Source: an uncultured Clostridia bacterium | Lineage (GTDB): Bacteria > UBA6262 > WVXT01 | DNA: 63,564 nucleotides | Reading direction: 5' to 3' | Assembly: GCA_964345635.1 (NCBI GenBank) | Contig: CAYFRM010000040.1 | Span: 1-63,564 of the forward strand | In this document: one piece after another, positions 1 through 63,564 of the stretch | Numbering within the stretch: the first letter of the stretch is position 1 | Layout: every line of letters begins with the position of its first letter | The notes under the pieces: model-generated | Database searches by the model: none | What the model was told of the DNA's origin: nothing | The model's input: the letters and a program-made list of their open reading frames with translations, nothing else | Made by a program: the position numbers and the translations under genes

Positions 1-21
1 CTAATTGGCAAATTATGAAGT

Positions 22-98
22 GCCCTCGTAGCTCAGATGGATAGAGCAGCGGTTTCCTAAACCGCGTGTCGGGCGTTCGAATCGTCCCGGGGGCACCA
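22..98 (+). tRNA. tRNA-Arg (anticodon CCT, reads AGG), 3' CCA encoded
   Basis: Hand-folded cloverleaf. Acceptor GCCCTCG/CGGGGGC (one G-U). D arm GCTC-AGATGGATA-GAGC. Anticodon stem GCGGT/ACCGC with loop TTCCTAA. Variable loop GTGTC. T arm GGGCG-TTCGAAT-CGTCC. Discriminator A plus CCA. Confidence 0.9.
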
Positions 99-125
99 GA
101 AAAACCTTGTCTGTTAGAATTTTAA

Positions 126-782
126 ATGATTGACCTTCACACGCATTCATTTTTTTCTGATGGTTCGTTAATTCCTTCGGAACTCGTCTTCCGCGCCAAG
201 AATAAGGGTTACGAAGCAATAGCTATTACCGACCATATTGATATGTCTAATCTCAATCTCGTAATTCCGGAGATTGTCAAGGTCTCTTCAATTCTCACTA
301 TTGAATATGAAATAGAGGTTCTTCCGGGAGCGGAACTGACTTATGTTCCTCCTAATTTGATCCCCCGGGTTGTTGAGGAATGTAGAGCGCTGGGAGCAAA
401 AATTATCCTGGTGCACGGAGAAACCACTGTTGAACCTGTGCCCCCGGGCACAAACCGGGCTGCCCTGGAAAGCAGAATAGATATACTTTCCCATCCGGGA
501 AAGATAAGTAGCGAGGAAGTAGACCTGGCAAAGGAAAACAACGTGCTCCTGGAAATTACTTCCCGCCAGGGACACTCTTTAACTAATGAACACGTGGGGA
601 GCCTGGCGAAGAAGAGGGAAGCAAACTTAATTCTTAACACTGATACGCACGAACCGGAGGACTTGATTACTGACGAGCAGGCTTTGGAAGTGGTTAACAA
701 AGCAGGAATGGCGAAGGCAGATCTGGATCTTATGTGGAAAAACGCCAGGTCATTAATTAGCAAAGCACTTAGAGGAGCTTGA
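126..782 (+). CDS. PHP-domain metal-dependent phosphoesterase (histidinol-phosphatase/TrpH-like)
   Basis: 218 aa. N-terminal DLHTHSFFSDG (HxH) and AITDHID motifs are typical of PHP domains. Confidence 0.8.
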   Translation: MIDLHTHSFFSDGSLIPSELVFRAKNKGYEAIAITDHIDMSNLNLVIPEIVKVSSILTIEYEIEVLPGAELTYVPPNLIPRVVEECRALGAKIILVHGETTVEPVPPGTNRAALESRIDILSHPGKISSEEVDLAKENNVLLEITSRQGHSLTNEHVGSLAKKREANLILNTDTHEPEDLITDEQALEVVNKAGMAKADLDLMWKNARSLISKALRGA

Positions 783-1448
783 ATGCCTCGTAGATGGGTA
801 AAAGAAGAGCTTAAAAGGGACCGTTTAGCAAGCTGGGTGGAGAAGTCGGTTAACTGGGTCAATGAGAATAAAGAGAACGCTATAATTGGCGGAATAGTTA
901 TCCTCGCCATAGCAATCTTTATTCCTTTCTCATTGTCTCGCCGGGCCAGGATGAACGAACAGGCATATAGCCTTCTGGCGAGAGGGCAACAGGAAGCTTT
1001 TAATAATCAGCTGGATAAGGCTATCTCTTTCTATGACCAGGCATTGAGACACTCTGGCTCAAAGGCGATCCCCTTAGTTCTTCTGTATAAAGGTAATACT
1101 CTTTATAAAATGGAGAAGTATAGCGAAGCTACATCTGTTTACAGAAGATACCTGAATAAATACGAAACCAGAAAGTTCACTCCCGAAGTCCTGATAAGCC
1201 TGGGCAATAGTCTGGAACAGGAAGGTAAGTTTGAGGAAGCTAAAGAAATTTACCGGAAATTTCTAGACGGGTTTCCGGACCATTATCTTTCGCCGGGGAT
1301 CTACCAGGGGCTGGGAAGATGCTATGAGAAACTGGGACAGAAAGACGAGGCAATTAGAACGTACCAGCAGATTTCCCAATTCTACTCCGGCACGGTCTGG
1401 CAAGATATGGCTGAGGCGAAAATAAAAGCGTTGTCGCCTGCGCCGTGA
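783..1448 (+). CDS. Membrane-anchored TPR-repeat protein
   Basis: 221 aa. The ATG directly abuts the upstream stop. One N-terminal TM helix (AIIGGIVILAIAIFIPF) is followed by TPR-like repeats (YfgM/YbgF-like layout). Confidence 0.7.
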   Translation: MPRRWVKEELKRDRLASWVEKSVNWVNENKENAIIGGIVILAIAIFIPFSLSRRARMNEQAYSLLARGQQEAFNNQLDKAISFYDQALRHSGSKAIPLVLLYKGNTLYKMEKYSEATSVYRRYLNKYETRKFTPEVLISLGNSLEQEGKFEEAKEIYRKFLDGFPDHYLSPGIYQGLGRCYEKLGQKDEAIRTYQQISQFYSGTVWQDMAEAKIKALSPAP

Positions 1449-1566
1449 ATGCAACATAAGTTAGATTTTTCCGAGAGGAGAATTCAAGTTTTTTCTTGAC
1501 TTTTTCCTCTTTTTCTTATAAGGTATCCTAAAATATATACCGTCATTGCGAACAAGGAGAGAGTGT

Positions 1567-2748
1567 GTGAAACGAACAATTATACCGGTTCTTCTGATGA
1601 CTCTTATCCTTTACATACTTCCCCGGATTGGTCTTGCCGGCGTGAGAGTGGGAGAAGAGGTGAGGATAAGAATGGTCCCGGTAAGCAATGAAGACGAGAG
1701 TTACGTCTATCAGAGGACGAGATTATTGATGGAAGGAGTATTGGCAGAGGGAGTTACCATCGGGATAAAGGTACAATCGAGAGGCTTCTGGGGCGTGGAT
1801 AGTTCCACAGTAACCATCGAGGGATTAACGCGCCGGAACATGTTGCCCTGGATTGAAAATGCCTACTTAAAAGCTGATGAATTATTTGGCCTTCCGTTGT
1901 ACCTGGCTCTGGGAAGACAGCCCCTGTTATACGGAGACGGGTTATTGGTAGATGATAACGCGTCAGGTTACGATGCCATTAAATTATCGGGCATCCTGCC
2001 CTGGCAGGTCGATTGCGAACTAATCATGCTAAAACCGACAGAGGCCAGCGGGGTTAGCCCTGATAACTGGAAAGAGAATAACGCTTACGGACTATTCGTT
2101 AAGAGAAAGTGGAAAAGGATTACTCCTCAGGTTTCTGGTTTCTGGCAGAGAGATCGAACTATCGGTGTGGAGAAGAACTTTCTCGGTTTCCATGTCAACG
2201 GAAGACTGGGAAAGGAAGTAGATTATCGGGGTGGACTAATACTTCAATCGGGAAAGGGGGGAGGAAGGGATTATAAAGGTGTGGCTTATATATTAGGCGG
2301 AGACTTTGAAGCCGATACGCGATTTGGTAAAGGCATGCTTGCCTGTGAATATCTCGCGGGCAGCGGAGAAATAACACCGATTACGGGAAAAGATGAAAAT
2401 TTCTTTTCCGACTACGCTCACCTGTCCGAGGAAGATTACGGGGAGTATTACTTAGAGAATAGAAGCGTGGTGAGGCAGGGAGATACGGATTATGCAATTA
2501 CTAACTTGAAACTATTTAAATTGGGATTGGCTGTATTTCCCCTGCCGGAATTGAAAACCGGACTCAACTATTATATATACAATTCTTATAGTCCCAAGGG
2601 CTCCATCGGAGATGAGGTAGACATCTCCGTTAAGTACTATTATTCAGAAAATCTTTCATTCCGCCTGGTGTATGGCATATTTATGGCGGGAAAGATTGCT
2701 GAGGATAGCGCGAATAAAGTTCTGGGGGAGGTGATGGTAAAATTTTAG
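1567..2748 (+). CDS. Outer-membrane beta-barrel protein (porin / alginate-export-like, family untested)
   Basis: ORF 1546..2748. GTG at 1567 is preferred because AAGGAG lies 8 nt upstream. Hydrophobic signal-like N-terminus, G/Y-rich alternating strand pattern, and a C-terminal ...VMVKF aromatic end typical of OM barrels. Confidence 0.6.
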   Translation: MKRTIIPVLLMTLILYILPRIGLAGVRVGEEVRIRMVPVSNEDESYVYQRTRLLMEGVLAEGVTIGIKVQSRGFWGVDSSTVTIEGLTRRNMLPWIENAYLKADELFGLPLYLALGRQPLLYGDGLLVDDNASGYDAIKLSGILPWQVDCELIMLKPTEASGVSPDNWKENNAYGLFVKRKWKRITPQVSGFWQRDRTIGVEKNFLGFHVNGRLGKEVDYRGGLILQSGKGGGRDYKGVAYILGGDFEADTRFGKGMLACEYLAGSGEITPITGKDENFFSDYAHLSEEDYGEYYLENRSVVRQGDTDYAITNLKLFKLGLAVFPLPELKTGLNYYIYNSYSPKGSIGDEVDISVKYYYSENLSFRLVYGIFMAGKIAEDSANKVLGEVMVKF

Positions 2749-2806
2749 TACTGGCCACAAGATTATCCTTGTGGATAAACGAAGGTACCAAATCAAAGGA
2801 GGTAAA

Positions 2807-3325
2807 ATGAAAAAATTAGTAATCGGTCTGGTAACATTAAGTATTCTTTTCTGCTTGCCCCTTAAGGGAGAAGCAGTTAGTCTGAAAAATAGATTGGGTG
2901 TCGGTTTTTCTGCTCTTTCACCACTGGATGGCTGGTCCTTCAGGTATTGGCTGACGGATAAATTTGCCGTGAACCCGGTTATCGGCTTTCATCTGGAGAC
3001 GGATAATAACCAATTTCTTCTGGGAGGAAGAGCCCTCTATAAAGTACAGGATGAGAAGAGTCTGAACGTATATTTGGGCGGAGAAGTCGGCGTAGATTTA
3101 AGACAGAACGCAGATGATAATTTTTCTATAGGACCCTTTGCCGGAGTAGAGTATTTTATGATGCAGCTACCCAACCTGGGTCTGGGAGCGGAAATCGGCG
3201 CCTATTATGAAAGCGCAGCTTCGGCTTTCGCCACGGCCTATGGCCGGCTCGTAGTACATTACTATTTTGGTGGCTCTGAAAAGGCCAAAAAGCCTGCCAA
3301 AAAGAAGAGTAGTAAAAAGAAGTAA
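2807..3325 (+). CDS. Small outer-membrane beta-barrel protein with Lys-rich C-terminal tail
   Basis: ORF 2771..3325. ATG 2807 is preceded by AAAGGAGG. Signal peptide MKKLVIGLVTLSILFCLPLKGEA, amphipathic strands, and a beta-signal-like VVHYYF followed by GGSEKAKKPAKKKSSKKK. Confidence 0.6.
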   Translation: MKKLVIGLVTLSILFCLPLKGEAVSLKNRLGVGFSALSPLDGWSFRYWLTDKFAVNPVIGFHLETDNNQFLLGGRALYKVQDEKSLNVYLGGEVGVDLRQNADDNFSIGPFAGVEYFMMQLPNLGLGAEIGAYYESAASAFATAYGRLVVHYYFGGSEKAKKPAKKKSSKKK

Positions 3326-3327
3326 GA

Positions 3328-5529
3328 ATGCCTCAAAATAATGTTCTCCATATTTCCTTCTTATGGCATATGCACCAGCCATATTATAAGGACCTCCTGG
3401 AAAATAGATTTGTCCTTCCCTGGGTAAGGCTCCACGCGATCAAGGACTACTATGATATGGTGGCCTACCTGGACGATTTTCCCAAGATTCATCTAAATTT
3501 CAATCTTGTTCCTTCCCTGATAGACCAGATAAACGATTACGCCCAGAACAATATAACCGACCAGTATCTGGACGTCACTTTGAAACCGGCCAATAAACTG
3601 TCCCCGGAAGAGAGAGTCTTTATTCTCCAGAACTTTTTTACGGCAAACTGGGAAAATATGATTAAGCCTTTCCCCCGTTACTGGGATCTCCTGTCCAAGA
3701 GGGGAAGGTATGTGGCCAGCAAAGAACTAAAAGATATTCAGAGAAGGTTCAGCACGTATGACTTTTTGGATTTACAGGTGCTTTTCAACTTATGTTGGAT
3801 TGACCCTTACATAAGAAGGCAGGACCGCGAACTGGGAGAATTGGAAAAGAAAGGGAAGGGATTCACCGAGGAAGACAAGAGATTGGTCATAGATAAACAA
3901 CTGGGAATTATGAAGAAAATCATCGGCAAGTATAGAGAAAAACAGGAACAGGGACAGATTGAAATTTCGGTTACTCCTTACTACCATCCCATCTTGCCTC
4001 TATTGGTTGACGTTGAGGCGGCAAAGATGGCCACTCCCGAAATCGCCCTGCCCAGAGAAGAGTTTCGCCACCAAGAAGATGCCAAGACTCAGATTGAACT
4101 GGCGGTGGCCTGTTACGAAAAATTCTTCGGCCGAAGACCAAAGGGAATGTGGCCCGCCGAGGGTGCGGTTTCAGAAGCAATCGTGCCTTTAATTTCCCGT
4201 GCAGGCATAGACTGGATTGCCACTGACGAGGATATTTTAGCATCTTCAATAGGCGATTCTGCCCACAAGGCGGATATACTCTACAAACCGTATCGGTTTA
4301 ACGTGGACAGTAGTTCGGTGAGAATTGTTTTCCGAAATAGGAAACTATCCGACCTGGTTGGTTTCACCTATGCCAGGGTCCCGCCTAATGAGGCAGTGAG
4401 ACATTTTACCGAGGAACTTCACAATATTCATAAGAGAGTAAGCCACTTCCCCGGGCCCCATCTGGTGACCATTATACTCGACGGAGAGAACTGCTGGGAG
4501 TATTATAAGAACGATGGATGGGATTTTCTCAAAGTACTTTATCAAGCGTTAAGTGATGATCCGTTATTAGAATCGACAACGATCGGTAAATTCATAGAAA
4601 ATTACCCGCAGCCTGTCTCCCTGCCCAGATTATGGAGCGGCTCCTGGATAAACGGCAATTTTGGCGTGTGGATCGGACACGAGGAGGATAATCTCTCCTG
4701 GGATTATCTCGCCAGGACGCGCAAAATGTTGGCCCATTTCGAAAAAAGACACCCCGAAAAACAGCCGCAGGAGATACAGAAAGCCAAAGAGGGAATATAT
4801 ATTGCCGAAGGCAGCGACTGGAACTGGTGGTACGGAGACGAACATCGCTCTGCCAATAATGTTGCTTTCGATAATCTTTATCGAAAGCACCTGATGAACG
4901 TTTATACTTCCCTCGGTGAAAGAGTGCCGGACTGGCTGCACATTGCCATTTCCGGCCTTGAGAAGCCCTGCCCCAAACGCGAACCCGCTGATTTCATAAA
5001 CCCTATATTGGACGGTGAAGTAACCGATTATTTCGAATGGCAGGGCGCGGGACAATACGATGTCTCCGAGACGATAGGGCCGATGCATCGTCGGGGAAAC
5101 ATTGTCAAGAGTTTCTACTATGGATTCGACCTGAACAATCTGTATCTGCGCATCGACGCGAATATGGAACTGTCCTATGAAAATTTAAAAGACCTCACAA
5201 TAAAAATCAATTTCTTTAAGGATTCGCCCCAACAGGCGAGAATTCAAATGGTCCGGAAGGGAAATCTTGCTCTTTCTCTTTTTGATATAGTCCAGGTAGA
5301 GCACAGGGAGAATTATCAAAAGTTGAAAGATTTGACTTCTGTAAGCTGCAAGAAAATTATAGAATTGAGTATACCTTTCGTCGATTTGAGAGCCAAAGTC
5401 GACCAGGCAATAGAGATTGTAGTCGTTTTGGAGCGTAACGACGTGGAACTGGAAAGATGGCCTTCGCACGGCACGATAAGTTTTTTTGTACCGGGAGAAG
5501 ATTTTTCGCTCCGCTACTGGTCGGTTTGA
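3328..5529 (+). CDS. Glycoside hydrolase family 57 (alpha-amylase / alpha-glucan-active enzyme)
   Basis: 733 aa. GH57 signature regions are present: HMHQPYY, EISVTPYYHPILPLL, WPAEGAVSE (nucleophile Glu region) and ILDGENCWEYY (acid/base Asp region). No signal peptide. Confidence 0.85.
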   Translation: MPQNNVLHISFLWHMHQPYYKDLLENRFVLPWVRLHAIKDYYDMVAYLDDFPKIHLNFNLVPSLIDQINDYAQNNITDQYLDVTLKPANKLSPEERVFILQNFFTANWENMIKPFPRYWDLLSKRGRYVASKELKDIQRRFSTYDFLDLQVLFNLCWIDPYIRRQDRELGELEKKGKGFTEEDKRLVIDKQLGIMKKIIGKYREKQEQGQIEISVTPYYHPILPLLVDVEAAKMATPEIALPREEFRHQEDAKTQIELAVACYEKFFGRRPKGMWPAEGAVSEAIVPLISRAGIDWIATDEDILASSIGDSAHKADILYKPYRFNVDSSSVRIVFRNRKLSDLVGFTYARVPPNEAVRHFTEELHNIHKRVSHFPGPHLVTIILDGENCWEYYKNDGWDFLKVLYQALSDDPLLESTTIGKFIENYPQPVSLPRLWSGSWINGNFGVWIGHEEDNLSWDYLARTRKMLAHFEKRHPEKQPQEIQKAKEGIYIAEGSDWNWWYGDEHRSANNVAFDNLYRKHLMNVYTSLGERVPDWLHIAISGLEKPCPKREPADFINPILDGEVTDYFEWQGAGQYDVSETIGPMHRRGNIVKSFYYGFDLNNLYLRIDANMELSYENLKDLTIKINFFKDSPQQARIQMVRKGNLALSLFDIVQVEHRENYQKLKDLTSVSCKKIIELSIPFVDLRAKVDQAIEIVVVLERNDVELERWPSHGTISFFVPGEDFSLRYWSV

Positions 5530-5530
5530 A

Positions 5531-5593
5531 ATCTGTAATCTGTAATCTGTAATTTGTAATCTGTAATCTGTAATCTGTAATTTCAAATTTGTA
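5531..5593 (+). repeat. Tandem heptamer array, 9 units of ATCTGTA/ATTTGTA/ATTTCAA (two 28-bp super-units)
   Basis: Read directly: (atctgta)3 atttgta (atctgta)3 atttcaa atttgta. It starts 2 nt after the GH57 stop codon. Confidence 0.95.
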
Positions 5594-5615
5594 GTGTAGG
5601 GCTTTATGCCCGTAA
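5591..5615 (+). repeat. GTAG-headed REP-like unit GTAGTGTAGGGCTTTATGCCCGTAA
   Basis: GTAG head followed by a small GGGC/GCCC hairpin. Related units occur at 8614-8622, 38161-38305 and 60107-60192. Confidence 0.7.
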
Positions 5616-5634
5616 AGTTAAGGAGGTGAGAATT

Positions 5635-5835
5635 ATGTCAAGTTTGGCCTTCTGGCTTGTCTTGATCCTTCTGGCAATACTCGTGATCATCGCCGTGGTA
5701 TTGGCTCTCAAAGAGTTCCGAAAGAACAAGAAAATTGGCAGTCTACTTGTCAATTACATCCTTTTAGTCGTGCTCGCGATAATCCTGCTGAAACTACTGT
5801 TCGCTGTTTCTACCCTTATGGCACTCCATTTTTAA
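5635..5835 (+). CDS. Small two-TM membrane protein (hypothetical)
   Basis: ORF 5626..5835. ATG 5635 is preceded by AAGGAGG. 66 aa with two hydrophobic helices separated by KEFRKNKK. Confidence 0.5.
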   Translation: MSSLAFWLVLILLAILVIIAVVLALKEFRKNKKIGSLLVNYILLVVLAIILLKLLFAVSTLMALHF

Positions 5836-5872
5836 GCCAAAATAACCTATTCAACAACCCATAGACCTGAAC

Positions 5873-5908
5873 AAGAGGCTAAATTTTGCGTTTTAAGGCC
5901 TCTTTTTT
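5873..5908 (+). terminator. Possible intrinsic terminator after the small membrane-protein gene
   Basis: 7-bp stem AAGAGGC/GCCTCTT (5873-5879 / 5898-5904) with an 18-nt loop, running into a T tract (5903-5908). The large loop makes it weak. Confidence 0.35.
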
Positions 5909-6026
5909 GGAAAAGCATGTTACAGGTTCCTGTCTTCCTGTTTTTTGCGCCATTTTGGCCTGCACTATTAAAAAACGCATACACGGCGCCCCATTTCATC
6001 CCGGGACTCCACAAGTGGCTTCCACC

Positions 6027-6224
6027 ATGGAAAAAGAACTGCAACAACTCAAAGAACTCCACCGCTTCTACCTGTACCATGATTACAAGACCGGGGAAAT
6101 AGCCAGGGAGATGGGAGTCTCAAGAAGAACAGTCCAGCGCTGGTTGAGCGGAAAGTCCCGGCCCAGCGAGAAAAAGCTGAACCAGTTAGGGAAATTACTT
6201 AATAAGAAAAGACGAAAGACATAG
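6027..6224 (+). CDS. Small HTH-domain protein (transposase/resolvase-type helix-turn-helix)
   Basis: ORF 5886..6224. The ATG at 6027 gives 65 aa containing GEIAREMGVSRRTVQRWL, a classic HTH. The upstream part of the ORF looks non-coding. Confidence 0.5.
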   Translation: MEKELQQLKELHRFYLYHDYKTGEIAREMGVSRRTVQRWLSGKSRPSEKKLNQLGKLLNKKRRKT

Positions 6225-6258
6225 ACCCGCCGAAGTTTCCCGCCCTGGCTGTCGCACA

Positions 6259-6286
6259 AGTACATATAATCAATATTATGTTAACT
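6259..6286 (+). other. dif: Candidate dif (XerC/XerD chromosome-dimer resolution) site
   Basis: AGTACATATAA-TCAATA-TTATGTTAACT. The right arm matches E. coli dif (TTATGTTAAAT) and B. subtilis dif (TTATGTAAACT) at 10/11 each. It lies in an AT-rich 300-bp gap at the convergent strand switch. Confidence 0.45.
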
Positions 6287-6530
6287 TCACGATAAAACAT
6301 CCGCATTAACTAACTTATTAAGATTATAACGTATAACCATACATTACAGGCATAAACGGAACGAATTTAATAGCTTACTTTAAATTTAGCCAAAATCGGC
6401 CTGAAAATCTCCTTTCTTTAAGGAAATTTTTACTCACGGGAGAAATTATTTCTTCCTGGGAGGACTTTTCGGGAAGGTGAGAGTATTTTGTTGGGGAGAA
6501 TGAGGAGGCTTCCCCTGGTAAACAATCGGA

Positions 6531-6746
6531 TTACTCGCCCAGACCTCCGGCCTTCTCCAGGCAGGTACTGCAGGATTGCAGGATCTCTTCCTTTTGCAGC
6601 TCGTACTCTTTCCTTATCCTCTGGATCATATCGGTTCTTCCAGAGGATATGGCGAAGCAGCAGGAAAGGCAGGTATTTTTATTTAATAGCGGGCACCTGA
6701 TTGTCTTCTCTACCTCTTTTTGGCAGATTGCACACTCTTCTGGCAT
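6531..6746 (-). CDS. Small Cys-rich (8 Cys, two CxxC) putative zinc-binding protein
   Basis: 71 aa: MPEECAICQ...CPLL..CLSCC...CSTC. GAGGGGGA Shine-Dalgarno (SD) sequence 6-7 nt before the ATG, and its own promoter-like element upstream. Confidence 0.45.
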   Translation of the reverse strand: MPEECAICQKEVEKTIRCPLLNKNTCLSCCFAISSGRTDMIQRIRKEYELQKEEILQSCSTCLEKAGGLGE

Positions 6747-6789
6747 AGCTTTCCCCCTCTTGGGGCCTTTTGTTTCTCGCCTCTGGAAT

Positions 6790-6819
6790 ATTTTATTATT
6801 TTACCATAAAAATGGTCAA
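6790..6819 (-). promoter_or_regulatory. sigma70-like promoter for the Cys-rich small gene
   Basis: On the - strand: TTGACC (6819-6814), 18-nt spacer, TAAAAT (6795-6790). Confidence 0.4.
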
Positions 6820-6921
6820 AATGCACGAAAAATATGACTCTTGTATCTCTACTTGCAGAAAAAGTATTCACCGGGCAAGATTTCCCTCCCGGGCCGTTAA
6901 AATATAACTCGTGATGGGATT

Positions 6922-8559
6922 CTAGGCCCGTTTTACCTTCCCGGCGACTATTCCCCCCTCCCTGACCATAAAAATGGCCAGAATGAGCAAAATCACGCCG
7001 ATTATCGCTAACAGGTAGTTCTGATTCCTGATAAATCCACGCACCTGGTATATCAGGGCTCCCGTGGTAGTAAGCAGAACAAAAATTCCCGGATATATCG
7101 TATATTTTGTGGGTTTTTTCATCGCCCAGAGATAAGAAGTAACTACCAGAAGAGCCAATGCCGCCACCAGTTGATTGGAAGCCCCGAAAATTGGCCAGAT
7201 TGCCTTCCAATTGCCAAATGCCAAGTATCCGGCACAGAAGATGATGACTGCCGTGGAAAAATAACGGTTCTGGAAAATTTTCCACTTCAAACCTTCGCCA
7301 AATAACTCTTCTGTTATATAGCGGTTAATTCTTGTGCCGGTATCCAAGGTGGTCATTACAAAGCTGTTAAGCATTACCATAGCCACCAGCGGCCCAAATG
7401 TGGCCCCCAGAAGAGGCGCTGCTATCCGGCCAAATCCCCGGGCAAAGGTCACAATCCAGTTCCCTCCCTTAATCAATTCCGGATAGACCAGTCCCTCCCT
7501 TCCCGCTCCGCCCGTCCAATAAAGACCGGCTGCCACAGCAATGAGAGCCAGGCTCGCCAGAATACCCTCCAGTATCATTCCCCCGTACGCCACCTTCCTC
7601 CCATCTCTCTCGTTTGTCAATTGCTTGGACGTTGTTCCGCTGGCAATCAAGGAATGGAATCCGGAGATTGCTCCACAGGCAACGATGACGAACAACATCG
7701 GCCAGAGAGTCCCCTGAGCGCTGGACCACTGCACAAGGGCGGGAGTGTGCATCCTGGGATGGGAAAAGAATAGTCCCAAATAGCCGAAAATTAGTCCGAA
7801 AAACAGGATAAAAGTGGATAGATAATCCCGCGGTTGAAGGAGAATATTTACCGGGGTAATAGAAGCAATAAATGCGTACCCTAACAATATGACCATCCAG
7901 ATTTTTGCGCTGCCTTCTATCCCCAGGGATACAGGAAAATGGTAGCCCAGAACAAGAAGCCCTGCCAGCAAAATCAGACCTGCCAACGTGGCTACCACCT
8001 GGTTGATTTTCCATTTGTAAATCATAAGCCCCGTGAGAATGGCAACCAGAATGAGGCCAAAAGTAGGTATCACTATCCTCGGTTCGTTCACTAAAGTCGT
8101 GCTGGTGACAGCGGCAAAGACTGCCACCACCAGAATAAGAGTCAGCCACAAGAAAGTAGCAAACAACATTTTTGCCCGGCGGCTCATTGTCGACTCGGCA
8201 ACATCGCCGATCGACCTGCCCTTGTGTCTTAGAGAGCTCATCAAACAGGAGAAATCATGAACTCCCCCGATAAATATGGACCCTATTACTATCCATATTA
8301 GAACCGGCACCCAGCCCCAGATAGCCACCGCAATTACCGGCCCGATGATAGGCCCCGCCCCGGCAATGCTGGCAAAATGGTGCCCGAAAAGAATTGTCCA
8401 GTGCTTTGCCGGCACATAATCTATCCCGTCATTATTCTCCACTGCCGGCGTCTTTCTCCGCGGGTCTACATCCCAGAGTTTCTCCATAATCTTTCCATAA
8501 AATCTATACCCGCACCATAAGAGCAGAATCGCAAAAACAGCTACCGTTAAGGAGTTCAT
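6922..8559 (-). CDS. cstA: Carbon starvation protein A (peptide/pyruvate transporter family)
   Basis: 545 aa polytopic membrane protein. N-terminus ...LLWCGYRFYGK and overall CstA-like helix and Gly-rich pattern. Confidence 0.9.
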   Translation of the reverse strand: MNSLTVAVFAILLLWCGYRFYGKIMEKLWDVDPRRKTPAVENNDGIDYVPAKHWTILFGHHFASIAGAGPIIGPVIAVAIWGWVPVLIWIVIGSIFIGGVHDFSCLMSSLRHKGRSIGDVAESTMSRRAKMLFATFLWLTLILVVAVFAAVTSTTLVNEPRIVIPTFGLILVAILTGLMIYKWKINQVVATLAGLILLAGLLVLGYHFPVSLGIEGSAKIWMVILLGYAFIASITPVNILLQPRDYLSTFILFFGLIFGYLGLFFSHPRMHTPALVQWSSAQGTLWPMLFVIVACGAISGFHSLIASGTTSKQLTNERDGRKVAYGGMILEGILASLALIAVAAGLYWTGGAGREGLVYPELIKGGNWIVTFARGFGRIAAPLLGATFGPLVAMVMLNSFVMTTLDTGTRINRYITEELFGEGLKWKIFQNRYFSTAVIIFCAGYLAFGNWKAIWPIFGASNQLVAALALLVVTSYLWAMKKPTKYTIYPGIFVLLTTTGALIYQVRGFIRNQNYLLAIIGVILLILAIFMVREGGIVAGKVKRA

Positions 8560-8584
8560 TTATATACCTTCCATAATTTCTATA

Positions 8585-8613
8585 TTTATAGTAAATTTAT
8601 GATTTCTTGTCAA
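8585..8613 (-). promoter_or_regulatory. sigma70 promoter of cstA
   Basis: On the - strand: TTGACA (8613-8608), 17-nt spacer, TATAAA (8590-8585), then a GGAAGG SD before the ATG at 8559. Confidence 0.6.
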
Positions 8614-8657
8614 CTACACTAAACAGATTACAAATTTCAAATTACAGATTACAAACC
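8614..8657 (-). repeat. Heptad array (5 units AATCTGT/AATTTGT/AATTTGA) plus truncated GTAGTGTAG unit
   Basis: The - strand reads ggtttgt aatctgt aatttga aatttgt aatctgt ttAGTGTAG. It starts immediately after the stop of the 946-aa gene. Confidence 0.85.
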
Positions 8658-11498
8658 TTAGAAGGTGGGTCCCAGGGAAAAATAGAATTTCCCGCTGAAT
8701 TTATCCGTCCGCCAGCCGTAATCTAACCTGAGCGTAAAGGGAAACATCTGTATGAGAAAAGTGTTTATTCTCAACCCTATTCCCACGGTGTTTTTTATAT
8801 CTGAAATCGTTTTTATCTCCTCAGGTTCGTTCCAGGCTGCGCCGGAATCGGTAAAAAGGGCAAGTTGCAGGTTCTTCAGATATATCTCCGGCCAGAGAAG
8901 TCTGAACCTCCAATTTATTTCCGGAAAGAGCATAAACCTCCACTCAGCGTTAACCAGGGCTAACCTGCTCCCCGAGGAAGCACCCTTGGAAAGCCCGCGT
9001 AGCTTGCTTTCTCCCCCCAAAGAGGTCTCTGTCCTATCCTTTCCCTGGGCCAGCCTTCCCAGAAATCTAAATGCCAAAACATTGCGTTCGGATAGCTTGA
9101 AATATTTCCTGGCATCGAGGATATACTTTGTATAATCGAAGTCGCCATCAAGCGCTTTGAAAGCTTGATAGACCGTCAAATTGACCCGGCTACCGCTCAT
9201 TATGTCCACAATCTTTCCCTGGGTTGTATCCCTTACCAGAGAAAGAGCAACTCCGTTCTCCCGGGTTCTGATATTGTCTCCATTCCACTCTCGCTTGGAC
9301 TCGGTAATAAGTTCCAGGTCTACTCGCCGGAAACGGTCGAAAGGATAACTGACCATAATCTCTTCGGCAAATTTGCTGCTACGGACCGTATCATCATCGT
9401 CGTCAGATTCGCGTCGCATCTTTCCGTAAACAAAAAAGCCTAAACTGGGTCGCCACCTTTGATAAATATAGCCTAATTGATAGGTTAGCCAGTCATATTC
9501 CGAGGCATACTCTAAATAGGCAATCATCCCGTGGTTTCCCAGCATATCACTTGCCTGCCAGTATCCGGCTGTGTACAGACCTTCTGTTGTGGAGTAAAAG
9601 AGCAAAGGAAAGATTAGATCCGTGGATGCCCTGAATCTATAGGGATGAATCCTGGTGACCGGAGAGGGTTGAGGACTTATGATTGGCCCGGTGGGCTCTG
9701 GTGGCAGTTGGGCTATCGCTATTTCTTCTTTCCCTCCCTTCAATTTTCTTGCAAACACCTCTTCCCGGGGAAATTCTCCCCGGTGGATGTTCATCTCCCC
9801 ATTCCGATAGGAAACGAAAAGTAGATGTTCTCCGTCGGAAGATATGTCGGGAGTAAAGACGCCCACTTTGACGTCGGTCAATTGGAAAATGTCCAATTTC
9901 AGATTCTCATCCCGAATCTCTTCTTCCCGGCCCCTCACGTCCATGCGGTAAATGTTAAAAATTCCCTCGTAATCGCCGATGTAGACGATACTATTGCCGT
10001 CGGGCGTCCAGCAAGGATCCATCTCATCATCGGGGGTGGAAGTCAATCGGGTAATGGCGAGGCTTTCCAGGTCCAGAAGAAAGAGCTCTTTCTGTCTTTC
10101 CCTTTCGGAGACGTAGACAATCTTCTTATCGTCGGGAGAAAAGACAGGATAACTGTCGTCGAACTCGTCGGTGGTTAACTTCTCCAGGTTCTTACCGTTG
10201 GTATCCACCAGGTAGAGGTCGTTAACGCCCCCTTCCATCCCCACAAAAACAATCTTATCCCCCTGGCGGGAAAAACAGGGCGATTTTATGACTTTTACGG
10301 GCAGGCGAAGTCTCTTTAATTTGTTTTTCTTGAGATTAATTATGTACAGGTAATCTTTCAGTTTTTTCTCTCCTGCAAAAACAATCTTTTCTCCGTCCGG
10401 GGACCAGGAAAGAGCGTGTCCGTCATAATGGATGACATCCAGACTCCTTCCGATCCGCGATTTTAGAATCGATTCCTGGCTCGTTCCGTCTACGTTCATC
10501 ACAAACAGGTCACCGTATCCGTTACGGGTAGAAACGAAAGCTACTCTCTTTCCGTCGGGTGAGAAGACCGGATTGGAATTAAACTCGGCATTCTCTGTAA
10601 GTTTCTTTCCGTAAGTTTCCGCTTCTTCTTTTCCCTCCGCTTCCATCGTATATTTTTCTTTCATATATTTCTGCCATCTTATGTCAAAACTGCCTAGGTC
10701 AGTATCGATTGTGCGCATAAAAACCCCGTTTATTTCCAGGCTCTCCCGCAGATTCTTAATCAATTTGGGAACCTTATCTTCCCCGTACTCCTCTGCCAGA
10801 AAACTGATTGCGCTGTGTCCCTCCTGGTAGGCTAACAAAATCTGGTGCATTCTCAAATGATTGAAACTGTGTAACTTACCCAGAGGAATTATCGTATCGG
10901 AAATAGCGACGTCTCTCAAAAGCATATGGTCGTAAGTTTCCCATTCTTCTTTACTCTCATATTCCGACAATCCTTCGATTATCCACAAAGGATAGAAGAC
11001 AAATCTCATCAGGCTCGCCGATTTCCAGAATCCACCGTACCAGATGTTAAAAATTGCGATATGGGTGAACTCATGAGTAATCACATGTTCTAACTCTTTA
11101 TCCGAACCGGTTACGGGAATTACAAACCTGTTCTTGTAGGGCTCGGAGAATCCACCGACCCCCTCGCCAGTATCGGCAATGTTATTCTGCTCAAAGTGGT
11201 TATGGGTCATATATAAGAAGAAAGGCGTTTTCTTTTCTATACTGATATTTAAGTCGCCGGTAACTTTTTCGTAAGCTTTTTCCAGCATCTTGCTCACTTT
11301 GGGAATCAGGTGCCTTTCTTCGGGATAATGGTAAATCTGGAAATGTTCGGTCTCGGCAATATGCCAGGTGTGTTGATCGACGATTACCTTATTCTTACCG
11401 AAAGAGACGTCCGGGTAGGCAGGAGAATTTCTCAAAAAAAGGAGGCAAAATGAGAGCCAAACAAATAAAAGTGATTTCTTGTTCAATCTATTCCTCAT
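8658..11498 (-). CDS. Outer-membrane fusion protein: peptidase-MA-like HExxH domain + six PD40/TolB-like propeller repeats + Omp85-type C-terminal barrel
   Basis: 946 aa with a signal peptide. Carries HVITHEFTHIA...WIIEGLSEYE. Six repeats of the SPDG-x-(I/V)-x-(F/Y) type (e.g. PVFSPDGKRVAFVS, LSWSPDGEKIVFAG). C-terminus ...LRLDYGWRTD...YFSLGPTF. Confidence 0.8.
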   Translation of the reverse strand: MRNRLNKKSLLFVWLSFCLLFLRNSPAYPDVSFGKNKVIVDQHTWHIAETEHFQIYHYPEERHLIPKVSKMLEKAYEKVTGDLNISIEKKTPFFLYMTHNHFEQNNIADTGEGVGGFSEPYKNRFVIPVTGSDKELEHVITHEFTHIAIFNIWYGGFWKSASLMRFVFYPLWIIEGLSEYESKEEWETYDHMLLRDVAISDTIIPLGKLHSFNHLRMHQILLAYQEGHSAISFLAEEYGEDKVPKLIKNLRESLEINGVFMRTIDTDLGSFDIRWQKYMKEKYTMEAEGKEEAETYGKKLTENAEFNSNPVFSPDGKRVAFVSTRNGYGDLFVMNVDGTSQESILKSRIGRSLDVIHYDGHALSWSPDGEKIVFAGEKKLKDYLYIINLKKNKLKRLRLPVKVIKSPCFSRQGDKIVFVGMEGGVNDLYLVDTNGKNLEKLTTDEFDDSYPVFSPDDKKIVYVSERERQKELFLLDLESLAITRLTSTPDDEMDPCWTPDGNSIVYIGDYEGIFNIYRMDVRGREEEIRDENLKLDIFQLTDVKVGVFTPDISSDGEHLLFVSYRNGEMNIHRGEFPREEVFARKLKGGKEEIAIAQLPPEPTGPIISPQPSPVTRIHPYRFRASTDLIFPLLFYSTTEGLYTAGYWQASDMLGNHGMIAYLEYASEYDWLTYQLGYIYQRWRPSLGFFVYGKMRRESDDDDDTVRSSKFAEEIMVSYPFDRFRRVDLELITESKREWNGDNIRTRENGVALSLVRDTTQGKIVDIMSGSRVNLTVYQAFKALDGDFDYTKYILDARKYFKLSERNVLAFRFLGRLAQGKDRTETSLGGESKLRGLSKGASSGSRLALVNAEWRFMLFPEINWRFRLLWPEIYLKNLQLALFTDSGAAWNEPEEIKTISDIKNTVGIGLRINTFLIQMFPFTLRLDYGWRTDKFSGKFYFSLGPTF

Positions 11499-13206
11499 CT
11501 TCCGAATTGTTCATTTTTTCACTGATTATTTCGCCCAGAGTGGCTCCGGGAATTTCCTGTTCAATATACTTTTCCATTTCCGCTCTTTCCTGTGCCTTTA
11601 TATATTCCTTGATGCTCAAATCGATTATCATCTGCTGGGGATCGGCTCTAATAATTCTTGCCCAGACTCTATCTCCCACCCTTAAAACTTCTTTTATATC
11701 TTTAACTTTCCCCTTAGCCGCCTGGGAAATATGGATTAGCCCTTTTATACCCGGTTCCAATTCTACAAAAGCTCCGAAATTGGTGAGATGAACCACTTTT
11801 CCCTGAACATTGCTCCCCACAAAATATTTCCCATATGGGTTTTTCGATTTCTGTTTCAGTCCCAGAGATATTTTTTCAGCCTTGACATTTACCTCCAGAA
11901 CTACTGCTTCCACTTGATTTCCCACCTTGAGCACCTGTCCCGGGTGTCTCAATCTCTTTGTCCAGGAAATATCAGAAACATGAATCATCCCCTCAATTCC
12001 CTCTTCCAATCTGACAAAAGCCCCAAAGGGTGCCAGATGCGTAACGGTTCCCGTGAGTCTTGTTCCCGGCGGATACTTCTCTTTTGCCTGAGCCCAGGGA
12101 TTAGGCTGTATCTGTTTCAGCCCGAGGGATAATTTCCTCTTTTCTTCATCTATGCTGAGCACTCTGACTCTTACCACGTCTCCCACTTTCAATACTTCGC
12201 GGGGGTGCCTTATTTTCTCCGTCCAGGACATCTCGGAGACGTGAATCAGGCCTTCTATCCCGGGCTCCAGCTCGACAAACGCACCATAGGGGAGAATACC
12301 GGTTACTTTTCCCGCGGGAGTCGAATCAACAGGATATTTCTCCCTGATATTTTCCCAGGGATGGGGCTCCATCTGTTTCAGTCCTAATGAAATCTGCTCT
12401 TTTTCCCGGTTGAACGCGAGAACTTTTACGTCCATCTGTTCGCCCACCTTCAATGCATCTTCCACTCTCTCCAGGCGACCCCACGTTATATCGCCTATGT
12501 GCAGCAGTCCATCAATTCCGCCCAGATCAATAAATGCACCAAACCTGGTCATATTCTTCACAGTACCTTTCAATACGTCTCCCACGGTTATTCTGTTTAA
12601 CAGCTCTTCCCTCTTTTTCTTTACCTCATCCTCAATTACCAATCTCCAGGAGACGACGATATTCCTCTTTGGTTCGAATTCGATTACTCTTAACGGAACC
12701 ACCTGGCCGACGACACTATCCAGGTCCTTTACCGGGGGATAACCAATCTGAGAGGCAGGCATAAAAGCCTCGGCAAGACCTTTTCCTTCTTCCAGAATAG
12801 AATCAGGCCCTCCCAGATCCACAATCATACCTCCTTTAATCTTCCTGACTATCTTGCCCAGTATTTCGCTCTGCGTGGTATAGGCATCGCGAATTCTATC
12901 CCAGGTCCTTACCATTTCTGCCTTCTTCAATGATATAACGGGTCGGCCGTAGGCGTCTTCTCTTTTTTCCAAAAAGACCTCTATTTTATCGCCAGTTTTT
13001 ACCTTTAATTTCCCTGAAGGAGTGGCTACGTCTTCTTTCTTGAGAATTCCCTCGGTTTTCAAACCCACGTCGACCAATAAAGATTCGCCTTTCACCTGGA
13101 TAACTTTCCCGGTAACGATTTTCCCTTCCTTGATTTTGTCAAGGTCTTTTAATAACTTTTCCATCCTGGAGTCATGATGATTTTTTTCTTTTGGTGTATC
13201 CGTCAT
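11488..13206 (-). CDS. rpsA: 30S ribosomal protein S1
   Basis: 572 aa with six S1/OB repeats (G.V......GAFV.L..GI.GL.H.S). Confidence 0.95.
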   Translation of the reverse strand: MTDTPKEKNHHDSRMEKLLKDLDKIKEGKIVTGKVIQVKGESLLVDVGLKTEGILKKEDVATPSGKLKVKTGDKIEVFLEKREDAYGRPVISLKKAEMVRTWDRIRDAYTTQSEILGKIVRKIKGGMIVDLGGPDSILEEGKGLAEAFMPASQIGYPPVKDLDSVVGQVVPLRVIEFEPKRNIVVSWRLVIEDEVKKKREELLNRITVGDVLKGTVKNMTRFGAFIDLGGIDGLLHIGDITWGRLERVEDALKVGEQMDVKVLAFNREKEQISLGLKQMEPHPWENIREKYPVDSTPAGKVTGILPYGAFVELEPGIEGLIHVSEMSWTEKIRHPREVLKVGDVVRVRVLSIDEEKRKLSLGLKQIQPNPWAQAKEKYPPGTRLTGTVTHLAPFGAFVRLEEGIEGMIHVSDISWTKRLRHPGQVLKVGNQVEAVVLEVNVKAEKISLGLKQKSKNPYGKYFVGSNVQGKVVHLTNFGAFVELEPGIKGLIHISQAAKGKVKDIKEVLRVGDRVWARIIRADPQQMIIDLSIKEYIKAQERAEMEKYIEQEIPGATLGEIISEKMNNSEDEE

Positions 13207-14076
13207 CTAACGCTCCGGTGCATCGGAACTACCCCTCAACAGGCCTTTTACTACACTTTTGATTATCCAATCGGGAGTGGAAGTGCCGGAAGTTATTCCT
13301 ACTCCTCTTTTCTTACTGAACCAACCGGGTCTCAATTCCTCCGCCGATTCTATATGGTAAGCACGGGTAACTTTCTTGCAGATATTGTAAAGTCTGGTAG
13401 TATTGGCGCTATTCTTACCGCCAATTACAATCATAAGATTTGCTCTCTTTGCCAGTCCTTTCGCCTCTTTCTGACGCTGGGAAGTCTCTTTGCAAATAGT
13501 GTTATGAATTTTCGGGTTTTTAGTCTTCTTCTTTAATCTTTTCACAATCTTCTCGAAGCTTTCCACCGCTTGCGTAGTCTGGCTGATGACTCCTATTTTT
13601 TTGTCTGTCTTGATCTTTTCCACATCTCGGGGAGTCTCTACCACGGAAGCTTCACCGTCGGCAAAAGAAAGTAAGGAAATTACTTCCGGATGAGATTTCT
13701 GCCCCACTATTACTACATGGTAGCCGTTCTCATGTAATCTCTTTGCCAGTAATTGAGCCCGCTTGACGAACGGGCAGGTAGCATCTATTAACCTGAGCCG
13801 CCTTTTCTCTATTCTCTTCAACACTGTTTGAGGCAAGCCGTGAGAAGGCACAATGAGAGTTCCTGCTTTTATCCGGCCCAGCCGGGAGATAGTTCTTACC
13901 CCCAGCCTTTCCAGGCGCTCGACTTCCTGAGGATTATGAATCAGTGGCCCTAAAGTATACACCGGGGTTGTGATGGTCCTCTTTCTATTACCCCTCGTCG
14001 GTATACTCTGCGCCAGGGAGATAGCCCTCTTTACTCCCGAACAAAACCCCATCTTTCTGGTAAAAATAAGTCTCAT
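13207..14076 (-). CDS. ispH: 4-hydroxy-3-methylbut-2-enyl diphosphate reductase
   Basis: 289 aa. MGFCSGVKRAI start, conserved Cys/His pattern of LytB. The stop abuts the rpsA start. Confidence 0.9.
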   Translation of the reverse strand: MRLIFTRKMGFCSGVKRAISLAQSIPTRGNRKRTITTPVYTLGPLIHNPQEVERLERLGVRTISRLGRIKAGTLIVPSHGLPQTVLKRIEKRRLRLIDATCPFVKRAQLLAKRLHENGYHVVIVGQKSHPEVISLLSFADGEASVVETPRDVEKIKTDKKIGVISQTTQAVESFEKIVKRLKKKTKNPKIHNTICKETSQRQKEAKGLAKRANLMIVIGGKNSANTTRLYNICKKVTRAYHIESAEELRPGWFSKKRGVGITSGTSTPDWIIKSVVKGLLRGSSDAPER

Positions 14077-14090
14077 CTCGATTACAAATT

Positions 14091-14705
14091 TCAGATTTCA
14101 GCTTGATATCGGTATTGCCCTTCCCGGTCCAGCTCCATTATTCCTTCCATTACTCTGTGGGCGAAATCGCGGTAACGAGACTTTTCATTCTCGCCTTTTT
14201 CGTCTGTTCCGAAATATATCGGTGAGCCAAAGCGCACAATTACCCTGGGAAAATTTTTTGCTCTGTGAGTATTCACAACCAGAGTAGGAACGACGGGGAA
14301 TTTAGTCTTTTGCGCTATCCAGGCAACCCCGGGTTGAGGCGCTCTCAGGCGCCCTCCCTTTCCCCGTCCACCTTCGGGGAAGACCACCAGGGTCTTCTTT
14401 CCATTCAACACTCTAAGCGCCTTTTTAAAGGCGGCTACGTCCTGTTTCCCTCTATCCACGGGAAAAGTGTGTATCATCCTCAGGACCGTTCCGAAAACGG
14501 GGAACCGGAAGAGCTGTTTTTTTGCCATAAAGTATACCTGGTATCCACCAATTGCCACGCCCACCAGAGGGGGGTCCCAGTAACTGGCATGATTAGGAGC
14601 TATAATAACTCCACCTTTGGGAATATTTCTCCTTCCTTCAATGCGAAAACGGAACAGGATTTTGCCTATCAACCAGATTAGCCAATAACCCAAAACATAC
14701 AACAT
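14091..14705 (-). CDS. plsC: 1-acyl-sn-glycerol-3-phosphate acyltransferase
   Basis: 204 aa. NHASYWD (HxxxxD) and VFPEGGRG acyltransferase motifs. Confidence 0.85.
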   Translation of the reverse strand: MLYVLGYWLIWLIGKILFRFRIEGRRNIPKGGVIIAPNHASYWDPPLVGVAIGGYQVYFMAKKQLFRFPVFGTVLRMIHTFPVDRGKQDVAAFKKALRVLNGKKTLVVFPEGGRGKGGRLRAPQPGVAWIAQKTKFPVVPTLVVNTHRAKNFPRVIVRFGSPIYFGTDEKGENEKSRYRDFAHRVMEGIMELDREGQYRYQAEI

Positions 14706-14718
14706 AACTTACCCCCGC

Positions 14719-14735
14719 AAAAAAGTGACAGGTAC
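14719..14735 (+). repeat. Partial copy of the RAYT-flanking repeat (AAAAAAGTGACAGGTAC)
   Basis: Same 11-nt core GTGACAGGTAC as at 17585-17605. It lacks the 3' T arm. Located in the plsC-cmk gap. Confidence 0.7.
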
Positions 14736-14740
14736 AATAT

Positions 14741-15406
14741 TCATTCGATTCTTTTCAGGATAAACTCTACTACTTCTTTCTTGCTCATATCCGTGGAGTC
14801 TATGACTACAGCATCAGGAGCTATCTTCAAGGGAGCCACTCCCCGGGTGCGGTCGCGCCTGTCGCGAGAGCGAATCGCCTTTTCCAGCTCCGCCAGGTCC
14901 CCTTTCTCCCCTTTCGCTTTCAGTTCTCTGTATCTTCTCAAAGCCCTTTCTTTAAGTGACGCATCCAGATAGAACTTATAGTCTGCCCGGGGAAAGACTA
15001 CGGTGCCTATATCCCTGCCTTCCACTACAATTCCCCCCGAAGAACCCAGTCTCCTCTGAATTTTCACCAGCTCCTTCCTCACCTCAGGGATTGCAGCCAA
15101 GATGCTGGCTCCTTCAGTGACCCTTTTGTTCCTTATATTGTTGGTGACATCCTTTCCATCCAAATAGACCCTTGCCGTTCCCCCTTTACTCTTTAGCTCC
15201 ATCCTGCTATTTCTCACCATCCTGATCAATTCTCTCTTAGATTGCAGATCTATCTTTTTTCTAAATGCTTTCCAGCTTATTGCTCTATACATACCGCCCG
15301 TATCAATATAATTATAACCCAATTTTTTACTAACCATTCTGGCAATTGTTGTCTTCCCTGCCCCTGCTGGCCCGTCGATAGCAATAACCGCTCTTCTCTT
15401 CACCAA
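14741..15406 (-). CDS. cmk: Cytidylate kinase
   Basis: 221 aa. IAIDGPAGAGKTT P-loop and Cmk-like body. Confidence 0.95.
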   Translation of the reverse strand: MVKRRAVIAIDGPAGAGKTTIARMVSKKLGYNYIDTGGMYRAISWKAFRKKIDLQSKRELIRMVRNSRMELKSKGGTARVYLDGKDVTNNIRNKRVTEGASILAAIPEVRKELVKIQRRLGSSGGIVVEGRDIGTVVFPRADYKFYLDASLKERALRRYRELKAKGEKGDLAELEKAIRSRDRRDRTRGVAPLKIAPDAVVIDSTDMSKKEVVEFILKRIE

Positions 15407-15419
15407 ATTTCCACCATAC

Positions 15420-16706
15420 CTATCTTACCATCCGATTTATGGCATCCATAAAGCCGGGGAAGGATGTATCGATACAGGCAACATCGTTTACGGTAGTCTC
15501 ACCATCGGCAATCAGCCCGGCAATGGTCAGTGCCATAGCCATGCGGTGGTCGCCGAAACTATTAACCGAACTACCTGCCAATCTCTTCCCTCCGGAAATT
15601 ACCATTCCGTCTCTTTTTTCTTTTACGGAAGCTCCCATTCGGGAAAGTTGAGAAACCAGATTGCCTATGCGGTCGCTCTCCTTGACTCGCAATTCCTGAG
15701 CATTGCTGATTTGAGTTATCCCTTCGGCTTGCGTTGCCGCCACGGCCAAGACAGGAATCTCGTCTATGATTCTGGGAATCAACTGGCCCCTTATTTCGGT
15801 TCCTCTCAGGCTGCTACTTTTTACGACAAGGTCGGCTGCTGGCTCTCCACAAAGCTCACGGACGTTATCAATTACAATGTCGGCTCCCATCTTCTTAAGG
15901 ATATCTATGATCCCCGTGCGCGTGGGATTGATTCCCACTCCCCTTATTTTGATTTGCGAATTCTGTAAAACAAGGCAGGCAATGATAAAGAAGGCCGCGG
16001 AAGAGATATCTCCGGGAACGGTAATCTGTCTTGCCTTTAATTCCGAGATTCCTTCAATAAAAACAGTCCTTCCCTTGACTTCTACAGGAGCACCCAGATA
16101 TTTTAACATCCGTTCCGTATGGTCTCTCGACGGCGAAAGCTCAGTGAGGCTCGTCCTCCCTGCAGCATATAGTCCTGCCAGAAGAACGCAGGATTTCACC
16201 TGGGCGCTGGCAACAGGAGAATGGTAATCTATAGGACGTAATTTCTGCCCCACAATGGTTATCGGCGGATGGTTGTCGTCGGGGCTACTTATCTTTGCTC
16301 CCATTTCCCTTAAGGGGAGAATGATTCTTCTCATCGGTCTTTTCCGCAGAGACTCATCACCGGTCATCGTGGAAGAGAAATCTTGCCCGGCAAGAATTCC
16401 GCTGAGGAGTCTCATAGTAGTTCCCGAATTGCCTACGTCGATAACCTCTTTGGCCGGAGACAACCCCTTTAATCCTTGCCCGTGAATAGTCAATCCTTGC
16501 CCGGCTTGTTCTTCTATTTCTATCCCCAGTTTAACGAAAGCATTTAATGTGTTCCGACAGTCAACGCAATCGGAAAGCCCCTTAACTCTGGTTTCCCCCC
16601 GGGCGATGCTACCCAGCATAATAGCGCGGTGAGAAATAGATTTGTCCCCGGGCAAAGAAATTTCCCCTTCAATTTTCTTCTTTGTTTCTATTTTAATACT
16701 TTTCAT
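15420..16706 (-). CDS. aroA: 3-phosphoshikimate 1-carboxyvinyltransferase (EPSP synthase)
   Basis: 428 aa. LPGDKSISHRA motif and full-length EPSPS pattern. Confidence 0.95.
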   Translation of the reverse strand: MKSIKIETKKKIEGEISLPGDKSISHRAIMLGSIARGETRVKGLSDCVDCRNTLNAFVKLGIEIEEQAGQGLTIHGQGLKGLSPAKEVIDVGNSGTTMRLLSGILAGQDFSSTMTGDESLRKRPMRRIILPLREMGAKISSPDDNHPPITIVGQKLRPIDYHSPVASAQVKSCVLLAGLYAAGRTSLTELSPSRDHTERMLKYLGAPVEVKGRTVFIEGISELKARQITVPGDISSAAFFIIACLVLQNSQIKIRGVGINPTRTGIIDILKKMGADIVIDNVRELCGEPAADLVVKSSSLRGTEIRGQLIPRIIDEIPVLAVAATQAEGITQISNAQELRVKESDRIGNLVSQLSRMGASVKEKRDGMVISGGKRLAGSSVNSFGDHRMAMALTIAGLIADGETTVNDVACIDTSFPGFMDAINRMVR

Positions 16707-16708
16707 GT

Positions 16709-17608
16709 TTACGACCCGATTATTTTTTTTCTCGCCAGTCTACCTCTATTAAACAAGTCCTGAAGGTCTTTCTTTTTATTCTTTTCAATTGACTTTTTGA
16801 TTTTTCCCAGACGCTCTACCATTACCCTGATACTTTTTGAAATCGCTTTGCTATTGGACATACAGATATCTATCCACATTTCAGGACTGCTGTCTGCAAT
16901 TCTGGTCATATCCGAGATACTTCCCGCGATGATTCTACTGGCTCGCTGGTCTTTTTTACAAACCCTGCCTATAAGATTGGCTAATGTGGACGCCAGTACG
17001 TGGGGCAAGTGGCTCGTATATGCTACGAGATAATCGTGTTCTTCAGGTTTAAGCAAAAGAACTCTCGCTCCCATTCTTTTCCAGAGGTCTCCCACTACCT
17101 TAACCGCTCGTCGGTTATTCTTATCTGCCGGAGTCAGAACGCAGGTGGTGCCCGAGAAAATATCGGCCCTGGCATTTCTTACTCCTTGCTTCTCGGAACC
17201 TGCCATGGGGTGACCGCCGATGAAAGAAACCTCACCCCTTCTCCCTTTGCCGGCAGATTTTGCGAGAATCTCCCGGACTTCCTTAACCACTTTTTCCTTC
17301 GTGCTCCCTACGTCAGTTACAATGCAGCCATCTTTTAAATGGGGTAATATCCTCTTAACGATAAGTGGAATCTTGTCCACAGGCGCGGCAACCATAACTA
17401 TGTCCGAATCTTTGACCCCTCTGGCAAAATCGGTAGTGTAGCTATCAATGGCACCCAGTCTCTTTGCCTCTTTTAACTTGTGGATATGGCGACCGATTCC
17501 TACCACTTGCCGGGCGAGTCTCTTCTTTTTCAGAGCTAAACCGAAAGACCCTCCCATTAAACCCACGCCAATTATACTCACCTTAAAAAGTGACAGGTAC
17601 TTTTTCAT
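16709..17608 (-). CDS. tyrA: Prephenate dehydrogenase
   Basis: 299 aa. VSIIGVGLMGGSFGLAL Rossmann motif. The first 8 codons (MKKYLSLF) are encoded by the repeat at 17585-17605. Confidence 0.85.
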   Translation of the reverse strand: MKKYLSLFKVSIIGVGLMGGSFGLALKKKRLARQVVGIGRHIHKLKEAKRLGAIDSYTTDFARGVKDSDIVMVAAPVDKIPLIVKRILPHLKDGCIVTDVGSTKEKVVKEVREILAKSAGKGRRGEVSFIGGHPMAGSEKQGVRNARADIFSGTTCVLTPADKNNRRAVKVVGDLWKRMGARVLLLKPEEHDYLVAYTSHLPHVLASTLANLIGRVCKKDQRASRIIAGSISDMTRIADSSPEMWIDICMSNSKAISKSIRVMVERLGKIKKSIEKNKKKDLQDLFNRGRLARKKIIGS

Positions 17609-18350
17609 TTCTCTTTCCTTTTTTTCGGTTTGCCCTTATGAGACCAAAGGGATACCAATCCTTTCCTCTTCATCTCTTCCACAAACTCTCTCGAACCAAA
17701 CGCCCCTTCCCTGAAATATCTCTCTTCTCCTCGTCTTTCCTTTAACCCATCTTTCATAAATTCTCTGTATATCTGTTGTCTATCCAGGTCACTATCCGCT
17801 AAACCAAGATATTCTGGACTAAAATCTATTAAATAGTCCCTTTCTCCTTCTCCATAGGCTCTGTAACTACTCCAGTAATACCATTTTGGTTCTTCCACTA
17901 TCCCTGCTTTTACCGGATTTAGTTCTATATATCTTCCACACTCCAAAAGATATCTGCCCTCCTGAATCAGGAAACTCTTGAATCTTTCTTGCCATAAATG
18001 TCCTATTCCTCCGTAACTTTTTCTGTAATACTGTGCATATCTCCATTTTATACCTTTCATTGCCTCACTTAGTTCTCTCCCATTAGTAGCCTTTGCTATT
18101 AAATGTATATGATTCCCCATTAAAACATAATGGTATATTTCAAGCTCATACTTCTTCTTGTAAAAGGAAAGGATATCCAGAAATTCTTGATAGTCTTTAT
18201 CCTTATGGAATATAACCTGTTGGTTATTTCCACGGCTTAATATGTGATAGATGCCATTTTCTATAGTAAATCTTGCTCTACGCGGCATTATTTAGCTCCC
18301 AAAAAGTACCTGTCACTTTTTCTTTGAAAAAAGTACCTGTCACTTTTTTT
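17585..18350 (-). mobile_element. RAYT unit: REP-associated tyrosine transposase gene bracketed by inverted 21-nt hairpin repeats
   Basis: AAAAAGTGACAGGTACTTTTT at 17585-17605. Its exact reverse complement AAAAAGTACCTGTCACTTTTT occurs at 18301-18321 and again at 18327-18350, with a partial copy at 18353-18364. Each can form a 7-bp AAAAAGT/ACTTTTT stem with a 7-nt loop. Confidence 0.8.
17605..18288 (-). CDS. REP-associated tyrosine transposase (RAYT, IS200/IS605-like Y1 HUH family)
   Basis: 227 aa. HUH motif in LMGNHIHLIAKA and catalytic-Tyr region GRYIELNPVKAGIV. The stop overlaps the tyrA ATG (ATGA). Confidence 0.85.
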   Translation of the reverse strand: MPRRARFTIENGIYHILSRGNNQQVIFHKDKDYQEFLDILSFYKKKYELEIYHYVLMGNHIHLIAKATNGRELSEAMKGIKWRYAQYYRKSYGGIGHLWQERFKSFLIQEGRYLLECGRYIELNPVKAGIVEEPKWYYWSSYRAYGEGERDYLIDFSPEYLGLADSDLDRQQIYREFMKDGLKERRGEERYFREGAFGSREFVEEMKRKGLVSLWSHKGKPKKRKEK

Positions 18351-18367
18351 ATGTCACTTTTTTATCA

Positions 18368-19381
18368 CTATAAGTTTCTGCCTATTGTGCGGGCAAGTTT
18401 CTTTAGTTCCTGCATTAAGCTGGCGAATTTTTCTGGCAGGAGAGACTGTCTTCCGTCAGATAGGGCGTGTTCCGGGTCGGAATGTACTTCGATGATCAGA
18501 CCGTCGGCGCCGCAGGCAATTGCCGCTTTAGACATCGAACCCACAAAATTGCGCACGCCAGTCCCGTGCGAGGGGTCTACAATTACCGGCAGATGGCTCC
18601 AGGCTTTTATCGCGGGAATTGCGTTTAAATCCAGAGTAAACCTGGTGGCACTCTCGAAAGTTCTGATACCTCGTTCGCAGAGAATCACGTTTGAATTTCC
18701 GTTGGTAACAATGTATTCGGCAGACATCAACCACTCTTCGATTGTCGTAGCTATGCCTCGCTTAAGTAGTATGGGCTTTTTGCTTTTGCCAGCTTCTTTC
18801 AAAAGCTCGAAATTTTGAACATTGCGGGCTCCAATCTGGATAATGTCCGCATAGCGGGAAACTAACTCTACCTGTTCTATGTTCATAGCCTCGGTAACTA
18901 CCGGAAGGCCCGTTGCTTTCTTCGCTTTGGCCAAGTACTTCAATCCCCTCTCTCCCAATCCCTGAAAAGAATAGGGAGAAGTTCTCGGCTTGAAAGCCCC
19001 TCCGCGAAGAATTTTTGCTCCTGCTTTTTTTACGTCACTGGCAATAGAGAGAAGGAGGTCTTCCTTTTCCACCGAGCAGGGCCCTGCCATAACCACTATA
19101 TCTTTTCCCCCTATGGAAACATTGCCCAGCTCAACTATAGTATCTTCTTTTTTGAATTCCCTGCTGACCAGCTTGTAAGGTTTAGAGATGGGAGTAATCG
19201 ACTCCACGGTAAAGAACGCTTCAAACACCTCTCTGGCAGCAATAGCATTTTCGCCAATAACTCCGATTACTGTTCTCTCAGCACCCTGGGAAATGTGGGC
19301 TCGAAATCCCAGCTCTTCTATCTTTTTAACCAGCTCTTCAATCCCTTGCTTCGTGGTCCCTGGTTTTAGTGTTAGGAACAT
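18368..19381 (-). CDS. aroF: 3-deoxy-7-phosphoheptulonate (DAHP) synthase, type I-beta with N-terminal ferredoxin-like regulatory domain
   Basis: 337 aa. Collinear with my recollection of the Thermotoga-type enzyme: LKPG...[59 protein letters not shown]. Confidence 0.9.
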
Positions 19382-20469
19382 TTGTCCAAAACCTCCCTTA
19401 GGGCATTGATGAATCGCCTGTTCTGCTGGGGCAGTCCTACGGTCACCCTGATGAATTCCGGTAAATCGTATTCAACCATAGCTCTCACAATTATTCCCTT
19501 CTTCAATAATTTTTCAAACACGTTCTGTCCATTACCTACCTTGAGGAGAATATGGTTAGCCACCGAGGGAACGAATTCAATACCCATCTTCGCCAGATTT
19601 TTCTCCAGGTATTTCTTTTCCTTGCCAACCAGTTCACGGCTGCGCTTAATGTGCGCCTTATCGGAAAGGCTGGCCATAGCTGCTATCTGAGCCAGCGAAT
19701 TGGTATTGAACGGAGGTCTGATTCTCTCCATAAAGCCGATCAATTCCGATCTCCCTACGCCATAGCCGATGCGCAATCCTGCCAGTCCATAAATTTTGGA
19801 AAAGGTGCGCAGCACAATTAACGTTTGCCCTTTCTTAATATAGGGAAGAGTCTGAGGATAATCTTTTCTTGTTACGTACTCCCGGTAAGCTTCGTCAAAT
19901 ACCACCATTACCTCTTCCGGAAGACCATCCATAAATTTTTCTACTTCCTTCTCTGTAACATAAGTTCCCGTAGGATTGTTAGGGTTGGCTACAAATACTA
20001 TTTTCGTCCTTTCCGTTATTGCCCTCTTCATTGCCTCCAGGTCATGGGTAAAATTTCTCATGGGGACTCTTTTGATCTGACAACCCATCAGTTCTCCCGC
20101 CATCTCGTAGCGAATGAAGGCATGCCTGGAGACTACGATTTCGTCGACGGGATTCAGGAAAGTTTTCCCGATGATTTCGATTATTTCATCCGTTCCGCTA
20201 CCCAGGATAATATTTTCCGGATGCACCTTTAAATTCTTGGCCAAAGTCTTCTTCAAATAAAAACCGCTACCATCGGGATACAGGTTCACTCGATGGAGAG
20301 CCCTTTTCATGGCGCTGACTGCCCGGGAAGAAGGTCCCAGAGGATTCTCATTGGAAGCCAGTTTATCTACTCTGGCAAGACCTAATTCTCTTTTCACTTC
20401 CTCCATTGGCTTGCCAGGGAGGTAGGGTTGAAAATCCAAAATATTTTTTCTGACAAGTTTTTCAATCAT
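19372..20469 (-). CDS. hisC: Histidinol-phosphate/aromatic aminotransferase (class II PLP)
   Basis: ORF 19372..20532. The ATG at 20469 ([10 protein letters not shown]...) avoids overlap with pheA. Carries [11 protein letters not shown] and [15 protein letters not shown] (PLP Lys). Confidence 0.85.
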
Positions 20470-20486
20470 TAAAGTATCCTCCCAAA

Positions 20487-21551
20487 TCACTCGCTTCTGG
20501 GATAAGAGCCCAATATTTTGAGAAACAGACATTCTTTTTCCAGTTGCCGCAAAGCACTTTTCACATTTTCTTCTTCCACGTGTCCGGCAAAGTCAACAAA
20601 GAATATATACTCCCAGGCCCTGAGCTTGGTCGGTCGGGATTCGATCTTGGTTAGATTAATTCTATTTTTCCGGAACGGGATAAGCATATCGTGTAGCGCC
20701 CCCACCCTATCTTTGATGGAGAAAAGAATGGAGGTTTTATCCTGTCCGCTTTTTCCGGGGTAACTCTTACCTATTACCAGAAAGCGGGTAAAATTCTGCA
20801 CGTTATCCTCAATACCCTCGGCGATTATTTTCAGGTCATATAAAGAGGCCGCAAGACGGGAAGCTATTGCTCCGCCCTCAGGGTCTTTCTCTGCCAGCTC
20901 CGCTGCCTTGGCAGTAGAAGATGTCTCTACCAACTCCGCGTTGGGCAGGCTGTCTTCAATCCAATTTCTGGACTGGGCAATTGCCTGAGGATGAGAATAA
21001 ATTCTCTTTATCTCCCCCAGTTCCCTCGCCCGGGAAAGGAGATTATGAGAGATTTCCAGAAGCAATTCGGAACAGATTTTCAATTCCGAAGCGACGAACA
21101 TATCCAGTGTATGATTGATTACCCCTTCCGTCGAGTTCTCAATGGGCACAACTCCGTAATCGGAGCGACCCTTTTCCACCTCGGAGAAAACGTCGGCTAT
21201 GCTCTTGGCAGAAGTAAAATCGGCAAATTTACCGAAATTCTTCACTGCTGCCAAATGGGTGAATGTGGCGGGCGGCCCTAGATAAGCTACCCTCAATTTC
21301 TTCTGCATCGACCGGGAAACGTTCAAAATTTCCTGTAAGATTCCTTTTAACGCTTCATTAGGTAGCGGGCCTTTATTCTTCTTAAGCAGCCTCTCCAATA
21401 TCTTCTTTTCCCGGTGAGGAGCATAAAATTCCTGCTTTTCCTTTGCTTTCAATTTTGCAATTTCCTGCACCGCTCTGGTTCTCTGGTTCAACAATTTCAA
21501 AATTTGGTTATCTACTGTGTCAATTTTTTCCCTTAAACTTTTTAAGTCCAT
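20487..21551 (-). CDS. pheA: Bifunctional chorismate mutase / prephenate dehydratase (P-protein)
   Basis: 354 aa. N-terminal CM helices (LREKIDTVDNQILKLLNQR), a PDT domain, and a C-terminal ACT domain with TKIESRPTK. Confidence 0.9.
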   Translation of the reverse strand: MDLKSLREKIDTVDNQILKLLNQRTRAVQEIAKLKAKEKQEFYAPHREKKILERLLKKNKGPLPNEALKGILQEILNVSRSMQKKLRVAYLGPPATFTHLAAVKNFGKFADFTSAKSIADVFSEVEKGRSDYGVVPIENSTEGVINHTLDMFVASELKICSELLLEISHNLLSRARELGEIKRIYSHPQAIAQSRNWIEDSLPNAELVETSSTAKAAELAEKDPEGGAIASRLAASLYDLKIIAEGIEDNVQNFTRFLVIGKSYPGKSGQDKTSILFSIKDRVGALHDMLIPFRKNRINLTKIESRPTKLRAWEYIFFVDFAGHVEEENVKSALRQLEKECLFLKILGSYPRSE

Positions 21552-21569
21552 GGATTATCCCTCCCGTCT

Positions 21570-22103
21570 TTATCCACTTACCGGTGGTTTTATCTCCTCC
21601 AGACTGGGAATTTCGGATAGGTCTTTTAACCCAAAGTAACGCAGGAATTCCTGAGACGTTGCATATAGCATTGGGCGACCCGGTAGCCTTTTCCTCCCCG
21701 AAATTCTAATCAATTTCTTTTCCAAAAGCGTCCGCAACACGCCAGAAGCATCGACTCCCCTTATCTTTTCTATTTCTCCCCGGGTAACGGGCTGTTTATA
21801 AGCGATGATGGAGAGCGTCTCCAGAGCAGGCAGTGAAAGTTGAAAAGTAGTTTGTGCTTTATAAAGTTTTCTCACCCAGCGGGAAAATTCTCCCCTGGTA
21901 AAAATCTGGTATCCCTGGGCAATGTTCAGAACTTGTAGCGCGCTATTTCTCAGCTCGTATTCTCTCTGCAAATCTTCCAAAGCCTCTTTTATCTCGCCAG
22001 AATTATCGATTTCCGTAATCTCCCCCAGTCTTTCTATACTCAACGGTCTATCAGAGAAAAATAAGAGACATTCAATTATGTTTTTCAATTCTTCTTTTTC
22101 CAT
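21570..22103 (-). CDS. scpB: Segregation and condensation protein B
   Basis: 177 aa. IIECLLFFSDRPLSIERL and two winged-helix repeats. Confidence 0.9.
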   Translation of the reverse strand: MEKEELKNIIECLLFFSDRPLSIERLGEITEIDNSGEIKEALEDLQREYELRNSALQVLNIAQGYQIFTRGEFSRWVRKLYKAQTTFQLSLPALETLSIIAYKQPVTRGEIEKIRGVDASGVLRTLLEKKLIRISGRKRLPGRPMLYATSQEFLRYFGLKDLSEIPSLEEIKPPVSG

Positions 22104-22108
22104 TGTCT

Positions 22109-22843
22109 TTATGCTACCCCTTCCCGCTTTGCCCTGTATATCCTTATATGCCCGAATGGCCTTGCCTGGCGAGCAAAAACCGTTCTCAACCGGATTAGCT
22201 CCAGAAGAGCCAGGAAAGTTACTATTAGAAGTCTCTTGGTCCTCTGGCCAGAAAATATGGTTTCAAAATTGATAAATCTTTTGTTTTCCAGAAGGTTCAG
22301 GATTTCCCGAATTCTGTCTTCCACCCTGATGTCTTCCTGAATTATTTCCCGCACCTCTTTTTCCGCGCGAAATACCACTTTCTGGAAGGCGTCCATAAGG
22401 TCAAAAAGCGAGGCCTCGATGGTATAATCTTCATCCTGGGGAACCAGAGGAAGACGCCCGTATACGTCCCTTTGAATTGCCTCCTTCTCTTTTAAAATAC
22501 CGGCTGCTTCTTTAAATTTCTTATATTCCATGAGTCTGGCCGCCAATTCCGCCCGGGGATCCTCAATCTCTTCCTCCTCAATTGTTTCTGGTGAGGGTAG
22601 TAACATTCTCGATTTTATGTGGATTAAGGTAGCAGCCATTACCAGAAATTCTCCCGCAAAATTCAGGTTCAGCTTCCGGAAAAGTTTTATGTAGTTCAAA
22701 TAGTCGGCCGTGATTTCTGCTATGGGGATATTGAATATATCCAGCTCGTTTTTTTTAACCAGGTGTAACAACAAGTCGAGAGGACCCTCGAATACCTCCA
22801 GTCTCACCTTATAATCCGTTACACTCTCCTCTTTATAGTCCAA
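22109..22843 (-). CDS. scpA: Segregation and condensation protein A
   Basis: 244 aa. FEGPLDLLLHLVKKNELDIFNIPIAEIT signature. Confidence 0.9.
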   Translation of the reverse strand: MDYKEESVTDYKVRLEVFEGPLDLLLHLVKKNELDIFNIPIAEITADYLNYIKLFRKLNLNFAGEFLVMAATLIHIKSRMLLPSPETIEEEEIEDPRAELAARLMEYKKFKEAAGILKEKEAIQRDVYGRLPLVPQDEDYTIEASLFDLMDAFQKVVFRAEKEVREIIQEDIRVEDRIREILNLLENKRFINFETIFSGQRTKRLLIVTFLALLELIRLRTVFARQARPFGHIRIYRAKREGVA

Positions 22844-23813
22844 TCGCTTCTCTCACTTTCTTAAGCGTTTCCTGAGTAATCTTTTGAGCACTGAGACGGC
22901 CCTGATTGAGGATCCTGGTGAGCTCTTCCGGATGCGCCTCCAATTCTTTCCTTTTTGCCTGAATCGATTTCAATCTCTCTATCAAAGCTTCGCTCAAAAC
23001 CTTCTTACAGGCCACGCAGCCTATTTTCCCACTTTTACAGTCGGCGGTTATTGCATCTATTTTGGGGGAATTAAATATCTTATGTAAGCCATATGCCGTA
23101 CACACGTCGGGGTGTCCGGGGTCATGCGCTCTAATCCGGCTGGGGTCGGTAATCATAGACGCTACCTTTTCCCGAATAACCTGCGGAGGGTCCGATAAGA
23201 AAATGCAATTATCATAGCTCTTACTCATCTTGCGGCCATCGGTTCCCAAAAGTTTGGGCACTTTAGTAAGAAGAGCCTGTGGCTCGGGAAAAATGTTTTT
23301 ATATAAGAAATTGAAGCGCCGGGCAATCTCCCGGCACAGTTCCAGATGGGGCAGTTGGTCTTCACCCACAGGTACGGCATCGGCTTTGTACACTAAAATG
23401 TCTGCCGCTTGCAGAACAGGATACCCCAGAAATCCGTAAGTAGAAAGGTTCTTATCCTTCAATTCCTGTTGTTGCTGCTTGTAAGTGGGGCACCTTTCCA
23501 GCCAGCTTAAAGGAATAAACATAGAAAATAGAAGATGCAGTTCCGCGTGCTCCAGAACATGAGACTGCACGAACATCGTGCACTTTTCAGGGTCGAGACC
23601 TGCCGATATCCAATCAATAACCATCTCTTTGATATTCGTTTTAATCTCTTTCGGGTTTTCGTACTCTGTCGTGAGAGCGTGCCAGTCTGCTACCATGTAG
23701 AAACATTCGTATTCGTCCTGTAAAGCTGCCCAATTGGCGAGTGCTCCTACCAGATGTCCCACGTGTAACTTTCCGCTGGGACGCATTCCACTTAAAATTC
23801 TTTTCCTGGTCAT
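22833..23813 (-). CDS. trpS: Tryptophan--tRNA ligase
   Basis: ORF extends to 23837, but the ATG at 23813 (MTRKRILSGMRPSGKLHVGH) is preferred. HIGH-like HVGH and KMSKS motifs. Confidence 0.95.
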   Translation of the reverse strand: MTRKRILSGMRPSGKLHVGHLVGALANWAALQDEYECFYMVADWHALTTEYENPKEIKTNIKEMVIDWISAGLDPEKCTMFVQSHVLEHAELHLLFSMFIPLSWLERCPTYKQQQQELKDKNLSTYGFLGYPVLQAADILVYKADAVPVGEDQLPHLELCREIARRFNFLYKNIFPEPQALLTKVPKLLGTDGRKMSKSYDNCIFLSDPPQVIREKVASMITDPSRIRAHDPGHPDVCTAYGLHKIFNSPKIDAITADCKSGKIGCVACKKVLSEALIERLKSIQAKRKELEAHPEELTRILNQGRLSAQKITQETLKKVREAIGL

Positions 23814-23815
23814 TT

Positions 23816-24502
23816 TTAAAAGCCCCTTCCTACCCACAAAAAGAGTAAACCATAGAGAAACTGGACGATGGGTATGATTATCGCCCAGAGTAAACCCGTC
23901 AAAAGTAACAAGAAGATAATAATAAAACCGTAGCGAGAAATTCCCTCATATTTTACGGCCAGATGAGTGGGCAATAATCCCGAGAGAATTTGTGAACCAT
24001 CCAGCGGAGGAATGGGAATTAAATTGAAAACTGCAAGCAAAAGATTGATTAGAACACTGAACAGAAGAATTATTATTATGGAATTCTTTATCTCTCCCAT
24101 GGGTAAGTAACTGAATATCCAGACCATAAAAGAAGAGGCAATAGCCAATCCTATATTGGACAAAGGGCCGGAAGCTCCCACTCGCACCAGATCCGCTCGG
24201 GGATTATTGAAATTGTAAGGATTTATGGGAACAGGTTTAGCCCAGCCGATAACAAACGAGGAACGAGAAAGAATTAGAAGGAGAGGAAATATTATTGTTC
24301 CGATAGGGTCAATATGTGGCAGGGGATTCAACGTTATTCTTCCGGCATATCTTGCGGTATTGTCTCCGCAGCGAGAAGCCATCCACGCATGGGCACATTC
24401 ATGAATAACAATTGCAAAAAAGAAAATAACCAGAGCTACAGGCAGAGGAATCATCCGGAAAACAAGAGAAGGATTCCTCACTATCTGTTCGAGCGTAATC
24501 AT
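23816..24502 (-). CDS. Site-2 protease family (M50) membrane metalloprotease
   Basis: 228 aa polytopic protein with a HECAHAW HExxH motif in a TM helix. Confidence 0.8.
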   Translation of the reverse strand: MITLEQIVRNPSLVFRMIPLPVALVIFFFAIVIHECAHAWMASRCGDNTARYAGRITLNPLPHIDPIGTIIFPLLLILSRSSFVIGWAKPVPINPYNFNNPRADLVRVGASGPLSNIGLAIASSFMVWIFSYLPMGEIKNSIIIILLFSVLINLLLAVFNLIPIPPLDGSQILSGLLPTHLAVKYEGISRYGFIIIFLLLLTGLLWAIIIPIVQFLYGLLFLWVGRGF

Positions 24503-24613
24503 GCACCAATCGGTGAGTTAAACTCCACTCACTCGGGTTGTCTCACCTCCTTTTACCGCGCTCCCGTGAACGGAAGCGGCTACTCTGTTTCTTTCCTTAA
24601 ATTTTTTATTTTA

Positions 24614-26845
24614 TCAATCTTTGGGAAAATTGTCAATTATAAACTTCGTCTCAGAAGACGGGCTTTTTACGACTCCATCAAGTTTCGCCCAGAGCAACTC
24701 TTGCAATATCTTCTTAAACAAGGGGCCCTGTTTATATCCCATCTTCTTGAGTTTATTGCCGGTAGTACGAATCTTCTCCCGGCGCACTCTGGTCAGATAT
24801 CGATGGACTCTCCTTTCCACTAATCGGCTCCTTCCCTTTAGCACAATAAATACAAGCGCTTCTATCGGTAATCCCTGCAACGCTCGATAGAGAAGACTCG
24901 GCTTTAATTCTGCTTTTTTAAGCTTTCTCGTGGCTTCCGATAAACTTTCTCTCCCTTTGAATATTTTATTATACTGTTCCCGGGAGAATCCGAAATTCCT
25001 GCAGAGATTCCTTACTTCCAAGATACTTAACTGTTGCACCAGGATAAGAAAATGGATTATCCAGCTTTTCCCGGCCTCTTTTTTGAGAAACGGGGCGAAC
25101 CTGTCAAGGATAGTCTTAACCGTTTGCAAATCTTTCTTTATCTCCGGGCTCAATCTGATTTTGGGATGGATCGACTTGAGAATCCCGATCCTATACAATG
25201 CCAAAATTGCGTTCCCGGGTCGGGGCTCGCTCAGGATGGCAATCATTTCTTCTCTTATTCTTTGTTTGCTCAGGCGCCTAAAAATTTTCCTCTTTAGCGC
25301 ATCCCTGACCAGCCGCTCGGTGTTCTTGTCCATGAAGAAGCCGTATCTTTCCTGGAAACGAATTGCCCGAAAGATGCGCGTGGGGTCTTCGATAAAGCTC
25401 CTGTTATGCAAAACCTTAACCTTTCTCTCCTTCAAATCTCTCCACCCGCCGAAGAAGTCGATAAGTTCTCCGTAACGCCCGGGATTCAATCTCACAGCCA
25501 TTGCATTAATGGTAAAGTCCCGTCGGTACAAATCTTCTCTCAGAGAACCCTTTTCTACGGCGGGCAGGGCAGCGGGAGATGCGTAAAATTCCTTTCTGGC
25601 AGTGGCAATATCTATCTTGATTCCTCCCGACAAAGTAGCTACTGCCGTCCCGAACCTCCTGTGAGCAGTAATCTTGCCGCCCAGTTTGCTGACCAGATAA
25701 CGAGCAAATGATATGCCGTCACCCTTAACCACTAAATCTACATCGAAGTTTTCCACGCCGAGCAGAAGGTCACGTACGATGCCGCCAACCAAATAGACTC
25801 GGAAATCCTTCTTCTCGGCTATCTTACCCACTTTCGCCAGTAAGCCCGCTACTCCGGGAGGAAGATTTCTGTCTAAAAGCGGGCCTACACTCTTTCTAAA
25901 CAGGAGGCTCTCCTCAGGTGCTATTTCGGGGGTAACTTTGCTCTTCAGGACTTCTATCAATTTTTTCTCCACATCCCGTAGCTCCATTCCTCTTATTGTG
26001 GCCGAAGCCGCAGTGGCGTGTCCACCTCCCCCAAATGCCTGGGTAATTTTACCCACGTTTACAGCCTTAATTCGGCTACGGGCAACTACGCGAATTCTTT
26101 CCTTTGTTCCCAACAATACGAAAATCGACTCCAGGTTCTCGATATCGCGTAATCTATGAACAGTTGCCGCTAGATCAGTGATATAATTCGAAGACTTCAA
26201 TTTGATAATGGCAATTTCTATCCCGTTAATCTTAATTCTCTTTTCCAATCGCAGAAGTCTATTTAATAGTTTAACCTGAGTCTTAGTCAATTCCCGGCGC
26301 ATAAAGTCAGAAATCGTGTTTATATTTGCTCCTTTGCTTACCAGAAAAGAAGCTGCCCTTAAATCTGCGGGGGTTGTGGAAGGAAATGTAAAAGAACCCG
26401 TATCTTCGTAAATTCCCAGAGCAAGAAGAGTTGCCTCTTCCGGAGAAATTTTGATTTTTCTCTTCTTCAGAATCTCTACCAGAATAGTCGTGGTAGCTCC
26501 GTAGCGTCCCCCGATGTCCACTCTTCCCGCAAGATCGCTCTTGGTGCGGGGATGGTGGTCGTAGAAGTGGAGGATTAATCCGCGATTACTGAGGACTGTC
26601 TTTGCCTCCCCTATTCTTTTGGCAAGCCGCGTATCTACAACTATGAGTCTCTTGACTTTTTTGAAATCAACCTCTTTTTCTTTCTTCAGGTCTATCAGCT
26701 CCGGGTTCTTATACAAATATTCTCTCACATCCTTGTCGGCTGAGCCGGGTATGATGACTAAAGCCCTGGGATATATCTTTCTTGCCGCTACCAGAGAAGC
26801 CAAAGCATCAAAATCTGCACCAATATGGGTCACAATCAAATCCAT
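24614..26845 (-). CDS. Fusion of DHH/DHHA1 phosphoesterase (NrnA-like) with class II tRNA nucleotidyltransferase / poly(A) polymerase head
   Basis: 743 aa. N-terminal half has HIGADFDALAS, DHHP and GGGGHATAASA. C-terminal half has YLVGGIVRDLLLG..FDVDLVV and RRDFTINAMA. Confidence 0.8.
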   Translation of the reverse strand: MDLIVTHIGADFDALASLVAARKIYPRALVIIPGSADKDVREYLYKNPELIDLKKEKEVDFKKVKRLIVVDTRLAKRIGEAKTVLSNRGLILHFYDHHPRTKSDLAGRVDIGGRYGATTTILVEILKKRKIKISPEEATLLALGIYEDTGSFTFPSTTPADLRAASFLVSKGANINTISDFMRRELTKTQVKLLNRLLRLEKRIKINGIEIAIIKLKSSNYITDLAATVHRLRDIENLESIFVLLGTKERIRVVARSRIKAVNVGKITQAFGGGGHATAASATIRGMELRDVEKKLIEVLKSKVTPEIAPEESLLFRKSVGPLLDRNLPPGVAGLLAKVGKIAEKKDFRVYLVGGIVRDLLLGVENFDVDLVVKGDGISFARYLVSKLGGKITAHRRFGTAVATLSGGIKIDIATARKEFYASPAALPAVEKGSLREDLYRRDFTINAMAVRLNPGRYGELIDFFGGWRDLKERKVKVLHNRSFIEDPTRIFRAIRFQERYGFFMDKNTERLVRDALKRKIFRRLSKQRIREEMIAILSEPRPGNAILALYRIGILKSIHPKIRLSPEIKKDLQTVKTILDRFAPFLKKEAGKSWIIHFLILVQQLSILEVRNLCRNFGFSREQYNKIFKGRESLSEATRKLKKAELKPSLLYRALQGLPIEALVFIVLKGRSRLVERRVHRYLTRVRREKIRTTGNKLKKMGYKQGPLFKKILQELLWAKLDGVVKSPSSETKFIIDNFPKD

Positions 26846-26976
26846 TTAACTGTGCTCCGTTTCTTTCGACAAAAAATATGGAGTCCCCCGGTTTCATCGG
26901 GGGATAATTGCCTTCCTCTCGGGAGGGCTCCCAATCAATTTAACCTATTTTAGCCAAAAAGTCAAAACTATTCTTC

Positions 26977-28116
26977 TTATGCGGTGAATAACTTCACCCA
27001 CCAGGGACTCTTTGTTATTATCGCTCCCTGTGAACAGAGTTCCTGACAACAGAAGCATCTAATACAATCCGAATAATTAATGGAAGGTCTACCGTTTTTG
27101 GTCTTTCCTATACATTTAACAGGGCAGCTTTCCAGGCAATACAGGCAACGGTTACAAAGCTTCTCAATTATTCTCGGTTTCGCTGATACTAGGTTTTTCA
27201 GCCACTTAAGCAGAAATTTGGGAACATTCAGGGAAACATCCCGGGGAATCTGTTTGAAATCTTTCACTTCTAAATCTTCAATTTTTTCTCCTGAGATTTC
27301 TATATTTCCGGGGAGGAGCATTCTTCTCTCCATAGCTATCCTGTTAGTGGGAATATCCAGCGCACTTTTGTAACCGATGAGTTTGCCGGCAACAAAATCT
27401 AACGCTGCGGGATTCTTGCTGGCAAGAATTGCTCCCACCTTGCGAGGCGTGCCACCAGCCGGGCCATTTCCCTCCATGGCCACAATCGCATCCAGAATTA
27501 CCAGGTCGATCTTTACCGTATATAAAAGGTCAACAAGCATCCGGGAAAACAACTCCCGGTCAGGCAATTTCAAATGGAATTCCGTTTTTCTCAATCCGGG
27601 AATGAAACCGAAGTTATTCTTCACTCCTGCCGTAATGTAGGTTAGAGGGTGAGTTTTCAATTTAGGAACGGAAATGATTACATCAAAATCCTCTATTCGT
27701 TTGGTGACCGCAAACTTTTTATAAAGACGCCCCTGACTGTTTCCCACTTCTATAACTTCATCCTCGAAAGATAAAAGAGGAACACCCGTTTTACGGCTAA
27801 CTTTCTCGAATCCTGCAGTTCGATACGCTCTGGCCACTCCCGTAAGAGCTGCCCTTTCCCCGGGACTGTCTCCGATTGCGGGAATTCCTCCCGCTTCTTT
27901 TACCAAATTAACTACGGCTTCCACCAGCCCGGGATGGGTGGTTACTGCCTTTTCCGGAGGTTTACCTGAAAGTAGGTTTATCTTGATTAGAACTCTATCT
28001 CCATTCTTGACAAACTGGCCAATCCCGCCCAGTAAACCTAACAATTTTCTTAAAGAATTTTCCAAAACCGGAAGATGATAAGTTTCGCATCTTACCAGTG
28101 CTACCCGCTCGGCCAT
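26977..28116 (-). CDS. DUF362-domain protein with C-terminal 2x[4Fe-4S] ferredoxin motifs
   Basis: 379 aa. DUF362-like N-terminus (VALVRCE...GDRVLIKINLL). CNRCLYCLESCP and CIRCFCCQELCS clusters. Confidence 0.8.
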   Translation of the reverse strand: MAERVALVRCETYHLPVLENSLRKLLGLLGGIGQFVKNGDRVLIKINLLSGKPPEKAVTTHPGLVEAVVNLVKEAGGIPAIGDSPGERAALTGVARAYRTAGFEKVSRKTGVPLLSFEDEVIEVGNSQGRLYKKFAVTKRIEDFDVIISVPKLKTHPLTYITAGVKNNFGFIPGLRKTEFHLKLPDRELFSRMLVDLLYTVKIDLVILDAIVAMEGNGPAGGTPRKVGAILASKNPAALDFVAGKLIGYKSALDIPTNRIAMERRMLLPGNIEISGEKIEDLEVKDFKQIPRDVSLNVPKFLLKWLKNLVSAKPRIIEKLCNRCLYCLESCPVKCIGKTKNGRPSINYSDCIRCFCCQELCSQGAIITKSPWWVKLFTA

Positions 28117-28141
28117 CTTTTATCTCCCCGCTCTTTTCTGT

Positions 28142-28477
28142 TTAAAGCTTAATTTTGTCCTCGGGTTTATAAGGGCACTTGATGAACACGGCACGAATAG
28201 GAGATGGGGAATCGTTTTGGATATTATGTTTTTCTCCCGGTTCCAGCCGGAAAGCCTCTCCCGCTTGCCCCGAATATTCAGTGCCGTCAATAAATAATTT
28301 GCCCTTTCCCTCGAGAAAATAAAATGTCTCTTCTACCTCTTTATGGTAGTGGGCTCCCAACGACCCTCCGGGTTTCAGAACCAAAATTCCCCATTCTATT
28401 CTGGGTCCTCGGAAAAGATACTTGGGACCCGCGTCTCCAAAACGGAATTCCTTCTCTTTTTCATTGACTCTTTCCAT
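28142..28477 (-). CDS. Cupin-domain protein
   Basis: 111 aa. G..GAHYH.E.EE.FY.LEG ... GE.H cupin motifs. Confidence 0.7.
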   Translation of the reverse strand: MERVNEKEKEFRFGDAGPKYLFRGPRIEWGILVLKPGGSLGAHYHKEVEETFYFLEGKGKLFIDGTEYSGQAGEAFRLEPGEKHNIQNDSPSPIRAVFIKCPYKPEDKIKL

Positions 28478-28547
28478 ATTCTGTCCTCTCTAATAGAATT
28501 AGAATTACAGGGACACAATACTTAATTATTAGACAGACTAAAGTCTG

Positions 28548-29711
28548 TTACTCCATTAACTCATTTAATAATGACAGGATATCTTCGTAACTGACTGCGC
28601 GAGGATTTCCTCTGGTGGAGTTGGAAGTGAGGGATTTCCTGGTAAGCTCAGGCAGGTCTTCCGACTTTACGCCGAATTCTCCTAAACTGCGGGGAATCCT
28701 CAGTTCCTCAACTATCCTCTCTACTGCAGAAAGAGCTTTACAGGCCGCCTCTTCTTCCGTAAGACCTTCTATTTTCTCTCCCAGGGCAGAAGCAACACAT
28801 CTGAATTTCTCAATTCTTGAGGACAAATTAAACTCTATTGCCCGCGCCAGGAGCATGCCGTTGGCCACGCCATGAGGAATCCCGTGCAATGCTCCCAGGA
28901 AGGGAGACACTCCGTGAGCAATACCCAAACCCGAATTTGTGAGCACAATGCCGCCCAGAAGACTGGCCAGGCACATCTTCTCCCTTGCCTCCCGGTTAGA
29001 ACCATTATTGTATGCGGAAATTATTGCCTCTCCCACCAGATTGATTCCTCTAGTCGCCAGGGCATCGGTCAGAAAATTTGCCTTCCGGGAAACGTATCCC
29101 TCGATGAGATGGGTCAAAGTATCCACCCCGCTGGAGGCAGTAATATTTTTAGGAAGGCTCAGAGTCAAAGTAGGGTCGATAATGGCTATCCTGGCAAATA
29201 GATAATCGCTGCGAAAACTTTTTTTACTTCTCGCTGGCTTATTGATAATCACCGCATTCCTGGCGACTTCTGCTCCGGTTCCAGCCGTGGTGGGAATGGC
29301 AATAAAAGGGAGACCGGGCGAATTCAGTCTCTTATTACCTTCCCCTTCCAGATATTCGGCTACCGAGGCGAATTTCTCCTCAAGTGCCAGCCCGGCAATT
29401 GCCTTAGCCACGTCAATAGCACTTCCGCCACCAATACCTACTACGACTTTGCATCTATTCTGACGGGCAAAGGCCACGCCTTTATCCACTACTTCAGTAT
29501 CAGGTTCGGGAGAGACATGGTCGTAAACCACGCTGGCGATTTTCTCCCTGTTCAGGATTCGATTAACTCTGTCCAGAATGCCACTCTCCCGGATAGCTCT
29601 TCTTCCCGTGACCAGAAGAACAGGTTCTCCCAGATACTTGACTTCCCTACCCAGTCTATTTAAACTTTCTCTCCCGAAAATTATCCTTGTGGGCAAGTAG
29701 AATTCCCACAT
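28548..29711 (-). CDS. Iron-containing (group III) alcohol dehydrogenase
   Basis: ORF extends to 29735 (TTG), but the ATG at 29711 with an AAGGAAA SD is preferred. GIGGGSAIDVAK and conserved His cluster (HLIEGY, HGVSPFLGALHGIPHG). Confidence 0.85.
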   Translation of the reverse strand: MWEFYLPTRIIFGRESLNRLGREVKYLGEPVLLVTGRRAIRESGILDRVNRILNREKIASVVYDHVSPEPDTEVVDKGVAFARQNRCKVVVGIGGGSAIDVAKAIAGLALEEKFASVAEYLEGEGNKRLNSPGLPFIAIPTTAGTGAEVARNAVIINKPARSKKSFRSDYLFARIAIIDPTLTLSLPKNITASSGVDTLTHLIEGYVSRKANFLTDALATRGINLVGEAIISAYNNGSNREAREKMCLASLLGGIVLTNSGLGIAHGVSPFLGALHGIPHGVANGMLLARAIEFNLSSRIEKFRCVASALGEKIEGLTEEEAACKALSAVERIVEELRIPRSLGEFGVKSEDLPELTRKSLTSNSTRGNPRAVSYEDILSLLNELME

Positions 29712-29731
29712 CTTTGTTTCCTTTAAAAGGT

Positions 29732-31354
29732 TCAAGGATTTTTTCTTTCTATGTCCAGGAGCCAGGACTCAACCTCTATATCGCCGGGAAGAAGCCTGCG
29801 GGCAATCGTCCACTCTCGTTCCGCTTTTGTCTCCTCTCCCAGCCTGTAGTGGATAAGACCCATATACTTATGAATAAGAGGGTTGAAAGGATTAATCTGA
29901 TTAGACTCCTGGTAATTTTCCAGCGCCGGTGTCAACTTCTCCTGAATAAAGTAAACAGTGGCGAGGCTAGTATAAGTTGGCCCGTAGTTCGGGTTAACCT
30001 GCAACGATTTCTTAAAGGATTCTTCCGCTTCTTCAAATCTGCCCAGTTCGCTAAAGGTTCTGCCTATCTTATTCAGAATCACATGATTATTCGGCTCTTC
30101 TCTTAAACCCTTCTCGTATTGAATGAGAGCGACGCTAGACCTTCCCCTCTGGCGATACATATCCCCCAGACGGACATGCCCGCGGGCTCCCACTCCTATA
30201 TATTCTTCCAGTTCATCTGTTTCCTTTCCTTGTTCTTTTAACTTGAAGCTATCCAACGCTACTCCCGGTATCTCTTCCAGATTCATCTGTGGCAGAAAAT
30301 TTCTCAAGGCGCTTTGAATCTCTCTCTGGTCTGACGCGAAGAATTTGTGGAAAAGTTCGTCCCACTGCTTCTCCCTTTTATCAAAATCTTCTTTACCCGC
30401 GGTCTTGCCGAGTTCGTGCAGAAAACGGGTTAATTTATCGCTGCCGTAATGGCGCAGTAAATAATCTACTGCTAAAGAGACTTCGGCAAAGGCGAGAATT
30501 ACCTCTTCCCGGCTCTCCAGGGAAGGCATACCTCGCTTCATCTTCCCGAAATCGACCCATTTTCCTTCTCTTGCTGCAACCGAAAGAGCATTTTTGTAAA
30601 CAGGAGTCAGATAATTCGGTTGTTGCACTCTCCATCTTGTTTCATAATACTTGGCCAGGCCCTCATTTAACCATAAAGGGATGTTAAGCCCTGTCAATTT
30701 GGCGACGAGATAATGGACAAATTCGTGAGCCAAAGCGTCCAGCCAACGATAACCGTATACCAGGCAGCGGGGAGAAATAATCATAATTCGGTTGAATTTA
30801 CAGATTCCGATTGCCCCGGAGACTTCGATCTGCTCCGGAGAAAGACTGGAAGCGTGGGTGAATCCTTCAGTCGTGGGATATACCTCAACCAGAATTTTCT
30901 CTTCTGAAAAATGGTCCAGCTCATCCTGTATTTCTTCATATGCTTTCTCCAGAGCCTCCAGGGCGTACTCAACGAGAAGGTCATCCCTGGCGGCCAGGCG
31001 AAGTACGAAGTGTTCACTGGAATTGTCACTAAATTTTTCCGTAATTTTTTTAGTGCCTGCAACAAAGGAGAGAAGTCTCTTCCGCTCATCATTTCCCGGT
31101 TCCATTAGCGATGCTTTTTCCAGATACTCTATTGCTCTGTCATAATCTCCCTGATAGAAATACGATAACCCCAGTAACCTGAAGGAGTCGGCATTCTCCG
31201 GTTTTTCCGCCACTGCCTTCCGCGCAAGCTCCCCTACCTTCTCCGCGTTCCATCGATTCAAGTAGTGTTCACCATCAACGATTATATTCCCACCATAAAG
31301 TAGAGTAGGCACGGTCAATAAAAAAACAGAAATCATCAATTTCATCATACCCAT
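29732..31354 (-). CDS. Secreted/anchored TPR protein with central peptidase-MA-like HExxH domain
   Basis: 540 aa. N-terminal hydrophobic segment, TPR repeats at both ends, and LAHEFVHYLV...PLWLNEGLAKYYE (HExxH plus EGLxxY). Confidence 0.75.
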   Translation of the reverse strand: MGMMKLMISVFLLTVPTLLYGGNIIVDGEHYLNRWNAEKVGELARKAVAEKPENADSFRLLGLSYFYQGDYDRAIEYLEKASLMEPGNDERKRLLSFVAGTKKITEKFSDNSSEHFVLRLAARDDLLVEYALEALEKAYEEIQDELDHFSEEKILVEVYPTTEGFTHASSLSPEQIEVSGAIGICKFNRIMIISPRCLVYGYRWLDALAHEFVHYLVAKLTGLNIPLWLNEGLAKYYETRWRVQQPNYLTPVYKNALSVAAREGKWVDFGKMKRGMPSLESREEVILAFAEVSLAVDYLLRHYGSDKLTRFLHELGKTAGKEDFDKREKQWDELFHKFFASDQREIQSALRNFLPQMNLEEIPGVALDSFKLKEQGKETDELEEYIGVGARGHVRLGDMYRQRGRSSVALIQYEKGLREEPNNHVILNKIGRTFSELGRFEEAEESFKKSLQVNPNYGPTYTSLATVYFIQEKLTPALENYQESNQINPFNPLIHKYMGLIHYRLGEETKAEREWTIARRLLPGDIEVESWLLDIERKNP

Positions 31355-31379
31355 ATTACTTCACGCATATTTTTATCCT

Positions 31380-32315
31380 TTAAATATACTCTATTGTGCT
31401 GGGAGGCTTGGGAGTAATATCGAAGAGAACCTTGGTCACCGCAGGTATCTCCTCAGTAATTCTCCGTTGAATCTTCTCCAGAATTTCCCAGGGGATTCTA
31501 CTTACGGAAGCAGTCATTGCATTTTTGGACTCAACGCTTCTGACCACAATTATGTTTCCAAAGGCTCTCTTCCCCCCCACCGTCCCTGTGGCTCTATCTT
31601 TCATGAGAACTGCGAATGCCTGGAAAGGTTTCAACTCTTTTATTTCCTCTTCCACAATCCTGTTTGCTTTTCTCGCCATCTCTACCCTCTCCGGATTAAC
31701 CTCTCCGATGACTCTCGTGGCCAAACCGGGTCCGGGGAACGGCATTCTCTGGTAAATTTCTTCCGGCAGCCCCAGTTCTCTGGCTACATCTCTTACCTCG
31801 GGTTTGTAGATTTCTCGAAGCGGCTCGATGACTTGAAATCCGTAATCTCCGGGGTCGATTCCTATCTGTTCCAGAACGTTATGCTGCGTCTTAATACCTC
31901 TTTCAGTCTCCGAGACATCCGCCGCAATCGTGCCCTGAATGAGGTATGAAGCTTTGTTCTCCTTTACTGCCTTGCCCAATGTTTTATAAAAAGTATCTCT
32001 AAATCTTTTCCTTTTCTCCTCGGGATCTTCTATTCCTTTAAGCACTTTGAAAAATTCGTCTCGGGCATCGATTATTTCCACTTTTACACCGAAATTCCCT
32101 AACTCCCGGGACACTTTCTCCGGTTCACCCTCTCGCATCAGCCCGTCGTCAATAAAAATAACGGCGAGTTTCTCTCCCAGCGCCCTGTGTGCCAGAAACG
32201 CGCAGGCTACACTATCCACTCCCCCCGAGGTAGCCACTACAGCGTTCCTGTCTCCTACAACTTTCTTCATCTCAGAGATTTTCTCTGCAACAAATTTCTT
32301 TGCTTCCCACGCCAT
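31380..32315 (-). CDS. guaA: GMP synthase, stand-alone ATP-pyrophosphatase subunit (subunit B type)
   Basis: 311 aa. PP-loop ATSGGVDSVACA near the N-terminus and C-terminal KPPSTIEYI (GuaA end motif). No GATase domain. Confidence 0.85.
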   Translation of the reverse strand: MAWEAKKFVAEKISEMKKVVGDRNAVVATSGGVDSVACAFLAHRALGEKLAVIFIDDGLMREGEPEKVSRELGNFGVKVEIIDARDEFFKVLKGIEDPEEKRKRFRDTFYKTLGKAVKENKASYLIQGTIAADVSETERGIKTQHNVLEQIGIDPGDYGFQVIEPLREIYKPEVRDVARELGLPEEIYQRMPFPGPGLATRVIGEVNPERVEMARKANRIVEEEIKELKPFQAFAVLMKDRATGTVGGKRAFGNIIVVRSVESKNAMTASVSRIPWEILEKIQRRITEEIPAVTKVLFDITPKPPSTIEYI

Positions 32316-32347
32316 CTAAACATCCTCCTTTTCCCCCTCACCCTAAC

Positions 32348-32367
32348 CCTCTCCCCCGGGGGAGAGG
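32348..32367. repeat. Perfect 20-bp GC-rich palindrome CCTCTCCCCCGGGGGAGAGG
   Basis: Read directly. Lies in the 69-nt gap between the 1172-aa gene and guaA. There is no adjacent T tract on the - strand. Confidence 0.9.
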
Positions 32368-32384
32368 ATATAGGCAAGGATAGC

Positions 32385-35300
32385 TTATTCTGTGAGGCGA
32401 CGGTAGTACTGTTTAATCAGCTCTTCATAGATTTGGGGATACTTTTCTTTGAGAGCTTCCAGAAGTTCCTGGCGGAATTCCCGGGGTGGTTGATACTCGT
32501 GAGGTTCGGGAATCTCTACGTAACCTTCCCTGAATCCCATCCTCCCTCCCGGAAGCGTCCCTCCCCTCGGCTGCAGGAAACCGACCATAGGCTTTCCTGC
32601 TCTTTTTGCCAGTTCCATCAATTTCCGGGAAGCGGAAGCAAGGCCTTCTTTTCCCTGCGCCAGATAATAGAGCGCTTCTCTCTCTTTTTCCAGGGCAGGC
32701 TCGGTCTTCTTCTCTTCCAATTCTCCCGCAGCCTTATCCATCGCCGAAGAAGCTTTTTCCATGTTAGAGATTATTTCCGGGCCAATGGCGGAAGTCTTTC
32801 CGGAAAGTTCCTCTAACTTCTGTTTCAGTCTTCCCGTGAGGCTTTCCAGGTTTTCCTGTTTTTTCGCCAGATTTTCCAGTTCCCGGAGGTCTTCTTCCTG
32901 GAATACTTCCGTTACTTCCTCTTCGAATTCCAATAACTTTGCAATCTTCTCTTCCCTGTCGCAAAGAGCAACAATCTTCTCTTCCGTTCCCGAAATATCT
33001 CTCTCCTTCCCTTCCCAATTATCCTTTAATGATAGAAGGTTCTTCTCTTGCGGGGTCAACTCTTCTTCATTTTCTTTTTCCTCAGACAACTTGGATAAGG
33101 CAGTTGAAATTTTCTCTTTTTCCTTTTCAATCTCAAGGATGAATTTGTCTACAACTACCAACATACCATTCAGGCCGGCGATACATTCTTTCAATAACTC
33201 TTTTGCCCGGCGAGGAGTCTCCCCGGACAGCTCCCTGAGAACTTCCTCCATTCTCCTTAAAACCCGGGACAGGTTTCCATAGAGAGCGGGATATACCCGT
33301 ATATATTTCAGTTTCCCCTTCAGGTCTTCCTGTAATTCTTTTCCTTCTTTTATCGCCTCCTCTTGTAGCTTAGCCAATTTCTTTAACAGGTCCTCTTGCT
33401 TCTTAAACAAAGCTTCCAGACGTTTTTTATCCAGTCGCTCGGTGCGATCAATCAATTCCTTTTCTTCGGCAATCAGTTTTTCTAATTCCTGGGAATATAC
33501 AGTTGCCTGTTGAGAAAGTTGGGGTAACTTACCAAAAGATGGGACCTGGTTGGCAGCAGCTTGCAGGACGGCCATTGTTGCAGAAAGCGTCTTAAGTAAG
33601 TTCCTGGCTATGTTCAAGGCAGATTCCAGGTCACCCTTAACAATTTTGTCCGCCATCTTTTCTATATCACCGGACATCTCTCCCAACTCCAGACTCTTGA
33701 TTGCATCCTGGTTGATGAATTCCTCGGGCAGAGTTTCCGGAAGCTGGGAGAGACTCTTTGCCAGCTGGGCCATAAGTTTTGAGATTTCCGCCAGGCTCTT
33801 CTTAAGTTCCTCCAGTTTCTGCTTGTCCATTTCTCTTCCCATCTCTTCTAACTTTTGCGTAAGATCTGCTTGACTGTCTAACAATTCCTGGGCTGTTCCC
33901 AGTACGTCGCGCATTTTCTCGTCCTGGAGGAGGTCCTGAGCCAGAAGAGACATCTTTTCCAGTTCGGAAATAATCTCGTCTTGACTATCTTTTACCATTT
34001 CCATATATTCTTTCCTGGCGGCGCCGGAAGCTTTCATCGCTTCGGTAATTCTGGATAAAGCATCTGCCATTTTTTGCTCTTTCAGATATTTTAAGTTCTC
34101 TTCCATGTTTTCATATTCTGAATATACTTGAAAATTGCCCAGGGGGTCGGCTTCCATGCGCGGAAGGAGCTTCTGTAAATAATTGAGCAAATCTTCGGTC
34201 GACTTTTCGACCTTTGCCTGGTCCGCCTGGATGCTTTTCAACTCTTCCACGCCTTTTATTTCCTCCCAGTTCTCTACTCTACTCCTGGCTAGAATCTGGT
34301 CTCCCAGAATACGCAAGATCTCCTCCCGGAAATGGTGCTCCATATCTGCGATCTCTTCATGCTCTTTAATGTAACTGAATACCTCCAGGTAATAGGTTTG
34401 GGAAAGGCTACTTTTCGGCCCGGATATAGCATCGTTGTCCCACGCTTCCAAATAATAACTGATTAGCTCACCGGGGCGCAACGGGAGATTTTCCAGCTCC
34501 CACTGATAGTCGCAGAGTTTCTGCCCCGGCGAAGATTCAAATGTTTCAATCCTCATTCTCTCCGGCTTCATCGACTCATAACTTTCCCCTCTTAACTTCT
34601 GGTATACAAGGTCTACCCGCGTTAAGCCGAAGTCATCGCTCGCCTCGTAAGCAAGTTCAACTCTGCTCTTCTCTGAGACTGTCAGGTCGCAACCAGGGGC
34701 AATAATCTTTATCTGCGGGGGGTTGTCGAGAAGCGTCCTTATGTAATGCCTAATGGGGCGAGGATTCGTATACCCCTGGGCATCCTCCACTTCCACCCAG
34801 TAGACCTTCTCGCCGGTGAGAACCAAATACCCTTTAAGGTACGAATCTCTCTCAATTTTTAGGGGTATTCTCTTCCCATCATCGGTCAGAATGAATCCTC
34901 TTCTTATGGGCTTATTGGCCTGCAAAGTCATATGCACCTGAGTTCCCAGCAACGCCTCAAGGTTCCCGCCGGTCTTCTCCACCTTCAGCTCAGGCAATCC
35001 TGTATAAGAAGGATAGATGTATTCCAGAGAAATGTCTCCCACTTCGGGAAGGATAACTACGCTGATAGAGTAAGCCGGCGTGCGCAAATCTTTCCATTTA
35101 ATAAAATAATCTATCGGTTGAGTAATTCTGGAGAAATTGTAGAAGAAATCACGAATTTCTCCCTGGGGATATGGCTCTCCCAGCATTTTGGCTTTTTGCC
35201 AGTTACCTCCCGAAATCTTATATATTAAATAGGGAGTTCCCCCTCTCTGGAAAATCTCCACTCCGATTCTCTGGCTTTCCCCATGCAACACTTCTACATC

Positions 35301-35903
35301 CCCCGGAATAACCCGCACTATCCGATTCACTTCCTGGTAATCTAAAGGTCTGAATAGCCGGGGAAGTGCAAAGGGAAGAATACGCGGTGGAAAAAAGAGA
35401 AGAAACGAGAAAATAAGAAAGACTGAAAGACTTAAGAAGAAAAGTTTCTTAAGGCGCTTTATGTCTTCTATCTCAAAAGTGCTGACTATTCTCGCCTTTT
35501 GGGAGGTCCTTCTAATGAGTTCGCCAATCAGTGCTTTGGATACGTAGACTTCATCCTCGGAACTCGCCAGGGGAAACAGTTGTATGGAATTTATGAAATC
35601 GTCCTTTAATACGGGATACCTTTTCTGAATTTTGAGAGCAATCTTGCCGTCGGTCAAAGGGGAAAGTAAAGGAATCGCAACAAATTTCGCTAACAGGATA
35701 ATAATGGAAAGAATAAGACCTATCAGTAGAAAGAGGCGCACCTGCGAATTAAAGGAAATTGAATAGTCCAGGACGCTAAAGACTATTACCAGTGCCAACA
35801 GAATGGAAAAAGACAAAAGAATTCCTTCCAGCAAAGCTTTAATTCTTATCCACCTTCTGATCTTACCCATTATTCTAACCAATTGGAAATAGGCGTCGAC
35901 CAT
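32385..35903 (-). CDS. Giant membrane-anchored coiled-coil protein (DUF4175-like), last gene of the MoxR operon
   Basis: 1172 aa. It has 3-4 N-terminal TM helices, a beta-rich middle, about 600 aa of E/K/L-rich helical sequence, and a conserved-looking tail EPHEYQPPREFRQELLEALKEKYPQIYEELIKQYYRRL. Confidence 0.7.
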   Translation of the reverse strand: MVDAYFQLVRIMGKIRRWIRIKALLEGILLSFSILLALVIVFSVLDYSISFNSQVRLFLLIGLILSIIILLAKFVAIPLLSPLTDGKIALKIQKRYPVLKDDFINSIQLFPLASSEDEVYVSKALIGELIRRTSQKARIVSTFEIEDIKRLKKLFFLSLSVFLIFSFLLFFPPRILPFALPRLFRPLDYQEVNRIVRVIPGDVEVLHGESQRIGVEIFQRGGTPYLIYKISGGNWQKAKMLGEPYPQGEIRDFFYNFSRITQPIDYFIKWKDLRTPAYSISVVILPEVGDISLEYIYPSYTGLPELKVEKTGGNLEALLGTQVHMTLQANKPIRRGFILTDDGKRIPLKIERDSYLKGYLVLTGEKVYWVEVEDAQGYTNPRPIRHYIRTLLDNPPQIKIIAPGCDLTVSEKSRVELAYEASDDFGLTRVDLVYQKLRGESYESMKPERMRIETFESSPGQKLCDYQWELENLPLRPGELISYYLEAWDNDAISGPKSSLSQTYYLEVFSYIKEHEEIADMEHHFREEILRILGDQILARSRVENWEEIKGVEELKSIQADQAKVEKSTEDLLNYLQKLLPRMEADPLGNFQVYSEYENMEENLKYLKEQKMADALSRITEAMKASGAARKEYMEMVKDSQDEIISELEKMSLLAQDLLQDEKMRDVLGTAQELLDSQADLTQKLEEMGREMDKQKLEELKKSLAEISKLMAQLAKSLSQLPETLPEEFINQDAIKSLELGEMSGDIEKMADKIVKGDLESALNIARNLLKTLSATMAVLQAAANQVPSFGKLPQLSQQATVYSQELEKLIAEEKELIDRTERLDKKRLEALFKKQEDLLKKLAKLQEEAIKEGKELQEDLKGKLKYIRVYPALYGNLSRVLRRMEEVLRELSGETPRRAKELLKECIAGLNGMLVVVDKFILEIEKEKEKISTALSKLSEEKENEEELTPQEKNLLSLKDNWEGKERDISGTEEKIVALCDREEKIAKLLEFEEEVTEVFQEEDLRELENLAKKQENLESLTGRLKQKLEELSGKTSAIGPEIISNMEKASSAMDKAAGELEEKKTEPALEKEREALYYLAQGKEGLASASRKLMELAKRAGKPMVGFLQPRGGTLPGGRMGFREGYVEIPEPHEYQPPREFRQELLEALKEKYPQIYEELIKQYYRRLTE

Positions 35904-35912
35904 CTTTTCCTC

Positions 35913-38129
35913 TTACATCATACCGCTTCTGCGGCGCACATACCATTCTATGCCCAGCAATATGCACAATATGATAAAAATAGAGGGGTTATTCCACACA
36001 GCCACCACTCTCTTCACCACAGGCTGAGCCTCTCTCGCTTCCGGCAAGCTGATTTCTTCTGTTTTAATGCTACCGATATGAAAATATTTTCCTCCCGTTA
36101 AATCCGCCAGTTCTCGCAAAAGAGGTTCGTTCAGTTGAGCATTTTCCCACTCCAGAGAAGGAATTGCCACTTTACAGGAAACAGTGTCCCTGCCCAGAAC
36201 CCTTGAACCTTCCCGGGCTGTAGCAGTAAATGTATACTTTCCTTCCTTCCCGGACAAATAATCGGTTCCATATTCTCCCCGTCTCTCTTTTGGTGCAGCG
36301 CTTCCCAGATCAATCCTCGTTCCTGAAGGATCTACCAATTGTAAATAGACCCGCGCATGTTCACTCGGCCTATAATATCGGTCAAACACTGTCGCAGACA
36401 AAAGAATCTTTTCTCCTTTTGTATAGTTTTCCTTATCCGTACTTAGATGTACGAGTTTCAATTGGGGAGATTTCACCAGCCAGTGAACCGCCTGATGCCA
36501 GAACCGTTCATAGTGGGAACCTGTGCCGCCTCGCGCCCGGGCCTGAAAACGCCAGCGCCAGGTGCTGTTGGAAGCCACACTCATTACTCTTCCCTTGCCT
36601 TTTTCCCAAACGGCAACTATCACTAGATTTCCGTATTTGTTTTTAACTAAAGGGTGGACTCCCAAAACTATGGCTTCAGGCTTCGGCCTCAATAGACGAT
36701 TGCAGCCATCCAACTCCGGCATTGCTGCCCATATCTTGCTATTTTCTCCCGGGTTGTCCGATAATTTCAGTATCGGATGCGTGGTTTCTCGGGCCAGCAT
36801 TTTGAACTCTCCCTCTATAATGTTTCCGCTTACGTCCTCCATTTCCACCGGCAATATCTCTTCCACGGGTGTTCCCTTATATCTTCCCCGGGCAAAGGAG
36901 TTATCTCCTCCTATCATCAGAAAGCCTCCCCCCGTTTCCATGACAAATTTTCGAATGTTTTCCAGATACGTTTTGGGAATCCCGAACCGGGTATAGGTAA
37001 AGTTTTCGAAAATAAGTAAATCGAAGTTGAATATCTGTTTAGTAAATATCTCTGTTGTAGGAAAAGGAATCAAGGAGAGCTGATTCTCCGGAACCAGGGA
37101 GATATTTTCGGGATTGCGCAAAATTATAAAAGAGACAAGTTCTATGCCCGGGTCGCTTTTCAAAGCAGTCCGCAAGAATTTGTATTCCCAGCTTGGCTGC
37201 CCACAGATGTAGAGAATCCTGATCTTGTCCCGCAGCACCTGGAGTGTGAAATCTTTTCTATTATTGGCAAAAGAGATTTCCCCACTATAAGAGGGAAGGG
37301 AAACCGTATAGTGGGAAGAGCCTGGCGAGCGGGGAGTGAAGTGCAAACTCAAAGTGACTTCATTTTCCCCTTCCGGCAGGCGAATTTTCTTTGTCTGGAG
37401 TATTTCCGCCTCCTTCTTCAAAATAACCGATATCTCCTTATTTTCGAATCCGTAGCTTTTTATCTTTACCCCTATTTCCGTAGGAATATTCTTGAACACA
37501 AAATCGCTAACTTGAACTTCGGAAATTTGCAGGTCCTTGAATTTTTGTGGATTACCCACGCCTACGGGAAAAATGGGAGCGCCAATCTTTTCCGTCACCA
37601 GAAGGGGATCTATTCCCGAATTATGAGCTCCGTCCGTAAGGAGAAAAATTCCCCCCAGTCTCTGGCCGCGAAGTTCTTCTTCCAAACCACCCAGAGCCTG
37701 GCCGATATCCGTCGCTTTTCCCTGCGGAACCGACTGCAGCAGTTCTTCCGTCGTAGCCCGCCTGAAGGTGGAGGCGAAAGCGAAGAAGAGAAGATTGTAT
37801 CTCTCTTTTAATCCTTCCACCAGAGGACCCTTTAGAAATTCTTTGACCACAGAGAACCGGGAAACGGGATCTTTCACTCCCATGCTGCCGGAATCATCTA
37901 TCAAAAAAGCGACGTTTGTCTGCTCATCCGGCTTTTCCTGTATAGTTTTTACCGGCTCAAGCAGAAGAAATACTAAAAGGAGATAAATCAACAACCTCAG
38001 GACAAAAAATAGACTTTTTCTTTTCCCTATCCGTTTGAAATTCCAATATAATAGAACCGCCAGGACAAGGATGGTAGCCATTATCAGCCACAGTCTATTA
38101 GGGTCTAAAGAAAAACGGAGAGCACCCAT
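35913..38129 (-). CDS. Membrane protein with vWA domain and class-I glutamine-amidotransferase-like domain
   Basis: 738 aa. Two N-terminal TM helices, MIDAS motif AFLIDDSGSMG, a later IRILYICGQPSWEYKFL...FLMIGGDNSF segment (GATase1-like fold), and a C-terminal TM. Confidence 0.7.
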   Translation of the reverse strand: MGALRFSLDPNRLWLIMATILVLAVLLYWNFKRIGKRKSLFFVLRLLIYLLLVFLLLEPVKTIQEKPDEQTNVAFLIDDSGSMGVKDPVSRFSVVKEFLKGPLVEGLKERYNLLFFAFASTFRRATTEELLQSVPQGKATDIGQALGGLEEELRGQRLGGIFLLTDGAHNSGIDPLLVTEKIGAPIFPVGVGNPQKFKDLQISEVQVSDFVFKNIPTEIGVKIKSYGFENKEISVILKKEAEILQTKKIRLPEGENEVTLSLHFTPRSPGSSHYTVSLPSYSGEISFANNRKDFTLQVLRDKIRILYICGQPSWEYKFLRTALKSDPGIELVSFIILRNPENISLVPENQLSLIPFPTTEIFTKQIFNFDLLIFENFTYTRFGIPKTYLENIRKFVMETGGGFLMIGGDNSFARGRYKGTPVEEILPVEMEDVSGNIIEGEFKMLARETTHPILKLSDNPGENSKIWAAMPELDGCNRLLRPKPEAIVLGVHPLVKNKYGNLVIVAVWEKGKGRVMSVASNSTWRWRFQARARGGTGSHYERFWHQAVHWLVKSPQLKLVHLSTDKENYTKGEKILLSATVFDRYYRPSEHARVYLQLVDPSGTRIDLGSAAPKERRGEYGTDYLSGKEGKYTFTATAREGSRVLGRDTVSCKVAIPSLEWENAQLNEPLLRELADLTGGKYFHIGSIKTEEISLPEAREAQPVVKRVVAVWNNPSIFIILCILLGIEWYVRRRSGMM

Positions 38130-38149
38130 AGTTAACTCCCTCTTAACAG

Positions 38150-38305
38150 AACGTAATCCCAGTGTGGCCCTTTACCCCGTTAGAAATTCCCCCAAGAGAA
38201 TTTCTAACGTCCATTTCTAACGGGGTTTATGGGCGTCCCGATTTATCGGGACGGGGACAAGCCCCTACACTACAAAACCATTACGGGCGTAAAGCCCTGC
38301 ACCAC
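38150..38305. repeat. Composite structured repeat: 59-bp core (38167-38225) plus additional GTAG-type units and a hairpin
   Basis: The core is 57/59 identical to 60118-60176. CCCTACACTAC occurs at 38263-38273 and TTACGGGCGTAAAGCCCTGCACCAC at 38281-38305. Hairpin GTCCCGA-TTTA-TCGGGAC at 38236-38253. Confidence 0.85.
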
Positions 38306-38315
38306 GAAAGTTTGT

Positions 38316-39089
38316 TCAGGGTGCGGTCTTACGAATTTTCAATTTTTGTTGAATATACGGTTGATGAATGGCATCCCTTTTATACGTGCCGGTCAGAGAA
38401 TAGATGACAATATTCAAGAAGAGTTTCATTGCTTCCAGTCTCTGCAATTCTCCGCCGGGAACGCATTCGTAAAGCCAGTTTCCTAATCTATCCCTCACCC
38501 ACGTTCCTCCCAGGTCATTCCGGGAGTAGATTACCACTGTTTCACCGTCGACATCTATGCCTTCCAGATAAGGACTGCCTACTCTACGGCCAACCACGCC
38601 GGGCGATAGATAAAACGAACGAAAAACCGCGTGGTCCGGGAGCAGTCTTTTTAGTTTCTCTTCCGGGAAAAGCCTTTCCATTTCCCTCAGCACTGCCCTG
38701 TTAAATCCCGGATCTCTCCCTCCCGAAGCATCGTCAATTAACAGCAGGCCTCCGCAGGATAAATAACGCCTGAGATTCTCTATTTCTTGCGCAGCGAAGG
38801 GGGCAAATTCCTCCCTGCCGCTCATATACAGAAAAGGAGAGAAAAAAAGTTCCGCATCGCTCAATGACAACTCTCTTCTCGCTCTTTGAGCCTTCACACT
38901 GGTAGTTGTCGTCAGGTAATGGAGAATCTCCTTATACGCAGTGGGGTAAGGGTCCCAATCTCCTCCTTTATACCGCAATTGGCTGAACACAAACCTGTCC
39001 CTCTGCTCGGCCGGAAGAGGACTGGCAATCAAACTGCAAACAACCATAGCTATAACGAGTAGCGAGCCTGACTTCTTATCTGCCATCAC
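38316..39089 (-). CDS. Secreted DUF4159-like protein
   Basis: 257 aa. Signal peptide, FVFSQLRYKGGDWDPYPTA motif as I remember it for DUF4159, and LLLIDDASGG. Confidence 0.65.
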   Translation of the reverse strand: MMADKKSGSLLVIAMVVCSLIASPLPAEQRDRFVFSQLRYKGGDWDPYPTAYKEILHYLTTTTSVKAQRARRELSLSDAELFFSPFLYMSGREEFAPFAAQEIENLRRYLSCGGLLLIDDASGGRDPGFNRAVLREMERLFPEEKLKRLLPDHAVFRSFYLSPGVVGRRVGSPYLEGIDVDGETVVIYSRNDLGGTWVRDRLGNWLYECVPGGELQRLEAMKLFLNIVIYSLTGTYKRDAIHQPYIQQKLKIRKTAP

Positions 39090-41272
39090 AAACTACCTTT
39101 TCCCCGTGGATTCGCCAGAAACACTTCTAAGAGTAAAAATCCTACTAAGACAAAAGTCAAATTCTTGGATATTTCCTTCCCGTATAAGAGTTGTAAGATA
39201 TCCTTTTCCAAATTCGCCAGCTCATCGATTATCTTAATCGGGGCAGCGGGAAAAAGTTTCTTTATCTCTTTAGTTCCTATTTTGTCCAGGTTAGACTCAT
39301 TGCTTTCTATATCGAGGTTAACAGCCAGGTATTCGTTATTCCATTTTCTATTGCTTGTGTACGACAGCCGGTAGATACCGGGCGTCTCCACAGGGCCAAA
39401 TTCTATACCCGAGAAATCTCTGTTCTGAACGGGAATCACGGAAAACTTTTTCCCCTGAGGGTTGATTATTTCCACAGACGAGGGTAATGCTCCCGGACCC
39501 AGTTCATAGCGTATCTCCTCACCAACAAGAAAAGCACTGCCGGGTTCCCCCCTCGAGGTACAGAGGGCCATATAATCAACCATCCGCTGGAGCAAAGGTA
39601 AAAAGACGGGTTTGGCAGGCAGGTTATTCCAGTCCCGGTCTAAAGTAGAAGTGAACAGAAACACCTTGCCTGCTCCGGGGTAGGGCAGTTCGCCTTCTAT
39701 AAGTAGAGGTATATCGCCGGCAAGACCGAGAACTATCTTTGCCGATGGTTTAACCCGGGTGGCGAAGTATCGGTAGAAACTTGCCCGGGTTAAATCTCCC
39801 TCTTTCCCCCGTCCAAAAACTTTAAGGACAGGGTGAGCAAAGTCCTGAAAACCAATTGTCTTGAGTTCTTTTTCTCCTTTAGCTTTCCCTTTAACCTCTA
39901 TCAGCTCAGCTGGCAGGAGATCGCCAAAAACAAGATTATATTCTTGAGGGTTAACGTTATCGCCGAGGCTGAAGACTACCCCCCTTCCTTCCCGCACAAA
40001 ACCGGTGAGTCTGCCTGTTAAGGAGCTGGTAACCTTTCCCACATTGGCCAGAAAGACTACGGAAAAATCATCCAATTTCTCCCGGAAAAACTCATCCACC
40101 GTTACCACCTTCACCGCCAGCGATGACTGAATAGGGGAAACTTCTGAGGTGGTCGGTGAAAGGCTGAGCGACAAATAGAATGTCTCGCTGGAAAAAGCGG
40201 AAATTCCCGGATGCCCATCAACCAGGAGTACCTTGATCTTCTTCGACGCTTCCGTTATAAAGTAGAATCTATTATCGGAAGGGAGATTATCTTCCTGAAT
40301 CTCTACCTTTCCCAGATAGGTTCCCTCTTCGGGGAAATTATAGAAAAAATCCTTAGTGGTCTCTCTCGCTGCTTTTAAATCCATGAAGCCCTGGCCCACT
40401 TTCTCTTGACTTTCTTTACCAATTTGAAACCTGCCCGGGGATTCCAGAAAAACTGAAACAAATAGACGGGGAATGTTCTCTTTAGAATAATTTCTTATTT
40501 TAGACGATATTTCGGAAGTCTCCCCTATGGTCAGCCGGCGACAACCGACTCCGGACACCGCAATATTGGGAAGCGATTCCCTGTTCAAATCGATAACAAT
40601 AAAGTTCATTTCCGGGTCGAACTCCTTTATACTCTTTTCATCAATTCCCTGCCACCCGTTAATTCCCAAATCCGTAATCAGGATAATTTCTCTATTTGGT
40701 GATGCGGACTCCCGGAGAATTTTATACCCCTCGGAGATACCGGGAAGGAGATTCGTAGGACGGAAACTCAAAATACCTTCCTCCAGCCTCTCCCGGAGAA
40801 TCTGTTTGTCGTCAGTGAGATAAGAGACCAAAGGCTTAACTTCGTCGGAAATCAAAAAGATTGCGGCGCGGTCACCTCTTTTGCTCATTTCAATAATGCG
40901 TCTTGCCACCTTTTTGGCCAGAGCAAAGCGGGTTTCTCCTTCTTCCACGTATCCCATGGAATAAGAATTGTCGATGAGAATTACACTGGAGCGCGAGACG
41001 CCTTCCGCCTGCGCAAACAGAGGCATTCTCCTCACCACGGGCCTGGCGAAAAGAAGAGTTAACAGGAGAAGAATGAGAGACCTCAATATAAGTAAGAGTA
41101 GCTGCTTCAATTTGAACTTTCTTACTACCGTTGTGGAGGCTAATTGAATAAACCTGACAGAAGAAAATTGGGAAGTTACCGGTCTTCTGCGGGAGAGGAG
41201 ATGGATAAGTAGGGGAACGGAAACTACCGGCAATCCCCACAAGAATGACGGATTCAAAAATGTTACGTTCAT
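39086..41272 (-). CDS. BatA-type N-terminal double-TM protein with vWA domain
   Basis: 728 aa. FLNPSFLWGLPVVSVPLLIHLLSRRRP (aerotolerance-regulator N-terminal type), MIDAS motif VILIDNSYSMGY, and a C-terminal TM anchor. Confidence 0.75.
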   Translation of the reverse strand: MNVTFLNPSFLWGLPVVSVPLLIHLLSRRRPVTSQFSSVRFIQLASTTVVRKFKLKQLLLLILRSLILLLLTLLFARPVVRRMPLFAQAEGVSRSSVILIDNSYSMGYVEEGETRFALAKKVARRIIEMSKRGDRAAIFLISDEVKPLVSYLTDDKQILRERLEEGILSFRPTNLLPGISEGYKILRESASPNREIILITDLGINGWQGIDEKSIKEFDPEMNFIVIDLNRESLPNIAVSGVGCRRLTIGETSEISSKIRNYSKENIPRLFVSVFLESPGRFQIGKESQEKVGQGFMDLKAARETTKDFFYNFPEEGTYLGKVEIQEDNLPSDNRFYFITEASKKIKVLLVDGHPGISAFSSETFYLSLSLSPTTSEVSPIQSSLAVKVVTVDEFFREKLDDFSVVFLANVGKVTSSLTGRLTGFVREGRGVVFSLGDNVNPQEYNLVFGDLLPAELIEVKGKAKGEKELKTIGFQDFAHPVLKVFGRGKEGDLTRASFYRYFATRVKPSAKIVLGLAGDIPLLIEGELPYPGAGKVFLFTSTLDRDWNNLPAKPVFLPLLQRMVDYMALCTSRGEPGSAFLVGEEIRYELGPGALPSSVEIINPQGKKFSVIPVQNRDFSGIEFGPVETPGIYRLSYTSNRKWNNEYLAVNLDIESNESNLDKIGTKEIKKLFPAAPIKIIDELANLEKDILQLLYGKEISKNLTFVLVGFLLLEVFLANPRGKGSL

Positions 41273-41275
41273 TTC

Positions 41276-42172
41276 TCACCTTAACATTTTTCTTCTGGCA
41301 AGGTAGGCTCCCAGGGCAAAATCGAGAGGAGTTTTTGTGTTAATAAGACAATAATCTATATCGCTTCTCAGGCAACTCAACTTGTACTTTTCCACAAATT
41401 CTTTTACCACCCTCTTATACCTGTCCCGGATAATCGCCGGATGAGTAAGAACTCTCTTTCCGTTCTCCATATCCTCCAGCCAGAGAACGTTATTAAATGG
41501 AAGTTCCATCTCCGCGGGATCGAGAAGGTGAAAGACGATCACTTCGTGTTTCTTGAACCGGAAGTACTTCAGACCGTTCACAACCCTCTCCTGTTCGTCC
41601 AGGAGATCAGAAATCAGAATAATCAATCCCCGTCGCTTGGTATATTGCCCCAGCTCCCGGAGAGCGCGATTTATTCCCGTGGCGGAAGATGAAACCAGTC
41701 TCTCCAGCTCGTCCAGAATTAGCGAAAGATGGCCTTTGCTCTGCCGGGGAGGAATATAAGTTTTAATCTTCTCATCGAAAGTGGCCAGTCCCACCGAATC
41801 CTGTTGTCTGAGCATAAGGTAAGCCAAGGAGGCCGCTAAATAGGAGCCGTATTGAAGCTTACTTATTCCTTTGCTCACGTATCCCATGGAGGCGCTTCTG
41901 TCAAGGAGAATATATCCCTTCAAGTTTGTCTCTTCCTGATATTGTTTCACGAAATACTTATCTTTCCTTCCGTAGACTTTCCAATCTACGTGTCTGGTTT
42001 CGTCCCCCGGGGAGTATTCCCTGTGCTGCGCAAACTCCAGACTAAAACCTCTATAAGGGCTCTGGTGCAGTCCGGCGATAAATCCCTCAACCACAAATCT
42101 CGCTCTCAGAAGCATAGTCGAAAGCCTGGCCACAATCAGGGGGTCTATATAACCTCTCTTTCTCTCTTCCAT
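41276..42172 (-). CDS. DUF58 protein (vWA-like, MoxR partner)
   Basis: 298 aa. GFSLEFAQHREYSPGDETRHVDWKVYGR and ILLDRSASMGY motifs. Confidence 0.85.
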   Translation of the reverse strand: MEERKRGYIDPLIVARLSTMLLRARFVVEGFIAGLHQSPYRGFSLEFAQHREYSPGDETRHVDWKVYGRKDKYFVKQYQEETNLKGYILLDRSASMGYVSKGISKLQYGSYLAASLAYLMLRQQDSVGLATFDEKIKTYIPPRQSKGHLSLILDELERLVSSSATGINRALRELGQYTKRRGLIILISDLLDEQERVVNGLKYFRFKKHEVIVFHLLDPAEMELPFNNVLWLEDMENGKRVLTHPAIIRDRYKRVVKEFVEKYKLSCLRSDIDYCLINTKTPLDFALGAYLARRKMLR

Positions 42173-42200
42173 TTCTAACTCCTATCGCCGCCTGCCAAAA

Positions 42201-43205
42201 TCAGGATTCCGGAACTGTTTTCAATAACTTGTCTATTACCTGATCGGTGCGCACGCCTTCCGCCTCGGCGTTAAAGTTGAGTATGATGCGGTGCCGCAGG
42301 ACTGGGTGAGCTAATGCTTTTATGTCTTCTACCGAGACGTTGAAGCGCCCATTAAGAATAGCCCTTGCCTTTCCCCCCAGGATCAAGTTTTGCGAACCCC
42401 TGGGGCTTCCTCCCCAACTGACCCACTTTTTGATGAATTCCGGAGCCTGGGATGAAGATGGTCGGGTAGCTGTCACCAAATTTACCGCATAGTTGACAAC
42501 GTACTCGGAAGCGGGAACTTTTCGCACAATCTCCTGCAAATGGATTATCTCTTTAGCATTTAGAGCTTTTATTAACTTCGTCTGGAAACTGGAGGTGGTT
42601 TTGGCAACGATTTCTTTCTCTTCTTCGTACCCGGGGTAGTCGATGTTCACTTCAAAGAAGAAACGGTCGAGCTGCGCTTCCGGCAAGGGATACGTTCCTT
42701 CCTGCTCAATGGGATTCTGGGTAGCCAGGACGAAAAAAGGAAGTTCTAAAGGGTAAGTATTTCCGCTGGCAGTAACCTTGTACTCCTGCATCGCCTGCAG
42801 GAGAGCGGACTGTGTTTTGGGAGGAGTACGATTAATCTCGTCTGCCAGGATTATGTTGGCAAAGACGGGTCCCTTGATGAAACGGAAACTTCTTTTTCCT
42901 GTAGAAATATTCTCTTCAATCACATCTGTTCCCGTAATATCAGAAGGCATAAGATCCGGCGTAAACTGGATTCTCTGGAATTTTAAGTCGAGAATTTCGG
43001 CAATTGTGGAAATTAACATTGTCTTGGCCAGACCAGGCACCCCCACAATCAGACAATGGCCGCGGGCAAAAAGAGCGATCAGAACCTGTTCGATCACTTC
43101 ATCCTGCCCCACAATTATCTTATGGAGCTCCTCCAGAATCGATTTACGGCCTTGCGCTAATTTCTCTACCAACTTCAAGTCTTCCTTGTCATCGGGCTTA
43201 ATCAT
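42201..43205 (-). CDS. moxR: MoxR-family AAA+ ATPase
   Basis: 334 aa. Walker A GVPGLAKT, Walker B IILADEINR, and ATQNPIEQEGTYPLPEAQLDRF. Confidence 0.9.
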   Translation of the reverse strand: MIKPDDKEDLKLVEKLAQGRKSILEELHKIIVGQDEVIEQVLIALFARGHCLIVGVPGLAKTMLISTIAEILDLKFQRIQFTPDLMPSDITGTDVIEENISTGKRSFRFIKGPVFANIILADEINRTPPKTQSALLQAMQEYKVTASGNTYPLELPFFVLATQNPIEQEGTYPLPEAQLDRFFFEVNIDYPGYEEEKEIVAKTTSSFQTKLIKALNAKEIIHLQEIVRKVPASEYVVNYAVNLVTATRPSSSQAPEFIKKWVSWGGSPRGSQNLILGGKARAILNGRFNVSVEDIKALAHPVLRHRIILNFNAEAEGVRTDQVIDKLLKTVPES

Positions 43206-43234
43206 AAAATTCCTCCTCTATAAAAGTTCCTCTT

Positions 43235-43263
43235 ATTATACCCCATTTTTTCCCTATTTTCAA
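43235..43263 (-). promoter_or_regulatory. sigma70 promoter of the MoxR operon
   Basis: On the - strand: TTGAAA (43263-43258), 17-nt spacer, TATAAT (43240-43235), then a GAGGAGGA SD before the ATG at 43205. Confidence 0.6.
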
Positions 43264-43288
43264 CACGAATTTTGCGCCTCCGATAAAA

Positions 43289-43479
43289 CTAATCAGAAGA
43301 TAGATTGTTCATTACCAGGTAATTTCTTAACGCCAAAAAACTCCGGGCTCTGCAGGGCGCAAAAATAAACTCCCCCCGATTCATCGGGGCTCAGACAAAT
43401 TTTTGCTTGAAAGAAAAATAGTCGCCCTTGCTTTTTGACTAAAATTCCCAAGGTTCTTCACAATCTATCTTCTGATTAG
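43289..43479. repeat. 191-bp element bounded by perfect 20-bp inverted repeats (MITE-like or long-range stem)
   Basis: CTAATCAGAAGATAGATTGT at 43289-43308 and ACAATCTATCTTCTGATTAG at 43460-43479. Confidence 0.8.
43361..43389 (-). terminator. Intrinsic terminator downstream of xerD
   Basis: The - strand has hairpin CCCCGA-TGAA-TCGGGG followed by GGAGTTTATTTTT. On the + strand a weaker T tract also follows the hairpin. Confidence 0.5.
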
Positions 43480-43521
43480 CTATAACTCTTCTCTGTCGAT
43501 TTAATTTAAAGGTGTGTTTAC

Positions 43522-44424
43522 TTAGCCTCGAGGGTGGAATTTTTTGTGGAGGTCTTTAAGACGTTCGCGGGTCACGTGGGTATATATCTGGGTGGAGGAG
43601 ATACTTTCGTGTCCCAACATCTCCTGAATTGCACGCAGATCAGCGCCTCGTTCCAAGAGATGGGTGGCAAAGGAATGCCTCAGAGTATGGGGGGTTATCT
43701 CCTTATTTATGCCGGAAAGAACAGCGTATCTCTTAATTATCTTCCAGAATCCCACGCGGGAAAGTTTTCTGCCTGAGCGATTCCAAAATAGACTCTGCGG
43801 CTGCCGCCCAGATGTCCGGGAGAGTGCTTTATGTACAGACCTTACTTTTTTCAGATAGATATTTATGAACCTGATTGCCTCGGAACCGATGGGAACAATG
43901 CGTTCCTTCCCTCTCTTGCCCAGGCACCGCAAATAACCTAACTTAAGATTAACGTCTTCCATTTTAAGATTGATAATTTCCGAGACCCTCATTCCCGTGG
44001 CATAGAGAAGTTCCATCATTGCCCTGTCCCTGATTCCTCCCGGTGTATCAGAGGGAGGAGCATTGAGCAATGCTTCTACTTCGGCAAAAGTCAACACTTT
44101 GGGTAGTTTCCGTCCCAGGTGCGGGGAATCCAGGTTCTCTGTGGGGTCGACTTCACAATACTTATCCGACACCAGGAAGCGATGGAACATCTTGATTGAA
44201 GTTATCACCCTGGCTAATGAGGAAGGCGATAAATATTTCTTCCTGATCAGCAAGAACTCCATAAGGTCGCTGTGGGTGATGCCGGTGGCAATTTTCCCAT
44301 TTTCTTCGATATATTTAAGATATCGCAAGAGGTCTCTACGATAAGCCAACTTCGTATTTTTTGACAGACCTTTTTCCACGTCTATGTAGTTGATAAATTC
44401 GTCGAGAAGTTTGGAATTTTTCAT
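43522..44424 (-). CDS. xerD: Site-specific tyrosine recombinase XerD
   Basis: 300 aa. LSKNTKLAYRRDL, ATGMRVSE, HTLRHSFATHL, LGHESISSTQIYTH, and a C-terminal HPRG as in E. coli XerD. Confidence 0.8.
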   Translation of the reverse strand: MKNSKLLDEFINYIDVEKGLSKNTKLAYRRDLLRYLKYIEENGKIATGITHSDLMEFLLIRKKYLSPSSLARVITSIKMFHRFLVSDKYCEVDPTENLDSPHLGRKLPKVLTFAEVEALLNAPPSDTPGGIRDRAMMELLYATGMRVSEIINLKMEDVNLKLGYLRCLGKRGKERIVPIGSEAIRFINIYLKKVRSVHKALSRTSGRQPQSLFWNRSGRKLSRVGFWKIIKRYAVLSGINKEITPHTLRHSFATHLLERGADLRAIQEMLGHESISSTQIYTHVTRERLKDLHKKFHPRG

Positions 44425-45035
44425 GTAATAAAGGGATTACTGTGCAATTCCTGGCTAACAGTGGTCGAAGGACCGTGCCCGGGGTATACAATTAAATTTT
44501 CCCCCAGGGACAGAATCTTCCTTATTGAATCCAAAAGTACCTCCTGAGAGCCGCCCGGCAAATCGCTTCTGCCGATCGAACCTGAGAACAGCGTGTCACC
44601 AGTAAAGATGCAATCGTCCTGCAAAAGAGAGATTCCTCCTGGCGTATGCCCGGGAGTATGGAGAACCTGTAATTTCATTCCCCCACATTCAATCAAATCC
44701 CCGTCCTTTATTAGAGTATCCGCCGGAGGTGAGGAGGATCCCAGAGGAAAGATCAAGGAAAGAATACTTTCGCTCCCTGCAAGCATGGGAGCGTCGTATC
44801 GATGAATCAAGATGGGGGCATTGGTATATTCTTTTAATTCCCGGTTAGCACCTACGTGGTCCGGATGTGCGTGAGTATTGATAATGTAATTAATCGATAT
44901 CTTTTCTTGCTCAATAAATTTAATTAAACGCGACCCTTCCGCTCCCGGGTCGATAATCAATCCTTCTCTTTTGTCCGGATCATAAAGAATATAACAATTG
45001 GCCTCCATGGGACCAACCGCGAATATCTTTAGCAT
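44421..45035 (-). CDS. MBL-fold metallo-hydrolase (glyoxalase II-like)
   Basis: 204 aa. THAHPDH (HxHxDH), HTPGHTPG, and GDTLF. Confidence 0.8.
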   Translation of the reverse strand: MLKIFAVGPMEANCYILYDPDKREGLIIDPGAEGSRLIKFIEQEKISINYIINTHAHPDHVGANRELKEYTNAPILIHRYDAPMLAGSESILSLIFPLGSSSPPADTLIKDGDLIECGGMKLQVLHTPGHTPGGISLLQDDCIFTGDTLFSGSIGRSDLPGGSQEVLLDSIRKILSLGENLIVYPGHGPSTTVSQELHSNPFIT

Positions 45036-45041
45036 ATTTTG

Positions 45042-46049
45042 TTAAGCTTCTTCTTTCCGGCCAAGCAGCTTCTCTCTCAGAATGTTATCAATTTCCCGGG
45101 AGATGTCCGGGTTTTCTTTCAGGTAAGACTTGGCATTTTCTCTTCCCTGTCCGATTCTATTTCCTTTGTAAGAAAACCAGGTTCCACTCTTCTCAATCAG
45201 GTTATTTTCCAGAGCAACGTCCAAAAGGGAACCTTCCCTGGAGATACCTTCATTGTACATCATATCGAACTCCGCTTTGCGAAAAGGTGGAGCTACCTTA
45301 TTTTTGGATACCTTAACTCGTATGCGGTTACCCACGTCCACATCTCCCGCCTTAATAGAACCTATGCGACGAATGTCTAGCCTGACAGAAGAATAGAACT
45401 TCAATGCTCTTCCTCCGGGAGTCGTTTCCGGATTGCCAAACATCACTCCTATCTTTTCTCTTATCTGGTTGATGAAGATTACGCTGGTCCTGGATTTAGA
45501 TATAGCCGCGGTAAGTTTCCTGAGAGCCTGGGACATCAACCTTGCCTGCAGGCCGACCTGTGCGTCACCCATTTGACCCTCGATTTCTGCCCTGGGCACC
45601 AGAGCAGCTACACTGTCGATTACGATTACATCGACGGCTCCGCTGCGAACCAGAGTTTCCGTAATTTCCAGAGCTTGCTCGCCATTATCCGGCTGGGAAA
45701 TCAGAAGATTCTCGATGTCTACTCCCAACTTCTTGGCATAGGCCGGGTCCATCGCGTGCTCGGCATCTACGAAAGCAGCCGTTCCTCCCAATTTTTGAGC
45801 GTTGGCGATTATCTGGAGGGAAAGAGTGGTCTTCCCTCCTCCTTCCGGACCAAAGATTTCCACCACTCTTCCTTTAGGCACTCCTCCTACTCCTAAAGCT
45901 ACGTCCAATGATAGGGCACCGGTGGGAATCACCTCCACTTCTCCCTTGTAAGCCTCGGCACCCAGTCTCATTATTGTTCCCTTCCCGAACTGTTTTTCAA
46001 TCTGGGATACTGCTACCTCTAATGCTTTTACTTTCTCATTTTTTCCCAT
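45042..46049 (-). CDS. recA: Recombinase A
   Basis: 335 aa. [29 protein letters not shown]-loop, and [22 protein letters not shown]. Confidence 0.97.
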
Positions 46050-46070
46050 TTTTCCCCCTTTCAGAAAATA

Positions 46071-46194
46071 GGGTCAGAGTGATTTTCTCGCTCCCATCTG
46101 TTCTAAAGCATAAGAACCAATCCTGGCATATCTATATCAAAAAGAAACAACTACATCCGCACGGTTTGAATCAATCAGAAAATGACTCTGACCC
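46071..46194. repeat. 18-bp inverted repeat pair (17/18 complementary) enclosing 88 nt of the pgpA-recA spacer / recA leader
   Basis: GGGTCAGAGTGATTTTCT at 46071-46088 pairs with AGAAAATGACTCTGACCC at 46177-46194. Confidence 0.8.
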
Positions 46195-46204
46195 CTTTTT
46201 TTCT

Positions 46205-46645
46205 TTATAGTGTGTGAATTATGTGTAAAATAATATTGGTTATTATTCCCGCATAAATATCGTCAAGCATTATCCCCAGGCCGCCGGCAAGCATTTCCAA
46301 CTTCTTTATCGGGTAGATCTTGATTACATCCAGAAGCCGGTAAATAGCAAATCCTACGATCATCAAGCCCAGCGTTTTGGGCAAAAAGGCCATAGCGATA
46401 AAGTATCCACATATCTCGTCAATGACTATTTTGGAAGAATCGATTTCCCCCAGAATATCCTCTGCCCGGTGAGAAATCATCGTCCCACCGATAACCAGGC
46501 ACAAGATGAGCATCCAGTAAAAGGGAACTGTTGTAGGTAGGATGGCATAAAGCAGAAAGGCCACAAGTGTTCCCATTGTCCCCGGAGCAAATGGCAAATA
46601 GCCGACAAAAAACCCTGTCGCCAAAAATCTAATAATCCAGTCCAT
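46205..46645 (-). CDS. pgpA: Phosphatidylglycerophosphatase A
   Basis: ORF extends to 46675 (GTG), but the ATG at 46645 with a GAGAGG SD is preferred. FFVGYLPFAPGTMGTLVA and LDVIKIYPI motifs. Confidence 0.8.
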   Translation of the reverse strand: MDWIIRFLATGFFVGYLPFAPGTMGTLVAFLLYAILPTTVPFYWMLILCLVIGGTMISHRAEDILGEIDSSKIVIDEICGYFIAMAFLPKTLGLMIVGFAIYRLLDVIKIYPIKKLEMLAGGLGIMLDDIYAGIITNIILHIIHTL

Positions 46646-46655
46646 TTTTACCTCT

Positions 46656-47294
46656 CTATCTTTCACTTTTACCACTTATCTCCTCGAAAAGTATATGTTT
46701 ATTCTCGAAAATGTAATTGAACCCTGAAATCACGGTCAAAATCGTAACCACAAGCATCAACCAGTAAGGCGCTCTACCCAAAACGTATCCCAGGACTTTT
46801 TTCCAACCCAGCAAAGCCTGTAATTCCAAAGGCGTGGTGTGCCAATAATTCCTTAACACGGCATTGACAATCAACATTATCAGGATAGTGATAATGACTA
46901 CCATCTGTGAGGTTGTCTTAAATTTTCCGGAAAGGGAAGCGGGTATTATCGTTCCCCGGGACGCTGCTACGCTTCTTAACCCCGTTATTATGAATTCGCG
47001 ACTGATGACAAGTATAACCATCCAGGCAGGTATTGACAACTCCTCCAACTGAACGAAAGAAATCAAAGCAGCAGAAACTATCAATTTATCAGCGAGGGGA
47101 TCTATGAATTTTCCAAAGTTAGTAACTTCCTCTCGGTGGCGAGCAATAATGCCATCGTAAACGTCGGTAAGCGCCGCCAGAATAAAAATTAGAAGGGCCG
47201 CTGCCCGGGTATAGATACTGCCTATGAACATAAACAGTATGAAAAAGGGAATGACCAAAATTCTTCCCATAGTAAGTTTGTTAGCTAAAGTCAT
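46656..47294 (-). CDS. pgsA: CDP-diacylglycerol--glycerol-3-phosphate 3-phosphatidyltransferase
   Basis: 212 aa. CDP-alcohol transferase motif DVYDGIIAR...G...DPLADK. Confidence 0.9.
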   Translation of the reverse strand: MTLANKLTMGRILVIPFFILFMFIGSIYTRAAALLIFILAALTDVYDGIIARHREEVTNFGKFIDPLADKLIVSAALISFVQLEELSIPAWMVILVISREFIITGLRSVAASRGTIIPASLSGKFKTTSQMVVIITILIMLIVNAVLRNYWHTTPLELQALLGWKKVLGYVLGRAPYWLMLVVTILTVISGFNYIFENKHILFEEISGKSER

Positions 47295-48112
47295 TCGTTT
47301 CTCTCTTCCCTCAATTCGCTTTCCTCCGGAACCGTTTCTTCCCGCTCAATCAACCGTGCCTGTTCTATCTTAATCAACTCTTTTCCCTGTAACCTGGTGA
47401 AGACCAACTCATTAACCCGTGCTGAATCTTGCGCAGTGATATCTACCTTTTTGCCGTTTACGTACAGCCTCACGCCATCCACGTTTCCGATGCGAACATT
47501 CATTCCCTCCTTTGCCACCCACTTCCTGTTTTCACCGGGAAAGAGCGTCCCTTCAAAAGAAACAACGCCGTCACCGATTACTCGTAGCCAGGTCTTATCA
47601 TCTACTTCCGCTACCATAGAAATATTCCGGGCAATATCGCTGGAGACATCTGTTTCTCCTTCCATCCCGGGAGAGAGTTGCCGCACAGCCAAACGGAGCC
47701 AAAAAATCGCCAGAAGACCCGCCCCCACAATCAGTGCTATGGCCAAAATAAATGCAGTTAGACTCTTCCTAGTAAGGCGAAATGCAAGAATCCCTCCTCG
47801 GGATATCGCTTCCTCTCCTCCCCCGTGACTGACCACAATAGGAAATTCGGGATTTATATCCATTTTGTCTTTTATCCCGGAATGCTCTCTCTTATAAATA
47901 TGGATAAGCGCTTCCGCGTCCAGCCCCAGATAGCGGGCATAATTCCTGATAAACGAGATTACATAAACCTTTGCGGGAAAGACATCGTATTCTTCTTTTT
48001 CCAGGGCTTCCAGGTATTCCTTGGTTATTTTTGTCTCTTCCGAAACCCGCTGCAGGCTAATCTCTTTACGTCGACGGGCTTCCTGAAGTCGTTTGCCGAT
48101 ATTTTCTGCCAT
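47291..48112 (-). CDS. rodZ: RodZ-like cytoskeleton protein (HTH + TM + DUF4115-type C-domain)
   Basis: ORF extends to 48133 (TTG), but the ATG at 48112 is preferred. N-terminal HTH (IGKRLQEARRRKEISLQRVSEETKI), one TM, and a C-terminal WLRVIGDG...VRIGNVDGVRLYVNGK segment. Confidence 0.75.
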   Translation of the reverse strand: MAENIGKRLQEARRRKEISLQRVSEETKITKEYLEALEKEEYDVFPAKVYVISFIRNYARYLGLDAEALIHIYKREHSGIKDKMDINPEFPIVVSHGGGEEAISRGGILAFRLTRKSLTAFILAIALIVGAGLLAIFWLRLAVRQLSPGMEGETDVSSDIARNISMVAEVDDKTWLRVIGDGVVSFEGTLFPGENRKWVAKEGMNVRIGNVDGVRLYVNGKKVDITAQDSARVNELVFTRLQGKELIKIEQARLIEREETVPEESELREERNE

Positions 48113-48176
48113 TTCTATCCCTACCAGTTCCAAAACAAAGTCTCACTCTAGAATTATCTTTCTCACAAAACCTTGA

Positions 48177-48830
48177 CTAAGGGGCTTCGAATACTTGCGC
48201 TTCCGGAGGTATTTCAAACTGAAAAATTTCATTATCCACTTCAGGGTTTTTTACGATGTTTTCCAGACGAGTAGAAACAACCGTATAACTATTGCTGACT
48301 TCCGTTTCCACCGGCACCCAATCTCGTTTGGAAACTACCAGAACTATTTCTACTCCGTCTCCCGCTTCCGGAACCAATCTAATCTTGTAGTTTTCCCTTT
48401 CTTCTTCTACCACTTCTCCTGCATAATTATCCGACTCACCCATCCTGCCTGCCCAGAAGAAAAGGCCCAGATTCACTCCCATTAACTCTTCCAATTTGCC
48501 AACAGACTGCACGGAAACCTGATTGTAGTCAGGCAGATAGAACCAGACTTTCTTGCCGTTACACACAATGACTTGCGAATAAGGCTTGATGTACTTTGCA
48601 TATAGCTTATCGGGAACTCTAAATTTTATCGAACCCGTAATTAGTTTTTCCTCGAGAGTAGCTCTTATCAGTATTTTTTGCTGGAAGTCGAAACTACCTG
48701 TTTCTATCTTTTTCCTTTCCCTTTCCAATTTGTCGAGAATATGAGAAATTGTCTCCTTTTGAGAAAAGCCCCGGAGGGAAAATAGAAAAGTCAAAGAGAG
48801 AAAAAGCAGACCTATTTTAGTTATCTTCAT
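48177..48830 (-). CDS. lolA: LolA-like outer-membrane lipoprotein carrier protein
   Basis: 217 aa. Signal peptide and F.F.Q pattern (GSFDFQQK). Its position directly downstream of ftsK matches many diderms. Confidence 0.6.
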   Translation of the reverse strand: MKITKIGLLFLSLTFLFSLRGFSQKETISHILDKLERERKKIETGSFDFQQKILIRATLEEKLITGSIKFRVPDKLYAKYIKPYSQVIVCNGKKVWFYLPDYNQVSVQSVGKLEELMGVNLGLFFWAGRMGESDNYAGEVVEEERENYKIRLVPEAGDGVEIVLVVSKRDWVPVETEVSNSYTVVSTRLENIVKNPEVDNEIFQFEIPPEAQVFEAP

Positions 48831-50874
48831 CCTTCTCTATCCTTCGCCAGTACTCCTCAATTTTATCCAAAAATATCTGGCGAGGTTTAGAACCCTGCTG
48901 CGGACCTATGAGCCCTTTGGTTTCCATTAAGCTTATGAGGTTTGTTGCTTTTCCGTCACTAATATGCAATGCTCCCTTGAATAGAGAACTGGAAGCCTGT
49001 CTTCTTTCCAGAGTTAACTCCAGAGCCTGTCTGAATAGTTTCTTAATCTCCTCGTCTTCTTCCTTTTCTTCTGCGCCCTTTTTCAAACGGAATGGGTCTT
49101 CAGAATAGGCGACTTCTCCCTGTTGTTTAATAAAGTTTACAACCCTGTTTATTTCCTCTCCGCTTACAAACGCTCCCTGCAGGCGTATCGGTTTTGCCTC
49201 TCCCGGGGCAAGAAAAAGCATATCTCCGCGTCCCAGGAGATTTTCCGCTCCGTTCATATCCAGAATTGTCCGGGAATCTACCTTAGAAATCACCTCAAAG
49301 GCGAGGCGCGCCGGAAGGTTTGCCTTAATGATACCGGTAATTACATTTACGGAGGGCCGTTGCGTGGCCAGCACAAGGTGTATTCCCACGGCTCTGGACA
49401 TCTGGGCCAAGCGGATTATCACTTGCTCAACTTGATTGGGAGCCGTAGCCATCAGGTCAGCAAGTTCGTCGATAATAATGACGATGAAAGGAATTTTCTT
49501 GTCTTCCTCTTTGAATTTCCGGTTGTATTCGAAAATGTCACGGGTCTCGCTGGCAGCGAATTTTCGATAGCGATTTTCCATTTCCCCAACAATCCACTTT
49601 AACGCTGCCACAGCCTGCCTTACGTTTGTGACCACAGGACTTTTCAAGTGGGCAATACCATTATAAATCGGCAATTCCACCATTTTGGGGTCAATTAAGA
49701 GAAATTTGACTTCCTCGGGGGTGGCTCTGTACAGAATCGACAGGATTATTGAATTAATCGATACCGTCTTACCCGAACCGGTAGCCCCGGCAATCAGGAG
49801 GTGGGGCATCTGGTTCAAATCAGCAATGTATGTCTTTCCCGCTACCGTCTTACCTAAGGCAAGCGAAAGAAGAGAGGTGGCTTTCTTGAACTCGGAAGAT
49901 TGGAGGAGTTCTTTTATATATACCAGCGCCATACTCTGATTGGGGATTTCTATGCCGACAACAGCCTTTCCCGGAACGGGAGCCAATATTCTTATGCTTT
50001 GCGTCCGTAACATCAACGCGAGATCGTTCGATAGATTCTTAACGCTACTCACTTTTATTCCCGGAGCCAGTTCCAGTTCATAACGCGTAATTACAGGTCC
50101 GGGGTGAATCTGGGATACCTTTGCCGAGATGCCAAAATTCTTGAGCGTCTTTTCCAGGACCTCGGCGTTATTCTTCAATTCTTCTTCCCTCTCGCCAAGA
50201 TCCGTTCGCGGCGGGTCGTTAAGTAGGTCTATGGGAGGAAGTTCGAAAGAGACCGCGCCTAAAGGAGAAACGGGAGAAACAGGCTCAACTTTCACCTGGG
50301 GAGAGATTTTCTCGCGGGAATCGGGTTTTATCTCTCTTATGGGGCTCACTCGTTTTCTCCTCGAAGTCGTAGTCTGAACTACCTGAGCCGCTTTTCTTAA
50401 GGTTTGCAGAACTTGCATAATAGATGTTTCAGTCACCAATTGTACGGAAATGAGCAATACGGTCAATATGATAAGATAAGTGCCGGTATCCCCGAAAGCA
50501 GGAACCAGGAGGGAGTCGGAAACGAAATCACCCACTGTTCCGCCCAATCTCGCCTGCCTTCCCAGGAGATTCAAAAAACTGCAAAAAGCCAGTACCAAAA
50601 ATCCCAGGCCGGATACTTTAATCCAGATACTTTTTATTTTTTTCCCTTTTTGCAGAGTCTTCCATCCCCAGTACCCGATAGAGAAGGGAAAGAAATACGC
50701 TCCCCATCCAAAAGCGGTTATCAGGGAAAGAGCCAAATATCTTCCCCAAGCACCAACAATGCACCGCCCCATCTGGCAGGAGACCAGACTCACCAATATG
50801 AGCAGGGATAGCATAAGGAGTGCAATGCCTGCTATTTCGTTTCTTTCCTCTTTTGTTTTGCTCGTTATCTTCAC
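48817..50874 (-). CDS. ftsK: DNA translocase FtsK
   Basis: 685 aa. Four N-terminal TM helices, Walker A GATGSGKTV, IIIDELADL, and a C-terminal winged-helix gamma-like domain. Confidence 0.9.
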   Translation of the reverse strand: MKITSKTKEERNEIAGIALLMLSLLILVSLVSCQMGRCIVGAWGRYLALSLITAFGWGAYFFPFSIGYWGWKTLQKGKKIKSIWIKVSGLGFLVLAFCSFLNLLGRQARLGGTVGDFVSDSLLVPAFGDTGTYLIILTVLLISVQLVTETSIMQVLQTLRKAAQVVQTTTSRRKRVSPIREIKPDSREKISPQVKVEPVSPVSPLGAVSFELPPIDLLNDPPRTDLGEREEELKNNAEVLEKTLKNFGISAKVSQIHPGPVITRYELELAPGIKVSSVKNLSNDLALMLRTQSIRILAPVPGKAVVGIEIPNQSMALVYIKELLQSSEFKKATSLLSLALGKTVAGKTYIADLNQMPHLLIAGATGSGKTVSINSIILSILYRATPEEVKFLLIDPKMVELPIYNGIAHLKSPVVTNVRQAVAALKWIVGEMENRYRKFAASETRDIFEYNRKFKEEDKKIPFIVIIIDELADLMATAPNQVEQVIIRLAQMSRAVGIHLVLATQRPSVNVITGIIKANLPARLAFEVISKVDSRTILDMNGAENLLGRGDMLFLAPGEAKPIRLQGAFVSGEEINRVVNFIKQQGEVAYSEDPFRLKKGAEEKEEDEEIKKLFRQALELTLERRQASSSLFKGALHISDGKATNLISLMETKGLIGPQQGSKPRQIFLDKIEEYWRRIEKDEDN

Positions 50875-51041
50875 TTAATAACCTCTGTTCTCGAAGAAAG
50901 TTTACTTCTTTTTACATCTAAAGTCAAGAGCTTTGTAGCAGTCTACAAATCTCACTCTGCGACCCGGCACATTCGTTACCAAATCAATTGTTGGGGCTAA
51001 ATTTATTGAGCCCGTTTCTGCGGTTTCGATGAATTGAATCC

Positions 51042-51845
51042 CTACAAAATTTGAAGAAACAAAACAATAAGTCCTAACGTCAGGCAATAATAAGCAAAAT
51101 AGCGAAGTCTGCTTTTTTGCACAACCCTCAGCACTACCGTGAGTGACCAGTATCCGGAAAAAAGAGCGGCAATTCCTCCCACTATATAAAAGAGCAGCGT
51201 GGAGAAATTAACCATGGGAAAAGCACCGGGCAGTTCAATTAGAGTGGCTCCCAAAATTGCCGGCAACGCAAGAAAAAAGGAATATTTTACTGCCCACTTC
51301 CGTTCCAGCCCACAAAATAGCCCAAAGATAATAGTCGCACCCGAGCGCGAGATACCGGGCAAGATCGCCGCAGCCTGAGCTATGCCGATTATCAATGCCT
51401 CTACTATTCCTGTCTCCCGGATACCCTTGTGAGTATTTCTTATCCGGTCACCGGAGTACAGAAGCATTCCGGTCAATATGAGAAACAGGCTCACCAGTAT
51501 GATATTGGAAAAAATAGGTTCTATTCTATCTTTAAGGAAAATTCCCGGAACAGCCACAGGCAACGAACCGACAACCAGAAGAAAAAGAATTCGTGCGGAA
51601 GGATTGGTCTTTGCTCCCTTGATACTTCGCAAACCCTTCAGTATTTCCCATAAATCTTTTCTGAAAAAGAGAATGATTGCCAAAAGGGTGGCCAGGTGCA
51701 GAAACACAGTGAAGGAAAGTTGTGGTTTGTCTATGTTTAGATACTTCTGAAAATACGTCAGGTGTGCGCTACTGGAGACAGGCAAAAATTCCGTCAGACC
51801 CTGAACTAACCCGAGGATAACAGCCCTCGCCAGATTCATTTTCAT
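51042..51845 (-). CDS. uppP: Undecaprenyl-diphosphate phosphatase
   Basis: 267 aa. GLVQGLTEFLPVSSSAHL and PGISRSGATI motifs. Confidence 0.9.
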   Translation of the reverse strand: MKMNLARAVILGLVQGLTEFLPVSSSAHLTYFQKYLNIDKPQLSFTVFLHLATLLAIILFFRKDLWEILKGLRSIKGAKTNPSARILFLLVVGSLPVAVPGIFLKDRIEPIFSNIILVSLFLILTGMLLYSGDRIRNTHKGIRETGIVEALIIGIAQAAAILPGISRSGATIIFGLFCGLERKWAVKYSFFLALPAILGATLIELPGAFPMVNFSTLLFYIVGGIAALFSGYWSLTVVLRVVQKSRLRYFAYYCLTLGLIVLFLQIL

Positions 51846-51932
51846 CCTTCCCGGTGGGAATAGTTATTTTGTTTTCGCCGTAGAAAAAAAGGAGGCGATT
51901 GAGGGAAAGCATACAGAGAAGAGTGGTAAACA

Positions 51933-52130
51933 TCAGTTGAGCCCTACGCGGTAATCTTTCGTTTCCTTCTTGATATATATCTTCTCCTCTCGCATTAACC
52001 ATCCCAATGCTAAGTAGAGTAAGCTGTTAGGTACGCCCAGCTTGGTCTTCAATACCAGAACCGGAACTTCGCCTCTGGCGTTCAAAAAATTCCAGATTTT
52101 TCCCGCAAGGAGCCCAATCTGTTCACTCAT
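51933..52130 (-). CDS. Small winged-helix protein (DUF2582-like)
   Basis: 65 aa. GKIWNFLNARGEVPVLVLKTKLGVPNSLLYLALGWLMREEKI fits a wHTH. The family name is from memory. Confidence 0.5.
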   Translation of the reverse strand: MSEQIGLLAGKIWNFLNARGEVPVLVLKTKLGVPNSLLYLALGWLMREEKIYIKKETKDYRVGLN

Positions 52131-52136
52131 TTAAGT

Positions 52137-52625
52137 TTACTCCGTTATAGGCAATGCTAAGAACAATGGCTCGTCCGCCTGAACGTTATCCCTATTAGAA
52201 ACTAATACTTTAAGTATTTTACATGACGTTTCTGCCTGAATTTCGTTCATCAGCTTCATCGCTTCCACGATGCAAACCGTCTCACCAGCGGTAACTGTAT
52301 CGCCTGCTTCCACGAAAGGCGGGGCTCCCGGTGCGGGAGAGGTATAAAAGACGCCCACGATCGGCGATCTTATGAGAATCGTATTCTGCTCAATTTGTTT
52401 TGCGGGAGCGGAAAGTTCCTTTTCTAATACCTTACTTCGCGACTCCTTTCCCCGACGGCGGAAGGAGACGCCGGAGCCAAATTCCCGTTTTATTATGACT
52501 TTAAATTCTTTCTCTTCCCAATTCAGTTCACTGAGGTCCTGGTGAACCATAAAATTATAAATTCGGAAAAGCTGAGAAAGATCACTGGAACCGTTCCCTT
52601 TTTTCCTCAGTTTATTTTTACTCAT
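52137..52625 (-). CDS. accB: Acetyl-CoA carboxylase biotin carboxyl carrier protein
   Basis: 162 aa. Biotinyl-Lys motif CIVEAMKLMNEI. Confidence 0.85.
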   Translation of the reverse strand: MSKNKLRKKGNGSSDLSQLFRIYNFMVHQDLSELNWEEKEFKVIIKREFGSGVSFRRRGKESRSKVLEKELSAPAKQIEQNTILIRSPIVGVFYTSPAPGAPPFVEAGDTVTAGETVCIVEAMKLMNEIQAETSCKILKVLVSNRDNVQADEPLFLALPITE

Positions 52626-54814
52626 CCAATATCTTTCCTCCCCTTCCCCCCGGGAAATTCTTTCTCCCTTAATACAGCCTTATGGCTGAGATTGATCCTA
52701 CCCTCGTGGTCAATTTCCATGCATTTCACCAGAATTTCCTGGCCTTCTTTTACAACATCGCTTACCTTGTTGATGCGCCTCTCAGCTAACTGAGAGATAT
52801 GCACCAGTCCTTCCTTTCCCGGTAAAACTTCCACGAAGGCGCCGAAATCCTTGATGCGGGTTACTCTACCCTTGTATATTTTCCCCACTTCCACGTCGGC
52901 AGTAAGGTATTCCACCATTTCCTTGGCGGCGTTGGCGGATTCCTGAGTATCCGCGGTAATAGCGATCACACCGTCATGTCCTATATCCAATTTGGCTCCT
53001 GTCTCATTCTGAATCTTGTTAACTATTTTACCTCCCGGTCCAATTACTTCTCTGATTTTCTCGGGATTAATTTCTACTATCAAAATCTTGGGCGCCAATG
53101 CCGAGATTTCTTTACGAGGAGCTTCTATTTCTTCGCGCATCTTGTCCAGAATGAACAAACGCGCTTTTCTCGATTGTACCAAAGCTGTGGCCATAATCTG
53201 CGGCGTAATCTGGTCGGTCTTAACATCCAACTGCACCGCAGTAATGCCTTTTCTGGTACCGGCAACCTTAAGATCCATATCGCCAAAAAAATCTTCCATG
53301 CCAATTATATCGGTTAACAGGATAGCCCCCTCCCCTTCTTTGACCAGACCCATTGCAACTCCCGCTACAGGCGCGGTAATGGGTACTCCCGCATCCATTA
53401 GAGACAGTGTCCCCCCGCAAACGGAAGCCATGGAAGAAGAACCATTGGATTCTAAAATATCGGCGACAATTCTTATGGTATAAGGGAATTCTTCCTCAGG
53501 AGGTAAAACCGCAGATAACGCCGTCTCGGCCAGCACCCCGTGTCCGATCTCCCGTCGCCCGGGACCCCGCGCGGGCCTCACCTCTCCCGTGCTGAAAGGA
53601 GGAAAATTATAGTGGAGCATAAATCTTTTCTTATATTCTCTCTCCAATTCGTCCATAACTTGCATATCCTGAGACGTGCCCAGCGTAGTGGTAACCAAAG
53701 CTTGCGTCTGTCCCCGGGTAAACAAGCCGGAACCATGAGTTCGTGGCAAAACGCCTACAGCACAGGTGACGGGACGGACTTCGTCAATTTTCCGTCCATC
53801 TACTCGTTTATTCTCTTTCAGGGCCAGGCGCCTCAAATAATTACGCTGCACCTGGTCAATGGTATCTCTGATAACGCTTTCTTGTTCAGGATAGTCCTGG
53901 GAAAACTCATCAATACTCCGGGAAGTAATTTCATTAATTCTCTTCTCTCTTTCAAGTTTGTCGCTGACCCTCAGCGCTTCTTCTGTCTTTTCCTGACAGA
54001 ACCTAACAAGCCGCGTCGCCAGTTCCAAATCTGCAACAACCGCTTTCTTCTCGGAATAGGGAAGAAGGCGATAGAACTCTTTCTCCACTTCCTCGTTTTT
54101 CGAGGTCTCCCCTCTTCCCGCCTCTTCCATTTTGGGCTTCCCAAATTGCGTTATTAATTTTTCTTGTAAATTTATTATCTCTATTATGACTTTATGACCC
54201 AGTTTGATCGCTTCTTGCAAGACTTCTTCCGGTACTTCCTTTGCCCCGCCTTCCAGCATGGTTACCGTATTCCGGGTGCCGGCAACCACCAGATTGAGGC
54301 TACTCTCTTCCAATTGAGCAAAGGTGGGATTAATGATAAACTTTTCCCCCACCCTGCCCACCCTCACTGCCCCAATAGGACCGGCAAAAGGTACAACCGA
54401 AAGACTCACGGCACAACTTGCGCCGATAATAGAAGGAATATCGGCATCGTTTTCCTGGTCGGAAGACAAGACGGTAATCATTACCTGAACTTCATTCAGA
54501 AAGTTCTTGTCAAAAAGAGGTCTTAAAGGTCTGTCCACCAGTCGGGAGGTTACCACCTCGTTCTCGCGTGGCCTTCCTTCTCTCTTGAAAAATCCTCCGG
54601 GAATTTTTCCCGCGGCATAAGTTCTTTCCCTGTAATCTACCGTGAGCGGAAAGAAGCTTTCTTCTTCTTTTGGCTCAGGCGCTACCGTGGCAGTGGCTAA
54701 AACAACGGTCTCTCCATATCTCACCAGTGCCGAACCAGCAGCCTGTTTTGCCAGGTTTCCTGTCTCTATGATCAATAGTCGCTCGGCGATTTCCCCTTCT
54801 ACTTTTCCAGGCAT
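52622..54814 (-). CDS. pnp: Polyribonucleotide nucleotidyltransferase (PNPase)
   Basis: 730 aa. Two RNase PH domains, then KH and S1 domains (GRVTRIKDFGAFVEVLPGKEGLVHISQL). Confidence 0.97.
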   Translation of the reverse strand: MPGKVEGEIAERLLIIETGNLAKQAAGSALVRYGETVVLATATVAPEPKEEESFFPLTVDYRERTYAAGKIPGGFFKREGRPRENEVVTSRLVDRPLRPLFDKNFLNEVQVMITVLSSDQENDADIPSIIGASCAVSLSVVPFAGPIGAVRVGRVGEKFIINPTFAQLEESSLNLVVAGTRNTVTMLEGGAKEVPEEVLQEAIKLGHKVIIEIINLQEKLITQFGKPKMEEAGRGETSKNEEVEKEFYRLLPYSEKKAVVADLELATRLVRFCQEKTEEALRVSDKLEREKRINEITSRSIDEFSQDYPEQESVIRDTIDQVQRNYLRRLALKENKRVDGRKIDEVRPVTCAVGVLPRTHGSGLFTRGQTQALVTTTLGTSQDMQVMDELEREYKKRFMLHYNFPPFSTGEVRPARGPGRREIGHGVLAETALSAVLPPEEEFPYTIRIVADILESNGSSSMASVCGGTLSLMDAGVPITAPVAGVAMGLVKEGEGAILLTDIIGMEDFFGDMDLKVAGTRKGITAVQLDVKTDQITPQIMATALVQSRKARLFILDKMREEIEAPRKEISALAPKILIVEINPEKIREVIGPGGKIVNKIQNETGAKLDIGHDGVIAITADTQESANAAKEMVEYLTADVEVGKIYKGRVTRIKDFGAFVEVLPGKEGLVHISQLAERRINKVSDVVKEGQEILVKCMEIDHEGRINLSHKAVLREKEFPGGKGRKDIG

Positions 54815-54837
54815 AGTCGGTCCTTTCTTTAAATATT

Positions 54838-55107
54838 CTATTTTCTCAACTTTAGCTTGTCTATAATTTCTTTATATTTCTTCAAATCGTGAAGCTTCAG
54901 GTAGTTTAATAATTTCCTTCTCTTCCCCACAAGTTTTAAAAGACCCTGCCGGGAATGGTGGTCTCTGATGTGAGTTTTGAAATGGTCCGTTAAAGCATTA
55001 ATCCTCTCAGTCATTAAAGCAATCTGAACTGTTGCAGAACCGGAATCTTTTTCGTGCACGCGGAATTCTTTTACGATATCTTTCTTCTTGTTACCTGTTA
55101 ATTTCAT
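54838..55107 (-). CDS. rpsO: 30S ribosomal protein S15
   Basis: ORF extends to 55125, but the ATG at 55107 with an AAGGAG SD is preferred. DSGSATVQIALMTERI and DHHSRQGLLKLVGKRRKLLNYL. Confidence 0.95.
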   Translation of the reverse strand: MKLTGNKKKDIVKEFRVHEKDSGSATVQIALMTERINALTDHFKTHIRDHHSRQGLLKLVGKRRKLLNYLKLHDLKKYKEIIDKLKLRK

Positions 55108-55153
55108 TTTTTTCTCCTTTCCCAAAGGTTATTCTGACTATTTTCCTGTTTTA

Positions 55154-56473
55154 CTAAAACAAACAGGTCCGATTACGTCCTTCTTTTTTGGCCCGATAAA
55201 GAGCCTCGTCCGCCTTCTTGATTAAATCAGTCCTCAAAACGGCATCATCGGGATAGGAAGCAACTCCCAGACTTATAGTCATTTTTGCCCCAACTTCTCC
55301 AAAAGTCTGCTCGCTTAGTGTCTTCCTTACTCTTTCTGCGGCAAAAGAGGCTCCTGCTTTGTTAGTTTCCGGAAGAATCACGGCAAATTCTTCGCCACCA
55401 TACCTGGCTACGAAGTCCGTTTCTCTTAAAGAACTCTTCAGAATTTGCGCTATCTTCCTCAGTAAGGAATCTCCTTCTAAATGTCCGTAACTATCGTTAA
55501 ATTTCTTAAAATGGTCAAGATCAATCATAATCAACGAAAGGTTCAGGTCGTACCTCTGGGCACGTTTTACCTCCAGTTCCAGTTGCTCATGAAAATGCCT
55601 ATGGTTGTATAGTCCTGTTAAACCATCGGTCATAGACAGATGTTGCGTAGACTTATACAGCATAGTGTTTTCGATGGCCTGAGATGAATATTTGGCAAAA
55701 GTAGAAAACAATCTTTTATCTTCGTCCGGAAACTGGTGACTCTTTTTCTTGCTATGTAAAGTCATAAGCCCGATCAACTTCTCTTCTCTTCCCGTCAAGG
55801 GAACGCACATTCCCGTCTCTATCTCCGGAATACCCTCAAAGTTTTCCGGGAGGGACTCGCCTTTTTCTCTGTCAATTATGGGCTGAGGCAATTTTTGTTG
55901 CTTCCATAATTGCATCTTCTCTTTTCCCTTTTCCTTAATTATCTCGATTATCTTCTCATCCAGACCCCATGCTGTCCTCAGCGACAATTGTTTGCTCTTC
56001 TCATCAAAAATGAAAAGGGAACCGGCATCCGCCTTGGTACCTTTGATACAGGAATTCATAATTAAAATATACAGCTCTTCCAATCCTATAGAAGGATCCG
56101 TACCCTGACTGAGCCGTTCAAATTCAGCCAAGGCCTTCTTTTCTCTAAGCCGGTCCCAAAGAAGGCTTGTTACAGGACCTTTCATTACTTCGATATTTGA
56201 AGATTGGCCTATTTTCTGGAGTTGTTTATTTATTTCCGGATCGTCACTCAGGTTCAGGATAGCGTCTACTTTCTTCTCTTTAAGCAAATCGCGAAAATCT
56301 CTCGCCGTAGGAATTCCCAGTTTCCTGGCTAATTCTATTCTATCGGGGTTTTGACTCTGATCAGCAATACCCACAATTCGCAATTGCTCGTCTTCGTGCA
56401 AAGTCTCGATAATTGCTATCCCTCTTCTCCCTCCACCGATGATTATGATGCTTTTTTTCTTTCCCTTATTCAT
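55154..56473 (-). CDS. Diguanylate cyclase with N-terminal Rossmann-like domain and GAF domain
   Basis: 439 aa. IIIIGGGRRGIAI (GxGxxG), central GAF-like region, GGDEF domain with RYGGEEF, and I-site RETD five residues upstream. Confidence 0.85.
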   Translation of the reverse strand: MNKGKKKSIIIIGGGRRGIAIIETLHEDEQLRIVGIADQSQNPDRIELARKLGIPTARDFRDLLKEKKVDAILNLSDDPEINKQLQKIGQSSNIEVMKGPVTSLLWDRLREKKALAEFERLSQGTDPSIGLEELYILIMNSCIKGTKADAGSLFIFDEKSKQLSLRTAWGLDEKIIEIIKEKGKEKMQLWKQQKLPQPIIDREKGESLPENFEGIPEIETGMCVPLTGREEKLIGLMTLHSKKKSHQFPDEDKRLFSTFAKYSSQAIENTMLYKSTQHLSMTDGLTGLYNHRHFHEQLELEVKRAQRYDLNLSLIMIDLDHFKKFNDSYGHLEGDSLLRKIAQILKSSLRETDFVARYGGEEFAVILPETNKAGASFAAERVRKTLSEQTFGEVGAKMTISLGVASYPDDAVLRTDLIKKADEALYRAKKEGRNRTCLF

Positions 56474-56492
56474 TAAACCAAATTATACCATT

Positions 56493-57482
56493 CTAATCCG
56501 TCTTTGTCAAACTTCCTGAAACTGACCTGAGCTTTCTTGCAAATTGGATATCTCTCTTTATTCGCTCTATCAACTTCTCCGGAGTAGGGAATCTCATTTC
56601 CTCTCTTATTTTCCTCACAAGAAAGACTTCCAGCTTTTTCCGGTAAAGATTCCCTTGGAAATTGAAAACATATACTTCCACCACAGGTTGAGCATATTTT
56701 CTCTTTACTTTTCTGGCAGGAAATTGCCCTCCCGGCGAAAACGTGGGGCGCGTCCCGATATTAGCAACTCCCGTCTCCTCTTTTCCTGCAAACCGGACGG
56801 CAACGACATATACTCCCTGAGGCAAAATGACATTCCCCGAAATATCCAAATTTGCCGTGGGAAAAGATAGCCCCTTCCCTCTTCCGCTGCCTTTTTTCAC
56901 CGTCCCGCTAATAGCGTAATATCTTCCCAGGAGATGATTTGCTGTCTCTATTTTACCCTGCCAGAGCAATTGACGAATCTTACTGGAGCTTACTTTAGCA
57001 TTACCTATTTTGAGTTCGGCGACGGTATTTACTGAAAAACCATATTTACGTCCCAGTCTCTTAAGTAATGTCACATTCCCCAGGCGGTTTTTTCCAAAAC
57101 GGAAACCAGGACCCACCACCACCCTCGCTGCACCTATCTTTTGATAAATGACTTTTCTTATGAACTCTTCCGGCTGCAACCGGGCAAAGCGGCGATTGAA
57201 GCGCATAACCAGCAACGCATCGACGCCCAGGTTTCTGATTATTTCTTCTTTTTGTTTCAGAGTTGTAATTAATCCGAATTTCTTTCTTTCCTTTCCTATT
57301 ACTTCCCGGGGAAGCGGCCAGAAAGTCGCCACAATTGACCTTTTGCCTTGCTTGCTGCCCAGATCCCTCGCCGCCATGATAACCTTCTGATGGCCAATAT
57401 GGACTCCGTCAAATGTTCCCAGGGCGACCACGCTACTCCTGAACTTCCTCCTTAATCTGGATAGTCCTTTTATGACTTCCAT
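56493..57482 (-). CDS. ribF: Bifunctional riboflavin kinase / FMN adenylyltransferase
   Basis: ORF extends to 57542, but the ATG at 57482 (MEVIKGLS...) avoids overlap with truB. LGTFDGVHIGHQ and GFPTANL-type (LSFPTANLD) motifs. Confidence 0.9.
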   Translation of the reverse strand: MEVIKGLSRLRRKFRSSVVALGTFDGVHIGHQKVIMAARDLGSKQGKRSIVATFWPLPREVIGKERKKFGLITTLKQKEEIIRNLGVDALLVMRFNRRFARLQPEEFIRKVIYQKIGAARVVVGPGFRFGKNRLGNVTLLKRLGRKYGFSVNTVAELKIGNAKVSSSKIRQLLWQGKIETANHLLGRYYAISGTVKKGSGRGKGLSFPTANLDISGNVILPQGVYVVAVRFAGKEETGVANIGTRPTFSPGGQFPARKVKRKYAQPVVEVYVFNFQGNLYRKKLEVFLVRKIREEMRFPTPEKLIERIKRDIQFARKLRSVSGSLTKTD

Positions 57483-57486
57483 TTTC

Positions 57487-58404
57487 TCATATCCGCCGAC
57501 CGAACACTCGCAATAATTTGAATTCTCTCTCTCCGCACGCAAGTTCTCCTTTAGCCAGCGCTATCAAATTTCCCTCTTCATCGGATACTTTGAATGTTCC
57601 CCCGGTATCAATAATTTCCGAAGAAGACAAATGAACATTTATGATCTCTGAATTCTTTATCTGCCTCCCCATTCTAATTCCCTGACCCATTCCCCGGGTG
57701 ACTACAACGTCGGGCAAGTCAGATAATGCTTTGGATATAGATTGGATTTTCTGATGAAACAACTCTTTTCTCTCCCAGGAAACAGCATCGCTCAATTTGA
57801 AGTTACCTATCCGCACCCGCACCAGATGCGACATATGAGCTCCGCAACCCAATGCCTCGCCCATATCATGGCATAAAGTGCGCACGTAAGTACCGGAAGA
57901 GCAGACGGTGCGAAACTTGACTTCGGGCATATCGTAAGACAGGAGTTCCAATTTTTTGACCTCCACTTTCTGAGGAGTTCGTGCGATTACATTTCCCTGG
58001 CGAAAGAGCTGGTACAATCTCTTCCCGCGGTATCTTTTGGCTGAGACCATGGGAGGAACCTGTTCCTGCGTTCCCAAAAACTTGGTAAAAACCTCGTTTA
58101 ACTCTCTTAATTCTACTTTCGGTTGGGTCTTTCTCAAAATCTCTCCCTGTTCATCCTGTGTGGTGGTACTAATTCCCAAAACCATCGTAGCTTCGTATTC
58201 CTTCTCCAGTCTCATCAAGTACGCGGAGATTTTGGTTGCCTCTCCCAAAAGGATAAGAAGAACTCCTTGTGCCTGGGGGTCGAGCGTTCCCGCGTGGCCT
58301 GCTTTTTTCGCCGCAAGGAGCGCTTTCACTTCCTGAACCACAGCAAAAGAAGTCAAGCCTTTTGGCTTAGCAACGTTTAGAATGCCGTTCTTTGGCCGTT
58401 CCAG
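57487..58404 (-). CDS. truB: tRNA pseudouridine(55) synthase
   Basis: The track ORF starts at TTG 58356, but the conserved N-terminal GILNVAKPKGLTS lies in frame upstream of it. Only ATA/ATA/CTG codons follow the in-frame stop at 58413-58411 and a GGAGG SD. Catalytic GHAGTLDP is present. The start is uncertain. Confidence 0.85.
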   Translation of the reverse strand: MERPKNGILNVAKPKGLTSFAVVQEVKALLAAKKAGHAGTLDPQAQGVLLILLGEATKISAYLMRLEKEYEATMVLGISTTTQDEQGEILRKTQPKVELRELNEVFTKFLGTQEQVPPMVSAKRYRGKRLYQLFRQGNVIARTPQKVEVKKLELLSYDMPEVKFRTVCSSGTYVRTLCHDMGEALGCGAHMSHLVRVRIGNFKLSDAVSWERKELFHQKIQSISKALSDLPDVVVTRGMGQGIRMGRQIKNSEIINVHLSSSEIIDTGGTFKVSDEEGNLIALAKGELACGEREFKLLRVFGRRI

Positions 58405-59398
58405 TATTATTTACCTCCTGAGAAACTGCTTTTAGAATTCTTCGTTTAACTTCTTCCACAGTTCCCCGCATTGTGCACCCGGCGGCATTCCTGTGACCGC
58501 CTCCGCCAAATAGCCTGGCAATCTTACTCACGTCTATCCTTCCCTTGGAACGAAAACTAACTCTGAACTGGTCGCCTACATTGGTTTCCCGGAAAAGTAC
58601 TCCCGCCTCCACCCCTTTCACATCTCGGGCGAAGTTGACGAATCCCTCGGTCTCCTCTTCTCCGGCGCCGGTTTCTTTATACATTTCTTGCGTAATCGTA
58701 AGGTGAGCAATTTTCCCGCCAGCGGTTATTTCCAATGTACCTAAAGTTGACGACAATAGTCTTAATCCGGGTCCACTCCTTGACTCGTAAATCCTCTGAC
58801 TAACTACTTGCGGTGAGATACCCTCCTTTATTAGTTCAGCGACAATTTCATGGCAACGGGGCGTAGTGTTTGCTTCCTGAAATCTCCCCGTATCGGTGAG
58901 GATGCCCACATAAAGAGCAAGTACTTCCTCTTTAGTTATTTCCCGATGAGACTGTTTGAATAAATCGTAAAGTTCCTCAGCAACAGATGAGGCCTGGGGT
59001 TGAACGTAATTGTAATCCCCGAATAGTTCGCAGCCCAGGTGATGGTCCATATTAATTATGGTTTTCACTCTATTTTTGAGGTCTATTATGTCTCCTATTC
59101 TCTGCAAGTCACCGCAATCTAAAATAAAGGCTACGTCAAAATTCCTTTCTACTTTTTCCACGACGTGAATATCGCTACTATCGGGCAAGAACCGGTAAAC
59201 TGCCGGAACCGGGTCTCGATTTGCGATGTACACATCCTTGCCCAATCGCTTCAAGAATGAGCTAAGAGCTAACTGTGCACCTATCGAGTCCCCGTCTGGC
59301 CTCATGTGAGAAGAGATAAAAAATGTACGGTTTCCCCGGATAATTTTCAGAATCTTATCAATTATCTTCTTTTCTTCTCTCCCGATTTTCTTCGGCAT
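58367..59398 (-). CDS. nrnA: DHH/DHHA1 phosphoesterase (NrnA-like nanoRNase / pAp phosphatase)
   Basis: 343 aa. SHMRPDGDSIG, NMDHH, and GGGGHRNAAG motifs. Confidence 0.8.
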   Translation of the reverse strand: MPKKIGREEKKIIDKILKIIRGNRTFFISSHMRPDGDSIGAQLALSSFLKRLGKDVYIANRDPVPAVYRFLPDSSDIHVVEKVERNFDVAFILDCGDLQRIGDIIDLKNRVKTIINMDHHLGCELFGDYNYVQPQASSVAEELYDLFKQSHREITKEEVLALYVGILTDTGRFQEANTTPRCHEIVAELIKEGISPQVVSQRIYESRSGPGLRLLSSTLGTLEITAGGKIAHLTITQEMYKETGAGEEETEGFVNFARDVKGVEAGVLFRETNVGDQFRVSFRSKGRIDVSKIARLFGGGGHRNAAGCTMRGTVEEVKRRILKAVSQEVNNTGTAKERHSKRC

Positions 59399-59759
59399 TA
59401 TCTTTCTCTCGGTGGATTCTGTTAATCAACTCTTCGATGCGAGCCGCCCTCTCAATTGTTTCGTCATAATAGAAAACAATTTCCGGAGTATACCTTAGCC
59501 TGATTCTCTGGCCGATGTGATAACGTATAAAAGGCGTCATCTTTCGCAGTAATTTTTCCGTGGTTACCTTTTCCTCATCCGAGCCGTAGACCGTAAAATA
59601 GACTTTGGCATGCTGTAAGTCATCGGTAACTTTGACTTCGGTTATCGTAACAAAACCCATCTGGGGATTTTTTATCCGCTTTTGCAGGATTGCACTAATC
59701 TCTTTTTGGATTAAGTGAGCTACTCTTTTTGGTCTTTTAAGAGGCATTTTTCCAACCAT
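59358..59759 (-). CDS. rbfA: Ribosome-binding factor A
   Basis: 133 aa (or start at ATG 59747). RVAHLIQKEISAILQ... and YTPEIVFYYD. An acidic/basic tail overlaps the nrnA start by 41 nt. Confidence 0.9.
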   Translation of the reverse strand: MVGKMPLKRPKRVAHLIQKEISAILQKRIKNPQMGFVTITEVKVTDDLQHAKVYFTVYGSDEEKVTTEKLLRKMTPFIRYHIGQRIRLRYTPEIVFYYDETIERAARIEELINRIHREKDNAEENRERRKEDN

Positions 59760-59793
59760 TGAGGGAGAGCGTCAACGCGAGGAGAAGAGGGAC

Positions 59794-60084
59794 TCAGTGG
59801 TTTTCTATTACAAAATCATGCTCGATAATTTCTACTTTCTTCGCTTCCCGAATAAATTCGATTATTTTGTCACTTATTGATTGTGCTTGTTTCCTGTCGG
59901 AACAAACTAACGCAATTCCCAAAGTGGCGCGGTGCCATAAATCCTGGCTATCCACTTCGGAGATGGAAACGTTAAACCTGGCCCTCACTCTATCCTTAAG
60001 ACTCTTAACCACCCTTCTCTTCTCTTTGAGAGAATTCGGCTTTTCCAGAAGATAGAGAGTAATACGCCCTAAACCAGAAACCAT
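59794..60084 (-). CDS. DUF503 (YlxP-like) protein
   Basis: ORF extends to 60165, but the extension runs through the repeat. The ATG at 60084 gives 96 aa starting MVSGLGRITLYL. It holds the typical infB-rbfA operon position. Confidence 0.7.
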   Translation of the reverse strand: MVSGLGRITLYLLEKPNSLKEKRRVVKSLKDRVRARFNVSISEVDSQDLWHRATLGIALVCSDRKQAQSISDKIIEFIREAKKVEIIEHDFVIENH

Positions 60085-60103
60085 CTCCTCATCCGCTATT
60101 AGT

Positions 60104-60192
60104 AAATCTGTAGCGTAGCCCTTTACCCCGTTAGAAATTCCCCCAAGAGAATCTCTAACATCCATTTCTAACGGGGTAAAGCCCTACACTAC
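60104..60192. repeat. REPIN-like inverted doublet of GTAG-headed units around a 25-nt spacer
   Basis: Left arm AATCTGTAGCGTAGCCCTTTACCCCGTTAGAAAT. Right arm ATTTCTAACGGGGTAAAGCCCTACACTAC. The 18-bp perfect stem CTTTACCCCGTTAGAAAT/ATTTCTAACGGGGTAAAG can form. The 59-bp core 60118-60176 is 57/59 identical to 38167-38225. Confidence 0.85.
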
Positions 60193-60206
60193 TTTGTATT
60201 CAATTG

Positions 60207-62408
60207 TTATAATTTGCGGGCAATTTTTTCTAAAGTGAAGGCTTCCAGAATGTCGTTTTCTTTTACGTCGTTAAAATTCTCCAGCCCTATTCCGCATTCA
60301 AAACCCGCGTCGACTTCTCTCACGTCATCTTTGAACCTTTTTAAAGAAGCTATTTTACCCTCATAAATTATAACGTTATCCCGCAACAAGCGCACTCTAC
60401 TCTGGCGGGTGATTTTTCCCTTGGTCACGGAACTACCGGCTACCAAACCTACCCTGGGAATTCTGAACGTGCGTTTTACTTCAGCCCTGCCCAGGGGAAT
60501 TTCCTTAAACTCGGGCTCCAGAAGCCCCTCCATCGCTTTCTTCGTTTCCTCAACGGCTTCATAGATAACCCTATAAGTATGGATATCAACTCCTTCTTTT
60601 TCCCCTAATTCCGCAGCGCTCGGCCCGGGACGAACATTAAAGCCAATGATAATTGCATTGGAGGCGGCAGCCAACATCACGTCACTTTCATTGATTCCGC
60701 CTACTCCCCTGTGGACTACGTTTAAAGTTATTTCCTGAGTACTCAATTTTTGCAGAGAATCGCAGAGCGCTTCCACGGAACCCTGAACATCCGCCTTGAC
60801 GATTATTTTGAGTTCCTTAAGCTTTCCCAACGCAATCTGCTCGTGCAAGTCTTCTAATGTAATTCTCCTTCTCCGCGACAGAATCTCTTCCCGTCTGGTT
60901 CTCTGCCGTATCTCACTAATTTCTCTCGCTGCCCTGTCACTCTCCAGGGCATAAAATTTATCCCCGGCTTGCGGTAGACTGGAAAACCCTAGAACCTCTG
61001 CAGGCATGGAAGGACCAATACCTTTGACTTTTCTACCTCTATCGTCAATCATCGCTCTCACTTTACCTGCCGAAAAACCGGAAACAAAAGCATCGCCGAC
61101 TTCCAACGCGCCAGTCTGTACCAAAACAGTAGCTACCGGACCCCGCTGCTTGTCTAATCTCGCCTCAATGACCGTTCCCCGGGCTTTCTTATTAGGATTC
61201 GCCTTTAATTCCAGCATCTCCGCTTCCAAAAGGATCATCTCTAAAAGATTATCCAGGCCAATCTTTTCTTTGGCGGAGACCTCCACAAAAATAGTCTTGC
61301 CGCCCCAGTCCTCAGAAACAAGGTTATATTGACTCAATTCCTGTTTTACCTTTTCCACGTTGGCATTCGGTAAGTCTACCTTATTAACCGCCACCAAAAT
61401 TGGCACTCCCGCCGCGCGGGCATGATCTATGGCTTCTACGGTTTGTGGCTTGGCTCCTTCATCGGCAGCCACAACTAGAACGATTATGTCAGTCACCTGG
61501 GCTCCCCGAGCTCGCATAGCTGTAAAGGCTTCGTGCCCGGGAGTATCCAGAAATACGATATCTCCTTTATCCACGCTGATATGGTATGCTCCGATATGTT
61601 GCGTAATTCCACCCGACTCCTTGGAAATAATCTTGGATTCTCGAATCGCGTCAAGTAACGATGTTTTACCATGGTCTACATGTCCCATTATCGTCACTAT
61701 CGGCGGCCGCGGCTCAAGCAAGGATGCATCTTCTTTTTTCTCTTCCAGAAGTTCTTCCCCGTATAAGGGAACTACCTCTATTCCAAAACCGAACTCCCCG
61801 GCAGCGAGCGTAGCAGTATCAATATCCAGCCTTTGATTGATTGTGGCCAAAATACCCTGGGATAGCAACTTTTTGATAAGTTCACTTACCTTTACTTCCA
61901 TTTTACTGGCTAGCTCGCTCACTGTAATCGTTTCGTCTATCTTAATGATTTTACCTGGAGGCAGGGTAACCTTCTCTTCTTTTAGTTTTTCTGGTACTTC
62001 AGGAACTACTTTTTTCTCTTTTTTAACCTCTTCCACTACAGGGCGTCTTTTCTCGGGGACTTTCTTCTCTGCCGGCTTTGGTATCTCAACCGGAGGCAGA
62101 GGGGTAGGTTTCTCTTTGGTTACCGCCCGTTTAACAGCCTTCTTTCGTCGCGCAACAGGCGCTTTTTTCTTTTTAACGCCAACTTCTTTCTTTTTTGCTA
62201 CCCGGGCGCTTACTTTTTTCCCGGAAACCTTTTTCTTGACAGGAGTTTTCTTCTTTTTCTTGCCGGCAAGGGAACTCTTGACTTTTTTCGCTTCCTGAGC
62301 CGTCAGGGAATCCTCGACGCTTTTCACTTTAATTCTTAACTCCGAAATTTTTGCCAATAATTTCCTGGAAGAAATATTAAGTTCCTTAGCCAGTTCCTTT
62401 ACCTTCAT
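60207..62408 (-). CDS. infB: Translation initiation factor IF-2
   Basis: 733 aa. Lys-rich N-terminal region and a GTPase domain with [20 protein letters not shown] and NKVD. Confidence 0.97.
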
Positions 62409-63564
62409 TTTTCTTGCCTTCTTTCCTAGCAGCCTTGTGAATTTTCTCTGCTAATTTGGCTCCGATTCCGGAAATCTTGGTTAGTTCGGAAATCGAAGAT
62501 GAGGCTATCTTTTTTATGGTCGTAAATCCGTGCTGAGATAAAACCTCGGCCGTGACCTTGCCTACTCCTGAGAGTTTAGTAAGATCGCTAACTGCTACTT
62601 CTTTTGCCTTTTTCATCCGCGATTCGCTCTTGATATCGATATGCCAGCCTGTTAGCCGGGCAGCCAAACGCACGTTTTGACCTGCTTTGCCGATGGCCAA
62701 AGAGAGTTGGTCGTCAGCAACTACTACCAGGGAATTTTTCTTATCTTTTTCCAGAGATACGTTTATTACCTTCGCCGGGCTGAGAGAATTGGCAATATAG
62801 GTGGCGGGGTCCGGGCTATAAGAAATTAAATCCATCCTCTCTCCATTCAATTCATTGATAATTGCCTGAACTCTTGAACCTTTTACTCCTACGCAGGCGC
62901 CCACGGGGTCGACCTTTTCATTATGGGAAAACACGGCCACTTTACACCGGTATCCCGGCTCTCTGACTATTTGTTTTATTTCCACAGTGCGGTCGTTTAC
63001 TTCCGGCACTTCCAATTCATAAAGTCTCTTTACCAAACCCGGATGCGTTCGGGAAACGGTAATCTTCGGGCCGCGTGGCGATTGTTCCACCTTCAATATG
63101 TAAACCTTGAACCTTTCAAAAAGCTCGTACTTATGGTCACGTATCTGCTCCCACTCCGGCAAGGTAGCTTCTACCTTTCCCAAATCGACGATAACGTTCT
63201 TCCGGGCAAACCTCTGAACCACGGCATTAATAGATGTCCCCTCTTTCTCTTTGAACTCCTTGAATAGATTCTCCCTTTCGGTTTCCCGAATGCGCTGGAC
63301 AATTACCTGTTTCGCAGTTTGCGCGGCAATTCTTCCGAACTCTTTGGTCTCCACTTTGATTTTTATCTCGTCACCTACTTTCACTGCCGGGTCCAGCTTC
63401 AATGCTTCTTTTTTCGCTATCTGAATATAAGGGTTTTCTACTTTACTTACCACCTTCTTCTTGACGTAGGCAGTAATCGCTCCGGATTCCGGATCTACGT
63501 GCGCCTCAAATTTCTGCTTTTTTCCGGAATGTTTGCGAAAGGCCGAAGTCAAAGCCGACTCAAT
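62386..63564 (-). CDS. nusA: Transcription termination/antitermination factor NusA (5' end cut by window edge)
   Basis: The reading frame stays open to the window edge ([12 protein letters not shown]...). S1, KH1 and KH2 domains ([26 protein letters not shown]) and a C-terminal HhH. Confidence 0.95.

Follow-up and report, generated by a model that had tools for sequence, protein, structure and literature searches.

A probable chromosomal dif site at the replichore junction of an uncultured diderm bacterium

In the present study, we analysed a DNA stretch of 63,564 bp (the window), which is the whole of contig C40 of a MAG from an uncultured bacterium. This assembly (G000) is 93.8% complete and consists of 100 contigs of unknown order with a total of 1.63 Mb. 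The window encodes outer-membrane proteins of the Omp85 and alginate-export types, and the NCBI titles read 'Clostridia bacterium' or 'bacterium'. The GTDB phylum contains 12 species only, and the family under study comprises nine of them, G000 and eight relatives. At the left end of the contig lies a tRNA-Arg gene (CCT; 22-98, + strand), the only tRNA gene of the window. Further inward, a 28-mer with the sequence AGTACATATAATCAATATTATGTTAACT is found at 6259-6286 of the + strand, and its neighbours are a GH57 gene, a small HTH gene, a small Cys-rich ORF and cstA. The letters and coordinates given for this 28-mer in the preliminary description were exact on re-reading. It is intergenic, as no ORF of at least 80 aa covers it. 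The gap that holds it (6225-6530) had been described as A/T-rich and as the largest non-coding gap of the window. The composition is as described, with a GC content of 38.6% in the gap and 28% in 6259-6400 against 45.6% in the window, but the rank is not, since another gap (43206-43521, 316 nt) is 10 nt longer and the gap with the 28-mer is the second largest. The features discussed below are collected in Table 1.

Table 1. Features at and around the 28-mer, with positions in the window unless another locus is named
Feature	Position	Strand	Details
End of one replichore	1..6258	+	+ strand G-rich and coding-dominant (leading); six + ORFs, positive GC skew
HTH_3-type DNA-binding protein gene, 65 aa	6027..6224	+	Ends 34 bp before the 28-mer; generic Pfam, NCBIfam and PHROG HTH matches
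Putative dif, left arm (XerC-binding by analogy)	6259..6269	+	AGTACATATAA; 7/11 vs E. coli and B. subtilis left arms
Putative dif, 6-bp central region	6270..6275	+	TCAATA; length of 6 constant, sequence varies among relatives
Putative dif, right arm (XerD-binding by analogy)	6276..6286	+	TTATGTTAACT; 10/11 vs E. coli and B. subtilis XerD arms
End of other replichore	6287..63564	-	- strand G-rich and coding-dominant (leading); all ORFs on -, GC skew negative throughout
Cys-rich ORF, 71 aa	6531..6746	-	Downstream of cstA; right boundary of the intergenic region
xerD, tyrosine recombinase, 300 aa	43522-44424	-	TIGR02225, 370.6 bits vs cut-off 329.6
ftsK, DNA translocase, 685 aa	48817-50874	-	Pfam FtsK_4TM, FtsK_alpha, FtsK_SpoIIIE, FtsK_gamma
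Insertion near dif in relative G003	L016 7447-9604		Extra ORFs
Insertions near dif in relative G005	L020 6288-9509 and 10106-12372		Extra ORFs

The 28-mer is laid out as AGTACATATAA / TCAATA / TTATGTTAACT, that is, as 11+6+11 bp. For the match counts, we used the reference dif sequences printed by Kono et al (2011; PMC3025954). The counts that had been reported against E. coli dif were reproduced (left arm 7/11, spacer 4/6, right arm 10/11 and 21/28 in total), as was the 10/11 of the right arm against B. subtilis dif, to which the whole 28-mer is also identical at 21/28 positions. The right arm is near the TTATGTnAAnT consensus of experimentally defined dif sites. In addition, a dyad criterion for dif sites asks for more than four complementary pairs of positions 7-12 with positions 17-22 (PMC3025954), and five of the six pairs were read from the sequence of the 28-mer (8-21, 9-20, 10-19, 11-18 and 12-17). 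Over their full length, the arms are 8/11 palindromic.

The site is single in the assembly. No further copy of the 28-mer within 3 mismatches was found in the window, and none of 100 shuffles gave a match. The weight matrix used for the whole-assembly scan was made only from three published dif sites and is hence independent of this lineage. Among about 3.25 million positions on both strands of G000, the 28-mer ranked first with 21.0 bits, followed by matches of 18.2 and 17.6 bits. Such a scan had been proposed in the preliminary description, which named several equally good copies as an outcome that would speak against its reading; the best match was unique, and there are no such copies in G000, where the XerD-arm 11-mer TTATGTTAACT itself occurs once. 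An identity of 21/28 is reached by only two 28-mers of the assembly with E. coli dif and by only two with B. subtilis dif. The site at 6259-6286 is the only one that reaches this value for both, the others being C75:6516 (E. coli dif) and C27:3297 (B. subtilis dif). When a good XerD arm was combined with a palindromic left arm in the search, the 28-mer was again alone with its 8/11 palindromic positions, all others having 6/11 or fewer. The five runner-ups that were examined (C75:6516, C86:12836, C75:4406, C27:3297 and C74:4401) all lie within ORFs of 185-641 aa. Arrays of XerD half-sites were also sought in G000; TTATGTTAACT was found once and ATTATGTTAAC four times, with no array and no polarity.

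The 28-mer coincides with the sole gene-strand switch on the contig. The convergence of transcription on this point, as previously described, was borne out by our ORF count: six ORFs of at least 90 aa lie on the + strand (126-6224), followed by about 47-49 ORFs, all on the - strand. The minus-strand ORFs of at least 90 aa (48 in our listing) span 6922 to 63564, and the 71-aa Cys-rich ORF is on the same strand. The cumulative GC skew, for which an extremum near 6.3 kb had been predicted, reaches its G-C maximum on the contig at 5647, about 0.6 kb from the 28-mer, and this maximum was the largest terminus-type switch when all contigs of G000 were compared. The origin-type counterpart is a cumulative minimum at position 7770 of contig C76, some 125 bp away from a DnaA-domain match (7895-8374). 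These two, the C76 minimum and the C40 maximum, are the largest internal skew switches of G000. Smaller terminus-type maxima on C99, C44 and C74 are short local inversions, and none of them has a credible dif candidate. The dnaA region of C76 (about 7770-8374) combines a divergent strand switch with the skew minimum and is a probable origin. A second DnaA-family match of equal score was seen at 2734-3216 of contig C10, in a 650-aa frame.

In the whole of G000, more than 92% of the ORFs of at least 100 aa lie on the G-rich strand of their own contig, many contigs reaching 100%, and the sign of the skew follows the dominant coding strand without exception on all contigs. Because the two are confounded by this co-orientation, we count skew and coding strand as one signal. 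The opposite switch is found at dnaA, and therefore the polarity tracks replication in this bacterium. The left arm of C40 is only 6.2 kb long, and the long-range picture was drawn from relatives. In the 91.5-kb contig C2 of relative G003, 60 consecutive + ORFs over 66 kb lead up to the site at 66,693 and are followed by - ORFs for 25 kb, with the cumulative G-C maximum at 65,951. In contig C2 of relative G008, the site (33,434) is followed by the maximum at 33,736. Thus, the distance between site and maximum is 0.3-0.75 kb in the three genomes (G000, G003 and G008). A dif site is regarded as a marker of the replichore junction, not necessarily as the exact base where the forks meet (PMC3025954). 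The 28-mer marks the terminus region because two replichores meet there.

The motif nnnAYAYATAA-N6-TTATGTTAACT is present in all nine species of the family, once in eight of them and twice in G001. The family site always lies between a converging PHP-TPR-porin-GH57 block on the + strand and a cstA-PD40/Omp85-S1 block on the - strand. The right arm TTATGTTAACT is invariant in the nine genomes; in the left arm, all nine have AYAYATAA as the inner part (ACATATAA in G000) and differ in the three outer bases. The spacers are TCAATA, TGTATA, TATTTA, TCTTTA, TGATTA and GAGATA, with the last two bases (TA) invariant, so that about 19 of the 28 columns are invariant across the family. In two relatives (G006 and G007), the 28-mer is intact although the left flank is unalignable there. 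A conserved XerD side and a variable XerC side have been reported as the pattern of dif in all phyla (PMC3025954), and the family site fits this pattern, its XerD arm being more conserved than its XerC arm. Conservation alone is not specific to the 28-mer, because other short blocks of the same intergenic region are also conserved. Furthermore, the core ATAA-N6-TTATGTTAA was no commoner than its reversed control in the genomes scanned, and only full 28-mers together with synteny were diagnostic. When relaxed patterns were applied to G009-G011, from the two remaining families of the phylum, the matches were ambiguous and no better than controls.

The second dif-like site of G001 (L026, contig C103, 3522-3549) reads TTCCCATATAA TTTAAA TTATGTTAACT. 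It is located at the extreme end of a 3.6-kb contig with ordinary genes (DUF3108, FMN oxidoreductase). Possible explanations are heterogeneity among strains, a break of the contig at dif or the presence of another Xer site. The gene content around the site also varies in the family, since extra ORFs are inserted on either side in G003 and G005 (Table 1). These insertions encode a methyltransferase-like protein, DUF6932, DUF481 and a TPR-PDZ protein, and phage and plasmid genes are absent from them. An insertion hotspot in the terminus region fits this variable gene content.

To place the site in a wider frame, the pattern AYAYATAA-N6-TTATGTTAACT was scanned across 185,579 species genomes. This gave 104 loci, 66 of them with usable flanks, and a +/- skew switch was found at the site in 18 of these 66 loci, 14 being outside the family. 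The loci with a switch include WOR-3, Melioribacter/Ignavibacteria, Peribacteria, Gracilibacteria, Pseudalkalibacillus, Fonticella and Clostridium estertheticum. The motif also recurs in many Paenibacillus, Clostridium and Brevibacillus genomes. Many of the Paenibacillus matches have no skew switch within 3 kb, and the motif alone is therefore no proof of dif. The pattern is nevertheless clearly a form of dif that is used in several other phyla. In the loci L063-L166 with a skew switch, the XerC arm was on the positive-skew side in 18 and on the opposite side in 3. This suggests that dif has a preferred orientation relative to the replichores, in a sample that was chosen by pattern and of which 4/18 come from the family under study. 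The G007 28-mer (AGTACATATAATGTATATTATGTTAACT) recurs unchanged in a Mycoplasmatota MAG (JAEIOE010000003.1, L155), and a site in a Bacilli MAG (L135) deviates from it by one base.

The genes for the expected proteins are located in the same window. The placement of xerD and ftsK at 37-44 kb from the 28-mer agrees with our coordinates, which give 37.2-38.1 kb for xerD and 42.5-44.6 kb for ftsK. The xerD product scores 303 bits with the XerC model, lower than with its own model (Table 1), and has the Phage_integrase and SAM-like N-domains of Pfam. Among PDB entries, E. coli XerD (1a0p, E 2.6e-70) matches it best, and the catalytic positions R, K, H-x-x-R, H and Y of the two align. The gamma domain of FtsK (PF09397) was detected with 52.8-57.3 bits, over the cut-off. 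XerD is the sole tyrosine recombinase found in the G000 assembly, and xerC was sought across this 93.8% complete assembly and not found. In seven of the eight family relatives, there is a second paralogue, about 40% identical to XerD and best classified as XerC (TIGR02224, 336.8 bits). Its gene is located some 32 kb upstream of xerD, and the equivalent position in G000 is beyond the end of C40. The DNA 1.2 kb downstream of the relatives' xerC matches the first 273-303 bases of contig C2 of G000, with 100% identity to relative G004 over the 303 bp of C2:1-303. Because this downstream flank matches the very start of C2, the gene is placed in an assembly gap and not considered as lost; on these sequence matches, the absence of xerC from G000 points to a probable assembly gap.

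A search for KOPS was made on 90 contig pieces oriented by skew, and 8-mers were ranked on two measures, their strand skew and their excess over the expectation of a Markov model. Numerous G-rich words in G000 had a skew of 90-97%, but KOPS-like octamers that are also over-represented were not found (z of 3.3 or less). The word GGGNAGGG is 76% skewed in G000. The skew of octamers is inseparable from the strand bias in this genome, because more than 92% of the genes are co-oriented.

Taken as a whole, the 28-mer is very probably the chromosomal dif, the single site of the terminus region at which a XerC/XerD heterotetramer would resolve chromosome dimers, as judged from its sequence and context. 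Its match to published sites, uniqueness, polarity switch and conservation, together with xerD and ftsK, support the earlier reading of a dimer resolution site and terminus. By homology with E. coli and B. subtilis, XerC would bind the variable left arm and XerD the invariant right arm, and strand exchange is predicted where the arms border on the 6-bp central region, with activation of the reaction by the gamma domain of septum-bound FtsK.

Other explanations of the 28-mer were weighed against this. As an imperfect palindrome 34 bp beyond the end of the HTH gene, it could be the operator of this adjacent 65-aa regulator, with a coincidental likeness to dif. Such a role would suit the partial palindrome, the pairing of gene and site in seven of the nine family genomes and the conservation of the TGTCGCAC flank in the same genomes. 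However, identical arms are kept in G006 and G007 without an adjacent HTH gene, and the site lies beyond the HTH stop codon, not in the HTH promoter. A 10/11 match to the XerD arms of E. coli and B. subtilis would be unexpected for an operator, and so would the recurrence at skew switches in unrelated phyla; we consider this explanation very unlikely. The palindrome has even less chance of being a mere A/T-rich coincidence in an ordinary gap between two convergent operons, an explanation that we regard as extremely improbable. The region is indeed A/T-rich (28-39% GC), its core ATAA-N6-TTATGTTAA is no commoner than the reversed control, and C75:6516 and C27:3297 each reach 21/28 to one published dif. 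Chance would nevertheless have to account for the top matrix match in G000, which is intergenic unlike the five runner-ups examined, and for about 19/28 columns invariant in nine species, two of them with unalignable flanks. It would also have to place the site within 1 kb of a terminus-type skew switch in three genomes (G000, G003 and G008).

The 28-mer could also be a Xer-type attachment or pseudo-dif site of an integrated element (IMEX-like), the working dif being in the unassembled part of the genome. About 6% of the G000 genome is missing, and a second dif-like site is present in G001. The neighbouring gene content varies, with the insertions in G003 and G005, and in G003 the HTH gene is duplicated around a cargo of about 2.2 kb. 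Against this, no second dif-like site was found in G000, and phage, plasmid and integrase genes were not found near the site. Moreover, a degenerate XerD arm and a longer central region are typical of IMEX sites (PMC3025954), whereas all nine species share an unchanged XerD arm and a 6-bp spacer at a single syntenic, skew-switching position. We therefore hold an element of this kind to be highly improbable, somewhat less so than chance and more so than an operator.

The DNA around the probable dif has conserved parts of its own. The HTH gene adjoins it in seven of the nine family genomes; of the remaining two, the gene was not found in G007, and G006 gave a marginal match only. In G003, the HTH gene is duplicated (L016:7561-7743 and 9762-9956) with 68% identity, and the cargo of about 2.2 kb between the copies contains a methyltransferase-like ORF and one other ORF. 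The short flank TGTCGCAC between the HTH gene and dif is conserved in the same genomes as the gene. As a polar repeated word it was negative, with six copies genome-wide and no polarity. On the XerD side, blocks of the intergenic DNA (6287-6530) are conserved in 8/8 aligned family genomes. One is a near-invariant box, TACTTTAAATTT, at 6376-6387, which is single-copy in the genome, and a looser block at about 6306-6325 has the consensus CTTAAACCAAATTATTAA. The gap was also searched for an RNA gene or terminator. Nothing in Rfam matched it with an E value up to 1, and it contains neither a terminator-like site nor a tRNA gene; RNAalifold predicted a weak hairpin on the + strand (-8.9 kcal/mol) and nothing on the - strand. 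At the right boundary, the 71-aa ORF has several CxxC-like pairs and is found in 9/9 family genomes with 73-94% identity. It had no family match in Pfam, NCBIfam or PHROG, and it is a real small gene. The HTH and Cys-rich genes near dif are specific to the family. The dif of this family is embedded in a fixed, lineage-specific module of the HTH gene, TGTCGCAC, dif, two XerD-side boxes and the Cys-rich gene. It seems unlikely, though somewhat less so than any of the other explanations of the 28-mer, that the terminus machinery includes some of these flanking elements as accessories, which might provide binding sites or a DNA-binding factor with a role in tuning Xer recombination or in organising the terminus.

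Compared with known systems, the site is closest to the canonical ones. It shares with the E. coli dif/XerC-XerD/FtsK system the 11+6+11 bp layout, the XerD arm (10/11), the identity of the whole site (21/28) and the partial dyad symmetry. It is likewise a single copy at a GC-skew shift, with a 1a0p-like XerD and an FtsK that has the 4TM, alpha, motor and gamma parts. It differs in the left arm (7/11) and in the spacer, which is TCAATA here and TGTATA in E. coli (relative G007 has TGTATA). Unlike E. coli, no KOPS signal of the GGGNAGGG type was separable from the general strand bias here, and the present site comes from an uncultured diderm that belongs to a small GTDB phylum. The likeness to B. 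subtilis dif, where the recombinases are CodV and RipX, consists of the same 21/28 identity and 10/11 XerD arm, and the Firmicutes-type dif profile has been described as the best seed for many other phyla (PMC3025954). The Bacillota matches differ in that many have no skew switch within 3 kb, so that not all of them need be dif, and arrays of XerD half-sites (XDS-like) were not seen in G000. The sites in the Ignavibacteria/Melioribacter, WOR-3, Peribacteria and Gracilibacteria MAGs are alike in their arms (ACACATAA or ACATATAA, N6, TTATGTTAACT), in the +/- skew switch and in having the XerC arm on the positive-skew side, but they belong to other phyla and have no flanking genes in common with the present site.

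The XerS/difSL, XerH/difH and archaeal XerA/dif systems also resolve dimers with a tyrosine recombinase at a terminus site, and they resemble G000 in that one recombinase gene was found there. The sites of such single-recombinase systems are atypical, with an 11-bp or a 6-10-bp centre, and often lie beside their own recombinase gene (PMC5357621). In contrast, the present site is a canonical 28-mer, its xerD is 37 kb off and the relatives carry a XerC/XerD pair. A single-recombinase Xer system, which the lone XerD had suggested, was rejected on the XerC-like paralogues of the relatives and the gap before C2.

The finding is that of an ordinary dif site, and it leaves the knowledge of Xer recombination unchanged; only the lineage-specific conserved neighbours and boxes around it are mildly unusual. 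With it, the Firmicutes-type dif consensus reaches into a further deep branch. For this little-known lineage of uncultured diderms, the 28-mer, very probably dif, offers a reliable landmark of the replichore junction by which contigs can be ordered and oriented. Considered jointly with the dnaA contig, it shows that the replicon of the lineage is of the classical bidirectional kind and that its genes are very strongly co-oriented.

What the first reader, a model, noticed from the sequence alone, without database searches (positions are those of the whole stretch)
32385..43205. Six-gene MoxR / DUF58 / triple-vWA / DUF4159 / giant coiled-coil envelope operon with no known mechanism
**Seen in the sequence**
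- Six co-directional genes follow a near-consensus promoter (TTGAAA-17-TATAAT, 43235-43263).
- Junctions in order are a 28-nt gap, a 3-nt gap, a 4-nt overlap, a 186-nt gap (filled by a repeat element) and a 9-nt gap.
- Gene 1 is a MoxR AAA+ ATPase (GVPGLAKT, IILADEINR).
- Three different proteins each carry a DxSxS MIDAS motif: DUF58 (DRSASM), the BatA-type double-TM protein (DNSYSM) and the 738-aa protein (DDSGSM).
- Most of the non-ATPase components appear envelope-localised. Three carry predicted TM helices and the DUF4159-like protein has a signal peptide. No TM or signal was noted for DUF58.
- The 738-aa protein also has a GATase1-like segment. The last gene is a 1172-aa coiled-coil protein.

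**Established knowledge**
- MoxR ATPases work with vWA partners as remodelling or metal-insertion chaperones (RavA-ViaA, NorQ-NorD, CbbQ-CbbO).
- The Bacteroides Bat operon is linked genetically to aerotolerance.
- To my knowledge no mechanism is known for that operon or for the DUF4159/DUF4175-containing variant seen here.

**Inference**
- This is an ATP-remodelled, membrane-anchored multi-vWA scaffold.
- It is the best candidate in the window for an undescribed cell-envelope machine.
Basis: partly seen in the sequence, partly recalled or inferred. Interest (0 to 1): 0.7.

Follow-up and report, generated by a model that had tools for sequence, protein, structure and literature searches.

The report
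Conserved MoxR–vWA cell-envelope gene cluster
This is a real, widely conserved gene cluster pairing a cytoplasmic ATP-driven remodelling enzyme with large periplasmic scaffold proteins; its core is already linked genetically to cell-envelope integrity in Rhizobium, but how it works is still unknown.

Summary
The TTGAAA-N17-TATAAT promoter occurs once in the window. It recurs, also once, upstream of moxR in a relative at about 72% protein identity.

The cluster is not an undescribed machine. Genes 1-5 match the alphaproteobacterial four-gene operon of RL3499-RL3502 type. That operon consists of MoxR, DUF58, a BatA_N…DUF4159 fusion and a GATase1_like protein, and published work ties it to envelope integrity and cell shape.

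New points:
- The 728-aa and 738-aa proteins are full-length paralogs.
- Their "GATase1-like" part lacks the expected cysteine nucleophile. The best fold match in the PDB is OST48, the GIFT-domain subunit of eukaryotic oligosaccharyltransferase.
- DUF4159 is often fused to the BatA-type protein.
- A seventh component was missed: a secreted TPR/HExxH metallopeptidase at 29732-31354. It co-occurs with DUF4175 next to moxR in loci carrying several other phylum-level labels.
- Elusimicrobia-labelled loci carry TPR/GT-C glycosyltransferases in that place instead.

Best reading: cytoplasmic MoxR-DUF58 remodels an inner-membrane-anchored periplasmic vWA/GIFT scaffold that docks TPR-bearing envelope enzymes. 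The mechanism is inferred, not shown. I rate it a new variant of a known kind, of moderate interest.

The parts
43235..43263 (-). Sigma-70-type promoter TTGAAA-17-TATAAT, with a GGAGG Shine-Dalgarno sequence before the moxR ATG
   Evidence: It matches 11 of 12 consensus positions and is the best site in the region. It is the only match in the window, with 0.00 expected. The same hexamers and spacing occur once in L089, directly upstream of its moxR.
43374..43389 (-). Terminator-like hairpin ending the upstream xerC/D-like integrase unit; it marks the 5' limit of the cluster
   Evidence: The hairpin CCCCGATGAATCGGGG is followed by a T-rich tail. The integrase assignment comes from Pfam.
42201..43205 (-). 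g1: MoxR AAA+ ATPase of the MRP type, 334 aa, cytoplasmic
   Evidence: AAA_3 scores 208.6 bits and AAA_lid_2 61.6 bits. Walker A GVPGLAKT and Walker B IILADEINR are present. The closest solved structure is 2r44, E = 5e-86.
41276..42172 (-). g2: DUF58 protein, a vWA-like MoxR partner, 298 aa, with no TM segment or signal peptide
   Evidence: DUF58 scores 173.3 bits and VWA_2 gives E = 5e-10. D91, S93, S95 and D189 are conserved in at least 90% of 21 homologs. No solved relative was found by sequence.
39086..41272 (-). g3: long BatA-type protein, 728 aa. Its layout is a TM hairpin (BatA_N), a periplasmic MIDAS-vWA domain, a β-sandwich, a GIFT/GATase1-like module and a C-terminal TM segment.
   Evidence: BatA_N and VWA_2 hits and TIGR02226. 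It is a full-length paralog of g5 by hhalign: probability 99.9, E = 2e-33, 652 columns. The middle region of family members hits DUF7408, ThuA, ABC_transp_aux and IFT52_GIFT weakly.
38316..39089 (-). g4: secreted DUF4159 protein, 257 aa, overlapping g3 by 4 nt
   Evidence: DUF4159 scores 144.2 bits. The solved homolog is 4i66, E = 5e-42. It has an N-terminal signal-like segment. Many homologs carry RRxF Tat-type signals. It is fused to the BatA-type protein in 7 of 25 family members and in about 18 of the 150 best family representatives.
38130..38315 (-). Structured 186-nt spacer holding a dispersed palindromic repeat (core 38161-38226)
   Evidence: A copy 94% identical lies at 60112-60177. 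The spacer RNA folds at -72 kcal/mol, z = -3.86. There is no Rfam match. The repeat is absent from the equivalent 168-nt spacer of L089.
35913..38129 (-). g5: 738-aa paralog of g3. Its layout is a TM hairpin, a periplasmic MIDAS-vWA domain, a β-sandwich, a GATase1_like (GIFT/OST48-like) module, an MG2-like β-sandwich and a C-terminal TM segment.
   Evidence: Pfam hits. The MIDAS residues are invariant. The AF2 model has pLDDT 82. The top Foldseek hit in the PDB is 6s7t_G, which is OST48: E = 1.2e-10, TM-score 0.39 normalised by target. A homolog lies next to DUF4159 in 63 of 70 loci.
32385..35903 (-). g6: DUF4175 protein, 1172 aa. It has three TM helices with a roughly 70-aa loop placed in the cytoplasm by the positive-inside rule. 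These are followed by an Ig-like β-sandwich array, about 600 aa of helical hairpins and a conserved C-terminal YYRRL tail.
   Evidence: DUF4175 scores 63.7 bits. The AF2 model has pLDDT 81. Foldseek returns only generic Ig/MG arrays. Homologs sit next to moxR clusters in L001, L005, L014, L024, L025, L030, L049 and L091.
It is separated from g6 by a GMP-synthase ATP-PPase subunit gene (31380-32315).
   Evidence: TPR and Peptidase_MA_2 hits. A signal peptide is present, and HEFVH followed by NEGLAKYYE, with H210, E211, H214 and E231 conserved in 10 of 10 homologs. A homolog lies directly upstream of moxR in L001, L002, L005, L014, L025, L030, L047, L049 and L091, and nearby in L024. The same arrangement as in the window is seen in L089.

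Best explanation
The locus encodes a seven-component envelope system of the MRP-type MoxR family. It extends the alphaproteobacterial RL3499-RL3502-type operon.

**Shown**
- A cytoplasmic MoxR ATPase and its DUF58 (vWA-like) partner are encoded with two paralogous inner-membrane proteins, g3 and g5.
- Each paralog has a TM hairpin, a MIDAS-vWA domain, β-sandwiches, a GIFT/OST48-like module without the nucleophile, and a C-terminal TM anchor.
- Also encoded are a secreted DUF4159 protein, a DUF4175 protein and a secreted TPR/HExxH metallopeptidase.

**Inferred**
- g3, g4 and g5 form a heteromeric platform anchored in the inner membrane and facing the periplasm.
- DUF4175 adds an elongated periplasmic arm.
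- The TPR enzyme is the docked effector or client. Here it is a gluzincin peptidase; in Elusimicrobia-labelled loci it is a GT-C glycosyltransferase.
- MoxR-DUF58 uses ATP on the cytoplasmic face to assemble the platform or switch its conformation. Candidate contact points are the Arg/Lys-rich BatA_N loop, the short C-terminal tails with a conserved Glu, and the DUF4175 loop.
- The periplasmic MIDAS sites hold acidic residues of partners.
- The physiological output is maintenance of cell-envelope integrity and shape.
For: **Family assignments and motifs**
-.

**Conservation of the gene set**
- The five-gene core occurs in loci labelled Elusimicrobia, Tectimicrobiota and Sumerlaeota, and in "Deltaproteobacteria" MAGs. 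A Nitrospinota-labelled locus carries a permuted set in which tblastn found no g3 homolog.
- DUF4175 and the TPR peptidase lie next to moxR in two different gene orders. This argues for a functional link rather than inherited synteny.

**Physical association**
- g3 and g5 are full-length paralogs.
- g3-g4 fusions recur. They keep TM3 plus a signal-like segment ending in AxA, so DUF4159 stays periplasmic.
- DUF4159 and g5 homologs are adjacent in 63 of 70 loci.

**Topology**
- The positive-inside rule places the large domains in the periplasm.
- Homologs of g4 carry Tat or Sec signals.
- Experiments put the vWA domain of the BatA-like protein BB0173 in the periplasm (PMC5700661).

**Fold of the middle module**
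- g5 resembles OST48.
- g3-family members weakly hit the GIFT, ThuA and GldG-type families.

**Accessory enzymes**
- GT-C/TPR genes directly follow the cluster in seven Elusimicrobia-labelled loci.

**Phenotype**
- The homologous Rhizobium operon is reported as important for membrane integrity and cell morphology (PMC3893208).
- RL3499, RL3500 and RL3501 show growth defects on TY medium (PMC5118466 and PMC4255674).

**MoxR-vWA precedent**
- NorQD, RavA-ViaA and CbbQO are established MoxR-vWA remodelling pairs (titles and abstracts listed).
Against: - No protein-protein interaction was tested or modelled here.
- MoxR and DUF58 are cytoplasmic, while nearly all mass of the other five proteins is periplasmic. 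Only short loops and tails are available for coupling.
- The BatA_N loop of g3 contains no acidic residue that could serve as a MIDAS ligand.
- In 30 of 30 Myxococcota-labelled loci with enough upstream sequence, the DUF4159-g5 pair has no moxR or DUF58 within about 10 kb upstream. The periplasmic pair may therefore work without the ATPase, or the ATPase is encoded elsewhere.
- g7 is separated from g6 by an unrelated guaA-subunit gene.
- The 186-nt structured spacer may split transcription.
- The OST48 match is structural only: TM-score 0.39, with no profile signal.
- The Rhizobium phenotype comes from papers that cite the original study. That study could not be read.
- That the Rhizobium locus examined here is RL3499-RL3502 is inferred from gene content, not from locus tags.
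Confidence: 0.45

Rival explanations
1. Glycan or lipid-linked-sugar handling platform. The GIFT/OST48-like modules of g3 and g5, and perhaps DUF4159, bind polyprenyl-linked or polymeric envelope glycans. They would act as non-catalytic subunits for periplasmic glycosyl transfer or cell-wall precursor handling, as OST48/Wbp1 is proposed to do in oligosaccharyltransferase. MoxR-DUF58 would only assist assembly.
For: - The best PDB fold match of g5 is OST48.
- GIFT domains are proposed to bind sugars or lipid-linked oligosaccharide (PMC7226087).
- One to four TMEM260-like/PMT_2 GT-C glycosyltransferase genes directly follow the g5 homolog in seven Elusimicrobia-labelled loci, with a 4-nt overlap in L022.
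- From my recollection of the primary abstract, the Rhizobium mutants swell on glycine- or peptide-rich media. That would fit a cell-wall defect.
Against: - tblastn found no GT-C gene in the window, nor in the fetched clusters from loci not labelled Elusimicrobia.
- The accessory enzyme here is a peptidase.
- The OST48 similarity is moderate and structural only.
- Sugar binding by GIFT domains is itself only a proposal.
Confidence: 0.15
2. Dedicated cofactor- or metal-insertion (maturation) chaperone, like NorQ-NorD, CoxD-CoxE or CbbQ-CbbO. MoxR and a vWA partner would activate one specific enzyme, and the other genes would be incidental membrane partners.
For: - MoxR-vWA pairs with MIDAS motifs are the hallmark of those systems (abstracts).
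- An MRP-subfamily MoxR from Synechococcus shows general chaperone activity (PMC11432383 abstract).
Against: - No candidate metalloenzyme target is conserved next to the cluster. The flanks are recA, xerC-like, hisD, guaA-subunit and Fe-ADH genes, and they differ between lineages.
- Two of the three vWA domains are predicted to be periplasmic, out of reach of a cytoplasmic AAA+ ring.
Confidence: 0.1
3. Bat-type (Bacteroides aerotolerance) oxidative-stress system. The cluster would protect against oxygen or oxidative stress, as first proposed for batA-E.
For: - It shares MoxR, DUF58, the BatA_N double-TM domain with vWA, and a TPR protein with Bat operons (PMC5700661).
- Riemerella moxR mutants are stress-sensitive (PMC11834572 abstract).
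Against: - No BatD-family or BatE-type (TPR+SH3) protein was found among the seven proteins or their flanks.
- g3 and g5 are about twice the length of BB0173, the BatA-like protein mapped in PMC5700661, and carry extra modules.
- DUF4159, GATase1_like and DUF4175 are not listed among the Bat-region domains in PMC5700661.
- Both PMC3557215 and PMC5700661 state that no specific function or mechanism has been demonstrated for Bat proteins.
Confidence: 0.08
4. Threat-sensing or conflict system, like the MoxR-vWA-β-propeller ternary systems or the P. aeruginosa arc2 (PA4317-23) antagonism-defence cluster. The periplasmic scaffold would sense envelope attack and MoxR-vWA would transduce the signal.
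For: - g1 also hits the Pfam bpMoxR model at 46 bits.
- arc2 contains a MoxR-like ATPase and a VWF protein and protects against interbacterial antagonism (bioRxiv 10.1101/2021.08.22.457286).
- An Esr pathway built on MoxR and vWA senses epibionts (bioRxiv 10.64898/2026.09.08.750141).
Against: - AAA_3 scores far higher than bpMoxR, 208 against 46 bits.
- The cluster has no β-propeller sensor, effector, kinase or FHA component.
- PADLOC gave only marginal hits: DolB and IetA for g1 and JetC for g6, E about 1e-4 to 9e-4, 17-19 bits.
- The locus sits in stable housekeeping synteny (recA … Fe-ADH) in a relative at about 72% identity. It does not sit in a variable island.
Confidence: 0.07
5. Not one machine. 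The genes are two or three independent units: moxR-DUF58-g3-g4; g5-g6; and the guaA subunit with the TPR peptidase. They would be adjacent because almost all genes in this window are co-directional.
For: - A 186-nt structured spacer separates g4 from g5.
- An unrelated gene lies between g6 and g7.
- Genes from 6.7 to 63.5 kb are nearly all on the minus strand.
- Myxococcota-labelled loci encode the DUF4159-g5 pair without moxR nearby.
Against: - The same families recur together in loci with several phylum-level labels and in a different gene order.
- DUF4159-g5 adjacency spans exactly the spacer in question in 63 of 70 loci.
- g3-g4 fusions and g3/g5 paralogy tie the two halves together.
- No terminator-like site was found in the spacer or after g6.
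Confidence: 0.1

Closest known systems
Rhizobium leguminosarum RL3499-RL3502 operon (Vanderlinde et al. 2011, J Bacteriol 193:2684; MRP-subfamily MoxR)
   Same: - The order is MoxR, DUF58, BatA_N-type membrane protein with DUF4159, then GATase1_like membrane protein.
- g5 matches the Rhizobium 689-aa protein at E = 2e-37 over about 500 residues, with DxSxS retained.
- The middle of g3 aligns to the 937-aa protein at E = 3e-6.
- The Rhizobium operon is reported as important for membrane integrity and cell morphology (PMC3893208).
   Different: - Here the BatA_N…DUF4159 protein is split into two genes, g3 and g4.
- Here g3 keeps a clear MIDAS-vWA. Pfam detects no VWA in the Rhizobium fusion, and the equivalent motif reads DNSWA.
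- DUF4175 and the TPR metallopeptidase are added here. Neither lies within 9 kb in the Rhizobium or Sinorhizobium loci.
- I could not confirm the RL locus tags directly. The strain and record differ, and the primary paper is not held.
Bacteroides/spirochaete Bat (aerotolerance) operon: moxR, DUF58, batA-E
   Same: - A MoxR plus DUF58 core.
- The BatA_N double-TM domain followed by a periplasmic MIDAS-vWA. Topology was shown for BB0173 (PMC5700661).
- TPR partner proteins.
   Different: - No BatD and no SH3/TPR BatE.
- g3 and g5 are about 730 aa and carry β-sandwich and GIFT-like modules.
- DUF4159, DUF4175 and a peptidase domain are present here.
NorQ-NorD, RavA-ViaA and CbbQ-CbbO (characterised MoxR-vWA remodelling pairs)
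   Same: An AAA+ MoxR ring is paired with a MIDAS-vWA adaptor. This is the likely logic of g1-g2.
   Different: - Those systems act on soluble or membrane enzymes from the same compartment.
- Here two further vWA domains are predicted to lie across the membrane, and no enzyme client is evident.
- The adaptor is DUF58, which has no solved structure by sequence search.
OST48/DDOST (Wbp1), the GIFT-domain subunit of eukaryotic oligosaccharyltransferase
   Same: - The g5 model matches OST48 over 420 alignment columns. By its domain order, the matching part of g5 would be the Rossmann-like module, the β-sandwich and the C-terminal TM anchor on the non-cytoplasmic side.
- A GT-C enzyme partner is seen in Elusimicrobia-labelled clusters.
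   Different: - No detectable sequence homology.
- g5 additionally has an N-terminal TM hairpin and a vWA domain.
- No GT-C gene is present in this window.
Structural-genomics entries 4i66 (Hoch_4089, DUF4159), 2gk3/3soz (STM1381, GATase1_like), 4rck (vWA of a membrane protein) and 2r44 (MoxR)
   Same: They are direct sequence relatives of g4, g5, g3 and g1.
   Different: They are deposited under names such as uncharacterized or putative protein, with no function stated in the molecule name. Each is an isolated domain.

Membership tests
MoxR AAA+ ATPase, MRP subfamily | AAA_3-type AAA+ core with Walker A and B motifs and an AAA lid | tested here: met
   AAA_3 scores 208.6 bits and AAA_lid_2 61.6 bits. 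GVPGLAKT and IILADEINR are present. 2r44 matches at E = 5e-86.
MoxR AAA+ ATPase, MRP subfamily | Operon partner genes for a DUF58 protein and one or more vWA proteins (the Snider & Houry 2006 criterion, as restated in PMC12067865) | tested here: met
   The DUF58 gene starts 28 nt downstream, followed by the vWA genes g3 and g5. The criterion is quoted.
vWA domain with a functional MIDAS | DxSxS plus downstream Thr and Asp metal ligands, conserved among homologs | tested here: met
   g5 has D78, S80, S82, T140 and D166 invariant in 38 sequences. g3 and g2 have DxSxS and the distal Asp conserved in at least 90%, but the Thr is not conserved. Metal binding itself was not tested.
RL3499-RL3502-type envelope operon (Alphaproteobacteria) | Four modules in order: MoxR, DUF58, BatA_N…DUF4159 membrane protein, GATase1_like membrane protein | tested here: met
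   All four modules are present in the same order. The third is split into g3 and g4. The fused and split forms are linked by homologs.
RL3499-RL3502-type envelope operon (Alphaproteobacteria) | Loss causes envelope-integrity and cell-shape defects | not testable with these tools
   This is a phenotype known only for Rhizobium, from citing papers. The organism of the window is an uncultured MAG lineage.
Bat (Bacteroides aerotolerance) operon | BatA/BatB vWA proteins with the BatA_N double-TM domain | tested here: met
   g3 hits BatA_N at 59.9 bits and TIGR02226 at 63.7 bits.
Bat (Bacteroides aerotolerance) operon | BatD-family protein and TPR/SH3 BatC/BatE proteins in the cluster | tested here: not met
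   No BatD or SH3 hit was found in the seven proteins or the flanking genes. The only TPR protein carries a Peptidase_MA_2 domain.
MoxR-vWA-β-propeller ternary conflict systems (bpMoxR) | A dedicated bpMoxR clade ATPase with a vWA protein, a β-propeller sensor and effector domains | tested here: not met
   bpMoxR scores 46 bits against 208 bits for AAA_3. The cluster has no β-propeller or effector. PADLOC gave only marginal hits, E about 1e-4 to 9e-4.
Class I glutamine amidotransferase (the enzyme) | Cys nucleophile at the elbow after the fourth β-strand, with a His/Glu pair | tested here: not met
   The position I take as the elbow, from the AF2 strand order and not from a structural superposition, reads GGGFLMIGGDN in g5, GRGVVFSLGDN in g3 and CGGLLLIDDAS in g4. 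None has a conserved Cys. The database name "glutamine amidotransferase" for g5 homologs is therefore probably a misnomer.
GIFT / OST48-like module | Rossmann-like GIFT domain followed by a β-sandwich and a C-terminal TM anchor | tested here: inconclusive
   Foldseek gives 6s7t_G (OST48) at E = 1.2e-10, TM-score 0.39, 420 columns. g3-family members give weak hits to IFT52_GIFT, ABC_transp_aux and ThuA. Profile comparison with the OST48 sequence is not significant.
Gluzincin (MA clan) metallopeptidase: g7 | HExxH plus a downstream Glu zinc ligand, conserved | tested here: met
   HEFVH at 210-214 and E231 in NEGLAKYYE are conserved in 10 of 10 homologs. Peptidase_MA_2 scores 37.6 bits against a cutoff of 32.4. 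Activity was not tested.
DUF4175 family | Match to PF13779 above the gathering score, with N-terminal TM helices | tested here: met
   It scores 63.7 bits against a cutoff of 27.3, mainly over profile positions 510-806. Three TM helices are predicted.

The most novel reading that the evidence does not exclude
The system is a new kind of trans-membrane energy coupling. A cytoplasmic AAA+ ring (MoxR with DUF58) pulls or twists the TM hairpins and tails of two integrin-like, MIDAS-bearing proteins. This switches a periplasmic vWA/GIFT platform between states, as in integrin inside-out activation. The platform then gates the docking or activity of TPR-tagged envelope enzymes: a metallopeptidase here and GT-C glycosyltransferases in Elusimicrobia-labelled loci. 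ATP would thus be made to do work in the ATP-free periplasm by a route distinct from TonB/Tol, Lol/Lpt or FtsEX.
Probability: 0.15. Interest if true: 0.85.

Novelty: new variant of a known kind. Interest (0 to 1): 0.42.

Why it matters
MRP-type MoxR/DUF58/vWA operons are widespread. DUF4159 alone has 3,408 clusters at 50% identity with E ≤ 1e-3. Published phenotypes cover envelope integrity, stress tolerance and virulence in Rhizobium, Francisella and Riemerella, and aerotolerance in Bacteroides. No mechanism is known for any of them.

The anatomy worked out here turns a list of DUFs into specific experiments:
- two paralogous vWA/GIFT-like membrane proteins;
- a DUF4159 partner that is often fused to one of them;
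- interchangeable TPR-enzyme accessories;
- a DUF4175 arm.

The experiments that follow are to find who binds whom, which MIDAS site binds which acidic ligand, and whether cytoplasmic ATP hydrolysis is transmitted to the periplasm.

The work also shows that the database names for g5 homologs ("glutamine amidotransferase") and for the BatA domain of g3 ("aerotolerance regulator") are probably misleading.

Tried and rejected
- **Cyanobacterial origin.** The repeat-rich spacers suggested it, but there are no HIP1 (GCGATCGC) sites. The closest homologs are uncultured MAGs, some labelled Elusimicrobiota.
- **Literature search for "DUF58".** It was swamped by prefix matches such as DUF581, DUF583 and DUF5819. 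Two papers opened on that basis were irrelevant.
- **Primary Rhizobium paper.** PMC3133104 is not held. I relied on citing papers and, where marked, on my memory of its abstract.
- **Rfam.** No hit over 29-44 kb.
- **PADLOC.** Only marginal hits: DolB and IetA for g1 and JetC for g6, E about 1e-4 to 9e-4.
- **Profile-profile tests.** DUF4159 is not detectably homologous to the GATase1-like modules of g3 or g5 (probability below 10%). Neither g3, g4 nor g5 is detectably homologous to OST48. A common fold may hold, but these tests do not show it.
- **Foldseek on the g6 model.** It returned only generic Ig/MG-domain arrays such as complement C3, α2-macroglobulin and NCAM. Nothing informative came back for the helical region.
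- **Brocadia loci.** DUF4159 stands alone there, so it is not always clustered.
- **Nannocystis locus.** The genes upstream of the DUF4159-g5 pair are unrelated.
- **Intergenic alignment with relative L089.** No conservation of the spacer repeat. Promoter conservation was recovered only by pattern search.
- **One neighbourhood look-up.** P0124 was not on record.

Full report
**1. Observation**

| Gene | Coordinates | Length | Family evidence |
|---|---|---|---|
| g1 | 42201-43205 | 334 aa | MoxR, AAA_3 208.6 bits |
| g2 | 41276-42172 | 298 aa | DUF58 173.3 bits; VWA_2 |
| g3 | 39086-41272 | 728 aa | BatA_N and TIGR02226; VWA_2 |
| g4 | 38316-39089 | 257 aa | DUF4159 144.2 bits |
| g5 | 35913-38129 | 738 aa | GATase1_like 42.6 bits; weaker VWA and MG2 |
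| g6 | 32385-35903 | 1172 aa | DUF4175 63.7 bits |

- The quoted Walker motifs, the three DxSxS motifs and the hydrophobic segments are all present.
- The junctions are +28, +3, -4, +186 and +9 nt.
- The MIDAS residues of g5 (D78, S80, S82, T140, D166) are invariant in 38 homologs.
- DxSxS and the distal Asp are conserved in at least 90% of g3 and g2 homologs.
- TTGAAA-17-TATAAT at 43263-43235 is the best promoter-like site in the region. It is the only such site in the window, with 0.00 expected.
- The same hexamers and spacing occur exactly once in the 23.5-kb locus L089, at 2580-2608 just upstream of its moxR. The expectation there is 0.01. L089 comes from a relative whose g6 is 72% identical. 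The rest of that intergenic region does not align. I take the promoter as real.
- The 186-nt spacer contains a 66-nt palindromic repeat with a 94% copy at 60112-60177. It folds strongly, z = -3.9, and has no Rfam match.

**2. Origin and surroundings**

- The closest homologs are from uncultured MAGs, some labelled Elusimicrobiota. Identity is 93% for g4 and 90% for g6.
- The organism probably has an outer membrane. An Omp85-barrel protein lies at 8658-11498 and an alginate-export-type porin at 1546-2748.
- Upstream lie pgpA, recA, a metallo-β-lactamase-fold gene and a xerC/D-like integrase. The integrase unit ends in a terminator-like hairpin at 43389-43374.
- Downstream, still co-directional, lie three genes:
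  - a GMP-synthase ATP-PPase subunit gene (31380-32315);
  - a 540-aa TPR/Peptidase_MA_2 protein (29732-31354);
  - an Fe-alcohol dehydrogenase gene.
- The whole arrangement from recA to Fe-ADH is syntenic in L089. The locus is housekeeping-like, not an island.

**3. A seventh component**

- In a Tectimicrobiota-labelled locus, in two unlabelled genome or metagenome loci and in several "Deltaproteobacteria" MAGs, the gene order is hisD, DUF4175, TPR/Peptidase_MA_2, MoxR, DUF58, BatA-vWA, DUF4159, GATase1_like. A Nitrospinota-labelled locus carries a permuted version.
- The window has a cyclic permutation of this order. DUF4175 and the TPR peptidase follow g5 instead of preceding moxR.
- Linkage that survives rearrangement argues that DUF4175 and the TPR peptidase belong to the system.
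- The window's TPR protein, g7, has a signal peptide. It has HEFVH followed by NEGLAKYYE, and H210, E211, H214 and E231 are conserved in all 10 homologs. It is probably an active periplasmic gluzincin.

**4. How tightly the genes are linked**

I scanned GTDB representative genomes with a DUF4159 alignment. I then ran tblastn with the window proteins against the 80 loci returned.

| Test | Result |
|---|---|
| g5 homolog immediately downstream of DUF4159, in loci with at least 2.5 kb downstream | 63 of 70 |
| MoxR and DUF58 upstream, in loci with at least 4.5 kb upstream | 12 of 55 |
| – Elusimicrobia-labelled | 7 of 7 |
| – "Deltaproteobacteria" MAGs | 4 of 8 |
| – Myxococcota-labelled | 0 of 30 |

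- The DUF4159-g5 pair is the tightest unit.
- The link to the ATPase depends on lineage, at least at the level of gene neighbourhood.
- DUF4159 is a large family. It has 3,408 clusters at 50% identity with E ≤ 1e-3 and 1,169 with E ≤ 1e-10.

**5. Relation to the known Rhizobium operon**

- R. leguminosarum and S. meliloti records carry four genes in order:
  - MoxR;
  - DUF58;
  - a 937-aa protein with BatA_N at the N-terminus and DUF4159 at the C-terminus;
  - in the R. leguminosarum record, a 689-aa GATase1_like protein. The incomplete PLSDB gene table lists no gene at that position in S. meliloti.
- g5 matches the 689-aa protein at E = 2e-37 over about 500 residues.
- The middle of g3 matches the 937-aa protein at E = 3e-6.
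- This fits the published RL3499-RL3502 operon. It is described as important for membrane integrity and cell morphology (PMC3893208).
- RL3499, RL3500 and RL3501 show TY-medium growth defects in transposon-sequencing studies (PMC5118466 and PMC4255674).
- The primary paper (Vanderlinde 2011) is not held. Details of its phenotypes that I give elsewhere rest on my memory of its abstract.
- I could not check the locus tags. The identity of the locus I examined with RL3499-RL3502 is inferred from gene content.
That is not met. The core of the cluster is nonetheless already known genetically.

**6. New anatomy**

- **g3 and g5 are paralogs.** hhalign gives probability 99.9, E = 2e-33, over 652 columns, from the TM hairpin to the C-terminal TM segment.
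- **The g5 model.** The AF2 model has pLDDT 82. It has these parts:
  - two TM helices;
  - a vWA fold at about 60-190;
  - a β-sandwich at 199-299;
  - a Rossmann-like module at 303-550;
  - a second β-sandwich at 560-655;
  - a C-terminal TM helix at 715-735.
- **Best fold match.** The top PDB hit is chain G of 6s7t: E = 1.2e-10, 420 columns, TM-score 0.39 normalised by target. I confirmed that this chain is OST48/DDOST.
- **What OST48 is.** It is the GIFT-domain subunit of eukaryotic oligosaccharyltransferase. Its GIFT domain is proposed to bind sugars or lipid-linked oligosaccharide (PMC7226087).
- **Sequence-level hints.** g3-family members hit DUF7408, ABC_transp_aux (the GldG family), ThuA, Glyco_hydro_42M and IFT52_GIFT weakly. 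Direct profile comparison with OST48 is not significant.
- **No nucleophile.** The position I take as the nucleophile elbow of a class I amidotransferase, from the AF2 strand order, carries Gly or Asp in g3, g4 and g5. These are not amidotransferases, despite the database name.
- **DUF4159 fusions.** DUF4159 is fused to the C-terminus of BatA_N-vWA proteins in 7 of 25 g3-family members. About 18 of the best 150 DUF4159 representatives are fusions of that length.
- **Topology of the fusions.** In the Rhizobium and Sinorhizobium fusions, TM3 is followed by a second hydrophobic segment ending LHA|DD or AFA|DD. This is the equivalent of g3's last TM segment plus g4's signal peptide. DUF4159 is therefore periplasmic in both forms. 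Many stand-alone homologs carry RRxF Tat-type signals.
- **The g6 model.** The AF2 model has pLDDT 81. It has these parts:
  - three TM helices, with a roughly 70-residue helical loop (about 81-148) that I place in the cytoplasm by the positive-inside rule;
  - an Ig-like β-sandwich array at 197-508, with an invariant DD in EASDDFGL;
  - about 600 residues of helical hairpins;
  - a disordered Gly-rich linker;
  - a conserved C-terminal helix pair ending in YYRRL.
- **Alternative accessory genes.** In all seven Elusimicrobia-labelled loci with downstream sequence, the g5 homolog is followed directly by one to four TMEM260-like/PMT_2 (GT-C) glycosyltransferase genes, most with TPR repeats. In L022 the junction is a 4-nt overlap. 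None occurs in the window or in clusters from the other loci.

**7. Topology**

- The positive-inside rule puts the Arg/Lys-rich loop between TM1 and TM2 of g3 and g5 in the cytoplasm. It puts their large domains in the periplasm.
- This agrees with experimental mapping of the BatA-like protein BB0173 (PMC5700661).
- MoxR and DUF58 have no export signals.
- The ATPase module and most of the scaffold are therefore on opposite sides of the inner membrane. The following small cytoplasmic elements connect them:
  - the BatA_N loop;
  - the 6-10-residue C-terminal tails, with a conserved Glu at the membrane boundary (E716 in g3, E728 in g5);
  - the g6 loop, which carries a conserved P.L.D.LIN..QL motif.

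**8. Most likely mechanism (inferred)**

- g3, g4 and g5 form a heteromeric periplasmic platform on the inner membrane.
- g6 adds an elongated arm.
- TPR-bearing enzymes dock on the platform. Here that is the g7 metallopeptidase; in Elusimicrobia-labelled loci it is a GT-C glycosyltransferase.
- MoxR-DUF58 spends ATP on the cytoplasmic elements to assemble or switch the platform.
- The output is envelope maintenance, as in the Rhizobium phenotype.
- I put 0.45 on this general picture and much less on any specific contact.

The main weaknesses are these:
- No interaction was tested.
- The cytoplasmic handles are small.
- The g3 loop has no acidic MIDAS ligand.
- Myxococcota-labelled loci encode the pair away from any moxR.
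- An unrelated gene separates g6 from g7.

**9. Rivals**

| Rival | Confidence | Main point |
|---|---|---|
| Glycan or lipid-linked-sugar platform, OST48-like | 0.15 | Fits the fold match and the GT-C neighbours, but no GT-C gene is present here |
| NorQD-like cofactor-insertion chaperone | 0.10 | No conserved client enzyme |
| Separate transcription units adjacent by chance | 0.10 | Contradicted by conservation across differently labelled loci, fusions and paralogy |
| Bat-type oxidative-stress system | 0.08 | BatD and BatE are absent and extra modules are present |
| Conflict or threat-sensing system | 0.07 | bpMoxR is a weak secondary hit, PADLOC hits are marginal, and the locus is in stable synteny |

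**10. Verdict**

- The cluster is a new variant of a known kind. It is a split and extended form (plus DUF4175, plus TPR peptidase) of a genetically characterised but mechanistically unexplained family. That family is the MRP-type MoxR/DUF58/BatA_N-vWA/DUF4159/GATase1_like envelope operon.
- It is not specific to this window. A specialist would not be surprised that it exists.
- Its value is that the mechanism of the whole family remains open, and the anatomy above makes it testable.
- Interest: 0.42.

Noticed in passing
window 8658-11498 (-): A single 946-aa ORF combines Peptidase_MA_2 (N-terminal), PD40/TolB-like β-propeller repeats and a C-terminal Omp85-superfamily barrel. This is an unusual outer-membrane protein architecture. 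It is also the second Peptidase_MA_2 protein in the window.
   Followed up: no
window 5527-5600 and 8612-8653: A tandem array of the heptamer TGTAATC has an inverted copy about 3 kb away. The two bracket the cstA gene at 6922-8559. This could be an invertible or mobile segment, or a regulatory repeat.
   Followed up: no
window 38161-38226 and 60112-60177: A 66-nt palindromic dispersed repeat, 94% identical between the two copies, lies in intergenic spacers. It is absent from the equivalent spacer of relative L089. It looks REP- or MITE-like and has no Rfam family.
   Followed up: partly
window 31380-32315 (-): A stand-alone GMP-synthase ATP-pyrophosphatase subunit (PP-loop plus GMP_synt_C, with no GATase domain) sits between the DUF4175 and TPR-peptidase genes. 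The same placement is seen in L089. I did not look for the glutaminase subunit.
   Followed up: no
L012, L017, L022, L023, L027, L066, L071 (downstream of the GATase1_like gene): Elusimicrobia-labelled clusters continue directly into one to four paralogous TMEM260-like/PMT_2 GT-C glycosyltransferase genes, most with C-terminal TPR repeats. In L022 the junction is a 4-nt overlap.
   Followed up: partly
proteins P0363, P0338 and P0294 (DUF4159 family representatives): DUF4159 occurs in other architectures: FecR plus DUF4159 (716 aa), forms of about 500 aa with two matched DUF4159 stretches, and a 514-aa protein with a weak GATase1_like hit followed by DUF4159.
   Followed up: no
window 6700-63564: Almost every ORF of at least 150 aa from about 6.7 kb to the end of the window is on the minus strand, and GC skew is consistently negative. 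The window probably lies on one replichore with strong gene-strand bias. Co-direction alone therefore says little about operon membership.
   Followed up: no
L003/L004, L013 (Brocadia): In two anammox Brocadia contigs, DUF4159 stands alone among unrelated genes such as radical SAM, LysM and SecDF. In a third Brocadia locus, L013, tblastn found no cluster partner nearby. Other Brocadiia-labelled loci keep the DUF4159-GATase1_like pair.
   Followed up: no
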